Positions 1-64,000 of a DNA stretch of 64,000 nt are shown here, one piece after another. How positions within the stretch are numbered: the first letter of the stretch is position 1; each line of letters opens with the position of its first letter. Position numbers and translations under genes: made by a program. The notes below the pieces were generated by a model. The model searched no databases and was not told the origin of the DNA. It saw only the letters and a list, made by a program, of their open reading frames with translations. The stretch lies in sequence record PQ015379.1; one strand, written 5' to 3'.

Positions 1-1002
1 TGCCAGCAGCGAAACATATTTGCGCGGCTTGTCAGCATTCTGCGCATCTTTTTCGCCGTAAACCAGCAGAGGAACGTCGGTGTTTTCCGACACAACGTCA
101 GCCGAGGTATAGCCGAGCATGTCGAGTTCGTAGGTGTACGCGTAACGCGTGGTATTCAGACGCGAAGGGAAGTTGACAACGTATTTGTTGCCTTCCGAAA
201 TCGCGACTTGTTCCAGCGAGTTGATAATCGCGTTGTTGTAGTCGGTATCGACGTTGGCCAGCACCATGTCGGACGGACGCAGCACGTCGGCTTCGCGCAC
301 GGTGAAACGCTGAACTTTGCCAGCCACACCAAACAGACCGAATACCGGGGCTTTGCCGGTTTGAATGGTGGCGCCGGTCACACGATCAACCGGGCGTTGC
401 ACCACGAACCACGAAATAGCGGTAGCGCCGTTGTCCGAAGTGTAATCTTCCCACACGCACAGAACGATACCGCGATTGGTGATCGACAGGCTGTAGGTCA
501 TCGGGAACGAATCGGAAATATCGTTCGAACCGAGAACCACACGGGAAGTACGGTTGATGAAACCCTCTTCCGGTTTGGTTGGGTCCGGGGCGAAAGTCGC
601 CGGATCGCTTGGGTTTTTCGTGTAATAACCGCCGATGGCGCCGAGCGGGCCTTTCAGGGTTTTCGTGGTGGTGCCTTGGGTGCCGTACGAAGCGGAACCA
701 TCGGTGCGAAGTGCCTGCTGCGAACCTGCGGTGATGCCGCAAGTGTGCTTGTCGAACACTTCGATTTGCAGACGCCACGGTTGTTTATTCTGCAACTCGG
801 TGGCGTTCAGCGGATCGACCAGTGGGCCAGCTTCCACCGTGACTTTGAATTTCGCACGACCGGTTGCGTCAACTGGTGGGGTCCACGCAGACGGGAAACG
901 TACGGTAAAACCGTTGGTGGAAAGATCGTTGATCACCGCCAACATCAGTTCGCCCACGTGCGTGTAACCGCTGCGGCGAACGTAAAGACCTGTAACTGCC
1001 AT
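1..1002 (-). CDS. Virion structural protein, paralogue of 1016..2203 (3' end runs off the window; absent from ORF track)
   Basis: ATG at 1002 with AGGAG upstream. My translation MAVTGLYVRRSGYTHVGELMLAVINDLSTNGF...VNFPSRLNTTRYAYTYELDMLGY aligns end to end with the neighbour (VNYPSRLNTPRYAYTYELDMIGY). No stop before position 1. Confidence 0.85.
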   Translation of the reverse strand, partial: MAVTGLYVRRSGYTHVGELMLAVINDLSTNGFTVRFPSAWTPPVDATGRAKFKVTVEAGPLVDPLNATELQNKQPWRLQIEVFDKHTCGITAGSQQALRTDGSASYGTQGTTTKTLKGPLGAIGGYYTKNPSDPATFAPDPTKPEEGFINRTSRVVLGSNDISDSFPMTYSLSITNRGIVLCVWEDYTSDNGATAISWFVVQRPVDRVTGATIQTGKAPVFGLFGVAGKVQRFTVREADVLRPSDMVLANVDTDYNNAIINSLEQVAISEGNKYVVNFPSRLNTTRYAYTYELDMLGYTSADVVSENTDVPLLVYGEKDAQNADKPRKYVSLLA

Positions 1003-1015
1003 TTATTTTTGCTCC

Positions 1016-2203
1016 TTACGCGATGCCCGCGCCTTTTTTCAGCGCAACAATACGCATGCCGTTGTTGGCAGGCAGATTGGAGTGCATGCCGAGGTAGGTA
1101 CGTTCCGTTTGTTCTGCGTACAGAGTTTGCGGAACTTCGGTGGTGCCGGAAATCACGGTGGCCGAAGCGTAACCGATCATGTCCAGTTCGTAGGTGTACG
1201 CGTAGCGCGGGGTGTTGAGGCGCGACGGGTAGTTCACGATGTACTGGTTATTTTCCGAAACACCGATTTGTTTTTTCTCGTTGATGATTGCGGTGCCGTC
1301 CGGAGTGTCGATGGTCGCGCTGATGATGGCGCTGGCGTCGGTCACGTCGGATTCACGAACCACGAAACGGTTGATTTTGTTACCTACGCTGTTCACGCAG
1401 AAAACGGGGGCCTTGCCATCGGTGACGACCACGCCGGTATCGCGTTTCACTGGGCGCTGAACCAGCAACCAGCTGAAATCTTGACCGCTCATGTCGGTAA
1501 CGGAACCCTGCCAGATCGACAGGAAAACGCCGCGATCAGTAATCGCCAAGTAGTACGACAGCGGGTAGGTGTTCGAAACGTCTTTCTCGATACCCGGATA
1601 GGCCGGGATTTGTTCCGGGGCAACAGTGCCACCAGTACCGGGCGGGGTCACAGACTGAATATCCAGCCACACTTTATTCCGACGGTTGATGAAGCCTTCG
1701 GTGATGTTGTTCCAGTGTGGTGCAAATTCCGAATAATCGGCGAAGAAATCTTTATCGATAGTCACCGTCGAAGATTTCGTTTTGCGTGGCGGCGTGTAAT
1801 CAGCACCTACGATGCCTTTGGCCCCGACCAAACGAGTGTTTTTGGTAACACCCGTGTTGGAAGTAGTGGTCACGGTATCAGAGGTGTATGGCAACGAACC
1901 ATCGGCAGGCAACGCAGCAGCCGACCCGACGAAAACACCAAGCGTGGCATTGTTCGAAACGGTGAAATTGATACGCCACGGCTGCTTGACCGTGACTTCC
2001 GCTTTGTTCAGTGGATCGACAGCGCCACCGGCTTCGAGAGTGACGGTGAATTTTTCAACATCAGCGCCCACGGGTTTTTGGTACAGGCCGCCATCATCCA
2101 CCGGGAAAATCGGGGTGAATCCGTTGGCCAGCATTTGGTCGATCACTTCGAGCGTAACAGAACCCGCCGTGGTGAAACCTTCTTTGATAATCGCGATACC
2201 CAT
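1016..2203 (-). CDS. Virion structural protein (tail/fibre-associated paralogue family)
   Basis: 395-aa ORF; clear paralogy to 1..1002; lies in the structural module. Function inferred from context. Confidence 0.7.
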   Translation of the reverse strand: MGIAIIKEGFTTAGSVTLEVIDQMLANGFTPIFPVDDGGLYQKPVGADVEKFTVTLEAGGAVDPLNKAEVTVKQPWRINFTVSNNATLGVFVGSAAALPADGSLPYTSDTVTTTSNTGVTKNTRLVGAKGIVGADYTPPRKTKSSTVTIDKDFFADYSEFAPHWNNITEGFINRRNKVWLDIQSVTPPGTGGTVAPEQIPAYPGIEKDVSNTYPLSYYLAITDRGVFLSIWQGSVTDMSGQDFSWLLVQRPVKRDTGVVVTDGKAPVFCVNSVGNKINRFVVRESDVTDASAIISATIDTPDGTAIINEKKQIGVSENNQYIVNYPSRLNTPRYAYTYELDMIGYASATVISGTTEVPQTLYAEQTERTYLGMHSNLPANNGMRIVALKKGAGIA

Positions 2204-2204
2204 T

Positions 2205-2627
2205 TTAATCCTCGACGGTCAGGTATTGAAGTTTGATTGTGATCGCGGCAGCCACTGCCTGTGTATTCGTGATCTTGCCGTACACCTGCGGGCGAATTGG
2301 CTGTTCCAGATTCACAAAAATCGAATATTGCCGCGATTGAATAACGGTGCCATCCCGAAGAATGGTCGAACCGTCTTCAACGAGTTTGCCAGCGACGGCG
2401 ACAAACTTGTACGGGTTGATATCGATCACCGGGTTATGCGACTCGGTGCCAAATACTTCAACCACACATGGCCCGCTCACTTCCAAACGATGGATGATAG
2501 CGGACGAACCGCTATCAATCACAAAGTTTTCAGAAGCGTTAGGGGCCAGTAGCAAGGTTTTCAGTTCGAATTTCTTGCGTACACGGTTGCCGACTTCACT
2601 TAGCTTTTTTACCGGGGTAAGGGCCAT
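2205..2627 (-). CDS. Hypothetical structural protein, 140 aa
   Basis: GAGG SD upstream; fills the gap between structural genes. Confidence 0.7.
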   Translation of the reverse strand: MALTPVKKLSEVGNRVRKKFELKTLLLAPNASENFVIDSGSSAIIHRLEVSGPCVVEVFGTESHNPVIDINPYKFVAVAGKLVEDGSTILRDGTVIQSRQYSIFVNLEQPIRPQVYGKITNTQAVAAAITIKLQYLTVED

Positions 2628-2645
2628 GTGAATTCCTCAACGTTT

Positions 2646-2656
2646 CTATTAAATTA
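2646..2656 (-). promoter_or_regulatory. TAATTTAATAG motif, candidate late promoter
   Basis: One of about seven similar AT-rich motifs upstream of minus-strand genes. Confidence 0.4.
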
Positions 2657-5600
2657 ACCACCCTGAATAAGGCCGGAAATCGGACCATTGTAGTAAATCT
2701 CGCAAACAAAGGTTTTATCAACCGCGAGATTATAAACATAGCCGTTGTACATTTGCAGCGTGGTTACACCTGCGTATTGTGAGGTGTAATCCGTCACATC
2801 CTGCAACGTGTCAAAGCCCATGTACAGGGAAGCGGCCCCGCGCCCATTTACCGATTGTGCGGCAATGAACGGAGTCAATCGAGCAACGCCCATTTCAGCA
2901 ATGGCGCGAACCCAAGTAACCGGGGTCGAAAGCTGAACGGATTCCACTCGTTTATTTGCATACATTTCGAATTCGGAAATACCGATTTTCTGAATGAATG
3001 CGGAACTGCTGAAGTTATGGAAGTCGTGCGCACCTTCTTTGTAGGTATCGCGGTCCACGAATTCCGAATGGTTTGCACCTTTTTCTGCTGGCCACATTTC
3101 AACGATGCCGAATTTAGCTTTCGCCAGTTCAGCGTAGCCCAAAGGAACAATCCACGCGCCCGTGCCTTGGCCTACACCACGCTCATAATTCTGATCCGTG
3201 AGAACCGAATAAGCGATAGTGTCCATGAAGCCCATGCGGAACGTTTGCGCGAAGCCCGTCGAAATCATTGGAGTGTATTCTTGGTATTCACCAACAACCT
3301 TACCGACTTCCAACAATTCGAATTTCTGATCCTTTTTCCCGTAGTTCACAGGGCCACCGATTTCGAAATCGTCGTCGGCTTTTCCGTAGTTGACTTCGGT
3401 AGGAATGAAATCAGTGTTTTCGTATTCGACTTGGGCAGCAAACGAACGCTCGGAACTCATGTCGATTGTACCGACACCCGCGCTCACACCGTCATCAAAT
3501 TCCGTTTTGCCTTTGCCGTCGTTCACCTGCGCATTAATCCAGCCGGAAATCACAGAGTTTTCCGCCTGAACGTGTGCAGAGGCAATCACCGAATCAGCGC
3601 CTTTTGCGGTCTGCGTATTGGCCTTGTTAACCATTGCATCCGGCCCACGGAAAACGGTGGCCAGTGCTTTGCTCACAACGGAATCAGGACCACGGAAAAC
3701 AGCGGCATTTGCACTTGTGACCAACTGACCCAACGAAGCGAGGGCAGATCGACTAGAGGTATAAACGGCGACCAATGTACGACCAATCACAGACAGCGAT
3801 TTTCCAACAACAGATTGCAGCGTAACCATCCCGTAGTTTTGACGCAACAGAATCCAGCCAGAAACTTTGGCATATTCACCGTAAGCCCGGCCTTTGGTTG
3901 GCGTCAGGTCAGGCTGTTGAATTTTCCACGTACCAACCAATTCACGGGCAATCTGTCCGTTTTTGGTGTAGTAGGTGTAAACGTTCATTTCCTTTTGCCA
4001 GAAGTTCGTGACCCCGCCTTTGATTGCCACCTGATCGTTATTCACAACCGGCGAACTCAACCCAACTTCCACCCCGTTAACAATCAGCGTTGTGCCTTCT
4101 GCATGTGGGGATTCGAGTTGAATATAGGCCCCCGGTTGAACCGAGGTAGCGCGACCAATCAACGACGTGTAAAGCTGGAAACGAACCGGGTTAACCAGCG
4201 TGCCGAAATTCAACCAGAAAATGGTCGGAATTTCAGAAAGCAACAGCAGCTGCGGAAGTTGCGAAATGCGGTAGGGCAGGTTGCCCATGCGCATGAACAC
4301 TTGTTCAACCGCCTGCGAAATCTGCGTGCCGCCCGGCGCCTCACGCTTCAGGATCAATTCAGGGGTCTGCGAAATTGCAGTTTCCGGATCGGTCTGATCT
4401 ACAACGAAAACAGCCGCTGCGTGGGAAACCTGCAACGGGTTGGAAGCATCAGATTCACGCTTCAGAATCAATTCAGGAACTTGTGTAACCGTGGTGGCCG
4501 CCAAGAATTCCTTTTTCAGAATCAATTCAGGAACTTGTGTAACATTCGTGCCCGCAATCGTTTCACGTTTCAGAACCAGTTCGGCCAATTGAGAAATAAA
4601 CGGCCCGTACTCGCTTTCCGTTTCGAATATGAAAACAGCGCCCGGCATGTTGGTGTAATAGAAACCGTAGGTTCCCATGGTGGACGCAACTTGCAGTTCG
4701 ATAGTTCTGTTTTCGGAAATATTATCCAGATGAATCAGTGCATAGCCGCCGTAACCGCCGCCCCCTACAGAACCCGGCGTGTTACTGGAAGCCCGACCAT
4801 AACTGCCCACAATAACGCTTTGATCCGGGGCTGCGGAACCTTGACTAGAATTAACACCACCGGCACCTGTGGCCGAGAATAATGCTTTTTCTGTAGGAGA
4901 AAAATCACCACCGGCACCGCCGTTGTTGAGGTAAGGTGCGGTGCCCGAAGACGCCACGTATTCAGAGGCCCCAAAAATAAGCTTAGTGGGCGCCGTGTAC
5001 GATATAGGAACACCGCTGGCACCAATTGGGCCGCCTGCACCGACCATGATGGCAAAAACGGTTTTTGTACGTTCACGCAGTTTGTGCATGTAGCTAACGA
5101 ACTGCTGTTCAGCACCAGAGAAGCGACCACCGATGTAATCGGTGCGATAAATACCAGCAATTTCCCCAGTCTTATTCAGATTCGTGAACAGCGGTTGGGG
5201 CGGCACTTCGTAGCGTGGTTGGTTTTTGAATTCATAGACAATAACGACCCCATCACCGCCGTTTCCGCCTGCGGCACCACCGGAACCGCGCTGTCCGTTT
5301 TGTGCAGATGTAACAGCCTGCCCGCCAGCCTGCCCAACACCACCGGCACCTACGGTAAGCGTAAGCTCCGTTGGCAGCAAATAAACTTGGCCTGTGCGAC
5401 CAGAAGCACCCGACTGAGAACCTGCATAACCAAAGTTGCCAAACGAAAGACTAGAAATGGCCAGCGTTCCCGAAGGGCTGCCCGTCATGGTCACTACCAG
5501 CGTCTGATCGCCGGTACTTTTCAGCACCACGTTTACAACAGAGCTACCAGAGCCGGGGTTGCCGGTCGTCACAACCTCCCCGTTCAACGAAATGCTGTAG

Positions 5601-6778
5601 GGCTTTGATCCAGAAGTCGCCGGGATATTTAGAGAAACCGTTTGGTTTTCAATCCCTTTGAAATTCAGAGTGACCGATGCGCCAGATGCAAACAGACTGA
5701 GGCCCGTGGTGTTCTGGCGTGCAGCACTTCCGGTAAATTCCCAAGTCAGCTTCGTGGTTGGGCTTGGGCCAGTAAATGCGTTTGATGCGGTATCTGCCGG
5801 GGCGTTTGTTTGCTGGGTCGCCAAAGTAAACGCGGCGCCTTGTGTACCCTGCAAATACGACTGACCACCTGCGGGCGCAGCCGACGACAATGCAATGGAA
5901 CCTGCGCGGGCATTGGAGTCAACGTAACGAAGCCAGTTATCTTCGTGCTTTCCGATTCCAGAAATAACATCGGCCAGCACGTTTGTTTTGCCGCCCGGTG
6001 CCCGGAGAATTTCACCTTTTGCAGTCGTAACAAAAGTGTCACCGCCGCTAATACCCGAACTCGGGGTAGGGCTACCATCCAACGCAGCGTAAACACGACC
6101 TGCGGCACCAGCACCTTGGCCCACAACCAAAAGCATTGTAGTGTCGGCGGCTGGCGTGAAATTGTGAATTCCCGGCGCACTGAATTCAGTTTTTGTCCAA
6201 CCTACCGGAGTTGCTGCGGTGAACGGTAAAACCGGAACCGTAGCAGGTGGCTTCGGGTTAATTGCAATTGATCCAGCCCCGTCATCGTACATTTCGATTT
6301 CGAGAATGCGCAAACGGTCAACCGTACCGCCAGTTCGCGACAGGGGACCGGACGTAGCGTCATCGGTAAAGACTGCCCACACGCGAGCCGCCACGTCTTG
6401 TCCGGGTATGGTGATCGTGTTGGCTAAATCCATCGACGCGTTTGTGTTTTGATACGCCCAAGCGACCCCAAGGTCATCAACGGCGCCTGCCGTGGCGTCA
6501 ATGTCCTGAATAACAGTGTATGCGGCGTGCGAATTGCTGTAGGTATCGGCGTAACCGATTTTGATATTCCGACTCCACGAATAAAACATGACCTTGATCA
6601 TTTTTACCGTGACCGGAGTCGGAAACACCAGCGCAAACATTTCGGAAGTAGTGTTGCCGTACGTGTTGCCCGACGCCCAACCGGTGCCGGTGTTTCCGTC
6701 AATTGCCGATGCGGCGGATGGTCCAAAATCGTTGTGGGCCGTTGCGGCCTGTGCAGTGGCGCCAGTAAGTTTTGCCAT
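2654..6778 (-). CDS. Large tail fibre/adhesin: N-terminal F5/8 type C (discoidin)-like domain, Gly-rich domains, internal 17-20-aa repeats
   Basis: AASAIDGNTGTGWAS...FPTPVTVKMIKV...LEIEMY is discoidin-like. GxGGxGG-rich segments are typical of phage fibres. 1374 aa; GGAG SD. Confidence 0.75.
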   Translation of the reverse strand: MAKLTGATAQAATAHNDFGPSAASAIDGNTGTGWASGNTYGNTTSEMFALVFPTPVTVKMIKVMFYSWSRNIKIGYADTYSNSHAAYTVIQDIDATAGAVDDLGVAWAYQNTNASMDLANTITIPGQDVAARVWAVFTDDATSGPLSRTGGTVDRLRILEIEMYDDGAGSIAINPKPPATVPVLPFTAATPVGWTKTEFSAPGIHNFTPAADTTMLLVVGQGAGAAGRVYAALDGSPTPSSGISGGDTFVTTAKGEILRAPGGKTNVLADVISGIGKHEDNWLRYVDSNARAGSIALSSAAPAGGQSYLQGTQGAAFTLATQQTNAPADTASNAFTGPSPTTKLTWEFTGSAARQNTTGLSLFASGASVTLNFKGIENQTVSLNIPATSGSKPYSISLNGEVVTTGNPGSGSSVVNVVLKSTGDQTLVVTMTGSPSGTLAISSLSFGNFGYAGSQSGASGRTGQVYLLPTELTLTVGAGGVGQAGGQAVTSAQNGQRGSGGAAGGNGGDGVVIVYEFKNQPRYEVPPQPLFTNLNKTGEIAGIYRTDYIGGRFSGAEQQFVSYMHKLRERTKTVFAIMVGAGGPIGASGVPISYTAPTKLIFGASEYVASSGTAPYLNNGGAGGDFSPTEKALFSATGAGGVNSSQGSAAPDQSVIVGSYGRASSNTPGSVGGGGYGGYALIHLDNISENRTIELQVASTMGTYGFYYTNMPGAVFIFETESEYGPFISQLAELVLKRETIAGTNVTQVPELILKKEFLAATTVTQVPELILKRESDASNPLQVSHAAAVFVVDQTDPETAISQTPELILKREAPGGTQISQAVEQVFMRMGNLPYRISQLPQLLLLSEIPTIFWLNFGTLVNPVRFQLYTSLIGRATSVQPGAYIQLESPHAEGTTLIVNGVEVGLSSPVVNNDQVAIKGGVTNFWQKEMNVYTYYTKNGQIARELVGTWKIQQPDLTPTKGRAYGEYAKVSGWILLRQNYGMVTLQSVVGKSLSVIGRTLVAVYTSSRSALASLGQLVTSANAAVFRGPDSVVSKALATVFRGPDAMVNKANTQTAKGADSVIASAHVQAENSVISGWINAQVNDGKGKTEFDDGVSAGVGTIDMSSERSFAAQVEYENTDFIPTEVNYGKADDDFEIGGPVNYGKKDQKFELLEVGKVVGEYQEYTPMISTGFAQTFRMGFMDTIAYSVLTDQNYERGVGQGTGAWIVPLGYAELAKAKFGIVEMWPAEKGANHSEFVDRDTYKEGAHDFHNFSSSAFIQKIGISEFEMYANKRVESVQLSTPVTWVRAIAEMGVARLTPFIAAQSVNGRGAASLYMGFDTLQDVTDYTSQYAGVTTLQMYNGYVYNLAVDKTFVCEIYYNGPISGLIQGG
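4230..4598 (-). repeat. About seven tandem [IV][ST]Q.PEL[IV]LK[RK]E repeats within the fibre gene
   Basis: ISQLAELVLKRE, VTQVPELILKKE, VTQVPELILKRE, VSHAAAVFVVDQ, ISQTPELILKRE, ISQAVEQVFMRM, ISQLPQLLLLSE. DNA ttcagaatcaattcaggaacttgtgtaac occurs twice. Confidence 0.85.
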
Positions 6779-6787
6779 AATTGCTCC

Positions 6788-6816
6788 AAAAAAGGGGCCT
6801 TTTTATCGGCCCCTTT
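6788..6816 (-). terminator. Rho-independent terminator
   Basis: Minus strand AAAGGGGCC-gataaaaa-GGCCCCTTT followed by TTTT, just after the stop of 6823..8856. Confidence 0.8.
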
Positions 6817-6822
6817 CGGTCA

Positions 6823-8856
6823 TCAGAATGTACCGGTGCCCTCGCCAATTACCACATTCGCATTGCGAACGTTCGACAGACGAACTTTTACCGTCACCTG
6901 CGGTGGATTAACTGCGGCAGTCCCGTTAATCGTAACCGGAATATTCACAGTGGTTTCACCCGGTTCAATGGCAGCGGTGCCGAAGGTCGTCACGTAGTCC
7001 GGATTGGCGGGTTGGGTAAACACGATATCGTCGAAGAACGCGAAAGCCTGCGATTGCGCAGCGAAACCGAAACGGCAGTGATCGCGGAACAGCGCCAAAT
7101 CTGGATCGCTCGAAAGGTCAACAGTGATCGGCGTTGCGTCAACGGTCGCGGTGTTCCAATCGGAAGCGTAGGCGCTCACGCTATCGCCATCACGCACCAA
7201 ACGAATAACCGAAGTTTTCCCACTCCAACCGGGACCAGTGGTGCCGATATCAACCGACGCCAAATTCTTCACGACCGTGTTGTCACGCACGTAAATCAGC
7301 ATGAAGTTTTTGCGTGGTGCCAGACCACCCGCGCCCCCGTGATTTCGCAGAGCCATGATCGAATGGTTTTGACCATTTTTCCGCACAAAAGCAACAACCA
7401 TCCCGACCGCATCGTCGTCCGCATCAGTCGAACCGACCTTCGCTTCAATGGTGAATTTCTTGTACGAAACTGGCGACAGCGACATAACGTAAGAACTGGT
7501 ATTGCGCTGAACTTCGATTCGTTCGTTGTCGAATACCAGTGCCGCACCATCGTTGGAATTTGGCACCGTGGTATTTGGCGGGAAATAATCCGGGCCAGAT
7601 GCAGAATGCCACTGTGCCAGAACAACCGCGCTATTCGGGGCCTCGATCATGGTGCCGACTGCATCGTCGGAAATCGTTTCGTAGTCAGCCAAAATGCGCT
7701 CTTCAGATTCAGCGGCAAGCGTGGTTTCGAAATCCAGAACCGAAGTTTGACCAGCTTCAGGCCGCGCCCCATCCAGACCGGTATCGAAAATCGACAGATC
7801 CGGCGTGGGCGAAGTTTGGAACAATTTCACGTTCCAGTTGAAATCTAGCGAGGCAAAAGCCTGTGCACCATTGAAGCGGAAAACACAGGAAGTATCGCCG
7901 TCCACCGTGTTGTCGGCAGTGATCGTGTAATTGCCGGTAGCACCACGCAATTCCGCTGGGAATTTGTTGAACGAAATAAACGGAACAACACGGCGCGCAG
8001 ACGCACCGTTGAAATTCAGAGTCAGCGAAATATCTTGAGTGGAACTGTTGGCCACGAAACGACCGCCGAGTTCGATGGTTTTATCGTCAACTTCCACCGA
8101 ATAATAACGACCTACGCGAATATCATCGTGGGGGAAAGATTCGTGGGTGAAAATTGCAGACGAACCGGGCGGGCCTTGAACACCTTCACCAGTTGCACCA
8201 GCCGGGCCTACAGGGCCAATCGAACCTTGTGGCCCGGTTTCGCCTTGTGGGCCAGTGGGGCCGGTTGGACCCGCAACACCACGTTCGCCTTGTGGACCTG
8301 TCGCACCAGTTTGACCGATTGTGCCTTGTGGACCTGTCGCACCAGTACCACCGGGCAAACCTTGCGGACCAGTAACCCCTTGCGGACCCGTTACGCCAAT
8401 TTCGCCTTTTTCACCGGGCAAACCTTGAGGGCCTTGTGGTCCGGTTGGGCCTACAGGACCACGGGGGCCGATGCCACCATAACCACCAGCAGGGCCAGCC
8501 GGACCCACGTCACCTTTTGGGCCGATGCAACCAATTGCACCATCGCGCCCATCTTTTCCGTCACGCCCGTTTGCTCCCCTGTCGCCTTGTGGACCAGTGG
8601 GGCCAGTTGCACCGACCCCGATATTTGCAGCTGTCGGCAAATCGGGAATAACAATTACCGAATTATCAGAGTTGATGATGCGCAAGATACCGGTTTCCCG
8701 GTCGAACGTTGCGCTTTTCACGGTGCCCGTTGCGTTTTTCCGTTCTTCACTCGGTTCAAAAGTTTGACCGGTGTCGCGCAGGATATTTCCGATGTTGGAA
8801 CCCTGCGTGGAAATCATCTGCGTCGGGATACGCGTCAGCTTAGTATTTCCTGCCAT
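6823..8856 (-). CDS. Collagen-like tail fibre with a Calx-beta domain interrupted by a lectin-like (TSP C-terminal type) domain
   Basis: About 45 Gly-X-Y triplets. PDLSIFD...DYETISDDA and [26 protein letters not shown]...LSNVRNANV are the two Calx-beta halves. [15 protein letters not shown] resembles the thrombospondin C-terminal DDD motif. Confidence 0.75.
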
Positions 8857-8880
8857 GCTTTTTATCCTATACGTTTAAGC

Positions 8881-8904
8881 TGCCCGGCCCGTTAAGACCG
8901 GGCA
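8881..8904. other. Intergenic hairpin without U-tract
   Basis: tgcccgg-cccgttaaga-ccgggca between two fibre genes. Confidence 0.5.
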
Positions 8905-8909
8905 TTCCG

Positions 8910-11900
8910 TTAACCGAGGCCCGAGTGATCCAGATCCGACATTTTGCCGCGCCAACCATCAGCCCGCGAAAGATAAACCAAGGTGCCATCGGCCTTGTAC
9001 AAACGGAAGTAGAACCACGTTTCGTCTTTGGCCTTGTAGTTGTAAACACGCACATGGAATTTCGTAGGGCCTTTTTTCAGAGCAAACCGCGTGCCGTTCA
9101 AAGGTCGCGCAGTACACCCGATATAAAGTCCCAACGCATCGTCGGCGCCACCGCTGGCGTAATATTCACCGTCTTCAGGAATTTCGAAATCGCGTTCTGC
9201 GCTCCAATATCCGTAGTGAGGGCCAGCACCTTTACCGTTGTAGGAAGTGCCGGGGTGAATACCGATCACACCGTACGCAGTGGTGTTTTCATACAGGCGC
9301 ATGCCGACCGATTGCGCGAGCGGATTACCTGCGGCAGAACTGGCGCCCGGCAGACCCGGACCAGAAACCGAAACAGCTTGACCGGCAGCATTCAAAATCG
9401 CCCAGTTTGCCCACGTCACGTCACCGCCACCGTTCGCATAGCAAATGGTGATTACCGTTGGTTTGGAACCGTCTGTAACGGTGAAGCTATTCGATTGGGT
9501 GTTACGCCAGTTCGAACCTTTCGACGCAATGTGTTGGCAATTGACATACAAATGACCGGTGTCGTCACACGACCACAAAATCGTGTACGTGCCAGCCGGA
9601 AGCGTTGGGCGATATTGAACGGAATAAACCGCACCCGACGATTGCCCGGAGTTGGAATGCAGCGAACTGCGGACCTTGATTGCCCCATAACCAACAGTGA
9701 AACCACCCGAGGCCCCGCTGTGCGATTGTTGTTCAATCGTATTTCCGACGATGTTGCAAGTGTCGGGGAATTGATCACACGATGGCGGCGTGCCCTCGGC
9801 AATCAGTCGCCCACGCCAATCGGCTGGGTTGGTGGCGTAAACCACGCGGTTCTGCTGATCCATGATCGCCATTGCAGCGTAACCGGGACGTGCGACTTTC
9901 GAATTGTTCATGGAATATTGAATGTAGAATTTCCGAATCCCTCTGTTCATCGGAATCCACGTACGCATCGCACCACCGGCCCCGCTGTTCGTAGCGATCA
10001 GCTGGCAATCCATGTAGAGCGCGGCGTTATCCATGCCATGGAAGAAAATCGTATAAAGTCCGGACGCTGGAATGTTGATATCTGCGTCGATTACCTTCAC
10101 ACCCGCACCGTAGGTCAAAAGATCCCCGGTGAACAACTGGTACGCCCCACGGTTCACGTACGGGCTGAGGCCGTTAGTGGAAACCGCCAATTCCGTATGC
10201 TGATCACATTCGAAATAGTTCTGGTTTTTGATGGTGCCGATTGCCGTCATTTTGCCCGGCTCGGCGTTCACCAGATTTTTCAGCGTCACTTGGAAAGTAA
10301 CGTCAGGCCCCATCAAATCCGTACCACAAACCGGCACACAAATTCGCGTCGATTGGTTACACGCGGGAATGGTGGCCGTACCTTGCACTTTGTTGTAATC
10401 GGCACCGTACGTGATCGCCAAGGGCGGCGGTTCTGCGGTGATACCACCAACTTTCGAACGCCACAGGTGCGTGTATGGGTTGGTGGCGAAAACAACTTGG
10501 CCACTGCTGTTCAGAATTACCAGCTTGACCCAGCCCGGCGTGCAGTGCGGCACGTTTTGGTACATGATGGAAAGTGTTTGCCAGCCAGCTTTTGCGGTAA
10601 TGCGCGCAGATGATGCCCACTCCCAAGTCGGGGCCGAAAACTTTCGCACACAGTCGAGATAAACGTACATGTTATCGTCAGCACAGCCGACCATTGTGTA
10701 TGTGCCGTCATACGGCAACTCGATTTCGGTTTCCACCACGTAGTATTGGCCACCAACCGCACAGTTTGGGCTGTGATGGCTGGAACGAATCCGATAGCAG
10801 CTATAACCGATCCAAGTGTCGTTACTGGAACCTGCCTCAACGCCAGTACCCGTGGCCAGAATATTGCAGAACGGCGAGTTCGGGACAGACTCGGTAACAG
10901 TGCACGTGCCGTTTTCAGAAACGATTGCGGTAAGCGGCGAAGTTTCCCACGTGAACGTCACGTCGCGAGGCGTTTTGTTTTCCAGCGTGATATCGAAGCA
11001 CAGCAGCGAGGTTTCGCCTTTCTTGCCACGCACGATTTCCGCATCAGGAATATTCAACACAGGTGGCGGAACTGGGCAACTCACGGTGAACGCCCATTCC
11101 GGGCAGCACGGACCAATGATTTTCACGTGCACCACAGAACCGTTTGCAGGCTCAAACCGGAAATAAAACCGGTTGTGGCCCTTGATCACATTTTGCGTAC
11201 CAGCCACCAGCATTTCGTTCGGATACGAGCCTTGGTAGAAAACCAGTTGCACCGCATCTTCCACGAAATATTCGACGACGATATCGCCACGCGCTTTGCC
11301 CGTGAAGTCGTACCAAATATCAGTCGTGTGTGCCCCTTGGCCAACAATTGCGTAACGTGGATCGAGCGAATCATTCAAGGGGCGGCAAAGCACGTCGTAC
11401 GGAACCGGATCGGGGACGCCCATGCATTCCATCATGTTGATTCGCGAACCGCGCTGGCCCGGACAAAACATGGAATACGTCCAGTCGTTGTATTGACGCG
11501 GACCGGTGTAACGAACGATCACGAAATTGTCACCGCCGACAACCGTGTGGTTAAACGTCAGGGTGTTTGCTACTTGCGTTTGCGTCTTGCTGTTGGCGGT
11601 CGTGATTCCTGCAACGCGGCCCCCGGCATAAAACACTTCGAATTGCACCGGCTGTGTGCCGTTTACCGTCAGGTCAATATCGACCCGGCCAGTGTCTGGC
11701 AAGTAGTGCACGTTTTCATACGTGGCAATATCCTGTTGCAGCATGTTGCCGTCGTCGTTTACGAAGCACGGCAGGACCGGGCCAAACGTACCAAAGCACG
11801 GGGCCGGGCGGTCGAAATGCGTTTGCTGCGAAATATTCACTTCGCCCAATTTCACGTGCCAGCGTGCACCGGCAGGGGCGTCAACGCGAACCGTCAGGAA

Positions 11901-12539
11901 GTTATTTGCAGGCACAGGTTCGCCGCAATCGTCTTCAGTTGTTTCAGGCGGTTCCGTATTGAAAAATACGTTGAAATAATTGCCGCTTACGTCGGAATCA
12001 CCGAGCAGCACGCAATCATTGTAAATGCGGACCCGAACTTGTGTGTCGAGTTCCAAAACACTGACTTCGATGTGGCCGCTGCGGGTGCCCGCGTAAACCA
12101 ACATTTCCGTGATTTCTGCGTCGTGACCATACAGCGTAGTTGGCAACGAATACGCAATTGTTTCCTCGACTACTGGGGCCGTGGAAGTGAAGCGCCCGCC
12201 TACCACGTTGTAGTCCGGGGTGTGGCCGGTGTAGGTTTTGCAATTGTTTCCATCGCAATCGCAAACCAAATAACCGGTGGCGCCACCGACTTTGAATTCA
12301 GAGGAATCGAAATTGCCGCTATAACCCGGCCAGCAATTCGCCAATTGTTCAGGCGGGCAATAGGCCGCGTCCTGATCGCAATTAACCTGAAGCCAATAAT
12401 CGTTCGAACCGTGACGCACACGCAGGTCGTTCAGCGGGTCGATTTCTTTCCACGTGCCATCTTCCTGCAAAACTTTCCATTCACTTGCGCAAATGTTAAC
12501 CCATTGGCCGTTAGGCGACCGGATCGTTAAGTCGCTCAT
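8910..12539 (-). CDS. Cys-rich adhesin/fibre protein: beta-sandwich repeats, Calx-beta and four PA14-like domains
   Basis: PA14-like motifs: DGTYTMVGCADDNMYVYLD, SGLYTIFFHGMDNAALYMD, AGTYTILWSCDDTGHLYVN, DGEYYASGGADDALGLYIG. Split Calx-beta: PVLNIPDAEI... / GADYNKVQGTATIP...TLKNLVNA. Confidence 0.75.
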   Translation of the reverse strand: MSDLTIRSPNGQWVNICASEWKVLQEDGTWKEIDPLNDLRVRHGSNDYWLQVNCDQDAAYCPPEQLANCWPGYSGNFDSSEFKVGGATGYLVCDCDGNNCKTYTGHTPDYNVVGGRFTSTAPVVEETIAYSLPTTLYGHDAEITEMLVYAGTRSGHIEVSVLELDTQVRVRIYNDCVLLGDSDVSGNYFNVFFNTEPPETTEDDCGEPVPANNFLTVRVDAPAGARWHVKLGEVNISQQTHFDRPAPCFGTFGPVLPCFVNDDGNMLQQDIATYENVHYLPDTGRVDIDLTVNGTQPVQFEVFYAGGRVAGITTANSKTQTQVANTLTFNHTVVGGDNFVIVRYTGPRQYNDWTYSMFCPGQRGSRINMMECMGVPDPVPYDVLCRPLNDSLDPRYAIVGQGAHTTDIWYDFTGKARGDIVVEYFVEDAVQLVFYQGSYPNEMLVAGTQNVIKGHNRFYFRFEPANGSVVHVKIIGPCCPEWAFTVSCPVPPPVLNIPDAEIVRGKKGETSLLCFDITLENKTPRDVTFTWETSPLTAIVSENGTCTVTESVPNSPFCNILATGTGVEAGSSNDTWIGYSCYRIRSSHHSPNCAVGGQYYVVETEIELPYDGTYTMVGCADDNMYVYLDCVRKFSAPTWEWASSARITAKAGWQTLSIMYQNVPHCTPGWVKLVILNSSGQVVFATNPYTHLWRSKVGGITAEPPPLAITYGADYNKVQGTATIPACNQSTRICVPVCGTDLMGPDVTFQVTLKNLVNAEPGKMTAIGTIKNQNYFECDQHTELAVSTNGLSPYVNRGAYQLFTGDLLTYGAGVKVIDADINIPASGLYTIFFHGMDNAALYMDCQLIATNSGAGGAMRTWIPMNRGIRKFYIQYSMNNSKVARPGYAAMAIMDQQNRVVYATNPADWRGRLIAEGTPPSCDQFPDTCNIVGNTIEQQSHSGASGGFTVGYGAIKVRSSLHSNSGQSSGAVYSVQYRPTLPAGTYTILWSCDDTGHLYVNCQHIASKGSNWRNTQSNSFTVTDGSKPTVITICYANGGGDVTWANWAILNAAGQAVSVSGPGLPGASSAAGNPLAQSVGMRLYENTTAYGVIGIHPGTSYNGKGAGPHYGYWSAERDFEIPEDGEYYASGGADDALGLYIGCTARPLNGTRFALKKGPTKFHVRVYNYKAKDETWFYFRLYKADGTLVYLSRADGWRGKMSDLDHSGLG

Positions 12540-12567
12540 AAAAAATGTCCCGCTAATAAATGATTCT

Positions 12568-12579
12568 GTATTTAAATTA
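12568..12579 (-). promoter_or_regulatory. TAATTTAAATAC motif, candidate late promoter, directly after a terminator
   Basis: About 30 nt upstream of the ATG at 12539. Confidence 0.4.
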
Positions 12580-12583
12580 CCCT

Positions 12584-12614
12584 AAAACAAAGAAAGGGAC
12601 TGAATAAGTCCCTT
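12584..12614 (-). terminator. Rho-independent terminator
   Basis: Minus strand AAGGGACT-tattc-AGTCCCTT then TCTTTGTTTT. Confidence 0.75.
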
Positions 12615-12629
12615 AATCTGCATTCCGTT

Positions 12630-13145
12630 TTAAGGCTTAACCCACAGTGCACCAGCCTTGACCACAGAGCCTTCCATTGCGCTGGGGTCTTCCGACTGAA
12701 TAAAGATTTGCATGAAACCATCAGAACCACGCGGACCCGGTTCGCCTTTTGGACCAGCAGGGCCTTGAATACCTTGCGGACCGCGAGGGCCTTCCGGACC
12801 AGTATCACCACGTGGGCCTGCCGGGCCTTGGCAACCCGTGGCCCCTTGTTCGCCGTCGCGCCCGTTCGTGCCGTCGCGCCCGTTTTCACCCGGATAACCG
12901 CGAGGACCAGCCGGACCTTGAATCAGGGAATTCGCGGTATAAAAACCGTCGATATCCACATATTCACCGTCCGACATTTTCAAACGCAAAACACCGTTTG
13001 GATTCAGCGTACCGCTCACAAGTTGCGGTACGGCTTTATCTTCGTCGGTCGCAACCTGAACAGAAGAGCCGGTGTTTTTGAGGGAGGCCCCCGTTTTGCC
13101 GCGAGCGCGCAGCATGGTTACGGGAACCCGTGTCATTTCTCCCAT
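12630..13145 (-). CDS. Short collagen-like fibre protein, 171 aa
   Basis: Gly-X-Y run with GC motif; shares N-terminal TRVPVTML and pre-collagen [14 protein letters not shown] motifs with its paralogues. Confidence 0.8.
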
Positions 13146-13161
13146 AATTCACCTCGAAATA

Positions 13162-14172
13162 TTAGAGTCCCGGCCCGCTGATTTCGTACCACCAGCCGTC
13201 GCCCGCGAGCGTGCCAGCAACACCTACGTCTACGCGAATCGTGTTATCAGTTGCATCCGGTTCGTACTGGAATTCCAGTACGCCGGGATTTGTTTGTGTG
13301 GCCCCGTTTTCTTTGCCGTTAGAACCGGCAACTTTTACCCCTTTGTAGTAAACGTTCACCGGGTTTGCACCGACCCCAACAACCGTAACACCAACATAAG
13401 TGATTCGAATAACGCCGGGATTTGGGCCAACATAATGAGTGTTCGAAACGATGTTGGTATCGCCCGATTTGCTGCAACGCATTTTCGGAACTTTCGGGAA
13501 CACACATGGTTCTGGTTCTGGACAAACAGGCGGATTGTAAACACCACACAAATAATCGACCGATGGATTCACCCACAGCAAACCATCTACGCGATCTTTT
13601 TCTTCAGGTTCCGTGGTGGAAACAATAATGTTCATGTAGCCTTCCGGACCTTTCGGACCGGGGCGACCTTGTGGACCTTGTTCACCACGTGGGCCTTGTG
13701 GACCCTGCGGACCTTGGGGGCCGGTTGGACCTACAGGGCCTTGCAAACCTTGTGGACCTTGGGGGCCTGTAGCACCAGCTGGCCCCGGTTGACCAGTACG
13801 CCCGGTTTCACCTTTTGGCCCCGTTTGGCCAATAACGCCTTGTGGACCTGCGCAACCTGCACCGCCCGGCGCACCATCGCGCCCATCTTTTCCGTTTTTT
13901 CCGTCAATGCCGGGAAGCCCCTGCGGCCCCGTAGGACCGGCAGGGATTTTCGAAGGCACAGGGAAACCGGGGACACGCAATTGATTGCCGTTGTAGAAAG
14001 TAATTGTCAGCACACCCTGCGTTTCATCGTAGAGTGCGCTTTCGATTTCCGACACATCGGCATCAGTTGGTGCAGTTGCAGAAAGGCGTTCGTTTTTAAC
14101 CTCAAGAATACTCGAATCGCGCTCACCTTTTGCGCGAATCATGTACGTTGGGATTTTGGTTAATCCTGTCAT
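13162..14172 (-). CDS. Collagen-like fibre protein with C-terminal beta-sandwich, 336 aa
   Basis: About 33 Gly-X-Y triplets; LTKIPTYMI and [10 protein letters not shown] motifs. Confidence 0.8.
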
Positions 14173-14177
14173 TTGTC

Positions 14178-16676
14178 CTACACCTTATACTGAATGGAGT
14201 AGCGATCAGTGCGCGGGCTAAATTCAGGCAAGGTCGTGGTTTCTTGACGGATGATTACCCAATCCCGAACCCCGTTGCCGTCGTCATACTGCACGGTCAA
14301 ATAGATTGGGAGCGCTGGGTTGTAACCCGGCAAACCTTCGTAGTTGCCCAGCAGGTCGTTACGCCACAAAATACCTTCAAACTCGACTTCGAAATTGTTG
14401 CCGAGGTTGATGATTTTAACCGAGGTGCCCGCACGCTTATCCCACATCACATAAACGAAATCGTCAACGGTGATAGTCGGTTCGATAATGCCGGGTTCAG
14501 TGGCCGACATGTTGAACTGATTAGTCATCACCTGATCAGCGAATTGTTGAATGCCGGTCCAGTGCGTGTAATTGCGCCCACTTGGCGACGGGTTAGCCAC
14601 CACGCCATACGCCTGTTCTTCCTGCGTGATTTCCGAAGCAATCGGGCCACCAGTAAACAAACGGTTGGCAAACATAGCAACACCCCAACGCGGGATGCCC
14701 ATCGGTGCTTCAGTGTCTACCAATTTGCACACTCCGTTGTAAGTTTTTGGGCTGGAAGTTGTCGAACCATCCGACCACGTGGTTACGGTCCAAGTAGCAA
14801 TCACAAAGGGATCGCCATCGGGAACGCCGCCGTTTGTTTCACCGGGGCCACATGGAACCTGTTCGGTTTTTTCTTCTTGGCTCACGATATAAATCGGAAC
14901 CGCACATTTCACGTAAAGCTTGAACGTACCGGTGCCGGTAGTCACGATGCGCAGCCCGTCAGCAGTATTCCACAGCGACGTGAAAGTCTCGCTGGCGCTC
15001 ACGGTTTTAACCAGCGTCGAACCTACACGGAACACTGCGGTAACTTGGCCCGTGATTTCGATTTTAACTTCGACGTGACCGCGAATGTTTGGCGTTGCAA
15101 ACGAAACGTCGATAATGTCGCCGCCGTTGAACGAAACCAGTTGATCACCGCACGGCAGAACCTTAACCGCTGGGCAACTTGCTTGGATCGTCAGGTATTC
15201 ATCGAGCACATCGCACACGACTTTTACCACGCCAGTTCCGGGGTAGAAAAATGTCACGTTGCGCCCGAAACCAACCAGCACATTATCCCGGTAAACCGAA
15301 ACGTCTTGGCTGGTTGTGATCGTGGTATTGCCGGGCGTCGAACCATATCGAACGGTGATGTTCGAATACGAATCGAAGCTGCGAATAATTCCGCAATCGA
15401 TGGTGCCTGTTACCGGTTGGCGTACCGGGCAAGAAATCCGCATTTGGAAATCGTTGCCACGCGCTTTAATCAACAGGGGCAGCGAGCGATCATAGGTCAG
15501 CTGGTAGGTGCCAGATTCCGAAATGTACTGCGTTGTCCCGTGAATGATTTCAATCGCGGTTTCGGTCACGATCACATCGAGCAACGCGGGGCCGCTGATG
15601 TTGTTCATGTCCATGGTGATATTCGAATAACCGGGATACGTGTTCAGCGTGGTTCCGCACTCGGCGTCGATATCAACCGGGATCGGATCAGGCGAGGTGT
15701 ACGGACATTTTGCAAACACAGCGATTTGGCCGTAGCCCTGCGCGTTGATCGTGACTTTGCCTTTATCCGGCTGGTAATCGTAGGAGAATTCCACGGTGCC
15801 CGAATGCCCGCTCACAACATAAAACGGCACGTTGTTTTGCGAGAAAATCAGCTGCGCAGTTTCCACCAGCGTGACCCGGAAATCGATAGTGCCGATCCGC
15901 ACCGGCAATTCGAGTTCGGTCAATTGCGGCGCGTTGAAAACGTAGTCCTCGGTCGCGTCACAAACGAATTTGTAGGTCGGAATTTCCGGCGTTTCTTCTT
16001 TGTAAGGGCAGGTGAAAATGTAATCAACGGACCCGGTGCCTTGGGTCAGCAAATAAACGTCGCCCTTTTCTGGATCATAATCGAAGGTGAAAACTTCGTC
16101 GCGATCCGCCGTCATGGTGAACAGCAGGGTTTTGTCTTGGAACACCTGCACCAGCGCGTTACCGACCGTGGTCCAAATCACATCAACACGGCCCGGAGAA
16201 TCACCGAGCAAAATCGTGTTTTTCTTCACGTATCCGGCTTGGTGCCATTGGCGACCACAACCGATTGTCGTTTCAACCGGCGAAGGTACAGGCACAACGG
16301 CAGGCAAGCACGGATCAACAGGGCACAGCAAATGAATGTGTACACGCGAACCCCGCGACTGCCCTTCGTGGGTCAGAATGATTTCATCCGAGCCTTTGTT
16401 TTGATCGAGCGGACTGTAATCAAACGAAAACGATCCACTCGAAACTTTCAACGGGGCAGCCGCGATGATTTCACCGTTTTGGTAAACGTAGATTTCATCC
16501 TCGATATTTTCTTTGTCGAACCAGACCGTCACCGGCCCTTGCTGGAACCCGAGAAAATACGAGACTTTGTGTTTCCCTTTGCCGCACAGCGTGATCCAAT
16601 TACCGCAAACGGCGGTGATCTTTTTCGGTTCAAGATGCTGCGGCGCAATAACTGGAATCGAACTGCAATCTTTCAT
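14178..16676 (-). CDS. Virion protein with six Cys-bracketed beta-sandwich repeats, 832 aa
   Basis: Repeats of about 85-95 aa starting near C-G and ending in CP/CA (HLLCP, IFTCP, FAKCP, RISCP, QASCP, YVKCA). Confidence 0.7.
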   Translation of the reverse strand: MKDCSSIPVIAPQHLEPKKITAVCGNWITLCGKGKHKVSYFLGFQQGPVTVWFDKENIEDEIYVYQNGEIIAAAPLKVSSGSFSFDYSPLDQNKGSDEIILTHEGQSRGSRVHIHLLCPVDPCLPAVVPVPSPVETTIGCGRQWHQAGYVKKNTILLGDSPGRVDVIWTTVGNALVQVFQDKTLLFTMTADRDEVFTFDYDPEKGDVYLLTQGTGSVDYIFTCPYKEETPEIPTYKFVCDATEDYVFNAPQLTELELPVRIGTIDFRVTLVETAQLIFSQNNVPFYVVSGHSGTVEFSYDYQPDKGKVTINAQGYGQIAVFAKCPYTSPDPIPVDIDAECGTTLNTYPGYSNITMDMNNISGPALLDVIVTETAIEIIHGTTQYISESGTYQLTYDRSLPLLIKARGNDFQMRISCPVRQPVTGTIDCGIIRSFDSYSNITVRYGSTPGNTTITTSQDVSVYRDNVLVGFGRNVTFFYPGTGVVKVVCDVLDEYLTIQASCPAVKVLPCGDQLVSFNGGDIIDVSFATPNIRGHVEVKIEITGQVTAVFRVGSTLVKTVSASETFTSLWNTADGLRIVTTGTGTFKLYVKCAVPIYIVSQEEKTEQVPCGPGETNGGVPDGDPFVIATWTVTTWSDGSTTSSPKTYNGVCKLVDTEAPMGIPRWGVAMFANRLFTGGPIASEITQEEQAYGVVANPSPSGRNYTHWTGIQQFADQVMTNQFNMSATEPGIIEPTITVDDFVYVMWDKRAGTSVKIINLGNNFEVEFEGILWRNDLLGNYEGLPGYNPALPIYLTVQYDDGNGVRDWVIIRQETTTLPEFSPRTDRYSIQYKV

Positions 16677-16686
16677 GATTTATCCC

Positions 16687-17487
16687 TTAGACATACGACA
16701 CAGGGCGCGTGCCTACGTCCGTCAAATCGAAGGTTGCCGGGCAATACGGTTCCAAGCAATCTTCAGCAGCAGCCCAAATCAATTCATTGCTTTTCGGGTA
16801 ATGATCGGTGCCGACGTTGGCGCTCATTGCCTGCCCTTGGGGACCGCACGGACCCCGCGAAGTTGTGGGGCAAGAAAAACCACACAATCCGCGTTTTCCC
16901 TCGAAGCCCGGTTGACCAGTCGGACCGATATCGCCACGTGGTCCCGTTGGACCCAAAGGCCCTACGGGACCGGCTGCCCCCACTTCACCCTCAAGCCCCG
17001 GATCACCGGGCGGGCCGGGCCTGCCTTCCATTCCCTGCACACCGGCACAACCGGTTATACCGTCTTTCCCTTCTTTCCCGTCTTCGCCAATCGTGCCGTT
17101 TTTACCGGGATCACCGCGCAAACCAGTAGGCCCTACGCCGAAATCGATTTGACGCAAAAAACTGGTGACTTCGAAATGGGTTCCGTTCTTGCGATAAAAC
17201 GTCAGAACGCCCGTCGAGTCGTCGAACACCACTTCGGCCACGCGCATTGCGTCGCGGTCGGTAGGCGTGTCGAAATAAACTTCGTCCGCATTGTCGCGGA
17301 AGGCCTGTTCGCCATCGTAGCCGGGGGCCTCGATGTGGTTATAGCTGGGGGCCGTTACTTCAGTGCCAGTCATTGCGCTTTGAACACGCAACGAATTCTG
17401 GATTTTTTTGTTGGTGATAACCGTGGCGCCAATCGGCACCGTTACGGATTTATTGTCGAGTACGGCAATCGTTAAATCGTTGGACAT
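16687..17487 (-). CDS. Collagen-like fibre protein (start moved to MSNDLTI)
   Basis: Gly-X-Y run with GC; FDDSTGVLTF pre-collagen motif. The ORF-track start would overlap the upstream gene by 136 nt. Confidence 0.75.
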   Translation of the reverse strand: MSNDLTIAVLDNKSVTVPIGATVITNKKIQNSLRVQSAMTGTEVTAPSYNHIEAPGYDGEQAFRDNADEVYFDTPTDRDAMRVAEVVFDDSTGVLTFYRKNGTHFEVTSFLRQIDFGVGPTGLRGDPGKNGTIGEDGKEGKDGITGCAGVQGMEGRPGPPGDPGLEGEVGAAGPVGPLGPTGPRGDIGPTGQPGFEGKRGLCGFSCPTTSRGPCGPQGQAMSANVGTDHYPKSNELIWAAAEDCLEPYCPATFDLTDVGTRPVSYV

Positions 17488-17897
17488 GTCAGATACCCAT
17501 CCACCTCTTCCGGGGTCCGGGCCGTTTGAATGCCAGAACGCCGCAAGGTGTATTGTCGATTTCTTTCTGTCACCAACCGAATCATCTGTTCCTTTGTGAT
17601 GCGGCATGGGCCGCCTTCGCGCATGATGTAATTGTCACTCAAATAACCGAGTTCATCATCGTAAATCTTTTGGCCCCGATAAACGATGAAATTCACCGGG
17701 GTCAAACGCGCGAGGGCCGCCCGACGATAGGACACGATATCGACTTCAGATTCGACACGACCATCCACGACACGAATATTCAGCAGGCCTTGGTTCTCAA
17801 GGAAATAGCAATAAATCCCTGCATCAATTTCGATTGCGTTTGGTTCCAAATCTTCGCCTTTACCGAGGCTACCGTCTAAAGCGACCCAGTATTTCAT
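17472..17897 (-). CDS. Hypothetical protein, possible tail fibre assembly chaperone
   Basis: 141 aa; ATGA-coupled to the fibre gene; function inferred from position and size only. Confidence 0.5.
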   Translation of the reverse strand: MKYWVALDGSLGKGEDLEPNAIEIDAGIYCYFLENQGLLNIRVVDGRVESEVDIVSYRRAALARLTPVNFIVYRGQKIYDDELGYLSDNYIMREGGPCRITKEQMIRLVTERNRQYTLRRSGIQTARTPEEVDGYLTCPTI

Positions 17898-20206
17898 ATT
17901 GGAATCTCGATGATGTTCAGGTTGATCGTGAGCAGCACGCCGAACTGTGCGGTGTTGGCGTTATTCACGCGCATTTTCGCCACGATATCAATCGTATCAG
18001 CCGTGTGGTTTTCAGGATCAATCTGAAACAGTTGGGTCATGGAAGCGTTGGCATATGCGGTGCCGCCGCTGCTGTTGTTGGAAATGACGCCCGCTTGCCC
18101 AGTACCGCGAATTTGCCGACCGAATTCAGGTTCTTTCGATTGCGCACTACGCGTACCGATCACGAACTCGATGTTTTCCGTACCTTCTGCCGATTGGTAG
18201 CCGGGGCCGAGCTTGGCGCTGAAGTCCGCAACCACCTGATAAATCGACGCCTGATTCGGGGACAAAGTAATGGTCTGTACGATTACCGCATCAGCCGAGT
18301 TTTTGAACGCTTTATCAACGCTCCATTTGCGGAAATTCCGCATGGATGGAAACGCATCATCGTTCAGGCTGATCATTGCGGTGCCGGTCGATGTGTCGAT
18401 ATTCAGACCATCGCCAACCGCGATTTTTGGCGCAGGAATCGGCAGTTCAACCGGGGCCGCACCGTGGCGCAGCAGCACCAGATTTTTGTTCGAAACGTAC
18501 CCGTCAATCACGATGCCATTCAGGCCCGTTTGTTCGGAACCCTGCGACTGGATATTTTCGAAAACCATTACCTCGACTTCAACGTCCGATTCGAGGCTGG
18601 CGGTAAACACCAACGCGTCGTCGATCAGCGTGTAGTTGAATTCGTGGATGTGTGCACCGGACTGGCTGACAAATACCTGTTCAATCGACTGCGGTTTGGT
18701 TGGCAGTTTCAGGAAGTAGGTTTCGCCCGAGGTGATGTAAGTTTTGGTAACAACGCGAGTCGAATAACCGGTTTCTTGCACGTACGAAAGCAGGCGGAAT
18801 TCGATATCCAAACCAGCTTCGACCGGGCCGATCATGCGCAGTTTATTTGTCGTGTTGTCGATGCTGTACGTGGTGATCGGTTGCAGGGTAGACGCCACGA
18901 AACAGAACACGTGCGCCGGGCTATCCACCGACTGCCCCAAATCGTATTCGACGGTCGAACCATCGCCCACGAAATCAAGCGTGGTGAAAACTGCGCGGGT
19001 GCCGGTGCTCGGCGATTTGGTAAATACCCGAAGATCGACAGGAACCTGCGACGGGATATTTTCCGCAAATTCCAGTTCAGATGCAGACAGCTGGAATGCC
19101 GAACGGTGCTGCGAAGTCAGACCAACAGCCGGGTAAATGTAGTTCGCGTTTTCTGCCACCAATTCGCCAGTGGAATAGCGAGCTACGTCCCCGGTGCCCA
19201 TGAAATTCAAGGCGTTAACGTCGAGTTTCGACGGGCCGGTGTAAAGCGTGGAAATGATGCGCGAAGCAGCTTTCGGCGGTTGCCAAACCAGCGTGCCATC
19301 TGCGCCCGGCGTCAAAACCCAATCTTGCGGAATTTCATCGGTGCCCGGAATTACCAGATTGCCGCCACCGCCACCGGTAGTGGTCGAAGTCGTAACCATT
19401 TTCCAGATTGCGATTGTGGCCTGTGCCAGATTCGGCAGGGCGCGTGCATCCGGATCGCGGAATTCTTTGGCCCCAGCATTCCAGCGATAACGGCGCGTTT
19501 GACCTTCACCAGAACCTGCAACAACGTGCACCAAAACCTGTTCATCAGCAGCCCATTCGAGCGAACTGGTGATTTTGAAAGTGGTGGAAGTTGCAGATGC
19601 TGGGGTGCCGTTGAACACGCGCAGGTGATCAGAAAAGCTCCACTGAAACGAACCTGCCCCGTATCGCTTGGCGAGTACAGGGCTGGAAGTACCATCGGGA
19701 TTGCGCTTGCCATTCAACACGGAAATAACGTTGAAATCCGAATTGGCTGGCGACGGCAGCATGTAAACGAAAGCAGTGGCGGGAATCGATTCGTGCTCGC
19801 CTACCGAAACGTTGATGGTCGTCAGGTCGGCACGCGAGGTCGCAAGCACGACCGACAGGCGCACAGGTTCATCAGGATTGAGCGTGTAAGGCTTGCTGAA
19901 AACAGCACGACCGAACGCCACATTCCCTTCGAAAAATACGACAGTTTCTTTAACGATTGTCGGCTGGGTCAGGCCGCGTGTGTCGATGGTCAGAACGAAA
20001 CGGCAAACACGGGCGCTCAAGGTTTCCACGTGGTGGATTTGGCCGCCGCAAATGTAATTGCCGACGATATCGGTGTGTTGGGTACTGGAAGCATAAAGAT
20101 CAGAATCACCCATTTTAAACGAAACGGGTTTGATCAGAATACCACCGGCGCTAGCGTTGTTGAGCGCCTGTTCCCCAGCGTCGAGTAATACCAGCTTGTC
20201 AGTCAT
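17894..20206 (-). CDS. Baseplate-proximal tail fibre/collar protein, 770 aa
   Basis: N-terminus LVLLDAGEQALNNASAGGILIKPVSFKMGD resembles P2 gpH/DUF3751-type fibre anchors; internal GDGSTVEYDL/GTGDVARY repeats. Confidence 0.6.
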   Translation of the reverse strand: MTDKLVLLDAGEQALNNASAGGILIKPVSFKMGDSDLYASSTQHTDIVGNYICGGQIHHVETLSARVCRFVLTIDTRGLTQPTIVKETVVFFEGNVAFGRAVFSKPYTLNPDEPVRLSVVLATSRADLTTINVSVGEHESIPATAFVYMLPSPANSDFNVISVLNGKRNPDGTSSPVLAKRYGAGSFQWSFSDHLRVFNGTPASATSTTFKITSSLEWAADEQVLVHVVAGSGEGQTRRYRWNAGAKEFRDPDARALPNLAQATIAIWKMVTTSTTTGGGGGNLVIPGTDEIPQDWVLTPGADGTLVWQPPKAASRIISTLYTGPSKLDVNALNFMGTGDVARYSTGELVAENANYIYPAVGLTSQHRSAFQLSASELEFAENIPSQVPVDLRVFTKSPSTGTRAVFTTLDFVGDGSTVEYDLGQSVDSPAHVFCFVASTLQPITTYSIDNTTNKLRMIGPVEAGLDIEFRLLSYVQETGYSTRVVTKTYITSGETYFLKLPTKPQSIEQVFVSQSGAHIHEFNYTLIDDALVFTASLESDVEVEVMVFENIQSQGSEQTGLNGIVIDGYVSNKNLVLLRHGAAPVELPIPAPKIAVGDGLNIDTSTGTAMISLNDDAFPSMRNFRKWSVDKAFKNSADAVIVQTITLSPNQASIYQVVADFSAKLGPGYQSAEGTENIEFVIGTRSAQSKEPEFGRQIRGTGQAGVISNNSSGGTAYANASMTQLFQIDPENHTADTIDIVAKMRVNNANTAQFGVLLTINLNIIEIPI

Positions 20207-20210
20207 TTAT

Positions 20211-20459
20211 TTATTCCATCGGCTGGGATACGCGGTCGGTATCGCAGTAGTAGACCTGCGTTTTATCGAACAGGAAACCGAAGCCCATTTTGCGACCGCA
20301 CTTAGGGCAAATCGAGGGATCGACGTTGGTCAATGCCGAGGCAGTCGCCATTTCCTGCTGGCCTTCAGTTTGAGCGCCAGCGGAAGCGGTCGCCAGTTCT
20401 GCGGCTTTTTGGGCTTTGCGCTGAATAACGATATCCAGCGGGTTGATGAATTCGGTCAT
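20211..20459 (-). CDS. Small zinc-ribbon-like protein
   Basis: CPKCG...YYCDTD; GGGGGA SD upstream. Confidence 0.6.
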   Translation of the reverse strand: MTEFINPLDIVIQRKAQKAAELATASAGAQTEGQQEMATASALTNVDPSICPKCGRKMGFGFLFDKTQVYYCDTDRVSQPME

Positions 20460-20504
20460 TTGGTCCCCCGTTTAATTGGAATGGGCATCCATTTAGAATG
20501 CCCC

Positions 20505-20520
20505 GATACTTATTAAATTA
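20505..20520 (-). promoter_or_regulatory. TAATTTAATAAGTATC motif, candidate late promoter, followed by a hairpin
   Basis: Motif then GGGCATTC-taaat-GGATGCCC stem, upstream of the ATG at 20459. Confidence 0.45.
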
Positions 20521-21969
20521 TTGAGCTTCAGTAGCGATTTGCCATTCGTACGAAATATTCAGCACGCAATCGCCCTGATACCAATCGCTGAACTGATCGC
20601 TCGTTTTCCAATAACGCCCGGTGGCCAGCAGCTGCGTTGAGTTTTCCGGTTGAATAACGGCGTTGCCTGCCGGGTCTTCAGCGGTTGTAAACGAACCGTT
20701 AACCGTTTTATCGAATGGCACACTGAAACTAGCGACTTGTGTTTCCGGGTTGTACAGATTGAACAAGAAACCAACCTGCATACGGGCACTCACATTGCGC
20801 GTTTCAAACGCAGGGTTTTTCCATTCGGTTTTGAGCGAAATACCTGTGCTCAAAACCCAATCATCATTGAATGTCCAGATTGGCGATTCGTCACCGCCTT
20901 TATCCAACGTCAATTCAGGATCAACGGGCTGCAACGCGAATTGATTGAGTGGGGTTGGAGCGTTCGAAGTAATGGACCCTGTGAACAGAGTTTGTTCCAT
21001 ATATTTCACTTCGATTGGAAGCGTTTCACCCGTGCGTTTCGCAGTCACGGTAATGAGCCACGCATCCTCAACCCCGATAACCGAAGCATCGCCGGAATAA
21101 ACGACGGTAAAACCATCACGATCCTGCGCTTTGATTTCGTAGGTGCCGGGATCGAAATACTCTTCAGGCCCAAACCAATCGCCGTTTTCATCCTTGCCCT
21201 GAATAACGAAGTGATATTCTTTCAAATCGTCGTTCAATGGGTTCGGCAATTTGATTTGGCCGCCCGTTTCAACCGCGCCATAAATCTGATAATTGCCGTT
21301 GGCCACGATATCTTTCGTTTGCCCATCGACCTGCACCGGATTGCTGTCTGCGCTAATGACCGCCAAACGCATGGTCGGGATATAATTCGGGTCACGCACT
21401 CGAATATCGATGCAGCGGAAATCCGAAAGCTGACCCATATCCGTTTTGATTGCGTAGGTCACGGAATCGCGCCCATAAATCCCGTAATATGGGCAGTACA
21501 GCAGCTGTTCGCCATCTGCACTAGGGCGACAAAAACCAATGGCGCCCTGCGTGATACAAACCGGTTTTGCGTGGGTTGCAACCTGCTGCCCTGCCCGGCG
21601 ATCAGTGCCGTATGCAGTGGACGATGTGTCATTCGACTGCAACAGGTTATTTGTGGGAATTACCAGCCATTTTTCGTTCATGTCGGGGAACTGGTCGTCT
21701 TCGACAAAATCCAGTTTCCCTTTCTTCGGTGAACCGAAACTGACGACGTTGCCATTTACCACATAACCATCGAGCACCCTGATTCCATCGTTGTAGATTT
21801 CGAGGGCGCTGGGATTGGTCACGGTGAATGGCATTGTCGCTTGGCTGACGTTTGAGCCTTGCGTGGAATAGGTTTTTGCAAACCGCTGGCGACCGAACAT
21901 ACGAATACGCAGTTCCATATATCTCGACAGCGGTTTAACGAACCGGAGGTTTGGAGTTTGCGCAATCAT
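20518..21969 (-). CDS. Virion structural protein, 483 aa
   Basis: Beta-rich; LLYCPYYGIYGRDSVTYAI resembles cadherin-like/Big_9 repeats; ATGA-coupled. Confidence 0.6.
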   Translation of the reverse strand: MIAQTPNLRFVKPLSRYMELRIRMFGRQRFAKTYSTQGSNVSQATMPFTVTNPSALEIYNDGIRVLDGYVVNGNVVSFGSPKKGKLDFVEDDQFPDMNEKWLVIPTNNLLQSNDTSSTAYGTDRRAGQQVATHAKPVCITQGAIGFCRPSADGEQLLYCPYYGIYGRDSVTYAIKTDMGQLSDFRCIDIRVRDPNYIPTMRLAVISADSNPVQVDGQTKDIVANGNYQIYGAVETGGQIKLPNPLNDDLKEYHFVIQGKDENGDWFGPEEYFDPGTYEIKAQDRDGFTVVYSGDASVIGVEDAWLITVTAKRTGETLPIEVKYMEQTLFTGSITSNAPTPLNQFALQPVDPELTLDKGGDESPIWTFNDDWVLSTGISLKTEWKNPAFETRNVSARMQVGFLFNLYNPETQVASFSVPFDKTVNGSFTTAEDPAGNAVIQPENSTQLLATGRYWKTSDQFSDWYQGDCVLNISYEWQIATEAQ

Positions 21970-24592
21970 CCGAAAGTAACCCTGTAGGATTTCTGCCCCA
22001 AATCATGGCCGACAGTGCGGTAAACGTACCAGCTAACTTCGACCCCGTTTTGCAGCTGTTTGTGCACGGCAGGAACATTGGAACCGTCAGGGCCTGCCCA
22101 GTCGTCAACCGGGTTGCCGTCTGCGTCGTAAAACTTCACGGCGCCGAATACAGTTGGCACCAAGAAATAACCATAACCCACGAAATCATCGCGGAACTGA
22201 TCGTCAGAAACCATGATGGCCTGCGAGAACAGCGTGGAATAATCCTCGGTTTCATCCTGTTTCGTGCAGTAGATCGGACCCGAGCCAAGAACACGCACGG
22301 TTTTGGTTCCCTGCACCACCGTATTTTCGTAGGTGAATTCGGCGGCAATGGTGAACGTTTGGTTGACTACCGCGTTTTGCACCAGCACCGTACCATCATC
22401 GAAAATGTGCAGATTTAAACCATCGGTCACGATTTGCCAATCTGGTGTAACGGTCACGCCCTGCCCTTCGACAATTCCAGTATCCGGCGTATACGCCTCG
22501 GCTGCGTAGCGTTCGCGTACCCCGATTTGGATTGTTTCCGGGCCAGTAATTCCAAGGCCGATATACGCGGCATCAACAGGCACCACAACAACCGCCATCG
22601 AATCCGTAACCGTGTAGCCGCCGCAACTCCACGTGGCGGTAATGGTGAATGTCATATCCTGATTGAGTTTGCAGGTAACGAAACCATTTTCATCGACCAC
22701 CACATTGGGGTTATCGACCGTCCAATCCGAGGAAACCAGCAATTCAGCCGGGCACTGTTTGAACAGAATCGCCTGCGAGAAACTGGCAATTTGCGTCGAA
22801 TAAATAACGGCATTACCAATGATGCGGCTGCTAACCGGAACGTCAGGGCCTTTCGGTGCGACGTAGCGCACAGTCACCGCGTATTCTGCGGTTTCTTGGA
22901 AATACGTTGCACGCACCATCACCTGCATATCGAAATCTACCGGGCGCCCGGTGACAACCCCGTAACCGCCGATATCTGCTGCAATGAATTCGGCGTTCGA
23001 ATCGAGCGTGTAGATTTCCCACTGCGGGTGCACCGTGGCAAACGAACCGTCTTCGTACATGGCGGTCGCGGTCAAGACAATGCGATCCAACGAATCGACG
23101 GTATCCGGGCCGGTGATCATCAGGCCGGTAATGCTATTGGTTGCCGAAACGCAAACAATGGTTTTTGTCTGCTGATAAACCCGCGAACCTTCGATGTAGG
23201 AAATTTGCAGGTTGATCAACGATTCTTCTGGTGTGTCGATCAGCAATTCGCCATCAATCAAGGTGGCCCATTCCACTTCCGGATTCAGGGTCCAGAGCGG
23301 GGTAATCGGCATGATCCGCCCGTCCGTGTATTGCGCGAATGCCTGATAGGTATTCACGTTCCCTTCACGCACGGAATCCGGGCCGATAATCAGCAGCTGT
23401 TGCAGCGTGATGGCCGGGCGTTGCACAGTTACCGGGAACACTTGCGTCATTCCCTGATATTGCGCACGAATTTCCAGATTCACCTGATCTTTTACCATGC
23501 CTGCGCTAAACGTGCCGGTTGGCGAGATTTCGAATTGCGTGGTGAACCATTCCGGCGTCACGTAGGTGGACGTGCCATCGCTCATGATCGCAAGGCAGGA
23601 ATACGTGGCCTTTTCCAATTCATCGACCGAGCTAGGGCCGATAATGGTCAGGCTTTCCAATTGCACGAATTCCGGATAAACAATTGCCTGATGCTGGGCG
23701 GTCATTACCACTTGGCGGAAACCGAATTGCGCCGTGATTTCAACCTGCGTTTCACCGTTAACCAAAGTGGTGGACGCCAACCCATTATCGATCACAACAG
23801 CCGGGGAACTCGAATCCCAGTACGACAGCACATCGGCGCTCGATCCATCCGAGAAAAACGCAGTCGCATAAAGCTGATGCTCCGTGCCTTCTTTCAGTCG
23901 GGTTTCGCCGCTGATCGAAAGGCCGGTCAGGTAAACGTTCGGATCAACATATTTCAAACCAACCTTTTTCGACGCCGCGTAAGCAATGCCGTTAATGGTC
24001 AATTTGCAGCTGATCGTAACCGTTTGATCTTCGGTCATATTGCGCGTGTGCAGTGTGTCACCCACGAAATACGCGTAGGGACTCAAAACCTTCAGGTCAC
24101 ATGGCACAACGTCGTTGCCTTCCGCGTGGTAAACCACAACCGAATAATCGCCGCTACCGCTGGAAAGCACTTCGTCAGGGCCGACGATTTGCACCATGCG
24201 GATATCCTGCATCCCGAGACGCACCGTCACGTTTTTGGTAACGGTTTGCCCACGGATAACTGCGGTAATTGTCACCAGCTGATCTTGCTGGAATCCGGAA
24301 AAGGTTGCAAAGCCCTGTTGAATCGAAACAAGGCCGGGTGCCGTCGAGGTCCATTCGTTGCTTTCGAATTCCTGCCCTTTGGCCAGCAGTCGGTAAGTGG
24401 CGGATTCACCGCTGTTCACTTCGTTAGGACCATCGATGGAAAACACGGCGTTTTCCAACGAATAATCCGCATCACAAATCAGGCGGCGCACCGGCTGTTT
24501 GTAGACCACACCTTGGATCGCGAAATCTTCTTGGTTTTCGATTTCGATGCTGAAAAAGAACTGATCGATCACCAGATTAATCGGGGCCAAGA
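21966..24592 (-). CDS. Array of about eight Ig-like (Big_2-type) domains; no convincing own start, probably the frameshifted continuation of 24569..25114
   Basis: Repeats such as FSIDGPNEV, VQIVGPDEV, LTIIGPSSV, LLIIGPDSV, LMITGPDTV, LGITGPETI. The frame reads LAPINLVIDQFFF from about 24590, where the upstream frame turns to junk. Confidence 0.75.
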
Positions 24593-25114
24593 GAAAAACG
24601 CCGAGAGGAAACGATCCTTCAGCGTTGTTCCGGTAGGCAGCACGATATTTTGGTCTTCGGGAACTTTCTGCATTTCGAGGTTGATATGCGTCACCTTGTA
24701 CCACGTACCGCCATCGATGCGCAGGGCACCCAGCGGCTCTTCGTAAAACGAAACGTAGTCTTCGGTATAAAGCTCGTAAGAAACAACGCGGCGACCCAAA
24801 ATGTAGGAAATCAAACGGGTCGCGGAATCGAGGCCGGTCAGCTGGTGAATCAGCGGAATCATGTACATGGAATTGTACAGACGTTCCGGGTTTACGATCA
24901 TGTCGGGCGGCAGGGTAATGCCGAGGTCATTCAACGCCTGTTTCATGAACACTTGCGGCGTGCTCGCTTTCAGGTCGCGAATTTCAATGAGTTCCGACAA
25001 AGGTTGACGAACTTGATCAGTCAGGAATTCCTGAACCGCTTCGAGGAATGCAGCCCAAAGCGGTTCTGTACGAATGAATTCAACGTCGAGTTCGCTGAAG
25101 TCAATTTTATTCAT
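24569..25114 (-). CDS. Baseplate wedge subunit (P2 gpI-like) N-terminal part
   Basis: Follows the gp6/J-like gene; FMKQALNDLGITLP...LISYILG pattern typical of gpI-like wedge proteins; ends in a frameshift. Confidence 0.6.
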   Translation of the reverse strand: MNKIDFSELDVEFIRTEPLWAAFLEAVQEFLTDQVRQPLSELIEIRDLKASTPQVFMKQALNDLGITLPPDMIVNPERLYNSMYMIPLIHQLTGLDSATRLISYILGRRVVSYELYTEDYVSFYEEPLGALRIDGGTWYKVTHINLEMQKVPEDQNIVLPTGTTLKDRFLSAFFSWPRLIW

Positions 25115-26564
25115 CCACACGCTCCGAAATGGAAGGGATAATCAGCGGCTTTTCTGCCAGCACACAATACGAAGTTGGATCGTCCAGAATGATCGAACGT
25201 TCAATAGGGCTAAGCACTTCGATATAGTCCACGCCTTCAATACGACAGGCCTTTTCGATATCGGATTTCGAGACGCGGCGTTTGAGAATGCCTTGTCGCT
25301 TTTGGAAAAGCTTGTAAATCCGTTCCTCAATTGTTTGCATCAGCTGGTCAACGTTGGGCGCGGCCCACGCGTAGAACGCAACTTGCACCTGAACTTTCAC
25401 GAAAACTTGCGTTGGGTTCCATGCCTGAATTTCGTAGGCTTGGTGCAGTTTCGGTTGCAGCCATTTCACGAAGGTTTGCCACGACGCCGATTTAGGATTC
25501 GGGTTGGCCCCGCCCCACGTGTCGGTATTGCGCGGCAGCACGCAGATTCGAATGGTGTTCATCCACGTTTTATCTTCGGGTGCGATATCACGCTGGCCCA
25601 AAACTACGCAATCCGCTACCCCCGGATATTTCCGGATACCTGCCTCGATATCTTCTTTGCTGATCCACTTTTCTTTCGCCCGGTAAAGCACAGGGGCGTA
25701 AGTGCGATAATACGCGGCGTCTTTCGGATCAGCACCGCCCGCCGTGGTTTCCAGCGTTTCGCCCTGAATCATCGGCTGCGCGATGTAGTTACAGCGAATG
25801 CCGGGCAGCAGCGCATTGTGTTTGGTGCCTTCGTTGGTCACATAGCGCACGGTCAGCGTGGCTTTTTTCGGCAAACGCGCCCCGTATTCCCCGGTGCCAA
25901 ACACCAACGACACATCACCCGATGCAGTCGTGCTATGGAAATAAACGTAATCGTCTGCCGTATATTCGTACAGACCTTTTTCGGTTTCTTCCCAGTTGCG
26001 CGTGTTGCCCGTGTTTTTGTCAGTGGTGTAAACGTAGAGTTCACGGGCCACATTGAAACCGGGTTCCTCAAGCAAGAATTCGTACAGCGTCAATTCGTCG
26101 ATTGCGTCGAGGTCGAACGTTTTGGTTTTGATCGTCCCCTGCGTCAAAATCACGTCCGTGGTTTGCCCGGAAACCACGTAGTATTGCGACGGGTTGTAGA
26201 ACGGAATGTTGTTCACCACGTGCTGCGAAAATGGCGCAACAAACATCGTAGTGTTGTAGCCGTTACGCATACGGCAGGTGGCCGACGCACCGTTGCGACG
26301 TTCCATGAAAACACCATGGCCACGGGTCAGCGCGTAAATCGACGTGTCACGGTTTGCGGTTTGGAAAAACGCGTTACGCGCAGCGGTCAGAATTGCGTGC
26401 TGGTGGCCGACTGCCGAACCGGCGAAAATACGTTGAATGAATGCACCAACGTTCGTGGGATTCATGTCGTCCCATACGCCGGTTTCTTTCAGCTTATCCG
26501 CGAAATAAAGTGCGGCTTCGTCGAGGTCCACAACCGCCGTGGGAAATTGATCACGCTCACTCAT
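25107..26564 (-). CDS. Baseplate wedge subunit (T4 gp6 / baseplate J-like)
   Basis: AFFQTANRDTSIYALT, TVRYVTNEG, GGADPKDAAYYRTYAP, WISKEDIE motifs; directly follows gp25. Confidence 0.85.
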   Translation of the reverse strand: MSERDQFPTAVVDLDEAALYFADKLKETGVWDDMNPTNVGAFIQRIFAGSAVGHQHAILTAARNAFFQTANRDTSIYALTRGHGVFMERRNGASATCRMRNGYNTTMFVAPFSQHVVNNIPFYNPSQYYVVSGQTTDVILTQGTIKTKTFDLDAIDELTLYEFLLEEPGFNVARELYVYTTDKNTGNTRNWEETEKGLYEYTADDYVYFHSTTASGDVSLVFGTGEYGARLPKKATLTVRYVTNEGTKHNALLPGIRCNYIAQPMIQGETLETTAGGADPKDAAYYRTYAPVLYRAKEKWISKEDIEAGIRKYPGVADCVVLGQRDIAPEDKTWMNTIRICVLPRNTDTWGGANPNPKSASWQTFVKWLQPKLHQAYEIQAWNPTQVFVKVQVQVAFYAWAAPNVDQLMQTIEERIYKLFQKRQGILKRRVSKSDIEKACRIEGVDYIEVLSPIERSIILDDPTSYCVLAEKPLIIPSISERVDE

Positions 26565-26947
26565 AGTGTCCGACCCAAGTTGAAGTTAAATACGATTGCT
26601 TTTGCGTTCAGGTCCGGCGCATCGTAGCGAATGGACACGTAGAACAGGGAGTCGTCAGGCATCGGCGTAACCACACAGCCTGTAACGATCACCCGCGTTT
26701 CAAGGTTGCGCGGCAGAACGTTAATGATTTCTTCTTTGATTTTGTCTGCCGTAACATCGTCCGTCGGATCGAAAAGGAATTCCGGAATCAGGCAGCCGAT
26801 AGTCGGGTTAAACCATGCGGAACGAATCGGTGTTGCCAAAATCATCAGGATGTTTTGGTTGACCGAATCAATGTCGGTGACAATTGCGCTTTGCGTTTGT
26901 TCAGCGTAAAGGCTCACGTCGGAATAGCGGTAAGTTTTTTCTGCCAT
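26561..26947 (-). CDS. Baseplate protein gp25-like (GPW_gp25)
   Basis: SVNQNILMILATPIRSAWFNPTIGCLIPEFLFDP...LETRV is the gp25 signature. Confidence 0.9.
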   Translation of the reverse strand: MAEKTYRYSDVSLYAEQTQSAIVTDIDSVNQNILMILATPIRSAWFNPTIGCLIPEFLFDPTDDVTADKIKEEIINVLPRNLETRVIVTGCVVTPMPDDSLFYVSIRYDAPDLNAKAIVFNFNLGRTL

Positions 26948-26950
26948 AAA

Positions 26951-27247
26951 TCACCCGGAAAATACGTTGGGGCTGCCCATACCGGCAACATCGCCACAAT
27001 CGATGGCACCGCCCAGCGTATGCACCAATCGGCCATTAGTGAACGTTTTCACGGCGCCGGTTAATGCTGTACCTTGGTGGCAACCGAGGCCGGGGCAGCA
27101 GTGGGTAACGTACGCATCGCCTACCCGAACTTCAGCCAGACCGTTGCAAAACACGTTGATTGATGCAACAGCAGGCAACGTGGGCGGCCAGCACGGTTTG
27201 TGGCCTGTGGATTTATCGACCCCTAGTCGAACGTTAGGCATGCCCAT
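26951..27247 (-). CDS. PAAR-motif spike tip protein
   Basis: RLGVDKSTGH, NVFCNGLAEVRVGD, FTNGRLVHTLGGAIDCG, GSPNVF. Confidence 0.9.
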   Translation of the reverse strand: MGMPNVRLGVDKSTGHKPCWPPTLPAVASINVFCNGLAEVRVGDAYVTHCCPGLGCHQGTALTGAVKTFTNGRLVHTLGGAIDCGDVAGMGSPNVFSG

Positions 27248-27261
27248 GTGGTTCCCCCGGT

Positions 27262-27300
27262 GTGAGCAATACTGTAAATAGGATATATCAGTAAATTACT
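27262..27300. promoter_or_regulatory. AT-rich divergent promoter region between the structural (minus) and thyA (plus) operons
   Basis: Minus strand has TAATTTACTG and TATTTACAGTAT; plus strand has ACTGTAAATA, a 10-mer also found on the minus strand near 53432. Confidence 0.55.
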
Positions 27301-27329
27301 CACAACAGTAGATAAAGGGGTCGTTTTAA

Positions 27330-28580
27330 ATGAATGATTATTTCCGTACTGGCGGTGAAGCACCGGCTGCCGGTCCTGATGAAGTGCCGTTTTGGGACAA
27401 CCAGTTCGATCATCAGTACAACTACTGGCTTCGTCGGATCATGGACGAAGGCGAGCGCCGCGACGACCGCACTAAAACCGGCACCATTTCGATGTTCGGT
27501 GACGTGAACATGAAATTCGATTTGCGTCGCAATTTCCCGGCAATCACCGGCAAACGCCTCGCATTCAAAACGATGAAAATCGAAACCATCGATTGGATGC
27601 TCAAAGGCAAGACCGACCTGAAAACCCTGAAAGAACTTGGGGTCGGTATTTGGGATCTGAACGTCAAGCCCGGCACCGAGGTGTACGAAGGCCCCGAATT
27701 GACCCTTGAACAGCGCGTGGCGTTGCTCACTGATCAGCAGAAAAAGACGTTCGGGGAATTCCAAGAAAACTTCCGCAAAGAAGCTGAAAAATGGTCGAGC
27801 ACTTCGGAACAAGGGATTCTCAATTCGCTGCACTTGCGGCTGAATAACTGGGGCGTTCCGGATCGTGCGTTGAGCGACGGTTATTTGGGGCCGATCTACG
27901 GCAAACAATGGCGTGCACATGACGACGTGCGGGTCATTCCGGCATCGACCCTGTACAACCCGGACAAGGCGCGGGATTTGTTCGCCCGTGGCTTCGAGCA
28001 CACCGGTTTCGAAAACCAAACCGAAATCGTGATTCGCCGTCAAATCGACCAGATTGCCCTGATCGAAACAGCACTGAAAAACGAAGTGCTTTTCCACCAA
28101 GGCAAAATCGAGAAACATTCGGCAGGTCGCCGCATCATCTTGACCGGCTGGAACGTTGCGCAGCTGGACGAAATGCAATTGCCGCCGTGCCACACATTGG
28201 CGCAGTTCTACGTCAGTTCCAACACCGACGAACACGGCCAACATTTCCTAGACTGTAAACTCTTCCTGCGGTCGAACGATATTTTCCTCGGAATGCCGTT
28301 CAACGTCGCGCAGTATGCAATGATCACCGAAATGCTGGCGCACACCCACGGGCTGCGTGCTCGCTATTTCCACGTGACCGAAGGTGACGCGCACATTTAC
28401 GCGAACCACGTGGATCAGGTACGCAAACAACTTGCGCGTCCGATTATCTACAAGGCGCCTACGCTGAAAATCGACCGCCGTATCCGTTCGACTTCGGTAC
28501 TGGATATTCAGACCAAAGACGTGGAACTGATCGGCTACGAATCTTACGATTCTATCAAAGCCCCAATCGCAGGTAACTGA
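27330..28580 (+). CDS. thyA: Thymidylate synthase with large insertions
   Basis: DDRTKTGT, LGPIYGKQWR, GRRIIL, LPPCH, FLRSNDIFLGMPFNVAQY, GDAHIYANH. Confidence 0.97.
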   Translation: MNDYFRTGGEAPAAGPDEVPFWDNQFDHQYNYWLRRIMDEGERRDDRTKTGTISMFGDVNMKFDLRRNFPAITGKRLAFKTMKIETIDWMLKGKTDLKTLKELGVGIWDLNVKPGTEVYEGPELTLEQRVALLTDQQKKTFGEFQENFRKEAEKWSSTSEQGILNSLHLRLNNWGVPDRALSDGYLGPIYGKQWRAHDDVRVIPASTLYNPDKARDLFARGFEHTGFENQTEIVIRRQIDQIALIETALKNEVLFHQGKIEKHSAGRRIILTGWNVAQLDEMQLPPCHTLAQFYVSSNTDEHGQHFLDCKLFLRSNDIFLGMPFNVAQYAMITEMLAHTHGLRARYFHVTEGDAHIYANHVDQVRKQLARPIIYKAPTLKIDRRIRSTSVLDIQTKDVELIGYESYDSIKAPIAGN

Positions 28581-28582
28581 AA

Positions 28583-29005
28583 ATGACCGAAGTTGCAGAA
28601 AACAACGAAGTACCGAATTTCAACGGGTACGAAGGCGACATTCTGGCGTGGACCGACATGCTGCGCGACAAGCACGGCTGGTCCACCGAAATGTTCAACA
28701 ACGTGTTGCCAGAATTCGTCACGTTTGTGGATTTCGATCACTTGCTGATCATCCACAACAACCCGAAAGCGTATTACACCCGCGAAACCCTGCAAAAGAT
28801 CAGCGACATGATCGACACGTACCAAACCGGGCGCTGGCTGTTCAGCTGGGCGGAAGTACACGACGACGCGCACCGCTTCGTACGTGATGGCGAAGAATAC
28901 GAAGGTTCCGACATGTACGGCACTGTCGGCTACACCATGGATTTGACGGTGCGCCCGCTGGCCACCGACGAAGAAATTCCGGTCAAAGGAAAAGAAAATG
29001 TCTGA
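28583..29005 (+). CDS. Hypothetical protein
   Basis: 140 aa; tightly packed in operon; typical codon usage. Confidence 0.75.
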   Translation: MTEVAENNEVPNFNGYEGDILAWTDMLRDKHGWSTEMFNNVLPEFVTFVDFDHLLIIHNNPKAYYTRETLQKISDMIDTYQTGRWLFSWAEVHDDAHRFVRDGEEYEGSDMYGTVGYTMDLTVRPLATDEEIPVKGKENV

Positions 29006-29447
29006 AGTCAAAATCGCAAAAGAAATCCCGTTCGCCGACGTGACACTGGGCCTCACGCTGCTGTGTGGTCCGGCTGATGGCAAGGCCCCGGAACTGGACA
29101 AAATCCGTGCGCAGTTGGCGCAGGCTGATCACGACACGATTTTCGGTGTCGCGTTCAATTTGGCACAGCAGAACAAACGCAAACTGTTCGGTCGTGATGC
29201 CACGTACAACGAATTCCTTTCCGACTTCGACGGGCGCGATGCGCTGTTCCTGAGCCTGCCCGGCGAAACCCCGGTGATCGGTGCAATGTGTGGCGGCCAC
29301 ATGATGGCGCCTAACGAAAAGCTGTCACCAGACAATTACCCGGATCAGAAATTGTTCATTCTGACCGCAATCGGTATCGCCAGCGCCGAACCGGATTCGG
29401 AAGACGACGAACCCTACATCGAGCCGGAATCGGGAACCATCCACTGA
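28998..29447 (+). CDS. Hypothetical protein
   Basis: 149 aa; AAGGA SD; acidic tail. Confidence 0.75.
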   Translation: MSEVKIAKEIPFADVTLGLTLLCGPADGKAPELDKIRAQLAQADHDTIFGVAFNLAQQNKRKLFGRDATYNEFLSDFDGRDALFLSLPGETPVIGAMCGGHMMAPNEKLSPDNYPDQKLFILTAIGIASAEPDSEDDEPYIEPESGTIH

Positions 29448-29890
29448 TGATCAAACCAGAAGAATTCCGCATGCCCGAAGGTGTGCGGATCATCGTCGCA
29501 TATCCCGGCGTCGGCAAAAGCAAACTCACGGAAAGCAGCCGCGCTTTCATCGATCTGGATCGCCCGGATCTGAAAAAGGATATGGCGGAATACCTGCGCT
29601 TGATCAACCAGTCATTGGCGATTCCGGGGACCACTGTTCTGTTACCGTCGTGGCAGGAAATGCGCGACATGTTGCAATCGGAAAATCTGCCGTACGTGCT
29701 GTTCTGGCCATCGCGTGATTTGAAGTTCGATTACAACAAACGTTACGTGAATCGTGGCTCGCCCAAAGGTCTGGTGGATACGTTGTGGTGGAAGTGGGAT
29801 GAATTCCACGACAGCTGCGAGCAAGATCCGACCCCGTACAAGGTGGAAATGCGTCAATCGCAAGCCTACCTGTCCGATTATTTCCTGTGA
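29447..29890 (+). CDS. Small P-loop (NMP-kinase-like) protein
   Basis: IIVAYPGVGKS Walker A near the N-terminus, then FIDLD and YNKRYVNRG. Confidence 0.65.
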   Translation: MIKPEEFRMPEGVRIIVAYPGVGKSKLTESSRAFIDLDRPDLKKDMAEYLRLINQSLAIPGTTVLLPSWQEMRDMLQSENLPYVLFWPSRDLKFDYNKRYVNRGSPKGLVDTLWWKWDEFHDSCEQDPTPYKVEMRQSQAYLSDYFL

Positions 29891-30600
29891 GAAACGGCAT
29901 GAGTGTTACTGACAAATTCAATTACTGGGATTTGCCGCGTGACGGTCGCACGCAGTTCCTGTACGACGACGAATATTCGCTGGCTTCGTTTCTGGCCATG
30001 GCGGAAGATGCTGCGTACATCCTGATCCCCGGTTGCTATTCGGAAATCATCGCCAAATGGGCGACGGAAGACGCGGCGTTTCAGCTGGCGCCCATGAGCC
30101 TCGAAAACATGCAGGGCGGTTTTATCGGCACCTGCAATTCGGTGGAAATGTTCACCGATGCTTTCGCGGGCAAAGATCGTCGTTACCCAGCTGGCGCGCC
30201 GTGCGTGTTCGGGCAGTGGGGCGGGAAATTCACGGTCGAACTGGAAACTGAACGTTCGCCGTATTATCGCCTGCGCAACGAACCCGATAACGGCATGGAT
30301 CAGGAATGGCGGGAATGGGACCGCGATGCGTTCTGGACCGCACCTCGTTATGGCAAAGGCGTTTTCATGGAAGTAGTGGGCATCCTGTTGCCGCGTCGGT
30401 TCGTTCCTGATTTCTACGCCGATCCCGAATTGATGGCGCGGTTCGCCCGTCGGGCCACCGGCACCGTTTCCACCGTCGAAGAAAACTTTAACGGGTGGCT
30501 CGGTGATTACTGCGGCATTCCCGTTTACACCGACGATTACCTGCACCGTGCCATGGTAGACAACTCGGACCCAATCGTATGGAAAGTGAAGCAGACGTAG
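29887..30600 (+). CDS. Hypothetical protein (start may be ATG 29899)
   Basis: About 235 aa; coupled in operon. Confidence 0.7.
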   Translation: MRNGMSVTDKFNYWDLPRDGRTQFLYDDEYSLASFLAMAEDAAYILIPGCYSEIIAKWATEDAAFQLAPMSLENMQGGFIGTCNSVEMFTDAFAGKDRRYPAGAPCVFGQWGGKFTVELETERSPYYRLRNEPDNGMDQEWREWDRDAFWTAPRYGKGVFMEVVGILLPRRFVPDFYADPELMARFARRATGTVSTVEENFNGWLGDYCGIPVYTDDYLHRAMVDNSDPIVWKVKQT

Positions 30601-30614
30601 GTTCATTCGAAGTG

Positions 30615-30851
30615 ATGCGCAAAGAGTTTTTGTCGCATTACATTTTCTGCCCGGAGGTCGTCGAACTATCGGCGGCCTTCGAGGCTGTTCTGTTGAGCCT
30701 GAACGTGTGGCCCAAAGGCAGCATGGTTCAACAGCGAAAAGGTTTACTGAAACGTGAGCAATTCCAGCTGGGCAAAACGCTGATCAAAACCGGTTTTGCA
30801 CAGACCACAATCATTTCCCGTGACGGCACCCGTCACACAATGGAGCAATAA
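30615..30851 (+). CDS. Hypothetical protein
   Basis: MRKEFLSHY...; fills the gap in the operon. Confidence 0.6.
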   Translation: MRKEFLSHYIFCPEVVELSAAFEAVLLSLNVWPKGSMVQQRKGLLKREQFQLGKTLIKTGFAQTTIISRDGTRHTMEQ

Positions 30852-30853
30852 AG

Positions 30854-31183
30854 ATGCGCAATGATTTCGTTATGCCGAGCCACATTTCGGATCGCCTGTA
30901 CGAGCACACCAACGCGTGGACCAACTGCTGGTCGCTGCCTGATGCGGAGAAGCTGGATTCGGTGCCGGTGATCGCCATGCTGATTTCCCGCATTTCCCCG
31001 CTGTACAAGGAAATGGTGAACCACGTTTATTTCGAAGCGGAATCCCGCGAGGAAGGCCACGTCGGTTACTACAAGACGATTCCGGTTTTCATCCCGAGCC
31101 TTTCTTTCAAGTCGGGCGCCCCGATCCGTCTCGTTACCAACATCAACCGTCAGGCTCACGGCATTTTGGAGAAATTCCTGTGA
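30854..31183 (+). CDS. Hypothetical protein
   Basis: 109 aa; GGAG upstream. Confidence 0.7.
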   Translation: MRNDFVMPSHISDRLYEHTNAWTNCWSLPDAEKLDSVPVIAMLISRISPLYKEMVNHVYFEAESREEGHVGYYKTIPVFIPSLSFKSGAPIRLVTNINRQAHGILEKFL

Positions 31184-31500
31184 AAATCTATCTGGTTTGT
31201 AATGCCACCAAACGCGCACTTTCCATCGGGCACCGCGATTGGACCGGACCGACCGGCTGCACCGAATGGGCAGGCACCCCGGAAGAAACTTCGCATTTCG
31301 TCAACCGCTGCGCCCCGGTAATGCCGGAAGCCAAGGAACGTTACACCACGGAAATTGCGCACTTCTGTGCGGATAATCCGGTGTTCGTGGCCGAGGCCCA
31401 GTACGTGCCGGAAGATTACAAAATGCTGAACGGCTATTGGGAAACCGCGTACATCGAAGTGCCCAAGACAAAGCGCCGTAAAGTGCAGGCGGTGCGCTGA
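31180..31500 (+). CDS. Hypothetical protein
   Basis: GTGA overlap; 106 aa. Confidence 0.7.
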   Translation: MKIYLVCNATKRALSIGHRDWTGPTGCTEWAGTPEETSHFVNRCAPVMPEAKERYTTEIAHFCADNPVFVAEAQYVPEDYKMLNGYWETAYIEVPKTKRRKVQAVR

Positions 31501-31826
31501 TGGATCGCATCGATCTTGATTTGGATTTCGAACAGGAACGCGAGCGCGAATCGGCGTTCCACAATCCTAAACAGGCGACCATTGACGCAACGAAAAACTT
31601 CCTGCGTGCGTTCTGCGAATCGAAGCACTACGTGACGGAAGTTTTCGGCGGGGAAGCGGACTTGAACAAGTTCCGCAAATTGGTTTCCAAAACGTTCAAG
31701 GAACCGAAGATAACGCCAGCCGGTGTGCAGCGCGGCATGATCCACGTGCGGGTCAAACGCCTGTCCACACAACACGCGGGCGACATTTTCGTCGGTCAGT
31801 TCAATTCGTTGGAGTTGCTGAAATGA
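31500..31826 (+). CDS. Hypothetical protein
   Basis: TGATG overlap; 108 aa. Confidence 0.7.
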   Translation: MDRIDLDLDFEQERERESAFHNPKQATIDATKNFLRAFCESKHYVTEVFGGEADLNKFRKLVSKTFKEPKITPAGVQRGMIHVRVKRLSTQHAGDIFVGQFNSLELLK

Positions 31827-32347
31827 AGCTGGGGATTATTTTCGCGTGTGACGAACAAGGCGGGATCGGCAAAGACGGTAAAATGCCGTGGCATCTTCCG
31901 GGGGATTTGCAGCAATTCAAAGATGCCACAATGGGCTGCCCAATTATCATGGGTCGCAAAACATGGGAATCGTTCGGCGGGCGCATGCTGCCCGGTCGCC
32001 CTCATATCGTCATCACTTCGACGGTGCGGAAAGGGGCTACAAAAATGCTCACTGACGAGGATCAAGACGTTTGGTTTGTGGGCGATTTCGAATCGGCACA
32101 ATATTTGGCCGAGCGTTTGATCGAGTCGCGCCAGCTGGGCGAATGGGCGTGGGTAATCGGTGGTGCCAAGCTGATATTGGAAGCGCAATTGGCGGCGTCG
32201 AAAATCCGCGTCACCCACATTCGCGGCGTGTACGAATGCGATGTAAAAGTGCACCCGAATTTCTTCATGCACATGATGGTCAACCGGCTGGAATTCAAAG
32301 AGGTCATGGACACTGAAGAGTTCCGCGTCACGGAGTATTTGATGTGA
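31823..32347 (+). CDS. folA: Dihydrofolate reductase
   Basis: GIIFACDEQGGIGKDGKMPWHLPGDLQQFKDATMGCPIIMGRKTWES, LPGRPHIVIT, WVIGGA. Confidence 0.97.
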   Translation: MKLGIIFACDEQGGIGKDGKMPWHLPGDLQQFKDATMGCPIIMGRKTWESFGGRMLPGRPHIVITSTVRKGATKMLTDEDQDVWFVGDFESAQYLAERLIESRQLGEWAWVIGGAKLILEAQLAASKIRVTHIRGVYECDVKVHPNFFMHMMVNRLEFKEVMDTEEFRVTEYLM

Positions 32348-32688
32348 AAAAGATCGACACGACAAAATGTATTTTCGCACTCGACGGTCGTAGCGCAGAC
32401 AACATCGTCGAAGAGTTTCTGGTGACACACGGGCGTTTCCCTAGCCTGAAAATGTACCTGTGTGATCGCCTCGACGACGCAACTGGTATTTCGCTGCTGG
32501 TGAAAGCGAAAAGCGAAGCTGCGGCAGACCACATTTTCTTTCTGTCGAAAGATGAAATGATGGCGTTTTCTGCAACCAGCGCCCACTACGAATTCCGCAC
32601 CAACGATGTGTTTTTCTACTTAGGCGATACGGATCAGCAGTCGATTGTCTACAGTTGCTGTGGCTCGCTGGAAATCGGAGGGAACTAA
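32344..32688 (+). CDS. Hypothetical protein
   Basis: GTGA overlap; 114 aa. Confidence 0.65.
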   Translation: MKKIDTTKCIFALDGRSADNIVEEFLVTHGRFPSLKMYLCDRLDDATGISLLVKAKSEAAADHIFFLSKDEMMAFSATSAHYEFRTNDVFFYLGDTDQQSIVYSCCGSLEIGGN

Positions 32689-32985
32689 ATGCGCGTATTA
32701 CCAACGCATCAAGTTTTGGACAAGGACGGCAACCTCACGTTGACGTTTCTTGCGTTGCTGGAAAATCAAACCGTGACGTTTCGTGCGGAACCCGAAATTG
32801 CGCAGCGCATGCGTTTGTTGGGGCCGGAAGTGGATTGGTCGAAGCATATTTTCCTCGGCAACGAATTCGGGATTCCGAAACACGACGACGTGACGCTGCA
32901 CATGTTCATTCACGGAACCGAAAACGCACGCGGCACCGAATGTCATATCCAACTGGTGTGCGAAGGCACCGTGCGCATCAGCTAG
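32689..32985 (+). CDS. Hypothetical protein
   Basis: GGAGG SD; 98 aa; followed by a terminator. Confidence 0.7.
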   Translation: MRVLPTHQVLDKDGNLTLTFLALLENQTVTFRAEPEIAQRMRLLGPEVDWSKHIFLGNEFGIPKHDDVTLHMFIHGTENARGTECHIQLVCEGTVRIS

Positions 32986-32990
32986 GCCCC

Positions 32991-33022
32991 AAGCCCCGTT
33001 AGCCTTATGGCGCGGGGCTTTT
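32991..33022 (+). terminator. Rho-independent terminator
   Basis: AAGCCCCG...CGGGGCTT followed by TT. Confidence 0.75.
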
Positions 33023-33055
33023 GCGTTTCTGAAACTTCCCAAATCGCGTAACCCG

Positions 33056-33084
33056 TTGACTTTCGGTTTGTGGTTCGATACCTT
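33056..33084 (+). promoter_or_regulatory. Sigma70-type (early) promoter
   Basis: TTGACT, 17-nt spacer, TACCTT; directly after a terminator and 45 nt before the ATG at 33129. Confidence 0.65.
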
Positions 33085-33128
33085 TGGCCCCCTATTCACC
33101 TACACCAGCCAGCCAAAGAGGCCTGCAA

Positions 33129-33449
33129 ATGATCATCACCGCCAAGCAGTTCACCGATACCGCTAGCACCCTGCGCACCGAACACGCCAGCAATCGCACG
33201 TTCTCCGTTGAACTGAAAACCGATGGCGCTGTTGTATCCTATTCGCTGCATGGCGTTGTGGCCGACAGCGAAAAGGACATTGAAAAGCCCATGCCCCATC
33301 AAGTGCACCCGGCTGTCGCCCACGCGTTCGTCAAACTGATTGACCTGTGGTTCTCGAAATGCCCATGGCAGCAAATGCCTGCGGATCTTGTGCGCGAACT
33401 GCTGCGGGTGCGTGGTGATTTCCACGGTGCCTACATCGAATCCCTGTAA
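33129..33449 (+). CDS. Hypothetical early protein
   Basis: MIITAKQF...; GAG SD; C-terminal PWQQMPADLVRELL motif. Confidence 0.7.
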   Translation: MIITAKQFTDTASTLRTEHASNRTFSVELKTDGAVVSYSLHGVVADSEKDIEKPMPHQVHPAVAHAFVKLIDLWFSKCPWQQMPADLVRELLRVRGDFHGAYIESL

Positions 33450-33456
33450 TCTGCCC

Positions 33457-33475
33457 GGCCCTTCGGGGCCTTTTT
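33457..33475 (+). terminator. GGCCC-TTCG-GGGCC terminator hairpin
   Basis: cUUCGg tetraloop plus TTTTT. Confidence 0.8.
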
Positions 33476-33487
33476 GGAGTGCCTGCA

Positions 33488-33757
33488 ATGAACAATGCCA
33501 ATTTCCCGCAACGCGGCGTGTCGATTGAATCGACGGTCGCTATCGTTGCCGAGTATCACCCGGATTCGCACACCGTCACAGTGACTATCAATGGCGGTTC
33601 GTTCGCTGCTGCCAGCAAAGCGGCACGCGATGCAAACCGTGATCGCGCAATCGACGTTTTGCGCGAACTGGAAAGCACCTTGATTTACCAGTACAACACT
33701 GAACAAAGCGAAGTCGAACGCATCATCGGCGCAGCGCTATCACGCGTCAAAGCCTAA
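33488..33757 (+). CDS. Hypothetical early protein
   Basis: GGAG SD; MNNANFPQ... Confidence 0.7.
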   Translation: MNNANFPQRGVSIESTVAIVAEYHPDSHTVTVTINGGSFAAASKAARDANRDRAIDVLRELESTLIYQYNTEQSEVERIIGAALSRVKA

Positions 33758-33765
33758 CCCTTTCG

Positions 33766-33788
33766 AGGCCCTTCGGGGCCTTTCCTTT
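33766..33788 (+). terminator. AGGCCC-TTCG-GGGCCT terminator hairpin
   Basis: Core identical to the 33457 hairpin; followed by TTCCTTT. Confidence 0.75.
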
Positions 33789-33811
33789 CTCCCTTTATCA
33801 AGGTCCATCCC

Positions 33812-34249
33812 ATGAAAAAAGTTCTGCCGTTCCCGTCCCCGGTTCCTAATCAGCCTGTCGAACATGCGGTAACGCGTGCGCTGGCCAACACGCAAGTTTT
33901 CACGCCGGGCAAGGCGTACATTGTCGAGTGCTGCGAAGAGCACCGTTTTGTTCTTGAGTTCACGCTGGACATGGAAAACCCGGACCAGAAAATTGTGCTC
34001 GACCTGCACAACATCGGCCCCGCCAACGAAAACGACGAATGCCACACCACTGGCTACCGCTGGCCGACCGCCGAGCAAGTCACCAAAGAACAGGGAGACG
34101 CCATTCTCGAAATGTGCCACCGCGTTATTCGTGAATGGCCGTATGACGATATCCCGGTGAACCTTGTTCGTGCTCTGTATGCGTACAGCGCCCGCATGAA
34201 AGTTGGCCAGATGGATCGGGCCATGGGCATTTTGAAATCTGAAATCTAA
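33812..34249 (+). CDS. Hypothetical early protein
   Basis: AAGG SD; C-terminal WPYDDIPVNLVRALY motif. Confidence 0.75.
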   Translation: MKKVLPFPSPVPNQPVEHAVTRALANTQVFTPGKAYIVECCEEHRFVLEFTLDMENPDQKIVLDLHNIGPANENDECHTTGYRWPTAEQVTKEQGDAILEMCHRVIREWPYDDIPVNLVRALYAYSARMKVGQMDRAMGILKSEI

Positions 34250-34255
34250 TTCCCC

Positions 34256-34290
34256 AAGCCCCGTTTCCTTTTTGGATTCGGGGCTTTTTT
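34256..34290 (+). terminator. Rho-independent terminator
   Basis: AAGCCCCG-tttcctttttggatt-CGGGGCTT followed by TTTT. Confidence 0.8.
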
Positions 34291-34308
34291 GTTTCCGGAG
34301 CAAATCGA

Positions 34309-34584
34309 ATGGAACTCAACCGCCTTACCCTTGGTGCCGACGTACAGGGCAAACGCCTTGCTGCCTGCTATGACCCATTTCTAGACGAAATCGAGGTCGA
34401 ATGGGGCGGGCGCTACTTCGAAGCCCTCACAGGTGACGTGCAACGTGCCCTCTATGAGGCCGCTGTGGGCCATGTACGCGATCTTGCGCGCTTGCTGGTA
34501 GATACCAAAAGGCTCACCCGTCGCGAGGCTGCTACGCGCACGCGCAAGGCCCTTCAGAACCTGCAACTGATGCCCCAGCACTAG
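34309..34584 (+). CDS. Hypothetical protein
   Basis: GGAG SD; 91 aa. Confidence 0.7.
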   Translation: MELNRLTLGADVQGKRLAACYDPFLDEIEVEWGGRYFEALTGDVQRALYEAAVGHVRDLARLLVDTKRLTRREAATRTRKALQNLQLMPQH

Positions 34585-34601
34585 GCTAGGTCCACCAAAG
34601 C

Positions 34602-34639
34602 AAAAGCCCCCGTTTCCGTTATGGATTCGGGGGCTTTTT
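34602..34639. terminator. Bidirectional terminator between convergent blocks
   Basis: AAAAGCCCCCG...CGGGGGCTTTTT; near-duplicate of the 34256 element. Confidence 0.85.
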
Positions 34640-34642
34640 CGT

Positions 34643-35083
34643 TTACGGCTTTCCTGCGGCTTTCTTGGCACGGCCCTGCAATTTGATCGTACGCTCACGC
34701 GCCTTTTCCATTTCCTTTTTCGACTTTTCCATCAGCTGCGTCAAATGGCGCACCTGTTCTTTGTCGTCGCGCCCTTCGGCTTTCTTGAGCGCCATTTTGA
34801 TTTTCACCAGCTTTTCCGTGTTCTGCTGCGAAAGTTTGGCCAGCAGCGATTTCGCTTTGGCCTTGCCGTCGCGGGTCATTACCCGGTTGTGTTTGCTGTC
34901 TTTAACCTCGACCAGTTTATTGCCGGTGGTACGGTGCGTGATACGCCCCAATTTACCCCAACGGCCATAACCCATCGATTGCAGGCCGAGCTTGCGGGCG
35001 CGGGCCGCGACGGCGCTGATTTTGCCTTTCTTGCCAGAAGTTTTCGACGGCTTTTTAACCGGCTTCGCTTTCTTGATAGCCAT
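34643..35083 (-). CDS. Very basic (Lys/Arg-rich) putative DNA-binding/core protein
   Basis: MAIKKAKPVKKPSKTSGKKGK...GYGRWGKLGRITHRT; GGAG SD. Confidence 0.7.
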   Translation of the reverse strand: MAIKKAKPVKKPSKTSGKKGKISAVAARARKLGLQSMGYGRWGKLGRITHRTTGNKLVEVKDSKHNRVMTRDGKAKAKSLLAKLSQQNTEKLVKIKMALKKAEGRDDKEQVRHLTQLMEKSKKEMEKARERTIKLQGRAKKAAGKP

Positions 35084-35441
35084 ACGCGGCTTTCTCCAAT
35101 TCATCGGTGATGATGCGGAACAGCTTCAGGCTATCTGGCCGGTCCACGATGTAAAGTTTGCGCCGCAATATTTCAGTGTGACGCTTTTGGATCACATAGA
35201 TTTCAACTTTTTCCTTGAAGTCCACATGGATGAAAAACTCATGTTCGTATTTGTACAGCTGGTAGGTGGCACGATTGAACATGGTCCCGTTGACGAAGAA
35301 AGCGCGCAGTTCGTACGGCACTTCCACGCGCATATATTTAACGGTCCAGTCCGGCATGAATTCCTGAAGCATCGAACCCAAGTTGCTCATGGTGCTCAAT
35401 TCGAGCGCGTTGGGTTCCGGAAACTTCAGTTCAATTTCCAC
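35055..35441 (-). CDS. Hypothetical protein
   Basis: 128 aa; MEIELKF... Confidence 0.65.
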   Translation of the reverse strand: MEIELKFPEPNALELSTMSNLGSMLQEFMPDWTVKYMRVEVPYELRAFFVNGTMFNRATYQLYKYEHEFFIHVDFKEKVEIYVIQKRHTEILRRKLYIVDRPDSLKLFRIITDELEKAAYGYQESEAG

Positions 35442-35973
35442 GATATTCCGTCCTTTTATCAGCGATGCGCTGATCAGAAACGCGGATGGATTGGCGCTTT
35501 TCCATGATTTGTTTGGTCAGCGCTTGGCGGCGGGCAGTCCACGTTTTCACCTGTGCAGGATCTTTCGGGCGCTTGCTATTCATGGCCGCCAATTTCTTCT
35601 GCAACGCACCTAGAGACTTCTGCTTTTTCTGCTTAAAGTTTTGTGCTTTCTTCACGTCGCGATGCAACGCGTTGTCAGCCCGGTGGTCGCTGTGTTGTTG
35701 CTTGGAAGTGGGATCGCTGGCCAGCGCCTGCTGTTCCTGTTCGACCAGCGTACGCCGTTTGGCCAGATTCTTGCGCAATTCTGCGCGGAACCAGTCTTCG
35801 GCAATCCCTTTGACCCGTGGCTTTTCCGGCACAGGCTCTTCGGCGCGACCCTCATGCAGGCGGTCGATGCGTTCGAAGAAATCACCAAAAGGATCACCGA
35901 AAAGTTCTTTGAAGTTGCGTGGTTCGACCGGCTGATCTTCGCAGGCGAAACCGTCAATAATGATTTCGGTCAT
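35431..35973 (-). CDS. Coiled-coil basic hypothetical protein
   Basis: 180 aa; ATGA-coupled. Confidence 0.65.
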   Translation of the reverse strand: MTEIIIDGFACEDQPVEPRNFKELFGDPFGDFFERIDRLHEGRAEEPVPEKPRVKGIAEDWFRAELRKNLAKRRTLVEQEQQALASDPTSKQQHSDHRADNALHRDVKKAQNFKQKKQKSLGALQKKLAAMNSKRPKDPAQVKTWTARRQALTKQIMEKRQSIRVSDQRIADKRTEYRGN

Positions 35974-36233
35974 CGTTGACGCCCTCGCTCACGACGGCCC
36001 AGCCAGTTGGTTTTCGACACGTGCATTTTGTCGATGTAATCGTGTGGGAAAGCCAACGCGCCCTGTGCACTGGTGCGCGTCTTGTCACGAAGCAGCGTCT
36101 TTTTCTTTTGACGCGGCATCTTTTTGATCATCTTGTCGTCGTCTTCCCACTTAGTCAGGCGGGCGCCCGAGTGTTGGGGATTTTCGACGCCATCGGCCTG
36201 CTTAGCGCGGCCTTTGATTGTTAGTTTTGGCAT
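35970..36233 (-). CDS. Small basic protein
   Basis: GAGGA SD; rich in K and R. Confidence 0.65.
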   Translation of the reverse strand: MPKLTIKGRAKQADGVENPQHSGARLTKWEDDDKMIKKMPRQKKKTLLRDKTRTSAQGALAFPHDYIDKMHVSKTNWLGRRERGRQR

Positions 36234-36240
36234 GGTGTCC

Positions 36241-36462
36241 TCACGGGCAGCGAACCGTGTCCTGAATATCCATTTGCCGTTTCTCGGCCCCTTCCAAAGG
36301 CGTGTCGATCAATCCGCTTTTCAGCCGGATTTTTCGCCGTTTCTTTTTGCCGGTTGCCTTGAGCGGGCGGCCTTCTTTTGCCTTGTCGAAACGAACTTCG
36401 GGGATTGCGTCCCAGCGTTCATCCGACCCGGCTTTGCCAGCCAACGAAATCAGAACTTCCAT
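36241..36462 (-). CDS. Small basic protein with leader MEVLISLA
   Basis: TAATG coupling; 73 aa. Confidence 0.65.
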   Translation of the reverse strand: MEVLISLAGKAGSDERWDAIPEVRFDKAKEGRPLKATGKKKRRKIRLKSGLIDTPLEGAEKRQMDIQDTVRCP

Positions 36463-36884
36463 TACTTGGCCCCGAATTCGATATAGCTTGGGGCGCGGCG
36501 GGCCACGCTGGCAGCAATCGCATAATCAGTGCCACGCACTTGCACAACCCGAGGTTCAAGTGCAAAGGCAGAAACCTTTTCGTTGAAAATCAGGTAGGCT
36601 TTCGTGGGGTTCGGAATGTGCAGGAACTGGCCCATGGTTGGAACCGCATAAACAAAGGTCACACGCTGATGGTTGCGATCTTCGACCTGTACAACAATCG
36701 GCGAATAGTCCTTGTCCATTTCACGGACCAATTTGATATCAGATTTCTTGCGATCCTCGATATCGATAACCTGCGGAAAAACATTGGCGAACAACGAGGT
36801 GTACGACTTCTTGAAGATATTGCGGATGCCTTCGGAAATACGTGCGCTGTTATCCACCGCCGCCAAAGCGAGCATCAGTTCCAT
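36462..36884 (-). CDS. Hypothetical protein with leader MELMLALA
   Basis: GAGGA SD; 140 aa. Confidence 0.75.
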   Translation of the reverse strand: MELMLALAAVDNSARISEGIRNIFKKSYTSLFANVFPQVIDIEDRKKSDIKLVREMDKDYSPIVVQVEDRNHQRVTFVYAVPTMGQFLHIPNPTKAYLIFNEKVSAFALEPRVVQVRGTDYAIAASVARRAPSYIEFGAK

Positions 36885-36932
36885 TTCATGTCCTCACGGC
36901 GCGAATTGAAGCCGGGTTTTTTAGGCCCGGCG

Positions 36933-36947
36933 CATACTATCAAATTA
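36933..36947 (-). promoter_or_regulatory. TAATTTGATAGTATG motif, candidate late promoter, followed by a hairpin
   Basis: Followed by GCCGGG-cctaaaaaa-CCCGGC. Confidence 0.45.
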
Positions 36948-36951
36948 CCGT

Positions 36952-39708
36952 TTAGTACCGGTCGCGATATTCTTCCAATTCGTCAGGGCGGGTTTGTTGA
37001 GCGTCGTAGATTTCGCGACGCAGACCGTGAACTTCATCAGCCTGATCAGCCCATTGGTTTTCACGAATGTTCGGCGTTTCCACGTCGAATGGTTGGGCTT
37101 CCGCTTCGTCATCGTCGGTGCTTTCGTCGAAATCATCCATGCCGACAAAATCAGCAATCTTTTCCAGAACTTCCAACAGCTTTTCGTTGAGTTCCAACGT
37201 TTTATCGCGCTGGGCCTCCACTTCGTCTTCGATACGCTGGCGGTTTTCTTCGTACGCTTCCAAAGCCTCTTGGTACGCTTCCGGTTCCATTTCGTCTTCG
37301 TCCGGATATTGCACGGCGCCCATGTCCATGCGGTTGTTCACCTCTTCCTGAACATCTACCGGCTGGATCATATCGCTGTTGTGAACCAAACGAGTCAGGG
37401 CCAGAATCGCGGTATCCAACGAATCCATGTTGGCCACCATTTTCAACAGCTTGCGAATCAGTAGCGGCAGTTTTTCCGGCGCAACCCAACCGATACCATC
37501 GGCCCCGTTGTTTTCCACCAGATCCATGCGGTACGTGATATCCGGTTTTTCGCCGTTGATTACGATTTTATTCAGCAGAGCGCCGAAGGTTGTGGTGCGC
37601 TGGTGGCGACGGCGGCCCATACCGGTTTGGAAGTGTTCGGCCACATCAAGCAAGTCACCCTCTTCGAACGTTTCCGAATCGAATTTCTTTTCCAGATGCA
37701 GCGGTTTTTCCAGCAGATTACCGGCGGCAACTATCAGCTGGCAAATCTCGACCATATCCTGCGATTCTGGAATCAGCGGCTCGCCTTCCCACGCCAATAG
37801 CGAAGGTATGATCGCGTTGATTGTGTCGGCAGTTTGCGAACCGAAAATGATACCGTTATCGGTCAGGTGCATTACAGATGGCAGGTTGAATTCTGCCAGC
37901 GCTTTGACATATTTCGGCTGCCACTGGTTAACCAGTTGCTGCACAACTTCGGTGTTATCGTTGAGCCAGTCACGCAGGCGCGGCAGGAAATCTTTGTAAT
38001 CTCGCAGTTTGCCCTGATCATACAGCAGCTGTTCAACCTGCGATTTCTTGATTTCATCGACCCACATTTCCACCCGACCATCCGAATCGAATTTGTCGAG
38101 CAAACGGAAAGCTTTACGGGTCAACGCGTTGGCCACGACGCCGGTCGGCGGAACCCACAACACGTTGGAATCCAACTTGCCTAGGTTGTCGATGTTGTAG
38201 CAGATGGACAGATTGGTGCCGCCCGACTGATAAATCATTTCGCCCATTTCTTCCGAACGTTCCGGGTCTTTGAAGTCCAGATTCATATCGAGAATTTCAT
38301 AGGCAGCTTTTTGCATCGAGGTATCATCGAGCAACAGCATGTGCCGGGCAGCACAGGCCATGGTGTAAAGTGCGTGGCCAACCCGTGGCAGTTTTTCCAG
38401 CACTTCTTTTGGCGGTACTGGATACACGCCGGTCATGATCATGCGGAAAACTTTCGAGTTCGAAGTCAGGTTGCTATGCTCAACCATGGCCTGCACACGT
38501 TCCAGCATTTCGGCCATCACGGGGCCACCCGCGATACTCAGTGAGGAAACCAAACTCAACGGCAGTTTGCTAACGGTTTTCATGTCGAGATTTTGGAAAC
38601 CTTCAAAGGCCCCAATTTCCCGACCAATGCGCGCAGGAACCGGGCGCAGATCAGTGCCGCTAGTGGCTTGGTTGTTGAATTCGTCAGCCATTTCGGGCAC
38701 GCCTTTAAGGGCCTCGACGATTTCGTCAATCTGCGTGTCGTGCAGCTTTTCCGCTTCGTTGGAATCGATGTAGTGGAAAATCTGCTGGGCAATGTGCTGT
38801 TTTTCTTCGGGGCCTTCGGCGTTTTTCAGGGCCACCACGCGCTGGCGGATGTAGTCAATCGCCAGTTCGGTATCCATCAGCGCGTCGTGTGCCGACAGAT
38901 TGTCATCGGTAGACTGTTCGTGCGTGAAACGCCCGCCCATGCCGTCGTCGTATAGCGTCTCAGCCATACGGAATTCATCGGACGGAATGTGCATGTTGAT
39001 TTGACGCAGGAAACGCGCCAGCACCAAATCAAAACCGGGAACCGGGTTGCCGTAGACGCGGGTTTCACGGCGATACAAAACGTCGCCTTTTCCGTTGATG
39101 AACGGCTTCAACAGGCAACGCGCTTTAGGCTTCTGGATATTTTTGTCGTCAGATGAAACCACGTAGGCAACCAGCGTACCTTCGGCCACGTCGTTTTTGA
39201 CGTAGTGCTGGTTAATGCCTGGGTTCAGTCGGTGTTCACCATCAGCGAGTCGCATGCAGCTGGTCAAATCCCAATCGCGACCGGTGCTCATGCCGATAAT
39301 GTCGTACGGGTGACAACTGATCACAACCTGCAACGAACCGCCTTTGGTATTCTGCAACTGCGGGTCATTGTCGAACGCGGTTTTTGCGTGTGGATCTTTG
39401 GCAATCACCTTGCCGATGTTGGTAACGTTTTTCTGTTCCTTATCGGTAATCTTTACGCATTTCTTCGCCAGATAATCGGTGGCCACGTAGCCAGCACGTT
39501 GCAGGGCACTGCGTACAGCAGGTGGAATGGTGAAATGTGATTTATGTTGCTGGCCGATATCGAAGTAGAGCCGATAACCTTTCTTGCCCGGCCCCTTTGG
39601 CATCATGGATTGCAACAGCTTCACAGCCGGGGCCTGCTTGTTCCAGTTACGGCGGTACTTGAGGGCCGTGCGCATCGACACGGCGGCAACCGCGAGTTCG
39701 AAATTCAT
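36952..39708 (-). CDS. Large protein with leader MNFELAVA and an N-terminal ISCHPYD...SCMRL domain; acidic C-terminus
   Basis: Start moved to avoid overlap with the upstream gene. The first ~250 aa are paralogous to 39713..41512. Confidence 0.8.
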   Translation of the reverse strand: MNFELAVAAVSMRTALKYRRNWNKQAPAVKLLQSMMPKGPGKKGYRLYFDIGQQHKSHFTIPPAVRSALQRAGYVATDYLAKKCVKITDKEQKNVTNIGKVIAKDPHAKTAFDNDPQLQNTKGGSLQVVISCHPYDIIGMSTGRDWDLTSCMRLADGEHRLNPGINQHYVKNDVAEGTLVAYVVSSDDKNIQKPKARCLLKPFINGKGDVLYRRETRVYGNPVPGFDLVLARFLRQINMHIPSDEFRMAETLYDDGMGGRFTHEQSTDDNLSAHDALMDTELAIDYIRQRVVALKNAEGPEEKQHIAQQIFHYIDSNEAEKLHDTQIDEIVEALKGVPEMADEFNNQATSGTDLRPVPARIGREIGAFEGFQNLDMKTVSKLPLSLVSSLSIAGGPVMAEMLERVQAMVEHSNLTSNSKVFRMIMTGVYPVPPKEVLEKLPRVGHALYTMACAARHMLLLDDTSMQKAAYEILDMNLDFKDPERSEEMGEMIYQSGGTNLSICYNIDNLGKLDSNVLWVPPTGVVANALTRKAFRLLDKFDSDGRVEMWVDEIKKSQVEQLLYDQGKLRDYKDFLPRLRDWLNDNTEVVQQLVNQWQPKYVKALAEFNLPSVMHLTDNGIIFGSQTADTINAIIPSLLAWEGEPLIPESQDMVEICQLIVAAGNLLEKPLHLEKKFDSETFEEGDLLDVAEHFQTGMGRRRHQRTTTFGALLNKIVINGEKPDITYRMDLVENNGADGIGWVAPEKLPLLIRKLLKMVANMDSLDTAILALTRLVHNSDMIQPVDVQEEVNNRMDMGAVQYPDEDEMEPEAYQEALEAYEENRQRIEDEVEAQRDKTLELNEKLLEVLEKIADFVGMDDFDESTDDDEAEAQPFDVETPNIRENQWADQADEVHGLRREIYDAQQTRPDELEEYRDRY

Positions 39709-39712
39709 AGAT

Positions 39713-41512
39713 TTAGCTCTTGTGTGCGTTAATTCGTTTTGCCAGATCACTGATTTTTTCATTCTTGTGATCGACCAACGAATCAAGGAAGTCTTGGATG
39801 TTGTGACGCTGGCGCAGCCAGTTGATGCCGTCGTTCAGTGCCCCGCTATTCCGGTGCGCTACCCACTGCAAAAGCTCGCCCAAAACTTTCTGGTTGTGAG
39901 TCGCCATTTGCGCCAGCTTGTCGAACGTGGCGGGCTTCAGTTCGGAGGCGTCTTGCAGCCACTGCGGATTCACGGCGGCCCAGTCAGGCGCGGAATCGAG
40001 CGCGGCGGAATACGGGTTGACATGCGGCTTGGTGAAACGGCGAATGGTTTCAGACCAATTGACGGTGCCCAAAATGTCGTAAATTTCTTCGTCCCAACCG
40101 GCAGGAATGTGCGCAGAACGAACAAAGATTTTCAGGTTGGCACGATCCGCTTTATCGTCTGCATCATCAGGCTTCAGCGACAGCATTGTGTGGGCCAAGA
40201 ATGCAAAATATTGGCGCAGGTGACGTGCACCTTCCAACTCGGATTCCTGAAGTTCTGGCGTCCACTGCAATTGCCCGGCGAGGAACAATTTACCGGCCCG
40301 TGCTAAGCCTTGGCCGTCAATCGAAGTGACGTTGCCCAGCCAGCGCGAATCGTAGCGCCCGAGGTTCAGCGCATGTTCGTAGTTGGTTTCGAATTTTTCG
40401 TAAGCATGCAATTCGTGATACGCGTCGTGTAGCTTTTTGCTGGTGTCGATCAGGATTTGCGCGTCGGTGCCAATCAGGTGGTCTACAACGTCGTACGATT
40501 TCGCTTCTGGATCATCACCAATCGCTTCGTCATAGGCAGCGCCCACTTCGTTCGCGTTCATGAAATTATTCAGATACACGCCTTTCAGCGCGTCGGTCAG
40601 CTGATACGGATCATCAAGGGCTTTCACCATGACGGAGAACCAGCGCAAATCGTTTTCGAACCAGTTTTCGAGGCCGCCGACTTTGTACAGATTTTTGCGG
40701 ACGAAAGTTTCTTTGTCTTCGGCCTTGTCGTAGTCCACCAGCAGGTGCAGACGATTGCCGCCGTCGATGTGTACTTCGTCGCTCAGTTTGTAGATGCCAT
40801 GGGCTGCCCCTTGGTTCACCTTTTTCAACCACTGATCGACCGTGCGGCGGAAGCCGGGAATAGGCTGGCCATACACGTGCGTTTCGACTTTGAAATAGAC
40901 GTGATTTTCATCGTCGTCTTTCTTGAACGGTTTGATCAGCAGACGCGCATGCGGCTTGTTGATATTTGTGTCTTTTGGACTGATCACGTAGGCGACCAGA
41001 GTCCCTTCCGCAACGGTGCCTGCCATGAAATGTGCACGCTCGCCGTGTTTACCTTCGTTTTCCGGGGTTGCCAGTCGCATACAGGTCGTGAAATCCCAGC
41101 GGCGCCCAGTAGACATACCGATCACGTCGTACGGGTGACAGGAAATAACGCAGGTGTATTCGTCTTTATGTGCCGACCTTTGCGGGTCGTGGCTGAATTC
41201 TTTGATGGCTTCCGCATCGCGCAGGATTTTACCGATACGAATTCGGCGTTTTCCATCAGGGGTTACAGCGATGCCGTTGATGTAATCCTCGACCTTGTAA
41301 CCAGCCGATTGCACGGCATGGAAAACTGCGGCAGGCACCACGACTTTATCTTCGCTGGTTTTGTTGATCGGCATGTACAGGCGATAGCCTTTGCTGCCTT
41401 TGGGCAGGAAGCGGCGGATCAGTTTCACACCGACCCCGTTTTTATTCCAGCCCTTCACGAACGGGCGCGCCACACTCAGGCGTACAGCGGCCAACGCCAA
41501 TTGTAATTCCAT
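39713..41512 (-). CDS. Paralogue of 36952..39708 with leader MELQLALA
   Basis: TGATG coupling at 41512; VISCHPYDVIGMSTGRRWDFTTCMRL...EGTLVAYV...KP.ARLLIKPF. Confidence 0.8.
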   Translation of the reverse strand: MELQLALAAVRLSVARPFVKGWNKNGVGVKLIRRFLPKGSKGYRLYMPINKTSEDKVVVPAAVFHAVQSAGYKVEDYINGIAVTPDGKRRIRIGKILRDAEAIKEFSHDPQRSAHKDEYTCVISCHPYDVIGMSTGRRWDFTTCMRLATPENEGKHGERAHFMAGTVAEGTLVAYVISPKDTNINKPHARLLIKPFKKDDDENHVYFKVETHVYGQPIPGFRRTVDQWLKKVNQGAAHGIYKLSDEVHIDGGNRLHLLVDYDKAEDKETFVRKNLYKVGGLENWFENDLRWFSVMVKALDDPYQLTDALKGVYLNNFMNANEVGAAYDEAIGDDPEAKSYDVVDHLIGTDAQILIDTSKKLHDAYHELHAYEKFETNYEHALNLGRYDSRWLGNVTSIDGQGLARAGKLFLAGQLQWTPELQESELEGARHLRQYFAFLAHTMLSLKPDDADDKADRANLKIFVRSAHIPAGWDEEIYDILGTVNWSETIRRFTKPHVNPYSAALDSAPDWAAVNPQWLQDASELKPATFDKLAQMATHNQKVLGELLQWVAHRNSGALNDGINWLRQRHNIQDFLDSLVDHKNEKISDLAKRINAHKS

Positions 41513-41901
41513 CAGCTGAAGTCCTTCGCAGGCTTGTAGACCATGAGCAGGGAACCCCACTCTTCTTTGAACAGTTTTTTCGTTTCTTCCAACGACGCGT
41601 TCAGATTCAGCGCCGGGCGGAAACCGTTTTTGTAAAAGACGTGCAGACTCGCAATGCTGGAAACCTGCCCGCCGATATCACTTTTGTATTTGCGCACGAT
41701 GCCTTTCAACAGGAAATCACCGTGCCCTTGACCACGATGTTGTTCGTCGATCACGTAGTCGGTGACGCTGTGTTTACATGGCGAGAATTCCCCGCCAGTG
41801 CGCACGCAAATGTACCCATATTCGGAACGAAATTCGGTCCCGAAATGTTCACCCCTGTCGGTGATCTTGATCGAGGCGGCCAGCGCCAGCGTCATTTCCA
41901 T
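41512..41901 (-). CDS. GNAT-family acetyltransferase with leader MEMTLALA
   Basis: VIDEQHRGQGHGDFLL (motif A) and VFYKNGF. Confidence 0.8.
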   Translation of the reverse strand: MEMTLALAASIKITDRGEHFGTEFRSEYGYICVRTGGEFSPCKHSVTDYVIDEQHRGQGHGDFLLKGIVRKYKSDIGGQVSSIASLHVFYKNGFRPALNLNASLEETKKLFKEEWGSLLMVYKPAKDFS

Positions 41902-41906
41902 TTCTT

Positions 41907-42824
41907 TTACTCCAAACCGTGCAGTTCACGTTCGCCGCTGGTCATCCAGCGTTTGCGCACGTAATCCAAAAAGCCTTTAGTGTCGAGACGTAGACGACGT
42001 TTCAACCGTTTGATCTTTTCAAGGTTTTCCAACTCAACCGGGAACTTCGCAAAGTCTGAAAGCTTGTTGAAATTGCGAACGGCGTCCGGTTGAATGTCTG
42101 CATACTTGATCATGTTGGTGATATCGCGAATCACCTGTCGCTTGCATTTGCGTTGCTCTTTGTGGCGTGCGCTTTTCATGAATTTGACTTCACGGTTTTC
42201 GTCACCACGGAACACGATTTGCGATGCGTCGTACCACGCTTCGAGCGTGTAGTCTGCGGCAGGTTGCCATTCGCTGGACCCGAATTTGCGTTTCTTTTTG
42301 TCAGATACTTCCAGCTTAACGGTCTTGCGTTTATCCAGATTGGCAAACGCTTTGAAATCGTCATACTGGAACATCGGAATGCCTGCGCGCTTAGCCAATA
42401 GGGCCAGCGTCAGCGAGTCATTCATTTTGTATTTACCGACTTCCTGCATGAAATGCAGTTCTTTGATGTAGCGCAGGCACGGGATGTACATTTTGTTTGC
42501 GAACAAACGGTCTTCTTTTTCGTCGTGGTTGACGTGCGCCTGATCAGCCCAGTAATCGACTGGCTTAATCTGATAATTCGCGTTCATCTTCTGGCCGTCA
42601 AGCACGAAAATAACGTGACCTTCGCCCGCCTCACTCTTGAAATACGCAGAATGTTTGGAGCGGGCCAGACTCAGGAAATACTGCGCGTCACCGAACGCAG
42701 ATTCAACGCCTTCGTTAGTGGCCGCCAATTTAAAGCGGTCGTTTTTCATTGCGGTAATTGCGTGCTCCATCGGAATCAGGTGATAGAGCACGCTGGAACC
42801 GGCAAGCGCCAGCATCATTTCCAT
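41907..42824 (-). CDS. Putative ADP-ribosyltransferase-fold protein with leader MEMMLALA
   Basis: VLYHL (strand-1 His), FLSLARS (S-x-x/S strand), FVLDG, DEKEDRL (E-x-E). Fold call is an inference. Confidence 0.5.
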   Translation of the reverse strand: MEMMLALAGSSVLYHLIPMEHAITAMKNDRFKLAATNEGVESAFGDAQYFLSLARSKHSAYFKSEAGEGHVIFVLDGQKMNANYQIKPVDYWADQAHVNHDEKEDRLFANKMYIPCLRYIKELHFMQEVGKYKMNDSLTLALLAKRAGIPMFQYDDFKAFANLDKRKTVKLEVSDKKKRKFGSSEWQPAADYTLEAWYDASQIVFRGDENREVKFMKSARHKEQRKCKRQVIRDITNMIKYADIQPDAVRNFNKLSDFAKFPVELENLEKIKRLKRRLRLDTKGFLDYVRKRWMTSGERELHGLE

Positions 42825-43132
42825 TATTTTTTCCTTGCGCGTGCGGTCGCCATTGCCGCACGTTTGAATTGTGCGAGTTTACGTTGAGCCATTTGCAATT
42901 GACGGCCAATAACAGCCAATTGCGAATCGCTCAGATGATCTTGGTTATATTGCTTTTTCAACCGTTCGATTTCTTCGCGCAAATGCGCCACGGTTGCACG
43001 GTAGGCGGCAGCGCCCGAGCCTTCGACTGCGCTGCTACGGGCCATGGCGTACATGGAGCCGGGGTGTTTCTTGATGTACTGCTTTTTGGCGTTAGACGCT
43101 TTTCCGTGAAACCAATGTTTCTTTTGAGCCAT
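42824..43132 (-). CDS. Small basic coiled-coil protein (no leader)
   Basis: MAQKKHWFHGKASNAKKQYIKKHPGSMYA; AGGTGG SD. Confidence 0.7.
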   Translation of the reverse strand: MAQKKHWFHGKASNAKKQYIKKHPGSMYAMARSSAVEGSGAAAYRATVAHLREEIERLKKQYNQDHLSDSQLAVIGRQLQMAQRKLAQFKRAAMATARARKK

Positions 43133-43154
43133 GATTGCCACCTACCTTGGGGAT

Positions 43155-43580
43155 TTAGTTGCGCCCGAGTTCCTTGCGCAGGACCGGAATGTCGGCCTGA
43201 ATTTCTTGGTAACGCTGTGCGAATTTACGGATCATCGCGGGCGACGGCTCCGGAACAGAACTGGCGGTTGCAACCTCGGTCCCCAGCAGATTATTTTGGG
43301 CCAGCAAATCGTCTTTGGTGCAGACGAAGAAAGCGTCAACCTGCGCCACCGGAATGCCCATGTAATAATCGCGTTCCTGATCGATGTTGGCCACGTCGAG
43401 CGCCAGATCGTAGGTGATGGTTTCGGCCTTCACGTTGGTGGCCACGACCTTCGCACGAATCGCGTGATCGTACAGGTTGCCAAGATTCAGCCGACGAATC
43501 GCCGGATGAAACCAGACTTCGGTGCCCACGGCGTACACTGGATATTGCGGTACAGAAGCGATAGCGATTTCAGTTTTCAT
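43155..43580 (-). CDS. Hypothetical protein with leader MKTEIAIA
   Basis: ATGA overlap with the stop at 43577 fixes the start. Confidence 0.7.
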   Translation of the reverse strand: MKTEIAIASVPQYPVYAVGTEVWFHPAIRRLNLGNLYDHAIRAKVVATNVKAETITYDLALDVANIDQERDYYMGIPVAQVDAFFVCTKDDLLAQNNLLGTEVATASSVPEPSPAMIRKFAQRYQEIQADIPVLRKELGRN

Positions 43581-43735
43581 GCGGCGCACACCATGTTGTC
43601 TGCGAGGTCGGGATGTTTGGCTTTGAATTCTTTCCAGCTGGCAACCCAGCGCTCAAGGCGTTCTTGGTTGGCCTTGAGGCGGGCGCTACGCTCTTCAGGC
43701 GTTTCGTTTTCGTAAATTTTGTTCAGATCAGACAT
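43577..43735 (-). CDS. Small hypothetical protein, 52 aa
   Basis: MSDLNKIYENETPEER...; coupled to the downstream gene. Confidence 0.55.
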   Translation of the reverse strand: MSDLNKIYENETPEERSARLKANQERLERWVASWKEFKAKHPDLADNMVCAA

Positions 43736-43749
43736 ACGAATTGGTTTGA

Positions 43750-43968
43750 TCACCGGACTTTTCCTTTTTGTGCACGCCGTGCTTGGCGCTTGGCCTGTTG
43801 AACGTACCATGGAACAGTCGATTTGGCGCCTGCGTAAGGATCAGGGCCTGCCACACCCCGGTCGCCACCACGGCCACCATTCCAGTCCGCACCCGGCAAA
43901 CCGGGTTCGCCTACGGGACCGGGTTCATCGGCATGGCCAATCAAAACGCCGTTCTCGAAAATATCCAT
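43750..43968 (-). CDS. 72-aa protein with a few collagen-like triplets
   Basis: AAGGA SD; GPVGEPGLPG and GDRGVAGP. Confidence 0.65.
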   Translation of the reverse strand: MDIFENGVLIGHADEPGPVGEPGLPGADWNGGRGGDRGVAGPDPYAGAKSTVPWYVQQAKRQARRAQKGKVR

Positions 43969-44036
43969 GATTGTTCCTTAGTTTTGTTGTACCGGATTGG
44001 TGTCAGCCCGCATCAGTTCCATTTTTTGGTCCCTAT

Positions 44037-44411
44037 TTATTGAGGCTTCCGGATCATCAGGGTTTCGCCGTTGGCGCCGCGACCTTTGGAAACAAAGCCG
44101 AACGTTTTGTAGAATTTCACCAGCTTTGCGGCCTTCGTTTGGGCGTCCATAGGCGCCGCTTCGAGCCGCACTTCGATCCCGGCTTTGTCCACCATTTTCA
44201 GGAAGTGTTCCATGGCAGCGCGACCAGCACCCGATCCACGTTTGTCGGCTGGGGTTTTCAGGGTTTTCAGGTCCACAAACGATTTGCCGTCCGAACGGAA
44301 TTCACCATCGTTGAACGTATACCAAATCGACGAATGACCGACTTTGATTTCGGTCATTTTCCCATGCTTCAAAACCAGCCCAGTGGTGGCAAGCGCGATC
44401 AGTAGTTCCAT
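44037..44411 (-). CDS. GNAT-family acetyltransferase with leader MELLIALA
   Basis: LKTPADKRGSGAGRAAM, VRLEAAP, LVKFYKTFGF. Confidence 0.85.
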   Translation of the reverse strand: MELLIALATTGLVLKHGKMTEIKVGHSSIWYTFNDGEFRSDGKSFVDLKTLKTPADKRGSGAGRAAMEHFLKMVDKAGIEVRLEAAPMDAQTKAAKLVKFYKTFGFVSKGRGANGETLMIRKPQ

Positions 44412-44692
44412 CAGGCTTTTTCCACGCCCGCACGGGTCATGACATAGGTTTCACGCATCAGAACCACACGGTCGCCGTCGTTGGCGAAAATCGAGAGGAC
44501 AGCTTTCGAACCCAGCGGCAGAATGCGGTCGAGTTGCTTTACGGCCTGCCGGGCAGTGGTGGCGTTGCCGCGACCCAAAAGGCTCAGGGTGTTTTCTTTG
44601 CGCACTTCGTAGTGCGTGACCTTGGAACCTTTCGGCAATTTGTCTACCGAAACAGGGTTACGGTTTTCAGCAACGGCGAGCATCATTTCCAT
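44411..44692 (-). CDS. Hypothetical protein with leader MEMMLAVA
   Basis: 93 aa; coupled at both ends. Confidence 0.75.
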   Translation of the reverse strand: MEMMLAVAENRNPVSVDKLPKGSKVTHYEVRKENTLSLLGRGNATTARQAVKQLDRILPLGSKAVLSIFANDGDRVVLMRETYVMTRAGVEKA

Positions 44693-46378
44693 TTATTCAG
44701 CACTCTTGGTAGCGAGGTCAATCGCTTTTTGGATTTTGGAATTCGGGCGGGTGTTGGTTTTTTCGTAGACCGGGATAAATACCGAAGGGTCGATATAGTT
44801 CGCGATTGCCGTGGTGGCCGTCACTTTCTCGCCAGCGAGGTGGCCGAGTTCCTTACCGATTTTCAAGCATTGATCTTCGATCCACTTATTGACCGTCACG
44901 TCTTTGGCGCGTGCACCGTGCGGGCATTTATCCATCAGCGCTTTGGCCATGGCCGTACCACGCAGCTTGCGGAATTTGTGGACGGTAAACCCTTCGGGGA
45001 ACCCAAGTTCACGAATGTACCCGTTCACCTGCGAGTTCGACAGCGGTTTGCCACGGAACGTAAACACATATTCCGTTGGCTTTTTGTCGTGGATGAATTC
45101 GGACATTGCGCCATGCAGCATTTCGGTCCGCTGATCGTCGAACTTGATCACGTGCTTTTGTGCCCCGGCCTTTTTGCCGAGATACTTGATAATCACACGC
45201 TGGTCATTCCAGTTCAGGTGCTTACGCAACAGGGTAGAAATGCCGTACGTGGTTTCACCGGCAGTCAGTGCACGGGTCGAACCAATACGCGCCGAAGTCT
45301 GGTAAATGGTTTCGAGAACGGCAGCGGCAGTACCGCGCAACGTGCCCGGACCTTTCGCCAAATCAGGCAACCATTTTTTGATGTACTTCGACATATCCGG
45401 CAGCATGTTTTGCACGATGCCGAACGATTCCACACGGCCTTCAGTGCGGGCCGCGATGGTGTAAACGTTGGTAGTGCTTTGGGCAAACGGTGCTTTGTAC
45501 TGGCAGTAATAAATCGTGGAACCCGGCGTATAGTTCTTGTTCATCGAACCAGCGCCCACCGGTTTATTCATCAGCTGTAGGCCGTCGCTGGTGAAATAGT
45601 TCCCTTTGTCGTCCATCCGGCCCACGAACCAATCCGGAATATCGTGCTGGATATTTCCCATTTGTTCACGGATATCGTCCACGTCCATCGTGTGCTCGCC
45701 CGAGGCCCGCACGATGTTGGCCACCGCTTTGTCAGCAATGGCTTTGCGCTGGCGGCGCATGTCCAAATAGTCTTGGTGCTCGCTCAGGTTTGATCCCAGT
45801 TCTTTTGCCTTGTCGCGCCACTTTTGCAGCACGGTTTCCGGCATGACGTTGCCCTTCACTTTGCCGTGAGTTTTCACGTGCTGTTCAAGGCGGTCGTAGA
45901 GTGCACTTTGCGTCGTGGATTCGGTGTGTTCGTCTTCGTGGATGAACATTTTCGAAATGTGCGAATCTTTGAAATAGCCGATGTTCTGCATCAGCCGTTT
46001 CGTCGCTGCCTCGGAACCGTTACGCGCCAGACGCACGTCGGTCAGGAATTGCAGCTGTTGCTTCGACAGGCCTTTGTCCTTGTCGAATGCTTTTTTCTTT
46101 TTCTTCAGGGCGTCGAAACACCCGTTGATGATGTGGTGGTATTTCTCGGCGCTCACATCCTCGCCCTGTTCAAGCATGGTCAACGTTTTGGAAAACGTGC
46201 GCTTGATCGCATATTGCTCAAGGAACGGCTGGGCCTGCACATTCCACTTTTTCAGCTTCGGCATGAACGATGTGCCGTAGTCGAATTCGGAGGCCTTGTA
46301 GATCGCCACCAGCAGCTTGATAAACGCGTCGGCTGATCCGGGCGGCGCTGGGGCAGCAGCGGCAATAGACATTTCCAT
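44693..46378 (-). CDS. Type IB DNA topoisomerase with a long N-terminal extension and leader MEMSIAAA
   Basis: Catalytic pentad in order: SARIG (R), YLGKK (K), HKFRKLRG (R), ELGH (H), IANYIDP (Y nucleophile); TYGISTL matches the topo IB T[FY]G..TL motif. Confidence 0.85.
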   Translation of the reverse strand: MEMSIAAAAPAPPGSADAFIKLLVAIYKASEFDYGTSFMPKLKKWNVQAQPFLEQYAIKRTFSKTLTMLEQGEDVSAEKYHHIINGCFDALKKKKKAFDKDKGLSKQQLQFLTDVRLARNGSEAATKRLMQNIGYFKDSHISKMFIHEDEHTESTTQSALYDRLEQHVKTHGKVKGNVMPETVLQKWRDKAKELGSNLSEHQDYLDMRRQRKAIADKAVANIVRASGEHTMDVDDIREQMGNIQHDIPDWFVGRMDDKGNYFTSDGLQLMNKPVGAGSMNKNYTPGSTIYYCQYKAPFAQSTTNVYTIAARTEGRVESFGIVQNMLPDMSKYIKKWLPDLAKGPGTLRGTAAAVLETIYQTSARIGSTRALTAGETTYGISTLLRKHLNWNDQRVIIKYLGKKAGAQKHVIKFDDQRTEMLHGAMSEFIHDKKPTEYVFTFRGKPLSNSQVNGYIRELGFPEGFTVHKFRKLRGTAMAKALMDKCPHGARAKDVTVNKWIEDQCLKIGKELGHLAGEKVTATTAIANYIDPSVFIPVYEKTNTRPNSKIQKAIDLATKSAE

Positions 46379-46785
46379 CATTGGCCCTTCTTTTTCATTC
46401 GGTTTTTCCAAAACGCAGCGGCGTCGTTGGTGTGGGAATCATCCGGGCGGAATTTGTAGCCGCTTTCCTTTTCGATTTGGTCGTACATCAGGGTCGCAAT
46501 GCCCTTGCGGCGGAAGTCTTTTCGCACTTCGACCGTGCCGACCAATTGCCCGTCCACGATGAACCCCATGGCATCACCCACAACTTCATCGGATGCTGCG
46601 TCAATGGCGAAAATCTGGCCCGCTAAATCATCCTCGCCCTTACCGTCGAACCATTCCAGAATACAGGCCCCGTGCTTGACGGTGTGCGTAGGCTTGTTGC
46701 GACGATTCGCCCGGCTTTGGTTTTTGATTTCCCACTTGCGCGGATCATCAGAAACGCTGGATGCAATTGTGATTTCCAGTTCCAT
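46378..46785 (-). CDS. GNAT-family acetyltransferase with leader MELEITIA
   Basis: VEVRKDFRRKGIATLMY; HTNDAAAFW. TGATG coupling fixes the start. Confidence 0.8.
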   Translation of the reverse strand: MELEITIASSVSDDPRKWEIKNQSRANRRNKPTHTVKHGACILEWFDGKGEDDLAGQIFAIDAASDEVVGDAMGFIVDGQLVGTVEVRKDFRRKGIATLMYDQIEKESGYKFRPDDSHTNDAAAFWKNRMKKKGQ

Positions 46786-47204
46786 CAGCGATCCTTGATA
46801 TAATCCATGCGGTTGAATTTGTTGGCGTAGCGGCGGCTGGCAATGTCGTCGGTAGGAATGCGGATGCCGACATAATAAACCGTCGAGTCCAAGCGATTCT
46901 GTTCCGGCTCCACTACCCGCCCCTTGGCATCGACGCACATCAGAAGAGTTTCGAGTGCGTCTTTGTCTTTTTCTTTGTACACCCGATAGCCATAGTACAG
47001 GCTGTATTTCAGGCGGTCGGCGTATTTGATCAGGCCGTCGTCGTTCTTCGGCAGATCATTTACGAAATTGCCACGCTTGATTTGAGGCAAATGCAGCAGG
47101 CGCTGGCCGAGGTCGCGAATGTCCGGATAGTTCCGGGCCAGACGAACCATCAGCCCGCCCGGCAAATACTTTTCAGCGGCAGCCAGAGCGAGCATCATTT
47201 CCAT
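46785..47204 (-). CDS. Hypothetical protein with leader MEMMLALA
   Basis: 139 aa. Confidence 0.75.
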   Translation of the reverse strand: MEMMLALAAAEKYLPGGLMVRLARNYPDIRDLGQRLLHLPQIKRGNFVNDLPKNDDGLIKYADRLKYSLYYGYRVYKEKDKDALETLLMCVDAKGRVVEPEQNRLDSTVYYVGIRIPTDDIASRRYANKFNRMDYIKDR

Positions 47205-47207
47205 TTT

Positions 47208-47831
47208 TTACACCGTTTTGTCGATAAGTGCCAACACTTGGCGGCGGACTTCTTCAAGGGGTTGCTGGGCGTCGATCACTACCCACGAATCGTCGATCAT
47301 TCCGTAGTAGGCTTCGCGCACTTCAGCGAAATAGGACAGCGGTTTTTTCTCGAATTCGTCGAGTTTACCGGCACGGGTCGCGTGCATGCGCTCGAAACTA
47401 ACTTCGGGCGGCAGGTCCAGCAGGATCGTCAAATCCGGCTTAATCAAATGGCCGTAATCGTCTGCCATTTGATGAATTTGTTCGGTGGCCTCACAGGTGC
47501 GCGTTTGGTACGCAAGGGCCGACCAGTAATAGCGTTCGGTGAAAACGTTGGTGCCGCTTTCCAGCGCCGGGCGAATTACAGCTTCGGTGTGCTGGATGCG
47601 GGCCGCGTACGACAGGAACGGCTGACACAGGGCGGGCACTTTCCCTTCGTAGTCGAGCATCAGGCGGCGCAGCGTTTCCGCGTACGGAGTCCCGCCCGGT
47701 TCGCGAGTGAAGGCCATCGGATAGCCTTTCGCAATCGCGTGATCGCCCACGTAAATCGAAGCCGTTCCTTTGCCCGCTGCTTCGATGGATTCCAGACAGA
47801 TGAATTTCCCGCGTTTTTTGAATTGCTTCAC
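47208..47831 (-). CDS. tmk: Thymidylate (dTMP) kinase
   Basis: FICLESIEAAGKGT, FTREPGGTP, FTERYYWSALAYQ, PDLTILLDLP; GTGA overlap gives the start. Confidence 0.93.
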   Translation of the reverse strand: MKQFKKRGKFICLESIEAAGKGTASIYVGDHAIAKGYPMAFTREPGGTPYAETLRRLMLDYEGKVPALCQPFLSYAARIQHTEAVIRPALESGTNVFTERYYWSALAYQTRTCEATEQIHQMADDYGHLIKPDLTILLDLPPEVSFERMHATRAGKLDEFEKKPLSYFAEVREAYYGMIDDSWVVIDAQQPLEEVRRQVLALIDKTV

Positions 47832-48400
47832 GTCAAAAATACCCGCTGTGTGCGTTTGATGTTGTGGCGTGCTTCGCCAGCCAGCCAAGCCAGTTTGCGA
47901 TACATCCGGTGTTTGGCCAAAATCGAGACTTGGTGAAACTTCGCTTTCTGGCTACAGCTGATCCGGCCCGTGGTTTCGCTCAGAATCAAAATGCCCACAC
48001 CCTCTGCTTTGAGTTCTTCACGAATTTCCGCGTAGCACCGTGATTTGGTGATCGATGGCGCGAACAGAAAATACAGCTTGTTCACGTGAGGCAGATAATC
48101 CCGCCATTTCTTGTCAGCCCGGAAATCAGCCAAACAGCTTTTGATTTCCACGCCGAAAAAGTTACCGGGATAATCAATCACCAGCGCGTCGAGCCGGGAA
48201 CGGCCCCAAGGCACGACCCCGACTTCTTTGTGCACCGAACAGGTTTGTTTGGCGTAGTAAAACGTCAACGCTTTGTAGAGTGCGCTGGTGATATCCGTGC
48301 GCGACATTTTCACAGAACCTTCCGACTGTTCTGCGCGTTTGTCATGTGCTTTCTTGGCGCGTGCCTGCTTACTGCGCGAGCCTTTCCGTGTGTATGCCAT
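47828..48400 (-). CDS. MmcB-like PD-(D/E)xK nuclease / DNA repair protein
   Basis: EVGV...RLDAL...GVEIKSCLADFRADKKWRDYLPHVNKLYF. Confidence 0.8.
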   Translation of the reverse strand: MAYTRKGSRSKQARAKKAHDKRAEQSEGSVKMSRTDITSALYKALTFYYAKQTCSVHKEVGVVPWGRSRLDALVIDYPGNFFGVEIKSCLADFRADKKWRDYLPHVNKLYFLFAPSITKSRCYAEIREELKAEGVGILILSETTGRISCSQKAKFHQVSILAKHRMYRKLAWLAGEARHNIKRTQRVFLT

Positions 48401-48412
48401 CGGTCCCCACTT

Positions 48413-49738
48413 TTAGGCAATGAGCCTCATGATTTTTGCGTACTCGGCCAGCAGGCCGTTACCGTCGTATTTCTTGATCATCGCCATCATGGCGTCGTGG
48501 TACTGTTCGTGCTTGTACCGCTGATCGTAGGAAGAACGGAAATCGTTCAGAATATTTACGGTATCTGCATCGCTGATACCGCCACGGCGCATGCGTCCGA
48601 TCAGGATTTTGAATTTCTCTTCGGTTTGCACCGTCATGAGTTTGATCGGGAATTTCGCCCACTTGGCTTTCAGCACCATGCGGTCGTCGGTGTAGCTGCG
48701 CATCGATTTGTAGAACTGATCCAGCGGCAGACAATACAGCTGCGGAATCTCTTTGAAGTCCGGCAACTCAACGTGGATCGACGGGCGCAGGTAAGTGGTG
48801 TAGAGCACTTCCGCGTCTTTCAAATCCACATCGCCACCGAATTTCTTTTTCAACGAAGCGTCAGTGAAAGTTTTCGTGGTTTTCAGGTGCACCGCGTGGG
48901 TCACGTTCCGATCTTTGGTCTTGATCAGTTTGATCGTGTATTCCGCATGCGGGAACATGTCTTTCAGCTGGCCAGCCAGTCGGTCGGTATCCTGTTCATC
49001 CAACGGCTTGTCGGTGTACCACGCGTTCCACGAAATCGCTTTGCCGTGCTGGTGTTCCAACGCAACAATCGCGTAAAACTCTTCGGTTGCTTTCCGTTGG
49101 AATTCTTCGTGGGTCGCGGCCTTGATGATGTGGAAACCGTAGCTATTCAGCCTGCGCATTTCCGCTTCGAACAGCGGGCCGTGGTCATCATGCAGAAGCT
49201 CAGCGGCTTTGGCAGGATCAACGGTGCGTAGTTTCATCGCCTTGTACATGGCTTTCAGGTGAATCTGTTCGTGAATGATCGTGTTGGTGAACAGCACACG
49301 GTCAACCATCGCCGATTCATGCACGTGCATGAAATACACCGGCTTTTTGTTCACGAATTTCAATTCGGCGAGGCCCCAAATGTTTGGGTTGCGACTCTTC
49401 ACGAATTTGACTGGCGGGCATTCGTTGTTGAAATACGCGTTGTTGTAATAATCGTACAGCAGCGGCACGCTTTCGAACGCCGGTTTGAACAGCATGTACG
49501 GCGGGTTGTCCGGATCAGGCTCTACCGACCAAAGCTCTTCGCTCATATTGTGCAGCGCGTTGCCTTCTTTCAGCGTCAGTTTGAAAATGATATCCGGTGC
49601 ATCTTCGTGTTGCACGATATAGACTTGCCCGTGGCGGTACATGGTGAAGCGGTCGCCCTGCACCATGAGCAAATCATATTCGTCGTTAGCTTTTCCGTAG
49701 GTGAGGTCGCGATCACCCATGTAGCGATAGTTGGCCAT
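48413..49738 (-). CDS. SprT-like zinc metalloprotease with an N-terminal domain shared with 56046..57119
   Basis: YNNAYFNNE, TIIHEQIH (HExxH), HDDHGPLFEAEMRRLN. Confidence 0.8.
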   Translation of the reverse strand: MANYRYMGDRDLTYGKANDEYDLLMVQGDRFTMYRHGQVYIVQHEDAPDIIFKLTLKEGNALHNMSEELWSVEPDPDNPPYMLFKPAFESVPLLYDYYNNAYFNNECPPVKFVKSRNPNIWGLAELKFVNKKPVYFMHVHESAMVDRVLFTNTIIHEQIHLKAMYKAMKLRTVDPAKAAELLHDDHGPLFEAEMRRLNSYGFHIIKAATHEEFQRKATEEFYAIVALEHQHGKAISWNAWYTDKPLDEQDTDRLAGQLKDMFPHAEYTIKLIKTKDRNVTHAVHLKTTKTFTDASLKKKFGGDVDLKDAEVLYTTYLRPSIHVELPDFKEIPQLYCLPLDQFYKSMRSYTDDRMVLKAKWAKFPIKLMTVQTEEKFKILIGRMRRGGISDADTVNILNDFRSSYDQRYKHEQYHDAMMAMIKKYDGNGLLAEYAKIMRLIA

Positions 49739-50197
49739 TTATTCGAGGTCCGTATTCTTGACGATGTAAGTGATGCGAACAGAATTCCGGAGGAAACTAT
49801 TCAGCACCTCTTCTTCGGTTAATCCTTTAGGCAAACCGTAGGCCGCTGGATCAGTGATATACAGGTATGCATTGATCGACAGCGGATAGCCAATCGTGAT
49901 ATCCCGAAACTCGATGTACTGATACAGCTGGCGCAGAATCGCTAGATCCGGGTGTTCGAATTCGTGCTGGTGTGCCAGCAGGATAAATTGCGGCATTTCG
50001 AATCCGTATTTCGTACGAATCTTTGCAATGCGCACATCCTGCTCAAGGCGGTAGGCCAAACTTTTCAGGCCCGTGACGCAAGCCGATTCCCCTACTTCGT
50101 TGATTTCGGGAACCGGGGTTTCTGGTCGCTTTCCGGAGTTTGGAACGTCAGACGGAACGACCATAAAACGCGAAGAGGGGCCGTATTCACAGCCCAT
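49739..50197 (-). CDS. Hypothetical protein
   Basis: GAGG SD before MGCEYG. Confidence 0.6.
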   Translation of the reverse strand: MGCEYGPSSRFMVVPSDVPNSGKRPETPVPEINEVGESACVTGLKSLAYRLEQDVRIAKIRTKYGFEMPQFILLAHQHEFEHPDLAILRQLYQYIEFRDITIGYPLSINAYLYITDPAAYGLPKGLTEEEVLNSFLRNSVRITYIVKNTDLE

Positions 50198-50981
50198 CTT
50201 GTGCCTCGACTTTTGGAGGCTCAAGCAGCTTCAAACGGTCGTCGAGTTCTGCAATACATTCGATCATCAGGCCCATGAGAGAACCGTAGAAAACGGCGAG
50301 TTTTCCGTCGCTCATTTTCACCACAGCTTCCGGCATGATTTGGTTTACTTCCTGCGCGATCAGGCCGGTGAACATCCGGACCTGCCCTTCTTTGCGGAAG
50401 GTGTAGCCATGCATACGCCGGGCTTTTTTCACAGCATCGACAATGCGGCGCACGTCGGTTTTCAACGTACGGTCAGAAGCCAACGCGACTTCGGTTTTGC
50501 AAACCATTTGACCGATTTCCACGTTGAGTTCAATGGTGTTTTCCACACCGTTATTGAAGGTCAACATGCCACGCGGTTCAGGGTCGTCCGGATCTTGCGG
50601 CGTGATGCGGGTCATTTGAACGTTACCGTCCAGAATTTCCGCTTTCAACACGTCATTGAAATTGACCGAACCAAATTCGTTCAGTTTCATTTCGCCTTCG
50701 AGTGGGCCACCAGCAATCGGAATGTAATCGCCTTTGCCGCCCAGCGAAGCCTCAACCCAACCAGCGTTGGTAATCGGTTTGCCGAAACCTAATTCCCAGT
50801 TAGTGATTCCGGTTGTTTCGATAACGCGAACCATCATGCCCTGCTTACGGGCCTGAATCGGAATCGCGTCACGTTCTGCAATGCTACTCACGATACGGAA
50901 ACCGCCACGCAGGTCGGTATCCACCAACAGATAAAAGTCACCGGTTTTTACAAACCGCTGCGAAATATTAGTCGCCACCAT
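50187..50981 (-). CDS. Small fibre-like protein with a C-terminal intramolecular chaperone (Peptidase_S74-type) domain
   Basis: SDRTLKTDV...YTF...GLIAQEV..IMPEAV...V.YGSLMGLMIECIAEL. Confidence 0.85.
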   Translation of the reverse strand: MVATNISQRFVKTGDFYLLVDTDLRGGFRIVSSIAERDAIPIQARKQGMMVRVIETTGITNWELGFGKPITNAGWVEASLGGKGDYIPIAGGPLEGEMKLNEFGSVNFNDVLKAEILDGNVQMTRITPQDPDDPEPRGMLTFNNGVENTIELNVEIGQMVCKTEVALASDRTLKTDVRRIVDAVKKARRMHGYTFRKEGQVRMFTGLIAQEVNQIMPEAVVKMSDGKLAVFYGSLMGLMIECIAELDDRLKLLEPPKVEAQDGL

Positions 50982-51285
50982 CGCCTCCTACGAATAACAC
51001 CCGCACCATACCCGTTTGGGGTTGGAGGAAATCAACGACGATGTTGCCGTCAACTTCTTTGATGTTATCCGGATAAATGATTTGTTTGGCCGCGTCAAAA
51101 CATTGAACGATGTAGTCCTCGCTACTAACCGGAATTTCCACCGAGGTTGCGTCGGTAATTGCGGCTTTGACGATCTTGGCATGTCCCTGCACATCGACTA
51201 ATCGAGCGCCGTGATTTGGTTCAGTCGGCGCTGATTCAATTGTAATGCCTTTCCCAAGCACACGCGGTTCGAATAGTTTAGTCAT
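50968..51285 (-). CDS. Hypothetical structural protein (start may be 51291)
   Basis: About 105 aa; beta-rich. Confidence 0.6.
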   Translation of the reverse strand: MTKLFEPRVLGKGITIESAPTEPNHGARLVDVQGHAKIVKAAITDATSVEIPVSSEDYIVQCFDAAKQIIYPDNIKEVDGNIVVDFLQPQTGMVRVLFVGGDGGD

Positions 51286-51288
51286 AAA

Positions 51289-51303
51289 CATACCATTAAA
51301 TTA
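51289..51303 (-). promoter_or_regulatory. TAATTTAATGGTATG motif, candidate late promoter, directly after a terminator
   Basis: Same terminator-then-motif arrangement as at 12568-12614. Confidence 0.45.
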
Positions 51304-51308
51304 GTGGG

Positions 51309-51338
51309 AAAACACAAAAACCCACGATTAAGTGGGTT
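51309..51338 (-). terminator. Rho-independent terminator
   Basis: AACCCAC-ttaatc-GTGGGTT then TTTGTGTTTT. Confidence 0.75.
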
Positions 51339-51513
51339 ATTTCAAATAGGTCGAAGGTTCGTCCGACAGGTAACGGCCAACCGAACGGGCCATCTTGTTT
51401 TTAACTGGGGTCGGGATGCGCTCTTTGATCCAACGTACGCCGTGTGGATCAGAACGACGATTACCTGCCAGCAATTCACCGGACAAAAACGTGCGCGTAT
51501 ATTCAGGACTCAT
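51337..51513 (-). CDS. 58-aa hypothetical protein (below the ORF-track cutoff)
   Basis: MSPEYTRTFLSGELLAG...PSTYLK; ATGA overlap with the upstream stop; ends at the terminator. Confidence 0.5.
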   Translation of the reverse strand: MSPEYTRTFLSGELLAGNRRSDPHGVRWIKERIPTPVKNKMARSVGRYLSDEPSTYLK

Positions 51514-52124
51514 TGGGCGGCCATCCGTTCTGCATATTCATCCATCGCGGCAATTACCTGATCACCCAAAGGAATCAAAGTTTTTGCCACGCAAATAATG
51601 GAACTTTCCACCAGCGTTACGGCCTCGCTGGAACCTGCACTGTCGTAAACGAAAGTGGCATCACCCAAGTATTGCGTATCGGGCGGCAGGATCGATCCTT
51701 GCGCGAGGCTAGGGGCACCGACAGCGCACAGAATCTTGAAGAAATACAACGGCTTATTCAGCACGCGATTTGCCGGGGCCAGCGCGTTAAACCATTGGCG
51801 CACACGGGCATTTGCGTACTGTTCGAAAACGTACGGGTTGAATTGTTGCAGGGCCGCGACGTTGACGATTTGTGCCACGCTGTGCACTTTGCCACTGAAC
51901 AACGGGCGTTGTCCCCAGCCAGTATTTGCCACCGAAGTGATCAGCTGATATTCGGTTTTGTCCGCTTGGCAATAAACGGTCATGCCTAGGCGACGTGCAG
52001 ACAGGGGAATTGCATCGCGTGCTGCGAGCGTGGCGACCGTACGATAACCACCAGCCAAATCGGCTTCGTCGAGCAAATAGGTATCGCCAGTGCGCAGCAA
52101 CCGGCTGGGGATTGGTGTTGGCAT
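51510..52124 (-). CDS. Structural protein sharing an N-terminal RDAIP module with 50187..50981
   Basis: DEADLAGGYRTVATLAARDAIPLSARRLGMTV versus DTDLRGGFRIVSSIAERDAIPIQARKQGMMV. Confidence 0.7.
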   Translation of the reverse strand: MPTPIPSRLLRTGDTYLLDEADLAGGYRTVATLAARDAIPLSARRLGMTVYCQADKTEYQLITSVANTGWGQRPLFSGKVHSVAQIVNVAALQQFNPYVFEQYANARVRQWFNALAPANRVLNKPLYFFKILCAVGAPSLAQGSILPPDTQYLGDATFVYDSAGSSEAVTLVESSIICVAKTLIPLGDQVIAAMDEYAERMAAQ

Positions 52125-52138
52125 TTTGGGCTAGATCC

Positions 52139-52912
52139 TCAGTTGGTATCAGAACGGGAAGACATGATTTTGTGATTACCGCCCACTTTTTCGTCACGGT
52201 TACGACCAACTTGCAGCGTGTCGTTTCCGCCGATCTTCACCGTGCGATTTCCACCGATTTCGAGCGTGTAATTGCCGGTGATTTTTTCGTGTTTGTTGCC
52301 TTTACCTTTGGACACGCCGCCCGCCGATTTGGCCTGAACCTCATTCACTTTCGTGTTCGAAGCATTCGACACATAACCCGGCACATCGCCTTTCGACCCG
52401 GTGATGATTTCCGTGCACGAACCGACAACCGTTTTGCTGTAGTCACCGAGGAACACGAAATGCGCATCACCGGGGTTGGCCACAAATACTTCATTGGTCT
52501 GTTTGTCGATAACGATTGTGCAGCCGTTTTCCAATTCCATAACGGCACGGAAAGGGTAATTGGTATCTGCCAGTTTGGTAATCGTTTTCTTGTCGCCGGG
52601 ATAGGCCGCCAATTGTGGTTTGTGCGGGTCGCCTTTCGGAAAGCAAACACCGACCTTGCCGCCCACAGGTGGAATGTTCACGAACGCGGCGCCGGTTGCC
52701 CCTGCATCAGCAGCATAATCCTGATCCATCGGCAATGCCCACGGCAAATGCTGATCGGGAATCGTGTCGGGGAAAATACCTGCGATCCGTACGCGCACCC
52801 GACGTGCTTTGCGTGGATCTTTATTGTCTACCACAACGCCCGCGTAAATGATCTTGGGATCGAGGCCTTGGCGTTGCAGGACTTTGCTGGAATTAATCGG
52901 TGCCCCGGCCAT
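52139..52912 (-). CDS. Baseplate central spike, gp5/VgrG-like (OB fold plus beta-helix)
   Basis: YAGVVVDNKDPRKARRVRVRI, LPWALP, IPPVGGKVGV; C-terminal GNxxxxIG repeats. Confidence 0.92.
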   Translation of the reverse strand: MAGAPINSSKVLQRQGLDPKIIYAGVVVDNKDPRKARRVRVRIAGIFPDTIPDQHLPWALPMDQDYAADAGATGAAFVNIPPVGGKVGVCFPKGDPHKPQLAAYPGDKKTITKLADTNYPFRAVMELENGCTIVIDKQTNEVFVANPGDAHFVFLGDYSKTVVGSCTEIITGSKGDVPGYVSNASNTKVNEVQAKSAGGVSKGKGNKHEKITGNYTLEIGGNRTVKIGGNDTLQVGRNRDEKVGGNHKIMSSRSDTN

Positions 52913-53217
52913 TACGGTTGATTACCGGTAATCGTGCACCACAGCATTTTGGCCCGCACAGCAAATGGACAACAAACCATGTTGAAATACCAATGCAGTG
53001 CGGTATCAGGATGGCTTGGGTCATGCTGGCGATACGTGAGGTCGGAAATGGCGCCGCTCACATAATCCGCGTATTGCATTCGTTGCGGATTATTCAACCC
53101 TTTTTCCAGCAAATCCAACAGGTCGAAATTGATGTGCGGTTCGCTGGTGTGTGCCAGTTTATTCAGGGCGTCCAGCTGTTCTTCAGGAGAAAACGAATCC
53201 CACATTTTAGGCTCCAT
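52912..53217 (-). CDS. Hypothetical protein
   Basis: About 100 aa; TAATG-coupled to the spike gene. Confidence 0.55.
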   Translation of the reverse strand: MEPKMWDSFSPEEQLDALNKLAHTSEPHINFDLLDLLEKGLNNPQRMQYADYVSGAISDLTYRQHDPSHPDTALHWYFNMVCCPFAVRAKMLWCTITGNQP

Positions 53218-53222
53218 AAACG

Positions 53223-53259
53223 AAAAAACCGCGCCGTGCAATTGCTCACAGGGCGCGGT
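53223..53259 (-). terminator. Rho-independent terminator
   Basis: ACCGCGCC...GGCGCGGT followed by TTTTT. Confidence 0.8.
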
Positions 53260-53420
53260 CGGTTGTGTACCACCTTTGCCTGAACAAAGGAGAGATTGCG
53301 CAGCGTCAATGCGTTTAGTTTTAATCTGGTGACATTCGGTTTATGTGGCCATTCAAGTCCAACCGCTGCCTATCCCTGATCCTATTTGTGTTGGCTGGTG
53401 CCGACGCTGCGCAATCCCTA
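53223..53420 (-). ncRNA. Candidate ~200-nt structured ncRNA downstream of the portal gene
   Basis: 14-bp perfect inverted repeat (53294-53307 / 53403-53416), extendable to 17-19 bp with G-U pairs, around ~95 nt; then a CCTTTG/CAAAGG hairpin and the terminator; AT-rich promoter-like TGTAAATAAGTAT upstream; no credible minus-strand ORF. Confidence 0.55.
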
Positions 53421-53458
53421 CGATACTTATTTACAGTTTTTAGGCTGCTAGTTCTAAA

Positions 53459-55408
53459 TTACAAACGAGTTTTCCGGCGACGACCTTGGGAATCCGCTTC
53501 ACGCAGCATCTTTTCGATCTTCCGGTTTTGCCGTTCATGCGCTTGTTTCTGATTGGTCAGAATGCGTTTTTTGCCGTCGTGCGTATAGCCGTAGGCTTCA
53601 CCCATTTCGCCGAAATCACGATTTGCCAAACCAACGATTTTGCCATTGTTACGGGCCAATACGTCGGAATGCGTGTAATCCAGATTTTGGTTGTAGAGCG
53701 AATGCGCTTCGGCCACAAACGCTTGGAAACGACCGGGGTGATTGCGCGCCATGTAATCCATTTGCGCATCGTACGCAGCAGCCGTGCCCATGAACGGAAC
53801 CGCCGAAGCGAAACCGCCCATACCACCACCGCCACCGTCACCGCCCATCATATCGTCAATACCGTATTTCTTTTTCAGTTCTTTGATTTTCTTTTGGTAT
53901 TGGTACAGCTGTTCCTGCGCCTGCAAATCGGAATCTTGACCGGCCAGCAAACGGTCGAGGTTCAGGCCACCGGCAGCAGCCATCACGCGCAGCGGAACAG
54001 GTACGCCTTTATCGGACATTGCTTGCAGCATATCCATATATTGCTGATCGCCTTCGGGCTGCAAAGTCTTTTCCCAGTGCACGGATGGAATCAACAATTT
54101 GGTGCCGTCGTTGAGACGTTCGAAGCTGCCCAGCGGATCGAGTTTGTCGAGGCTGTTACCACGGGTCGAAAGCTTGCCATCACGGTTCAGCACGTAGCCT
54201 TTCAACGCACTGATCATCGGGAAAATGCGGCTGTACAAAGTTTTGCGCGTCAGCCAATCCCGTTCGGTGCGAATCGCGTCGATGAAGAACGAAGTTGACG
54301 TGTCGCCGTTTGCATACGTCGCGTCACCAGAAAGGAAAGCATCGGAAATACCGAGGGCTTTCATTTTGATGGAATCAATCGCGTCCTTGTTATCGAAGAT
54401 GGTCCAGCCGCCTTGTGGGTCGCGAATTTCTTCGGTGGAAATACCACCGCGCGTAGCGACTACCGCGCCAACCGGGTCAGCGTCGGCGTTCATGAACATA
54501 TCCATGACTGCCTGCATATCGGCCAGCGTAGGTTCCCATTCACCAGCGCCATCAAGCGTGACGTGCAGAATGCCTTTTTGACGCATGGCAGAACGAACAA
54601 GCGTGCCACGGAACAGGTTTTTTTCCAGCAAATACCACGGCATGATGCGGCGGAAATAGCTGGTGCCTGTCGAAGAGGAACCAGAGCGGCGCGGAACGTA
54701 AACGGTGGATTTCTGGTCGAGTTCCAGTGCTTCGTTCGACAGCTGTTTCATCACATCAGCGCCCAAGAATTCACGCAGCGCTTTTACACGCGGCGAATCC
54801 GATTGCATGGTGCTGCGAATGTATTCAGGGAACGCAACGGTGATCAGCGGATCAGTGCCATGGAATGGCAGTTGGTCGAGCTTGGTGTTTTCGTACGCGT
54901 GCGGCATTACCCGGCTGAAAACTTGGGTCTTTTCGTTGTACAACAGCGAAGCGATGAAACCGCCTTTTACGTTGTAGTCGATTGCCACATCCGGCATCAG
55001 GTTGCGGATATCAAGACGGTCGATGTTTTCCATGAAATCGTCCATGACCTTGCGGTCCATGATGCCCGAAATCGTGAAGTCAGAAAACATCAGCTGCGAT
55101 TTGATATCGACGATAGAGCCGCCGATGGAATCGTTGTAATACATGTCAGTGTAAATCCGCATGACCAGCTTTTTCTGCTCAAGGTCTTCGGAAAACACAA
55201 TGTCTTTCAGCAGCGGGTCAATGTCGATTTCAATCGGCATCTGCGACAGCTGCGCGTTGCCACCAGAAGCTGCGGTGGCCAGATATTCGTCGATCTTTTG
55301 TTGATCGGTTTTCGGGTAATGCTGCTTCGACATGCCCATGTGCTGGGGACGACTCGGCTGCTGCGGAGCCGACGAAATTTGAGTGCGATTCGTTTTGCGT
55401 AGTTTCAT
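53459..55408 (-). CDS. Portal protein
   Basis: About 649 aa, downstream of TerL. KALGISDAFLSGDATYANGDTSTSFFIDAIRTERDWL fits the portal crown pattern. TAATG coupling gives the start MKLRK. Confidence 0.75.
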   Translation of the reverse strand: MKLRKTNRTQISSAPQQPSRPQHMGMSKQHYPKTDQQKIDEYLATAASGGNAQLSQMPIEIDIDPLLKDIVFSEDLEQKKLVMRIYTDMYYNDSIGGSIVDIKSQLMFSDFTISGIMDRKVMDDFMENIDRLDIRNLMPDVAIDYNVKGGFIASLLYNEKTQVFSRVMPHAYENTKLDQLPFHGTDPLITVAFPEYIRSTMQSDSPRVKALREFLGADVMKQLSNEALELDQKSTVYVPRRSGSSSTGTSYFRRIMPWYLLEKNLFRGTLVRSAMRQKGILHVTLDGAGEWEPTLADMQAVMDMFMNADADPVGAVVATRGGISTEEIRDPQGGWTIFDNKDAIDSIKMKALGISDAFLSGDATYANGDTSTSFFIDAIRTERDWLTRKTLYSRIFPMISALKGYVLNRDGKLSTRGNSLDKLDPLGSFERLNDGTKLLIPSVHWEKTLQPEGDQQYMDMLQAMSDKGVPVPLRVMAAAGGLNLDRLLAGQDSDLQAQEQLYQYQKKIKELKKKYGIDDMMGGDGGGGGMGGFASAVPFMGTAAAYDAQMDYMARNHPGRFQAFVAEAHSLYNQNLDYTHSDVLARNNGKIVGLANRDFGEMGEAYGYTHDGKKRILTNQKQAHERQNRKIEKMLREADSQGRRRKTRL

Positions 55409-56037
55409 TATTCGGTCCACAGAGGTACTTTGGTTGCGTAAATCACGACGACGTTTCCGTCTTTGTTGTCGTGCCACATTTCGTCACGCAGCGAACTGCC
55501 GGTTTTCATGTGCTTCAGGTGCGTTACTTTATCGGGGCAGGCAGCATCCTGATTATTCGAGCCATCAGATTTACGCAGGTCGATGTTCACGAAGCCTTTG
55601 TAAAAATGCAGTTCCTTTCGGTAATCTTTGTAGAACTGTCGCCACATGTTGCGTCCGCATTCCGTGCCGGAAAGATCGGTGCGCAGCGAATCGAATTCGC
55701 GCATAAAGTGGTGACGCATTACAGCGCGGGCGAGGCCGGGGTAACGGGGAGTTTGCCGCACCTCGACCTGCACCGCACGGGTCGCGAAGTATTCGTTTTC
55801 TGCGACCTTGTAATAGCAGGAATACACGATTTCATCGCCCTTGGTCAAAACGAGAAGGCGACAGGTCGCGAGGCTGTTCCCGATCAGCCGGTCGGTCCCT
55901 AGATACATGCGGAAAGGAATCGCTTTATACATCGCGAAAACCCCAGCAGGTCGCAGTTCACCGCTGGCCACCATTTGCAGATAGCGTTCGGCGTCGTCTT
56001 CAATCGTTTCTTGCACTGAATCGGCGAGTATCGGCAT
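55408..56037 (-). CDS. Divergent GNAT-like protein
   Basis: VEVRQTPRYPGLARAVM...SLRTDLSGTECGRNMW parallels the 46378 GNAT (VEVRKDFRRKGIA...DDSHTNDAAAFW). Confidence 0.5.
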   Translation of the reverse strand: MPILADSVQETIEDDAERYLQMVASGELRPAGVFAMYKAIPFRMYLGTDRLIGNSLATCRLLVLTKGDEIVYSCYYKVAENEYFATRAVQVEVRQTPRYPGLARAVMRHHFMREFDSLRTDLSGTECGRNMWRQFYKDYRKELHFYKGFVNIDLRKSDGSNNQDAACPDKVTHLKHMKTGSSLRDEMWHDNKDGNVVVIYATKVPLWTE

Positions 56038-56045
56038 TTTTATTC

Positions 56046-57119
56046 CTACATGAAGTGGAGGGCAGATTTCTTGATCATGTCCAGAAGTTTCGCACGGACT
56101 GCCCGGTATTCAGTAACGGCATGTTCGGAGAACGTGTACTGATCGGCCATCGACATAAAGGCTTTCGCCGCCGTGTTGAAGGCGCGTTTATCGTGGGCAA
56201 CCAGCGTCGAATGTTGCAGGGATTTCATCAGCGCAATTACATCTTTCTCGCTGTTGACTTCGCCTTTTTCCAGCAGGTTGTAAACGTGGTCCTTTGGCGG
56301 TACGTTGTTGACGTGTTTGTCTTCGAACGAACCGTGCTCGGAACCTTTCCACGCGCTCAAGGCCCCCGGTGGAATCTTGAATTTCTGGTGCGTAGCTTTC
56401 TTGGTTTTCTTCGGACCTTTCGGAACGGTGCCGGACACATCACGGGCGTGATCTTCCATGGCTTCTGGTTTGGCTTTCGGCTGTTCCAGTTCGGCCAAGG
56501 TCTGCCCAGCTTTCGGTTTCGGTGCGGTAGGCATTTGGCGCGGGCCTGTCGGCGTCACGTCATACGGCGGCTTGTCGAAGTTCATCCCCAATTTCCATTG
56601 AGGTTTGGTGTATTTGATCAGCCAGTTGAAATAGCGGCCACGCGATTCGGCGGCGACCATTTCTTCGTATTCACGTTTCGAGACGTTTTCGTATGCCCAC
56701 GAATCGCCACGATGGAACGCGACATAAAGGATTTTCCGCTTCATGTCGTAAATGGCGTGGTTGAGGTTGGAACTGTTCAAGTCGGTGATACGCACCCAAC
56801 CCGGAGGCAGTGCCTCTTCCTGCGGTTTGTCGAGGTCGCCCACGCCAGCCTGCACAGGAATTCTTTTGATCTTTCCAGACCAACCTTTCGAATGTTGCAT
56901 AAGCCGCGTCAGTTCTGGCTGATCCAGCTTGAACAGGATATCGGGGCTGTGCTTGTGCACGACGTAAATGCCATGGGCGCGTTTCTTCACGCCGAAGACG
57001 TTGCCGCCGTGAATTTCGAGTTCATAATCTTCATTGTGTCGCGGTTGGTCGTACGTCAGGATCGGTTGCCCTTCCTGATATTCGAACCACTTGAATTGTG
57101 TCAAATCAATTTTCGACAT
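56046..57119 (-). CDS. KTSC-domain protein
   Basis: SSNLNHAIYDMKRKILYVAFHRGDSWAYENVSKREYEEMVAAESRGRYFNWLIK is a KTSC match; N-terminal domain shared with the SprT-like protein. Confidence 0.85.
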   Translation of the reverse strand: MSKIDLTQFKWFEYQEGQPILTYDQPRHNEDYELEIHGGNVFGVKKRAHGIYVVHKHSPDILFKLDQPELTRLMQHSKGWSGKIKRIPVQAGVGDLDKPQEEALPPGWVRITDLNSSNLNHAIYDMKRKILYVAFHRGDSWAYENVSKREYEEMVAAESRGRYFNWLIKYTKPQWKLGMNFDKPPYDVTPTGPRQMPTAPKPKAGQTLAELEQPKAKPEAMEDHARDVSGTVPKGPKKTKKATHQKFKIPPGALSAWKGSEHGSFEDKHVNNVPPKDHVYNLLEKGEVNSEKDVIALMKSLQHSTLVAHDKRAFNTAAKAFMSMADQYTFSEHAVTEYRAVRAKLLDMIKKSALHFM

Positions 57120-57215
57120 TGTGGGGAATCCTCGGAAATCTGCGTCTGCGAGTTTAGGCCCATTTCTGTCAACAGCTTTGAGGGTGCAGCGCCCGTCATG
57201 GCAGGCGCCTTATTT

Positions 57216-60113
57216 TTACCGGCTGCGACCGCCGCTCATGATCATGAGCGGTGCGCCGTTGTGCGTGGTAACGCCACCGCCACCAGTGCCGACCGAAGTA
57301 CCACCACCGCCCCCGAGTTTCGAGGCACCCAGCGCGTTAGGCCGGGCCAGTGTTGGATTCAACGGTTCGTGCATCAGCATCCCGACGAATTCTTCTTCCA
57401 TCAGGCCCCACAAAAGCAAGGCCATTGCACGCCAGTTATCATCGGTATAACCGTCGCCTTTTCCAACCCCTTTTTCGAGGTCTTTGATGGTAAACATTTG
57501 CTTGAAGAGGTGCGCAATCGGTTTGTCGGCGTAGAATTCGCGGTAGTTGGAATCGAGCGCATCCAGCAGCGAACTAACCTTCAGTTCAGAACGCGGCAAA
57601 ATAATCTGCCCCTGTTCCATCCGGGTACGCACACCCACCATATCCACGTATTTCAAGCTGTGCTGTTTGGAAATGAACGAAGGCATTCCATCGTCGGCTT
57701 CCGGATCGCCCATGTCGAGGGCCGCATCATCCAGAAGTTTCAGAGAATTCCATCGGTCAGCCAGCAAAACTTTCACGTTGCGACGTTGCATGATTGGCAA
57801 AATCACTTCCGAATACACCAGCGAGTGGTTAATGCGGAAGCCCGGCAGCGGGATAATCTCGCCGATCAGGTCTACAACTAAATTAAAATTCTCGTCTACG
57901 TGTCCGCCCGCAATCGAGAAGCTGTTGTCCTTTTCCCCGGCATCGATTGCCAGAATAGAGGCCCTGCCACTCTTTTTGCATTTCTCGACCGTCGCGTACA
58001 TGAACGACTGGCCAAGCTTTTTGCTGTTTTTGAATTGCGTCGTGAGTTTTAACGCGTTCCGTGCTTCGCCTTCACAGTTCATGATGAACTTGTGGTTGGC
58101 GAGGAACGGGTTAGCAATCATCGGAGGGTTGGCCCCGAAGTTTTTCTCGGCGGAAACTGGATCTTTTTTGTATGCTTCGACGATGATTTTCGAGGTGCGT
58201 TTGAAGTTCGGGTTTACCATCCAAGTCGGACGGTGAATGCCGTAAATCGAACTGCCCTCTTTGGCACGATTCAACAGTTCGTGAATCATGTCGTTTTTCG
58301 AAGTGGGGGAAGAAACGTTCATGGCGTAAGCCGACAGTACGTCGTCAAAGCCACGGTTAAGGAGGGCGTCAGCGGCGCCGCGTACAGTGAACAAACTGTT
58401 GACCAGTGCGTCGTAAACTTCATAGGCGCTGATCTTCACTTTGTTGGAATCTTTGTCCGCATCAAAGTACGCGATTTCGTCGATGGAAATAAATACGCGG
58501 GTACGACCACGCATGACCCGTTTGTCAGGCCCCATCGGATGGTATTGCAAGCCCCGGACCCGGAAGTCAACGAAAGTATCCGTGAGCTTGAAAAGTTTTT
58601 CACCGTAGACGTTTTCGTAGTGCTTGAGCATTCCGAAATATTGCTTGAACCACTGGCCTTCCACAAGCGCGCCATAGAACGGGGTCCACAGCGTATCCTT
58701 GGCTTGGGTATAGGTCAGGGCCGCAAACGTCCCTTGCAGCATCGTGGTGCGCGACAGGCCGTAGAATTGAGCGGGCTTCTGAAGCTTCAGCAGGCGGTGT
58801 AGGTGATAGGGCGCCAAGTAGGTGCCCACGGTGTGGGATTTACCGCTGTTGTGCGAGAGGATACCGCCCGTGATGAATTGGTGCGTTTTGGGCAGTGTGA
58901 AATCGTAGGTCGGCAAAATGCCCGCTTCGGAAACGGACTTAATGCGATCAGTGAAAGTGCCTTGGCTCCAGTTATCTTGCTGCAAATTCTGGAACGTAGC
59001 GGAATCGAGTTGAATGCACGGGCCGTCAATTGTATGCGGATACCCGGCGTTCAGTAGGAGGGCAGAAACATCGCGAAGCGCAGAAGTGCCGACCAGAATT
59101 CGGCGCGCTTCACGGAACAAACCTTGCAGGAATGCTATCTGGTCCTGTTCGCGTGCAGTGCGAACAGTCAGGGGTAGAACGGTGTTAAAGAAATTCTCGC
59201 CGGTCTTGCGGGGGTTGGCCAGAACACCTTGACCGAACACGCGCTGCCCGTAGTGAATTTCCAGTTCTGTTTCGAGTTCCAGTTCACCGATTTTCACGAA
59301 ACCGTGTTCGGTATCAATCGGGTGATCGCTGGTGCCAGTAACAGAGAAACCACGTGCAGTATCCACCCGGTAAACCATTTCTGGCTCAGCGACGAAATAA
59401 TGCGACGTGGTTTCGAATTCCTGTCCGTTGTGCACTGGCTCCATGAACTCCGTGAAGCCTAGCGGCGCATCGGGGAACATTTCGTCAATGTGCAACAGAC
59501 CGTGTGCCGAAATGATCGGTGTTTCACCAACCACACAACGCTGCCCGGCGTTGATCGCCAGTTCGTTGTAATACGGCATGAGTCCTTTGGCTACGGCCTG
59601 TGACCGACCGAGGCCACAGCTGGGGCAAACCCCGTGTTCAAGCACGCAGACCTTACGTTCGAATTTCGAATACGTGTCGTCTACTTTGTGTTTTTCCAGC
59701 ATCCATTCCATGTCAGTGCAGCGCGGGCAGTAGTCGTTAAACGCAACGATGCCCCACAGCAGCTGTTCAAGGAACGGACGTTCATCGCCGATGGTGCCGA
59801 AGCGATCCTGCGTAACCCACTCATAGAAATTCGCGGCAGTGGGAAGGTCACTGTCATCGATTTTCATGTCCTTCGGAATGACGACTTTCGACGCCATCAA
59901 TTCGCGAATTGTTTTCGCGATATTGATTTCCGAATCCACATCCATCGAGGTAAGCATGGATGCGGCGGACTTGCCCATGTGCTCAATATCGTTGTGCACC
60001 GGGGTCCGTCCGTTTTCCTTCAGGCTCAGAAGGTAGTCGAACGGGTTTTCCTTGTTTACAACGATACGTTTATCGGGGACTAAAATTCCCCCCTTCGATT
60101 TTTTCATCTTCAT
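57216..60113 (-). CDS. terL: Terminase large subunit containing an intein
   Basis: Walker A AGQR|SGKS split by the intein; Walker B FISIDEIAYF; NVSSP motif; RNase H-like ILAIDAG and DDNWRA; N-terminal CxxC pairs; ATGA coupling gives the start. Confidence 0.92.
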   Translation of the reverse strand: MKMKKSKGGILVPDKRIVVNKENPFDYLLSLKENGRTPVHNDIEHMGKSAASMLTSMDVDSEINIAKTIRELMASKVVIPKDMKIDDSDLPTAANFYEWVTQDRFGTIGDERPFLEQLLWGIVAFNDYCPRCTDMEWMLEKHKVDDTYSKFERKVCVLEHGVCPSCGLGRSQAVAKGLMPYYNELAINAGQRCVVGETPIISAHGLLHIDEMFPDAPLGFTEFMEPVHNGQEFETTSHYFVAEPEMVYRVDTARGFSVTGTSDHPIDTEHGFVKIGELELETELEIHYGQRVFGQGVLANPRKTGENFFNTVLPLTVRTAREQDQIAFLQGLFREARRILVGTSALRDVSALLLNAGYPHTIDGPCIQLDSATFQNLQQDNWSQGTFTDRIKSVSEAGILPTYDFTLPKTHQFITGGILSHNSGKSHTVGTYLAPYHLHRLLKLQKPAQFYGLSRTTMLQGTFAALTYTQAKDTLWTPFYGALVEGQWFKQYFGMLKHYENVYGEKLFKLTDTFVDFRVRGLQYHPMGPDKRVMRGRTRVFISIDEIAYFDADKDSNKVKISAYEVYDALVNSLFTVRGAADALLNRGFDDVLSAYAMNVSSPTSKNDMIHELLNRAKEGSSIYGIHRPTWMVNPNFKRTSKIIVEAYKKDPVSAEKNFGANPPMIANPFLANHKFIMNCEGEARNALKLTTQFKNSKKLGQSFMYATVEKCKKSGRASILAIDAGEKDNSFSIAGGHVDENFNLVVDLIGEIIPLPGFRINHSLVYSEVILPIMQRRNVKVLLADRWNSLKLLDDAALDMGDPEADDGMPSFISKQHSLKYVDMVGVRTRMEQGQIILPRSELKVSSLLDALDSNYREFYADKPIAHLFKQMFTIKDLEKGVGKGDGYTDDNWRAMALLLWGLMEEEFVGMLMHEPLNPTLARPNALGASKLGGGGGTSVGTGGGGVTTHNGAPLMIMSGGRSR
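58848..59537 (-). mobile_element. Intein, 230 aa, with a degenerate LAGLIDADG remnant
   Basis: Begins CVVGET; block B VTGTSDHPI; ends YDFTLPKTHQFITGGILSHN followed by Ser +1; FLQGLF remnant. Confidence 0.95.
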
Positions 60114-60880
60114 CGTTGGCGAGTACCTCGAACGCCCCACATCGTCTGCTCAGTTTGCTGTTGCATGCGGGGAGTGTTGCCGGATTCTTCTTGGGCGCGT
60201 ACACGTGCATATAGTTCCTTTTGATTTTGGATTCCACGGCGCATCGCCTCGCCTGCATCGAACTTGTCGAGGGCGTGAGCGGTTTTTTCTGCGAGGAAAG
60301 CCATAACTTTTTCGATGAAAGAATCCTGCTGCGGGCCAGTCAGATTCGACGTGGCTTTGACCATGGCAGCCAAGGCATCTAGGCGACTCAGTGGAACAAA
60401 GGCGCTAAGCAGCGCCTTGTCCATATCCAGTTCAATATCAAGGCCGCTGTTCAGCGCGGCCTCAACGTATTCGGACGCCTCATGCAAAGCACTCAGGGAG
60501 GCAGCCCCTTTGTAAAATAATTCTTTGTACCGCCCAAGTTGACGCGCCGAGTCATTATTGAAATCAACCAATTCAGAGTCAGGAACATTGAACTCGTTCA
60601 TGCCGAGCGGCTGTTCTGGTTCGTCGTAGTAGTTGATGTTTTCGTGGCGCGTGCGGGGAATATCTTGGGGGACGTGCATGGCCAACGCATTAGCGTAGCG
60701 CCATGGCGGAATAGCCGGGTCACAACGGAATGTGCCATTTGGGACCGGTCGATGTTCGACGCGAAAAACTTGCTTGCTAGGGAAGCCGTCGTGCATCCCT
60801 ACGCGGGTATTGCCTGCAACAATATCGATGTGTTCGCTGCGCGTGAGTTGATCAAGAGAGCGCGGCAGGCCCATCGTCAT
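60110..60880 (-). CDS. Hypothetical protein coupled to terL (start uncertain)
   Basis: Helical C-terminal half; stop overlaps the terL ATG. Confidence 0.6.
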   Translation of the reverse strand: MTMGLPRSLDQLTRSEHIDIVAGNTRVGMHDGFPSKQVFRVEHRPVPNGTFRCDPAIPPWRYANALAMHVPQDIPRTRHENINYYDEPEQPLGMNEFNVPDSELVDFNNDSARQLGRYKELFYKGAASLSALHEASEYVEAALNSGLDIELDMDKALLSAFVPLSRLDALAAMVKATSNLTGPQQDSFIEKVMAFLAEKTAHALDKFDAGEAMRRGIQNQKELYARVRAQEESGNTPRMQQQTEQTMWGVRGTRQR

Positions 60881-62360
60881 ACCGGAGAGACTTGGTTCCG
60901 GATTTAAGTTTCTTTTTCTTTTTCGGGTTGAGTTCTTCTTTGAGGTCGGTTCCTTTGGACTTGAGCTTTTTGGTTTTGCCGCCTTCAAGCTTGCCGGTTT
61001 TTTCACCTTTGAGCTTTTTCTTTTTCGGCTTGGCGTCGGTGTCTCCATCGTCATCTTCAAACTCAAGGTTGCCCCCACCCGACTTCTGTTGCTGGCCGGG
61101 GTTGTAAATGGACATGATATCGAAGCGCTCTTCCATGTTGAACATGAAGTTCGTTTCACCGTCACGGTCCTTGGAAACCAGCATTGGAATTTCACGAATT
61201 TCGCGTTGTTCCGGACGGCTGTAGTTCCACTGGATCACGCAGTCGGCGTGCTCTTTCATACCCTTGGAATAGCGCATGGCTTCTTTTTCGTCGTCCAGCT
61301 GGGCCAGCAGGATAACGAGAGCGCCCGTTTCTTGCGTGTAGTTCTTCGCGATACGCGCCGCGTCCATCAGCGATTTCCACTGGTCCTTGCCCGAATCTTC
61401 GTTCAAGAGGCCGATATAGTCGATGATGATTACTTTGTAGCCGAATGGCTTGGCGAGTTGCAGCGTTTCTTCCATCGACAAACCGCCTTTCGGACAGTGA
61501 ATCGTATGGTGGATGCTGTGCTTTTCGCCGTGGTCGGCAAGCATTTTTTCTGCGGCGCGAACCTTGCGTTTGTCTTCGCTGGTCAGCTTCGCATGCTTGA
61601 ACCGTTTGAGTGGGATTCCCGTAAGGTGCGAATACAATCGCTGGGATTCCTGAATCTCCTGCATTTCGAGAGAAACGCGGAAGACACTCAGGTTTTGCTT
61701 GAGGAACATTTGCAGGCCGATGTTCATGGAAACAATCGACTTACCGCCCGACGTGGTGGCCGCCAAGAACACAACGCCGGTATCAGGGAACCCGCCGTTC
61801 GTTTTGTCGTATTCATCAAGCCCGGTCGGAATACGCGGCAACGTTTCGTTGCGGCAAATCCGGTCGGTCACGTCTTTGGAGTTTGCATCTTTACCGAAGC
61901 GCAGGAAAGAAACATCCTGATGCTTAGCAGCGGTGGCTTTCGTGATTTCTTGCGTGACTTTCGTCAACAGATTTTCGGCATCGCACGAAGTCTGTTCAAG
62001 CGCTTCATAGATGTGCTCGGCCACCGAGCGCATCACACGAATTTTACGGAACTCTTCAAGGGTTTCCAGCGTTTCTTTCATCTGCGATTTCTTGGCGCAC
62101 GGCTTCTCCCGTGTTTCCGCCAAGATTTCGCGAATGTCTTCGTCGAGGGAAGGGTCTTCTAGCAGACTCTTCCAGCTGACGATTTTGAAACGCTTCTTAG
62201 CCAGCGATGTGATTCGCTCGAAAGCTTGTCGCATCACTGGCGTGTGGAAGTGGTCCCTGTTGAGTTTGCCGAGCCACAGTGTTCGCTGTTCTTCTTTTAG
62301 CTTTTTGGTCGTTACCGTGAGCAACGCCCGGAGTTCAGCGGTTGGACTGTGAATCTGCAT
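60852..62360 (-). CDS. dnaB: DnaB-like replicative helicase
   Basis: IPTGLDEYD...LAATTSGGKS, SLEM, IIIDYIGLL, ILLAQL, EHAD, KDRDG; charged low-complexity tail. Confidence 0.93.
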   Translation of the reverse strand: MQIHSPTAELRALLTVTTKKLKEEQRTLWLGKLNRDHFHTPVMRQAFERITSLAKKRFKIVSWKSLLEDPSLDEDIREILAETREKPCAKKSQMKETLETLEEFRKIRVMRSVAEHIYEALEQTSCDAENLLTKVTQEITKATAAKHQDVSFLRFGKDANSKDVTDRICRNETLPRIPTGLDEYDKTNGGFPDTGVVFLAATTSGGKSIVSMNIGLQMFLKQNLSVFRVSLEMQEIQESQRLYSHLTGIPLKRFKHAKLTSEDKRKVRAAEKMLADHGEKHSIHHTIHCPKGGLSMEETLQLAKPFGYKVIIIDYIGLLNEDSGKDQWKSLMDAARIAKNYTQETGALVILLAQLDDEKEAMRYSKGMKEHADCVIQWNYSRPEQREIREIPMLVSKDRDGETNFMFNMEERFDIMSIYNPGQQQKSGGGNLEFEDDDGDTDAKPKKKKLKGEKTGKLEGGKTKKLKSKGTDLKEELNPKKKKKLKSGTKSLRYDDGPAALS

Positions 62361-62370
62361 GGTTTACCTA

Positions 62371-62727
62371 CTACGATGCCATCGGAATGGCCCCAAGTTG
62401 CGTGAGATATTTTCGCCAAGCCGGAGCACGACGCCGTTTGCGGTTGACGTGCACCGTCTCGCCCTCGTTCCACTTGGTCGGCTGAATACCGATCATATCC
62501 ATGAAAACGAGCGAGGCCAGCGCGCTATCAAATTCGACGCGTGTCACGTTGAAACACGTGCGCTTCAATTCGTTGAAGAGGCGCACGTTAGTGGGGTTCG
62601 TCTGCGTCCGGATCAGGGCGTAAAGCTCTTTCACGATCTGGCGCTTGTAGGTAAGGGGCGCGTCAACTTTCCACAAGGCGAAAGCGTCAGGTTCACACGC
62701 AATCAAATTTTCTTTTGCTGCATCCAT
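62371..62727 (-). CDS. Hypothetical protein, possibly winged-helix
   Basis: 118 aa; RVEFDSALASLVFMDMI pattern. Fold call is weak. Confidence 0.55.
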   Translation of the reverse strand: MDAAKENLIACEPDAFALWKVDAPLTYKRQIVKELYALIRTQTNPTNVRLFNELKRTCFNVTRVEFDSALASLVFMDMIGIQPTKWNEGETVHVNRKRRRAPAWRKYLTQLGAIPMAS

Positions 62728-63830
62728 TAAGCAAGCTCCTTGTGTGCGGTCAGCACGCCACCGATGTAATGCACAAAGCGCATGAACGCTTCCTGATAAA
62801 CACCGAGGTATTGAGCCAAGGTTTTCAGGAACGTCTGGTGTGGCACGCGGTTCTGGTAGTCTTGGTGATCCACACCACGACCCAGCTTGTTATTGCGTTT
62901 GAGGAAACGGGTGAAACCTTCGTCGATTTGCCCGCTCAGAATTTCCAGAATCTTGCGCTTGCGGCCTTTGAACTTGGTCATCAAGCGGCCCAGCATGATC
63001 GCAGAATCAACACACGGCGCGTGATCCTCATGCTTGTTCATCAGGGTATCATATTCCGATTCCCCTTCCGCGTTGACGCCCATCTGGCTTTCGGAACGGC
63101 AGACCAAATCCCAGTCGTTACCACCGAAGCCATCGGCCTTGCCCTTGACCATGCGACCGCGTTTCGCCGTCGTGTGTTTGTCGATCATATTGTTCGCTTC
63201 GTTCGTTGCCGACCGGCGAATATAATTGACGATGTAGGCCTCGGGTTGTTTGGTCGGAATCAGCGAGTGGTATGCACGCAGAACCTTGATGGTCAGGTCG
63301 CTGGTGTAATCCTGTGCGCTGTTGTTTTCGGCCTTGACCGCGAACGTCAGTTTCTTGCGTACGCGGCTGCGAATGTGACGCATGGCCTTAGCCAGATAGC
63401 CTTCAAATGCTTTCTTGTCCCGCCGCATGGCGACGTGGGTTACGTCCTGCACCACGATACCACGCCCAAGGGCGTTCGCCTTGACCTGTGCCTTGAAGTT
63501 GCGCCGGGAAAAATATTGGCGGAACAGGGCAATGTCAGACGCCGTGAGATAGGCCTGAAGTTTGTTGTAACTGTCTGCGTTGTTGGGGACAAGCGAGAGG
63601 AAAAGTGCGGCATATTTCACGTTTACCGTGAGATAGCTTTTTTCCAGAAGGCCGAGTCGCAATTCTTTACCGCTCAACCCGGTAGGGGTCAAGTCGATAT
63701 CCTTGACGTTGCGCTGGAAATCGAATGCAGTATTCACACCAGACAAACAAAGGATACATTCCTCGATCAAGCGTTTCCCGTCGTGGGATTGAGGATCGAT
63801 TCCGAGTTTCGAAATGTGTTTGCCCAGCAT
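62727..63830 (-). CDS. Divergent sigma-factor-like protein
   Basis: AQDYTSDLTIKVLRAY...EAYIVNYIRRSATNEANNMID resembles sigma region 2; LMTKFKGRKRKILEIL resembles the start of region 4. Confidence 0.55.
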   Translation of the reverse strand: MLGKHISKLGIDPQSHDGKRLIEECILCLSGVNTAFDFQRNVKDIDLTPTGLSGKELRLGLLEKSYLTVNVKYAALFLSLVPNNADSYNKLQAYLTASDIALFRQYFSRRNFKAQVKANALGRGIVVQDVTHVAMRRDKKAFEGYLAKAMRHIRSRVRKKLTFAVKAENNSAQDYTSDLTIKVLRAYHSLIPTKQPEAYIVNYIRRSATNEANNMIDKHTTAKRGRMVKGKADGFGGNDWDLVCRSESQMGVNAEGESEYDTLMNKHEDHAPCVDSAIMLGRLMTKFKGRKRKILEILSGQIDEGFTRFLKRNNKLGRGVDHQDYQNRVPHQTFLKTLAQYLGVYQEAFMRFVHYIGGVLTAHKELA

Positions 63831-64000
63831 TATTCTGCCCCCTCACGAACGTTACGAACTTTGACCGCCGAACCGCGTTTCTTTTTCGGTGCGGATTCTT
63901 CCTCTTCATCGCTGCCACGATCACGCTTAACGTCACGCTCCACAAAGTTGGAAGCCTTGTTGTCAACGTCGTAACCGGCTGCTGCATCCTCGACCAGCGA
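63830..64000 (-). CDS. C-terminal end of an upstream gene (partial)
   Basis: SLVEDAAAGYDV...EEEESAPKKKRGSAVKVRNVREGAE*; TAATG overlap with the sigma-like gene. Confidence 0.7.
   Translation of the reverse strand, partial: SLVEDAAAGYDVDNKASNFVERDVKRDRGSDEEEESAPKKKRGSAVKVRNVREGAE

Follow-up and report, generated by a model that had tools for sequence, protein, structure and literature searches.

Gene content of the locus

The window analyzed in this work is a 64,000-nucleotide stretch of the genome of Pseudomonas phage HRDY3 (record PQ015379.1), a Lu11-like giant phage with a genome of 313,683 bp (∼314 kb). Positions 36241 to 47204 of the window hold exactly 15 annotated genes, all on the minus strand and tightly coupled via TGATG/TAATG overlaps, with tail/baseplate genes on one side and portal/terminase genes on the other. 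Twelve of these genes begin with variants of a single octapeptide, referred to here as the leader, and three do not; the 12 starts and peptides listed in the initial annotation all proved correct. Leaders are found in XDJ15071 (36241..36462, 73 aa; MEVLISLA, 36439-36462), XDJ15072 (36462..36884, 140 aa; MELMLALA), XDJ15082 (44411..44692, 93 aa; MEMMLAVA), and XDJ15085 (46785..47204, 139 aa; MEMMLALA), which have no assigned function; in the large paralogs XDJ15073 (36952..39708, 918 aa; MNFELAVA) and XDJ15074 (39713..41512, 599 aa; MELQLALA); in the weakly GNAT-like XDJ15075 (41512..41901, 129 aa; MEMTLALA), XDJ15081 (44037..44411, 124 aa; MELLIALA), and XDJ15084 (46378..46785, 135 aa; MELEITIA); in XDJ15076 (41907..42824, 305 aa; MEMMLALA), with a predicted N-terminal DarT/Tpt1-like ADP-ribosyltransferase fold; in XDJ15078 (43155..43580, 141 aa; MKTEIAIA), which also contains an internal VATAS site (43260-43274); and in the type IB topoisomerase XDJ15083 (44693..46378, 561 aa from the second ATG; MEMSIAAA). 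The leaderless proteins are XDJ15077 (42824..43132), a basic 102-aa protein (net charge +16) encoded directly upstream of the ADP-ribosyltransferase-like gene with a stop/start overlap, and XDJ15079 and XDJ15080 (43577..43968; 58 and 72 aa, respectively), whose N-termini resemble Lu11 gp207 and gp205; XDJ15080 has a Gly-rich, collagen-like start.

Eleven of the 12 leader starts are annotated CDS starts of the record, the exception being the topoisomerase, annotated from one codon upstream of position 46378 (MMEMSIAAA). Several starts had been described as fixed by stop/start overlaps, and TGATG is indeed present at 41512, 44411, and 46785, as well as at 46378, the second ATG of the topoisomerase.

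Distribution of the leader in the HRDY3 genome

The whole genome (all 313,683 bp) was scanned in six frames with the pattern M[EKN][VLMFTI].[LI][ASTG][LVIA]A, which yielded exactly 13 matches to the leader pattern M-[EKN]-Φ-x-[LI]-[AST]-Φ-A, against 0.33 six-frame matches expected from composition (0.018 among 481 starts). All 13 correspond to annotated gene starts (for the topoisomerase, see above), and the shared octapeptide at these clustered starts is confirmed as real and far above chance. With a weight matrix derived from the leaders themselves, the 13 score at least 16.3 bits, and the next start-codon-anchored site, which is not a gene start, scores 9.3 bits. The only copy of the motif outside the cluster belongs to XDJ15235 (record position 226324), whose gene is flanked by that of the head-maturation protease and those of the scaffold and capsid. 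In addition to these 13, a shortened leader, MNIALA/ASP (slashes mark predicted cuts), is found in XDJ15226 and a variant one, MIIALAWA, in XDJ15230; both genes are upstream of the protease gene in the same genome stretch as XDJ15235, XDJ15230 being two genes ahead of it. We found no published description of this shared leader in the literature.

Selection on the peptide and conservation in relatives

The bodies of the leader proteins had been sorted into about nine unrelated families. Their unrelatedness holds, as does the pairing of the two large paralogs, the only related pair found by BLASTP among the bodies (40% identity over 249 aa), but the grouping of three proteins as GNATs is weak. 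Third codon positions of the leaders vary, as previously noted: Leu is encoded in six ways, Ala in four, and Gln in both possible ways, all Ile codons are also in use, and the same scrambling is seen in Lu11. Because synonymous codons are scrambled and the bodies are unrelated, selection acts on the peptide.

Leaders are present across Lu11-like phages and in many metagenomic jumbo-phage contigs, and they are retained in the IMG/VR relatives. The syntenic cluster of Lu11 has 13 leader-bearing starts (MKIQLAVA type) and a more divergent one in gp215. Orthologs of XDJ15071 start with MNILLTVA (Lu11 gp217) and MELLISLA (L018); the Lu11 counterparts of XDJ15072, XDJ15082, and XDJ15085 are gp216 (MKIQLAIA), gp204 (MKIMLATA), and gp202 (MKLYLTTA), respectively; and topoisomerase orthologs carry MNVHIAVA in Lu11, MEISIAAA in L014, and MQTSLSAV and MHISLSAV in PaBG-like phages. 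Lu11 gp209, which corresponds to XDJ15078 by gene order and N-terminal resemblance rather than by alignment, lacks a leader. Each genome has its own leader "dialect," of either Ala or Ser type, and in NCTB and L055 Ser-type leaders occur together with a Ser-type capsid site. Among the 14 abundant bands of the PaBG virion gel proteome, the sole virion proteome in the group, orthologs of the cluster proteins are not listed.

In principle, the conserved element could act at the nucleic acid level, in translation initiation, or be a shared 5′ exon that recombination has carried from cassette to cassette, with a functionless peptide product. Tight gene coupling by TGATG/TAATG overlaps would fit such an origin, and homogenization could explain the genome-specific dialects. 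However, synonymous positions are scrambled, a comparison of the 30 nt 5′ of the leader starts revealed no conservation, the peptide pattern persists down to 27% body identity, and Ala is switched to Ser as a class, which makes such an artifact extremely improbable.

Predicted functions of the leader-bearing proteins

The three proposed GNAT assignments do have Pfam matches, all of them weak and under the gathering scores, such as Acetyltransf_7 in XDJ15075 (E = 8e-4) and Acetyltransf_1 in XDJ15084 (20.6 bits versus a cutoff of 20.7). The topoisomerase assignment of XDJ15083 is borne out by a Phage_integrase domain match and agrees with the literature (PMC7824862); this protein has the tyrosine-recombinase fold, and its leader is followed by a Pro/Ala linker.

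The suggested ADP-ribosyltransferase likeness of XDJ15076 is likewise upheld by its predicted structure, which matched DarT (7omv, E = 4.8e-4) and Tpt1 (7yw4, TM score 0.64) in Foldseek. In this confident model, the leader (residues 1 to 8) alone has pLDDT values below 50, i.e., it is the only part predicted to be disordered. All 31 homologous clusters found, down to 27% identity, carry a leader, in one case shortened.

XDJ15073 and XDJ15074 share an N-terminal domain of ∼250 aa that belongs to a very large family found in viruses only (1,894 representative clusters at E ≤ 1e-3 for XDJ15074), followed by highly variable C-termini, that of XDJ15073 being acidic. A leader-like start was seen in nearly all of the 46 XDJ15074 family sequences fetched. 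Since the residues immediately behind the leader are conserved as well, the first 10 residues in this family could be part of the fold, which speaks against a separate leader there.

Leader-like sites in head proteins and the prohead protease

The prohead serine protease of HRDY3 has the HK97/T4 fold: it matches the PHROG head maturation protease family (E = 1.9e-95), has invariant His148 and Ser202 residues, and matches in fold many prohead serine proteases in BFVD (COG3740, Peptidase U9). A Foldseek comparison with the solved structure of T4 gp21 gave no significant match (E = 0.8, TM score 0.44).

The second half of the leader reads Φ-A-x-A followed by a small residue, and the same motif recurs within the capsid, portal, and scaffold proteins. 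In the HRDY3 proteome, [LIVM]A[TVLI]A[SA] has 34 matches, compared to 6.2 ± 2.5 in shuffled sequences (maximum 15 in 200 shuffles), a 5.5-fold enrichment with the surplus located in the leaders and in the capsid, portal, scaffold, and protease sequences. In Lu11, PaBG, Y3, and NCTB, the head-protein sites are found at conserved positions. The capsid protein has NQIATA/SS at residue ∼72, and 72 of its 368 residues make 19.6%, next to the ∼20% of mass lost by the PaBG capsid protein at maturation (PMC7412058). The portal protein XDJ15096 (53459..55408, minus strand) has a predicted maturation site, EY-LATA/ASGG (residues 43 to 46; 55271-55282 in the window), where its variable N-terminus meets the conserved body, with LATA/AG in Lu11, MATA/AG in L014, and EATA/GT in PaBG; the scaffold has about 7 sites. 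Cleavage after the second Ala of A-x-A, as first proposed, is the most consistent reading of these aligned sites. Against the model counts the L032-L034 clade, in which the aligned capsid site is EVIA/S, with P3 other than Ala; the Erwinia/Dickeya clade has a different site, xGL[ST], and clear leaders were not established there. A candidate substrate of the protease is the 82-aa protein XDJ15044 (20211..20459, minus strand), annotated as "DNA ligase," with two predicted protease motifs, LATAS and MATAS, ahead of a Cys-x2-Cys segment.

Given this resemblance of the conserved leader half (positions 5 to 8) to a protease site, the octapeptide might be just a propeptide, a protease-removable cap that, for instance, holds enzymes in an inactive state or flags them for trimming, with head entry directed by other parts or partners of these proteins. 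Targeting and cleavage are separable, as most packaged head proteins of SPN3US are uncleaved (PMC10052503). Nevertheless, the bodies are unrelated and offer no other common feature that could direct ∼13 different proteins, and an eight-residue peptide would hardly inhibit enzymes with several different folds. Positions 2 to 4 are also constrained (polar, hydrophobic, and variable, respectively) and follow genome-specific dialects, neither of which is needed for a bare cleavage site. Finally, leader sites favor Leu/Val at P2 and Ala at P1′, whereas the internal sites, which were picked with the motif itself so that their logo is partly circular, favor Thr and Ser at these positions; the two kinds of sites are thus related but not identical. 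On balance, a role in processing only seems improbable.

The location of the HRDY3 cluster between tail/baseplate and portal/terminase genes, and the similarity of A-x-A to signal peptidase I sites, could also suggest another destination, such as the tail lumen or baseplate, the membrane, or an export apparatus, or else controlled breakdown by a protease of the host or the phage. At eight residues and lacking both a basic n-region and a long hydrophobic core, however, the leader cannot be a Sec signal; the same motif is contained in the capsid, portal, and scaffold proteins; the extra copy in XDJ15235 lies within the head module; and in PaBG-, NCTB-, and L131-type genomes the entire leader cluster adjoins the protease-scaffold-capsid genes. 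Such destinations are therefore very unlikely.

Comparison with known packaging systems

The T4 protease gp21 cleaves after Glu, whereas the predicted P1 residue in HRDY3 is Ala, and the targeting sequences of the two phages are unrelated. T4 has a capsid-targeting sequence of ∼10 aa, and gp21 cuts small N-terminal peptides off IPI to IPIII and Alt (PMC9958956). As in T4 IPII and IPIII, the HRDY3 peptide is short (8 versus ∼10 aa), N-terminal, attached to nonessential enzymes or effectors, and predicted to end at a prohead protease site; in T4 that protease also shortens the capsid protein by 65 aa and degrades the scaffold, as the HRDY3 enzyme is predicted to do (by ∼72 aa for the capsid protein), and the T4 cargo also includes an ADP-ribosyltransferase (PMC9958956). 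The conserved sequence is carried by two proteins in T4 but the tag is shared by at least 13 in HRDY3, most of them encoded in one hypervariable cluster. The best reading is that the leader would be a functional analog of the T4 peptide that differs from it in sequence and in its predicted cut site, which has Ala instead of Glu.

In PhiKZ and SPN3US (proteases gp175 and gp245), portal, capsid, and ejection proteins are processed, with several sites per propeptide, and the published SPN3US site has Val at P4, Ala at P3, Glu at P1, and Ser at P1′ (PMC10052503). The HRDY3 sites match it at P4, P3, and P1′, with any residue at P2 in both, but have Ala, or in some clades Ser, at P1. The propeptides of PhiKZ and SPN3US, which belong to a different lineage with a different capsid protein than the Lu11/PaBG group of HRDY3, are dissimilar and 20 to 254 residues long, in contrast to the uniform octapeptide. 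In the Dar antirestriction system of phage P1, which likewise has an N-terminal packaging signal on an enzyme, an N-terminal segment of DarB is enough for encapsidation and coinjection of this large enzyme or of a reporter (PMC9024508). That signal, however, is ∼30 residues long, described for one protein, and lacks a shared cleavage motif, and cleavage of the P1 capsid protein occurs after Glu120.

Polymorphic effector systems, such as MuF-type phage-head toxins, combine a constant N-terminal trafficking part with variable C-terminal payloads. The XDJ15073/XDJ15074 family, with its leader, constant N-terminal domain, and highly variable C-termini, is organized similarly, although no relationship to MuF by sequence or family was found.

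Proposed role of the leader

The octapeptide M-x-Φ-x-Φ-A-Φ-A is probably an N-terminal head-loading and processing leader: as it resembles the cutting site of the head-maturation protease, it is most likely a capsid-loading tag for enzymes delivered with the DNA. The original proposal of a head address tag fared well in every computational prediction tested, while packaging, removal of the octapeptide, its sufficiency for targeting, and injection are what we infer. As a tightly coupled operon on the minus strand, the cluster would be expressed together with the structural genes, and the flexible leader would dock each cargo protein on the assembling prohead core by binding the scaffold, the substrate groove of the prohead serine protease, or both. 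After completion of the shell, the protease would cut behind the second Ala (Φ at P4, Ala at P3 and P1, a small residue at P1′), releasing mature cargo that begins at residue 9; it would also trim ∼72 residues off the capsid protein and ∼46 off the portal and shred the scaffold at at least 7 sites. The released cargo, comprising the type IB topoisomerase, the DarT/Tpt1-like protein, the three weakly GNAT-like proteins, the two large paralogs with their variable C-terminal parts, and small proteins without assigned function, may stay with the DNA inside the head and enter the host on infection.

An N-terminal octapeptide common to unrelated proteins

Twelve clustered minus-strand genes of Pseudomonas phage HRDY3 (the XDJ15071-XDJ15085 region) encode a leader, a short N-terminal peptide (positions 1 to 8) common to several otherwise unrelated phage proteins. 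The window corresponds, with 100% identity, to positions 62001-126000 of the HRDY3 record PQ015379.1 (313,683 bp). All 12 starts read as the initial annotation had listed them, and they are also the annotated CDS starts, except that the topoisomerase gene is one codon off. In this gene (window 46376-46381, minus strand), the annotated start (MMEMSIAAA) precedes by one codon another ATG, which forms a TGATG stop/start overlap with the preceding gene and sets the leader in its canonical register. This second start, the one listed in the initial annotation, is preferable because the same TGATG overlap is seen at three other genes of the cluster.

The initial annotation had proposed that the frequency of the motif at gene starts be compared with chance. 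In a six-frame scan of the whole HRDY3 genome, a loose form of the leader pattern has exactly 13 matches, versus 0.33 expected from composition, and every one of the 13 is at an annotated gene start. With a weight matrix, these 13 leaders score at least 16.3 bits and all other sequences at most 9.3 bits. The bodies of the leader-bearing proteins have no mutual similarity in BLASTP comparisons other than that between the two large paralogues (XDJ15073 and XDJ15074), in agreement with their earlier description as unrelated. At the conserved leader positions, HRDY3 and its relative Lu11 alike show scrambled codons for Leu, Ala, Ile, and Gln, and the DNA upstream of the leaders is not conserved. 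The constraint therefore acts on the leader peptide, which bears out the selection on the peptide that had been proposed at first; an explanation at the DNA level fits the data poorly and has a nearly negligible probability. A promoter and terminator scan of the 33.5- to 51-kb part of the window found no more sites than in shuffled sequences. The minus-strand late block (window 34001-50000) has a strongly negative AT skew (-0.11 to -0.18), in contrast to the adjoining plus-strand block at 27-34 kb.

Prohead protease and its predicted sites

The HRDY3 protein XDJ15232 (record positions 224776-225666) is a prohead serine protease of the gp21/HK97 type, as judged by its PHROG profile, invariant His and Ser residues, and BFVD folds. 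XDJ15232 matches PHROG 18299 ("head maturation protease," E = 1.9e-95) and has no Pfam family match. His148 and Ser202 are invariant in its homologues (32 of the 42 were aligned), in the order and spacing of T4 gp21. Many predicted prohead serine proteases in BFVD, COG3740 and Peptidase U9 proteins among them, have folds that match the XDJ15232 model (pLDDT 76.7) with E values from 1e-6 to 1e-4. A Foldseek search of the PDB with the model returned nothing significant; the best-shaped match, to the solved T4 gp21 structure (TM 0.44, E = 0.8), is only suggestive, and a sequence search of the PDB gave chance matches only. The protease carries an N-terminal extension of ∼30 residues, missing in Lu11 and most homologues, with its own predicted site, NQIAIA/SAG (a slash marks a predicted cut). 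This extension is reminiscent of the N-terminal peptide that T4 gp21 cleaves from itself (PMC9958956).

The end of the leader is a motif that recurs, in the form of predicted sites, at conserved positions in the capsid protein, portal, scaffold, and protease. In head-module proteins, the motif Φ-A-[T/V/I]-A-S (Φ, hydrophobic) is found once in the capsid protein (NQIATA/SS, at residue ∼72), once close to the N terminus of the protease, and in seven copies in the two scaffold-like proteins, which are annotated in the record as "ATPase." In a strand-aware set of 462 ORFs (99,212 aa), the pattern [LIVM]A[TVLI]A[SA] occurs 34 times, versus 6.2 ± 2.5 times in within-protein shuffles (200 shuffles, maximum 15), a 5.5-fold enrichment. 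By our own reading of the match list, ∼8 of the 34 look like background, falling in hydrophobic segments or in proteins without an evident link to the head; the others are found in the leaders, capsid, portal, scaffold, and protease, together with a few further proteins that have such sites within their first ∼50 residues. The capsid site is conserved in position (IATAS in HRDY3 and VATAS in Lu11), the scaffold sites are conserved site for site in Lu11, and the portal site (LATA/A, MATA/A, or EATA/G) falls exactly at the junction of the variable N terminus and the conserved body. Cleavage at the predicted place would remove 19.6% of the capsid protein, in accord with the ∼20% of its mass that the capsid protein of PaBG loses on maturation; several PaBG virion proteins are processed (PMC7412058). 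Gel mass spectrometry of PaBG covered 14 abundant proteins only.

In phage SPN3US, the prohead protease site has been determined by mass spectrometry and has Glu at P1 (PMC10052503). The predicted HRDY3 sites agree with it in Val/Leu at P4, Ala at P3, and Ser at P1' but have Ala instead of Glu at P1 (PMC10052503). Given this SPN3US-like pattern, a predicted cut after the second Ala of the leader (position 8, i.e., P1), as guessed in the initial annotation, is the most coherent reading. A Sec signal cut by signal peptidase I has a basic n-region, a hydrophobic core of ∼10 or more residues, and A-x-A at positions -3 and -1. Of these features, only A-x-A is present in the leader, which has 8 residues in all, usually with Glu in position 2, and is followed by a fold that starts at residue ∼11. 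A Sec signal, a lipobox, and a prepilin-type leader were rejected as readings: eight residues fall short of a Sec or lipoprotein signal, and a lipobox Cys is missing from the end of the leaders.

The scaffold-like protein is a single ORF in Lu11 (gp067, 634 aa) and PaBG (gp82, 643 aa). In HRDY3, it is represented by two ORFs, XDJ15236 and XDJ15237, located in different frames 20 nt apart (record positions 226749-228724, outside the window). A frameshift in the sequencing, a genuine split, or recoding could account for this arrangement. The scaffold-like proteins of all three phages are annotated as "ATPase" via PHROG 20988, although many protease sites are predicted in their sequence, along with an acidic Glu/Asp run and Cys-x2-Cys pairs. 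Among the tail genes, XDJ15044 (window 20211-20459, minus strand), annotated as "DNA ligase," encodes only 82 aa, far too short for such an enzyme. It contains two predicted protease motifs (ELATAS and EMATAS), with a Cys-x2-Cys segment after them, and may be a virion protein that undergoes processing.

Leader copies outside the cluster

The sole leader match outside the cluster, XDJ15235 (120 aa, MEMMIALA/ASPL), is encoded between the gene for the head maturation protease and those for the scaffold-like and major head proteins. This thirteenth copy points to the head; the alternative that the leader addresses its proteins to another destination fits the data poorly and appears quite improbable. 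Two more genes, located in the same stretch upstream of the protease gene, code for shortened or variant leaders: XDJ15226 (record positions 218579-219871) starts with MNIALA/ASP (MIISLAAA in the Lu11 orthologue) and XDJ15230 starts with MIIALAWA (MFISIAWA in the Lu11 orthologue). The leader-bearing XDJ15226 has a Pfam KMPT-N domain match, as does the SprT-like XDJ15088 (window 48413-49738, minus strand); XDJ15098 (record positions 118046-119119) is annotated as a "KTSC domain protein." XDJ15088 has no leader, whereas PaBG gp89, the SprT-like protein encoded in the same position, begins with the leader-like MELAIAS. This difference suggests that a leader can be acquired or disappear.

Leader-bearing proteins of the cluster

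Searches of Pfam, PHROGs, and NCBIfam with the putative cargo proteins produced nothing but an integrase domain and weak GNAT matches. XDJ15083 contains a tyrosine-recombinase domain (Pfam Phage_integrase, E = 2e-7, which clears the gathering score), and its orthologues in Lu11, PaBG, NCTB, and RSL1 have been classed as phage-specific topoisomerase I (PMC7824862), in keeping with its original assignment as a topoisomerase IB. XDJ15075, XDJ15081, and XDJ15084 match GNAT profiles with E values of 1.6e-4 to 5e-3, all below the gathering cutoffs.

The 305-aa XDJ15076 has no match in Pfam, PHROG, or NCBIfam, and its sequence search of the PDB gave chance matches only. It is modeled with confidence (pLDDT 84.3); only residues 1 to 8, which are the leader, fall below pLDDT 50. 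The model of its N-terminal domain matches DarT (E = 4.8e-4, probability 1.0, TM 0.42-0.46) and Tpt1 (TM 0.64), both members of the ADP-ribosyltransferase superfamily. The invariant residues of XDJ15076 are Leu-Tyr-His 13-15, Arg55, and Glu102/Glu104.

The two large paralogues XDJ15073 and XDJ15074 (window 36952-41512, minus strand) have in common an N-terminal domain of ∼250 aa that defines a family of 1,894 representative clusters at 50% identity (1,262 at E ≤ 1e-10) with no Pfam, PHROG, or NCBIfam match. The family is common on large viral contigs; in 185,579 cellular species genomes it was found on two MAG contigs only. With rare exceptions, the domain begins at residue 1; the C termini that follow are variable, some with repeat-rich tails. 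Nearly all of the 46 members that were inspected begin with an Ala- or Ser-type leader. One distant member of the family is encoded on a contig of no more than 2.5 kb. The invariant residues include S-R-H-P-Y-D (S-C-H-P-Y-D in HRDY3), R, W, and S-C.

The cluster also contains three small leaderless genes (window 42824-43132 and 43577-43968, minus strand). They encode a very basic protein of 102 aa, whose gene is immediately upstream of that for the ADP-ribosyltransferase-like XDJ15076, and XDJ15079 (58 aa) and XDJ15080 (72 aa, with a collagen-like Gly-x-y stretch), both of which have close N-terminal counterparts in Lu11. These three proteins could serve the cargo as partners, chaperones, or immunity factors.

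Distribution and dialects

The capsid protein of HRDY3 places the phage among the Lu11-like jumbo myoviruses (85% identity to Lu11, 61% to PaBG, ∼48% to the Erwinia Y3/Dickeya JA group, and ∼33% to phiRSL1). The syntenic cluster of Lu11 has 13 leader-bearing starts of the MKIQLAVA type, in addition to a more divergent one in gp215, and no leader on the gene in the position of XDJ15078. The bodies stay close, as in GSSVLYHLIPMEHAIT of HRDY3 and GSSVLYHLIYMEHAIT of Lu11, both immediately after the predicted cut. Relatives in IMG/VR have MEMM-type, mixed, or MKVNIALA-type leader sets. Among the XDJ15076 homologues, the leader is present in 31 of 31 clusters (shortened in one), down to 27% identity, where the most distant one has MKTNISIS. 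In 49 distinct leaders, the most informative positions are Ala8 (48 of 49), Ala6 (43 of 49), and Leu/Ile5; a polar residue occupies position 2 and a hydrophobic one position 3, and position 4 is only loosely defined. A concerted switch in position 2 between Glu of HRDY3 and Lys of Lu11 was considered and rejected; the charge in this position is only a dialect tendency because K, Q, E, R, N, and D all occur there in a third lineage.

NCTB, PaBG-like, and other contigs have leaders of the Ser type, for example, MKIISISA, MKISFSLK, and MHISLSAV. One contig (L131) has a run of ∼15 leader-bearing genes of the MKI[NH]ISIS type, directly upstream of genes whose N-terminal sequences resemble those of the protease, XDJ15235, and scaffold; on another (L107), ∼11 of 12 consecutive genes have leaders of the MxIQLSLS type. 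In a small sample, Ser-type leaders pair with Ser-type capsid sites (VTSA in NCTB and SVSVSSA in contig L055) and Ala-type leaders with ATA capsid sites; the clade of contigs L032-34 deviates, with EVIA/S. The Erwinia and Dickeya phages have the site xGL[ST], and leaders were not established there. No shared leader was found in RSL1 around the topoisomerase gene or beside RSL1-like capsid genes. For PaBG, the capsid site APSA, read from a five-sequence alignment, was discarded, as an 80-sequence alignment points to EAVAA.

Proposed function and implications

In function, the leader is probably an analogue of the T4 capsid-targeting sequence (PMC9958956), with predicted loading into the prohead and predicted removal by the protease. 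It is an analogue and not a homologue, as position 8 is Ala in 48 of the 49 distinct leaders and never Glu. The flexible N-terminal octapeptide would carry diverse enzymes into the prohead core and would then be taken off by the prohead protease, the same enzyme that would mature the capsid protein and portal and degrade the scaffold. The main rival explanation, in which the leader is a mere cleavable cap and targeting resides elsewhere, is unlikely: the leader proteins have no other feature in common, positions 2 to 4 are constrained, and the leader sites differ systematically from the internal sites, the logo of the latter being partly circular because these sites were chosen with the motif itself.

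A wider possibility, which we hold at somewhat below an even chance, is that the octapeptide is a general protein-packaging code for a large jumbo-phage clade. It would mark a hypervariable effector cassette located, ancestrally, beside the protease-scaffold-capsid genes. Each genome would use one dialect (MEMMLALA, MKIQLAVA, MKVNIALA, MKINISIS, or MxIQLSLS), and the dialect would co-evolve with the prohead protease or scaffold of that genome, including an Ala-to-Ser class switch of the predicted cleavage residue.

The packaging principle is already known from T4, P1 DarB, and phiKZ-type propeptides. This octapeptide, its predicted Ala/Ser specificity at P1, the number of proteins with a common leader, and the spread and dialects of the leader across jumbo phages are apparently undescribed in the searchable literature. 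Publications on the Lu11/PaBG group never mention the leader, and no paper on HRDY3 was found.

If confirmed, the analogy would provide a second, independent case of capsid targeting on the T4 principle, in which the protease is predicted to have another specificity, and a compact 8-residue tag to load reporter proteins into Pseudomonas phage capsids. It would also offer a simple sequence rule to find head-carried, probably injected proteins of Lu11-like and related jumbo phages, covering the type IB topoisomerase, the DarT-like ADP-ribosyltransferase-fold protein, and also proteins resembling acetyltransferases; the majority of the proteins that it picks out are now annotated as hypothetical. 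A virus-only family of ∼1,900 clusters, without an entry in Pfam or PHROG, would thereby acquire a meaning. Should the packaging code prove general, the tag alone would reveal which proteins are injected by hundreds of uncultured phages, and the prohead proteases would include a new specificity with Ala/Ser rather than Glu at P1. The genome-specific dialects represent a natural experiment on signal-receptor co-evolution.

What the first reader, a model, noticed from the sequence alone, without database searches (positions are those of the whole stretch)
53223..53436. Candidate structured ncRNA between the portal gene and a terminator
Seen: the ~240-nt gap after the portal stop contains, on the minus strand, TGTAAATAAGTAT (promoter-like), then 5'-AGGGAUUGCGCAGCGUC pairing with GACGCUGCGCAAUCUCU-3' (14 bp perfect, 17-19 with G-U). 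The stem closes a ~95-nt A/C-rich loop with two CACCAG copies and several GGA motifs (AUAGGAU, CAGGGAU, UUGGAC). A CCUUUG/CAAAGG hairpin and a U-tailed terminator follow. This is the longest intergenic gap in a very compact window and has no credible ORF. Inference: an independently transcribed RNA. Hypotheses: a packaging-motor-associated RNA (phi29 pRNA analogy, from position only), a CsrA/RsmA sponge (GGA motifs), a 6S-like RNAP decoy, or a DNA-level pac/cruciform site.
Basis: partly seen in the sequence, partly recalled or inferred. Interest (0 to 1): 0.75.

Follow-up and report, generated by a model that had tools for sequence, protein, structure and literature searches.

The report
Structured small RNA gene after portal
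The gap after the portal gene of this giant Pseudomonas phage holds a small non-coding RNA gene with its own promoters, a fold kept by compensating mutations in related phages, and a strong terminator; it belongs to no catalogued RNA family and its partner is unknown.

Summary
The window is Pseudomonas jumbo phage HRDY3. The 253-nt gap between the portal gene and a baseplate-hub gene block is the longest gap in the window. It holds the window's only long-range inverted repeat of 17 nt or more and folds far better than shuffles (z -4.5).

Two phage promoter words lie in tandem at its 5' end. Each is almost always co-oriented with genes across the genome (17 co-oriented, 0 opposed). A strong intrinsic terminator ends the unit 17 nt before the next gene.

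Between them lies a rod-shaped RNA domain of about 130 nt: a 17-bp closing stem, a large internal loop, two more helices and an apical hairpin. Ten variants exist in Lu11-like phages. Their stem sequences differ but pairing is kept: 26 of 39 pairs show changes on both sides, and no shuffle reached this. Two loop segments are conserved in sequence.

Rfam has no match. The element is single-copy and is missing from one sister lineage.

Best reading: a leader or small RNA bounded by promoter and terminator, of a kind already seen in Pseudomonas phages, but a new family. The pRNA, CsrA-sponge and pac-site ideas are not supported. A 6S-like RNA polymerase decoy stays open at about 0.15.

The parts
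53455..53461 (-). Late-type promoter word TAATTTA; its first three bases are the portal stop codon. A TA follows four bases later, as at the other sites.
   Evidence: There are 19 copies in the 313-kb genome: 17 co-oriented with local genes, 0 opposed. It was seen within 130 nt upstream of 11 of the 29 gene starts printed before that script stopped, most of them structural. It is kept at the portal stop in most relatives, and PaBG has a near-match. The transcription start is inferred, not measured.
53428..53436 (-). Middle-type promoter word CTGTAAATA, 25 nt after the late word and 8 nt before the closing stem.
   Evidence: There are 18 copies in the genome: 17 co-oriented, 0 opposed. It usually lies 13-60 nt upstream of first genes for replication or nucleotide metabolism. 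The same place in Lu11 is annotated as a 'putative middle/late promoter'.
53403..53419 (-). P1, 5' arm of the closing stem.
   Evidence: Of the 17 P1 pairs, 13 show changes on both sides among 8 variants.
53382..53402 (-). 5' strand of the large internal loop (21 nt). Its sequence is conserved in variant groups A, B and C.
   Evidence: Alignments; read by eye.
53323..53381 (-). Inner rod: P2 (53381-53374 with 53329-53323), P3 (53370-53361 with 53340-53331) and an apical hairpin.
   Evidence: Single-sequence folds. In P3, 9 of 11 pairs have changes on both sides; in P2, 3 of 7. In the unfitted alignment of three variants, 7 of 11 P3 pairs have such changes.
53308..53322 (-). 3' strand of the internal loop (15 nt), holding the conserved 8-position window at 53322-53315.
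   Evidence: Counts per position over 10 variants: positions 2, 4, 6 and 8 are invariant, position 7 is shared by 9 of 10 and position 3 by 8 of 10. The spacing to P1 is 7-9 nt in 8 of 10.
53291..53307 (-). P1, 3' arm.
53273..53290 (-). Small hairpin H (6-7 bp). Its stem sequence is kept in all variants that have the domain, and it is lost together with the domain.
53223..53258 (-). Intrinsic terminator: 7 G-C pairs, an inner 5-bp stem with U-G and G-U pairs, a four-base GCAA loop and six U.
   Evidence: The hairpin is identical in variant groups A, B and C and occurs once per contig in IMG/VR.
53203..53215 (-). GGAG ribosome-binding site and ATG of the 97-aa first gene of the four-gene hub block (53205-51337).
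   Evidence: The second gene matches a baseplate hub/spike family.
53459..55408 (-). Portal gene (upstream neighbour).
   Evidence: PHROG portal family, E 1.8e-257; annotation.

Best explanation
The gap is a small non-coding transcription unit nested between two late gene blocks of a Lu11-like jumbo phage.

Two tandem promoters start an RNA on the minus strand. One is late-type and lies at the portal stop codon. The other is middle-type and lies 25 nt further on. The RNA folds into a rod: P1, a large internal loop, P2, P3 and an apical hairpin. A small hairpin follows, and then a strong intrinsic terminator.

Most transcripts would stop there. That gives a species of roughly 200-225 nt with both ends locked in helices, so it should be stable. 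The fraction that reads through is the only visible source of mRNA for the next four baseplate-hub genes. The unit is therefore both an attenuating leader and a small-RNA gene.

The working part of the RNA is the internal loop, whose two strands are conserved in sequence while every helix drifts and is repaired. I take it to be a binding site for a protein. RNA polymerase holoenzyme is the most specific candidate.

Shown: the fold, its conservation, the strand, the promoter words and their genome-wide orientation, the terminator, single copy, and loss in one lineage.

Inferred: the start sites, the share of termination, stability, action in trans, and the partner.
For: Identity: the window is 100 % identical to phage HRDY3.

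Fold: z -4.5.

Covariation:
- Three variants aligned by MAFFT, hand-drawn structure: 97 % of cells paired, 11 of 39 pairs changed on both sides, slid controls 0-1.
- Eight variants aligned to the model: 91 % paired, 26 of 39 pairs changed on both sides, 0 of 500 shuffles reach this, slid controls 32-46 % paired.

Homology: a model built from group B alone finds the window copy at E 2.4e-6. The model gives no hit in 674 kb of unrelated viral DNA and no second copy in the HRDY3 genome.

Strand: 34 G-U against 3 A-C in the helices, and the terminator's U run is on the same strand.

Promoters: both words are co-oriented with genes 17 to 0. This is the only site where they lie in tandem.

Rates: the domain is 49-65 % identical to relatives, below the coding flanks (55-83 %). 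The hairpin plus terminator are 63-94 % identical.

Known kind: Pseudomonas phages make many short RNAs bounded by a promoter and a terminator inside a 5' UTR (PMC10914365).
Against: No transcript data exist for this phage group, so starts, ends and abundance are inferred.

One lineage (L006-L009) keeps both promoters and the terminator but lacks the domain and small hairpin. Another (L020, L024) has no gap at all. The RNA is therefore dispensable, and the promoter-terminator cassette has a life of its own.

Antisense folds are as stable as sense folds in four of ten variants.

The eight-sequence alignment was fitted to the model, which favours pairing.

Two longer variants (L014, L017) are not recognised by the model and were assigned by eye.
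Confidence: 0.65

Rival explanations
1. The RNA is a 6S-like open-promoter mimic. The rod with its central loop would sit in host RNA polymerase holoenzyme like melted promoter DNA. P1 would act as the downstream duplex, P2-P3 as the upstream duplex, and the 3' loop strand as the -10 element. This would hold back the host's housekeeping enzyme while the phage's own sigma factor takes over.
For: The shape is a rod with a central loop, supported by covariation.

In the 3' loop strand, the invariant positions over ten variants are A, A, T at places 2, 4 and 6. Place 3 is T in 8 of 10. Laid on the TATAAT hexamer printed by the scan tool, this fits the second, fourth and sixth letters.

Seven to nine unpaired bases separate that T from P1 in 8 of 10 variants.

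Published 6S RNAs place a -10-like element in the 3' strand of the bubble. The closing stem acts as the downstream helix, and a bubble with two short arms still works (PMC8876501).

The phage encodes a sigma factor with a Sigma70_r2 domain.
Against: No 6S model of Rfam matches the window or seven relatives, even at E 1-10.

The domain is 127-137 nt, not about 200.

P1 is an almost perfect helix, whereas 6S arms are broken by bulges.

A five-position pattern can arise by chance.

Trapping the holoenzyme also traps the core enzyme that the phage needs.

A sister lineage lost the element.
Confidence: 0.15
2. The domain is a purely cis-acting leader that changes what the terminator does. One form is a put-like RNA that makes the transcribing polymerase resistant to termination. 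Another is a pause or fold element that sets the read-through level into the hub genes.
For: The domain lies between the block's only visible promoters and a strong terminator, 17 nt before the first gene.

The domain, small hairpin and terminator travel together in four variant groups.
Against: I found no conserved alternative pairing with either terminator arm, reading by eye.

The lineage without the domain keeps the same terminator and genes.

In PaBG a comparable stem domain and terminator come before the middle-type promoter, so there it cannot be the leader from that promoter.
Confidence: 0.12
3. The long closing stem is a double-strand RNase processing and stability element. It would cut the portal message from the hub message and leave protective hairpins, and the RNA would have no function of its own.
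For: The near-perfect 17-20-bp stem lies between two cistron blocks.

Several late leaders of this phage begin with hairpins.
Against: This does not explain the sequence-conserved loop strands, the conserved inner rod, or the two dedicated promoters.

In Lu11 the stem is only about 9-10 bp.
Confidence: 0.06
4. The RNA is a packaging-motor RNA like phi29 pRNA, or the region is a DNA-level pac, cruciform or origin site.
For: Only the position next to the portal and terminase genes, and the inverted repeat.
Against: The element is absent from phages whose portal is 90 % identical (L006-L009) and from L020 and L024.

There is no Rfam pRNA match.

The helices hold 34 G-U pairs, which would be mismatches in a DNA cruciform, and pairing is kept by compensating changes rather than by a fixed sequence.
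Confidence: 0.02
5. The RNA is a CsrA/RsmA-titrating sponge.
For: There are three GGA-containing words in the HRDY3 copy.
Against: They lie in P2, at the P2/P3 junction and in the apical helix, not in hairpin loops.

Only the junction word recurs in groups A and B.

No Rsm or Csr family matches.
Confidence: 0.03
6. The element is a miniature mobile insertion whose terminal inverted repeats only look like an RNA stem.
For: Presence or absence has clean edges: in L006-L009 the missing stretch runs exactly from the first base of P1 to the base before the terminator.
Against: The element is single-copy in the genome and always lies at the same locus.

The interiors are homologous across groups.

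The ends differ between groups yet stay complementary, which is the reverse of what conserved transposon ends would show.
Confidence: 0.02

Closest known systems
5'UTR-derived, terminator-delimited short RNAs of Pseudomonas phages (ONT-cappable-seq study, PMC10914365)
   Same: A phage promoter is followed within 250 nt by an intrinsic terminator upstream of a gene. That study reports two outcomes: a dominant short RNA or a long read-through mRNA. Examples lie upstream of structural genes and are conserved among relatives.
   Different: Those candidates were defined by transcript ends. Here there are no transcript data, but there is a fold supported by covariation, tandem promoters of two classes, and ten diverged variants. 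There is no sequence relation to them.
Lambda 6S RNA (the short late-promoter transcript ended at the late terminator; described in bioRxiv 10.1101/2024.10.31.621285)
   Same: A transcript of about 200 nt is made from a late promoter and ended by a terminator that must be passed to express the late structural genes. That preprint reports the terminated product as a stable, Hfq-bound RNA.
   Different: In lambda, read-through needs the Q protein. No such factor is known here. The two RNAs are unrelated in sequence and fold, and this unit lies inside the late region and has two promoters.
Bacterial 6S RNA (PMC8876501)
   Same: A rod with a closing stem, a large central loop and an apical arm. 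A conserved A/T pattern lies in the 3' strand of the loop, where 6S carries its -10-like element.
   Different: No model match; about 130 nt instead of about 200; a near-perfect closing stem; extra 3' hairpins; phage-encoded. Binding to polymerase is untested.
HK022 put RNAs (recalled from my own knowledge, not tested)
   Same: A structured RNA just downstream of a phage promoter and upstream of terminators.
   Different: As I recall, put consists of two short stem-loops. Here there is one long rod, and a lineage without it keeps the terminator.

Membership tests
6S RNA (Rfam 6S families) | Match to a curated covariance model | tested here: not met
   No match at the gathering score in the window. 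None up to E 10 in 53100-53600. None up to E 1 in seven relatives.
6S RNA (Rfam 6S families) | Rod shape: closing stem, large central loop, apical arm | tested here: met
   P1, a loop of 21 and 15 nt, then P2-P3 and an apical hairpin. Supported by covariation.
6S RNA (Rfam 6S families) | -10-like element in the 3' strand of the central loop | tested here: inconclusive
   Positions 2, 4 and 6 are invariant A, A, T and position 3 is T in 8 of 10 variants. The spacing to P1 is 7-9 nt in 8 of 10. The pattern is too short to exclude chance.
6S RNA (Rfam 6S families) | Length of about 200 nt with interrupted helical arms | tested here: not met
   The domain is 127-137 nt in eight variants. P1 has 14 consecutive Watson-Crick pairs.
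6S RNA (Rfam 6S families) | Binds housekeeping holoenzyme and templates short product RNAs | not testable with these tools
   Needs data from infected cells.
Phage 5'UTR-derived terminator-delimited ncRNA (PMC10914365) | Promoter directly upstream | tested here: met
   Two promoter words, each co-oriented with genes 17 to 0 genome-wide. The start sites themselves were not measured.
Phage 5'UTR-derived terminator-delimited ncRNA (PMC10914365) | Intrinsic terminator between promoter and start codon; short product under 250 nt | tested here: met
   The terminator is at 53258-53223 and the ATG at 53205. The predicted length is about 190-240 nt across variants.
Phage 5'UTR-derived terminator-delimited ncRNA (PMC10914365) | No small ORF with a ribosome-binding site | tested here: met
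   No sense-strand ORF of 20 aa or more lies inside the unit, except a TTG frame running across the terminator into the next gene. Frames of 10-19 aa were not listed.
Phage 5'UTR-derived terminator-delimited ncRNA (PMC10914365) | Observed short transcript | not testable with these tools
   No expression data are held for HRDY3 or Lu11.
phi29-type packaging RNA | Match to the Rfam model, and presence in all phages that share the motor | tested here: not met
   No Rfam match. Absent in L006-L009 (portal 90 % identical) and in L020 and L024.
RsmY/RsmZ/CsrB-type sponges | Several conserved GGA words exposed in hairpin loops; model match | tested here: not met
   The GGA words lie in helices or junctions and only one recurs beyond the closest relative. 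No Rfam match.
Intrinsic terminator | GC-rich hairpin followed at once by a run of U on the transcribed strand | tested here: met
   The same tail wording follows other terminators of this genome.

The most novel reading that the evidence does not exclude
A phage-encoded 6S-like RNA. This would be a compact open-promoter mimic, made from middle and late phage promoters, that occupies the host's housekeeping RNA polymerase holoenzyme while the phage's own sigma factor directs transcription. My literature searches returned no phage-encoded RNA of this kind.
Probability: 0.15. Interest if true: 0.85.

Novelty: new member of a known kind. Interest (0 to 1): 0.58.

Why it matters
Short RNAs bounded by a promoter and a terminator are turning up in many Pseudomonas phages, but almost none has a defined fold or function.

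This one comes with ten natural variants, a structure fixed by compensating changes, two conserved loop strands that mark the likely contact site, and clear predicted ends. That makes it an unusually well-defined candidate for expression and structure studies in the little-known Lu11/PaBG group.

The work also gives two strand-specific promoter words for this group. If the loop proves to be a polymerase-binding site, it would extend the 6S principle to viruses.

Tried and rejected
- Rfam at the gathering score and at permissive E-values, on the window and seven relatives: nothing. The four weak hits are generic hairpin matches to microRNA and atpB models.
- tRNA and tmRNA scan: none.
- A generic sigma-70 scan gave no more sites than shuffles. 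The real signals are phage-specific words.
- Sense versus antisense folding energy did not decide the strand. The G-U against A-C count did.
- MAFFT alone put groups A and B one column out of register and misaligned P2. I therefore built a model from group B only and let it align the rest.
- The model did not recognise L014 and L017, PaBG, L021, or L023 and L026, even with filters off. Their structured regions are either too diverged or unrelated.
- The metagenome scan added one variant (L034). The genome collection had no portal relative. The terminator pattern gave one new contig, which carries the same variant as L018.
- The tandem-promoter pattern in IMG/VR was too AT-rich and returned unrelated viruses. 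I used them as a negative control.
- Two other gaps of the genome led by the same promoter word are not unusually structured.
- I looked by eye for an anti-terminator pairing, a sequestered ribosome-binding site, loop-loop complementarity and a leader peptide. Nothing was conserved.
- I did not search for base-pairing targets, because the loop strands are too short for a meaningful genome scan and the host genome is unknown.

Full report
**What the window is.** The region around the finding is 100 % identical to Pseudomonas phage HRDY3 (PQ015379.1, 313,683 bp). Window position equals record position minus 62,000, on the same strand. The genes here run on the minus strand in this order:
- large terminase
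- a KTSC-domain protein
- a 209-aa protein
- the portal (53459-55408; PHROG portal family, E 1.8e-257)
- the gap
- a 97-aa protein (52912-53205)
- a baseplate hub/spike protein
- two more small genes

This order rests. The closest named relatives are Lu11 (portal 78 % identical) and PaBG (61 %).

**The observation.**
- The closing stem has 17 positions with one G-U, and 95 nt lie between the arms.
- It is the only distant inverted repeat of that length in the 64 kb.
- The 226-nt stretch folds at -82.1 kcal/mol against -60.8 +/- 4.7 for shuffles (z -4.5).
- The gap is 253 nt, the longest in the window by the public annotation.
- It has no credible ORF.
- Two other gaps of the same genome that begin with the same promoter word are not unusually structured (z +0.7 and -1.2).

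**Promoters.**
Seventeen copies point the same way as the local genes and none the other way. Typical copies lie 13-60 nt before the first gene of a replication or nucleotide-metabolism block, often just after a terminator. The same place in Lu11 is annotated as a putative middle/late promoter.
- *The TAATTTA word.* I found this second word upstream of many structural genes. It was in 11 of the 29 upstream regions printed before the script stopped. It occurs 19 times in the genome, again 17 co-oriented and none opposed.
- *A copy at the portal stop.* One copy overlaps the portal stop codon (53461-53455). Most relatives carry it at that spot, and PaBG has a near-match.
- *Tandem arrangement.* This locus is the only place in the genome where the two words lie in tandem, 25 nt apart.
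- *Sigma factors.* The phage encodes a sigma factor with a Sigma70_r2 domain. The PaBG paper reports phage sigma factors for this group (PMC7412058).
- *Limits.* Start sites are inferred from the words, not measured. The likeness in kind to the single-element late promoters of T4 is my own recollection.

**Order of signals.** Elsewhere in the genome the usual order is terminator, promoter, gene. Here it is promoter, promoter, structured domain, small hairpin, terminator, and then, 17 nt later, the start codon. The terminator is at 53258-53223. The next terminator is at 51338-51319 and the next late word at 51303. Between those points there is no other copy of either word. The four hub genes therefore appear to depend on read-through. 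Terminators placed directly before a ribosome-binding site occur at other junctions of this phage too, so leaky termination seems to be part of its design.

**Relatives.** Portal-based searches gave 22 IMG/VR loci and one new metagenome locus. Ten distinct variants of the unit fall into four groups:
- A: HRDY3, L005
- B: L010, L012, L013
- C: L014, L017, L018
- D: Lu11, L034

All ten have promoter words, a long closing stem, a small hairpin and the terminator. The stem sequences differ completely between groups.

One lineage (L006-L009, portal 90 % identical) keeps both promoter words and the terminator but lacks everything from the first base of P1 to the base before the terminator. Another (L020, L024) has no gap at all. 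The RNA body is therefore ancestral to groups A-D and was lost at least once.

**Structure and covariation.** I drew P1, P2, P3 and an apical helix on an unambiguous MAFFT alignment of the three group-B variants.
- In that alignment 97 % of cells pair and 11 of 39 pairs changed on both sides. Versions with the partner slid by 1-3 columns give 0-1 such pairs.
- A covariance model from those three sequences alone found L005 (E 1e-7), the window copy at 53292-53418 (E 2.4e-6), L018 (2e-4) and L034 (0.2).
- A second model added Lu11 (2e-14).
- On the eight-sequence alignment 91 % of cells pair and 26 of 39 pairs changed on both sides. No shuffle out of 500 reaches any measure, and slid controls pair at 32-46 %. 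That alignment is fitted to the model, so it leans towards pairing. The unfitted result points the same way.
- Group C shows five further compensated P1 pairs of its own.
- The model finds no second copy in the HRDY3 genome and nothing in 674 kb of unrelated viral DNA.
- It does not recognise L014 and L017, which I assigned by eye from their shared stem and loop words, nor PaBG, L021, L023 or L026.

**Strand and rates.** The helices hold 34 G-U pairs against 3 A-C. The terminator's inner stem uses U-G and G-U pairs, and the U run is on the minus strand. This is an RNA of the gene-sense strand, not a DNA cruciform.

Identity to HRDY3:

| Segment | Identity to HRDY3 |
|---|---|
| RNA domain | 49-65 % |
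| Coding flanks | 55-83 % |
| Promoter block (groups A, B, D) | 77-86 % |
| Small hairpin plus terminator | 63-94 % |

The helices drift and are repaired, while the signals are held.

**The conserved loop.** Both strands of the large internal loop are conserved in sequence. In the 3' strand an eight-position window is shared by all ten variants. Positions 2, 4, 6 and 8 are invariant (A, A, T, A). Position 7 is G in 9 of 10 and position 3 is T in 8 of 10. The distance from position 6 to the P1 arm is 7-9 nt in eight variants and 11 nt in two. I take this loop to be the functional site.

**What it most likely is.** It is a leader or small RNA bounded by promoter and terminator. This kind has been documented in Pseudomonas phages by transcript-end mapping. 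That study reports 29 candidates, with more than 90 % termination in one phiKZ example, two phiKZ candidates confirmed by northern blot, and one YuA candidate upstream of a major head gene (PMC10914365). Lambda's short late transcript is an older analogue and is now reported as a stable Hfq-bound RNA (bioRxiv 10.1101/2024.10.31.621285).

The present case adds a defined fold and natural variation. With P1 starting 8 nt after the middle-type word and the terminator hairpin at the 3' end, the terminated RNA would have both ends in helices and should be stable.

**What it might be beyond that.** Published 6S RNAs have these properties (PMC8876501):
- They are rods with a central bubble.
- Their -10-like element lies in the 3' strand of the bubble.
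- The closing stem acts as the downstream helix.
- A bubble with two short arms still works.

The rod found here, the A/A/T pattern, its spacing to P1 and the phage's own sigma factor fit that picture. Against it stand the failed Rfam test, the smaller size, the near-perfect closing stem and the shortness of the pattern. I put it at about 0.15.

A purely cis-acting role on termination is about as likely (0.12). It is weakened because I found no conserved alternative pairing, and because the lineage without the domain keeps the terminator. The processing-only reading, the packaging RNA, the sponge, the DNA site and the mobile element are each weak, for the reasons given under the rival explanations.

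**More distant relatives.**
- PaBG has a near-match of the late word, a 16-bp stem domain, a hairpin and a terminator, and only then the middle-type word and a different gene.
- L023 and L026 carry about 400 nt of structured non-coding sequence at the same place.
- L021 has a shorter structured stretch before a related terminator.

The slot after the portal gene therefore seems to host structured RNA throughout this phage group, although homology beyond groups A-D is not shown.

Noticed in passing
window minus strand, first base at 2656, 12579, 20520, 51303, 53461, 57885: The word TAATTTA, usually followed by TA three to five bases later, behaves as a late-type promoter. There are 19 copies in the 313-kb genome, 17 co-oriented with genes and none opposed, most of them just upstream of structural genes. 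The copy at 57885 lies inside the large terminase gene.
   Followed up: partly
window 27272-27280 (+): This is the second copy of CTGTAAATA in the window. It lies 50 nt before the thymidylate synthase start, in a divergent intergenic region. Genome-wide the word precedes replication and nucleotide-metabolism genes.
   Followed up: partly
window about 6780-6815 (-), upstream of the gene starting at 6778: A terminator hairpin with a U run is followed directly by GGAG and ATG, with no promoter word between. The same layout occurs at other junctions of the genome, which suggests routine use of leaky terminators inside late gene blocks.
   Followed up: no
window 53223-53258 (-); the same element in L005-L018: The terminator hairpin, including its inner stem and four-base loop, is identical in phages whose portals are only 72-93 % identical. 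In L006-L009 two substitutions keep the pairing and keep a loop of the same G-N-R-A type. This is more conserved than termination alone would seem to need.
   Followed up: partly
L006 5957-6038, L009 5951-6030: This sister lineage has both promoter words followed at once by the terminator and the gene. The RNA body and small hairpin are cleanly missing, and the predicted transcript is only about 40 nt.
   Followed up: partly
L023 5888-6290 and L026 5884-6290: About 400 nt of structured non-coding sequence follow the portal gene. The late word lies in the loop of a terminator-like hairpin. The 3' arm of that hairpin can instead pair with a distant segment to form a 16-bp stem, so the fold may depend on where transcription starts. 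A middle-type word lies at the far end.
   Followed up: partly
L003 (PaBG) 4728-4940: After the PaBG portal gene come a near-match of the late word, a perfect 16-bp stem enclosing about 65 nt, a small hairpin and a terminator. Only then comes a near-match of the middle-type word, before an unrelated gene.
   Followed up: partly
L036 30637-30875 (HRDY3 record, outside the window): Another gap of about 240 nt begins with the middle-type word but is not unusually structured (z +0.7). It may hold an unannotated small gene.
   Followed up: no
HRDY3 record 165203-165793 (outside the window): A 196-aa protein is also labelled 'portal protein' in the public record. The 649-aa protein next to the finding is the one that matches the portal family.
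   Followed up: no
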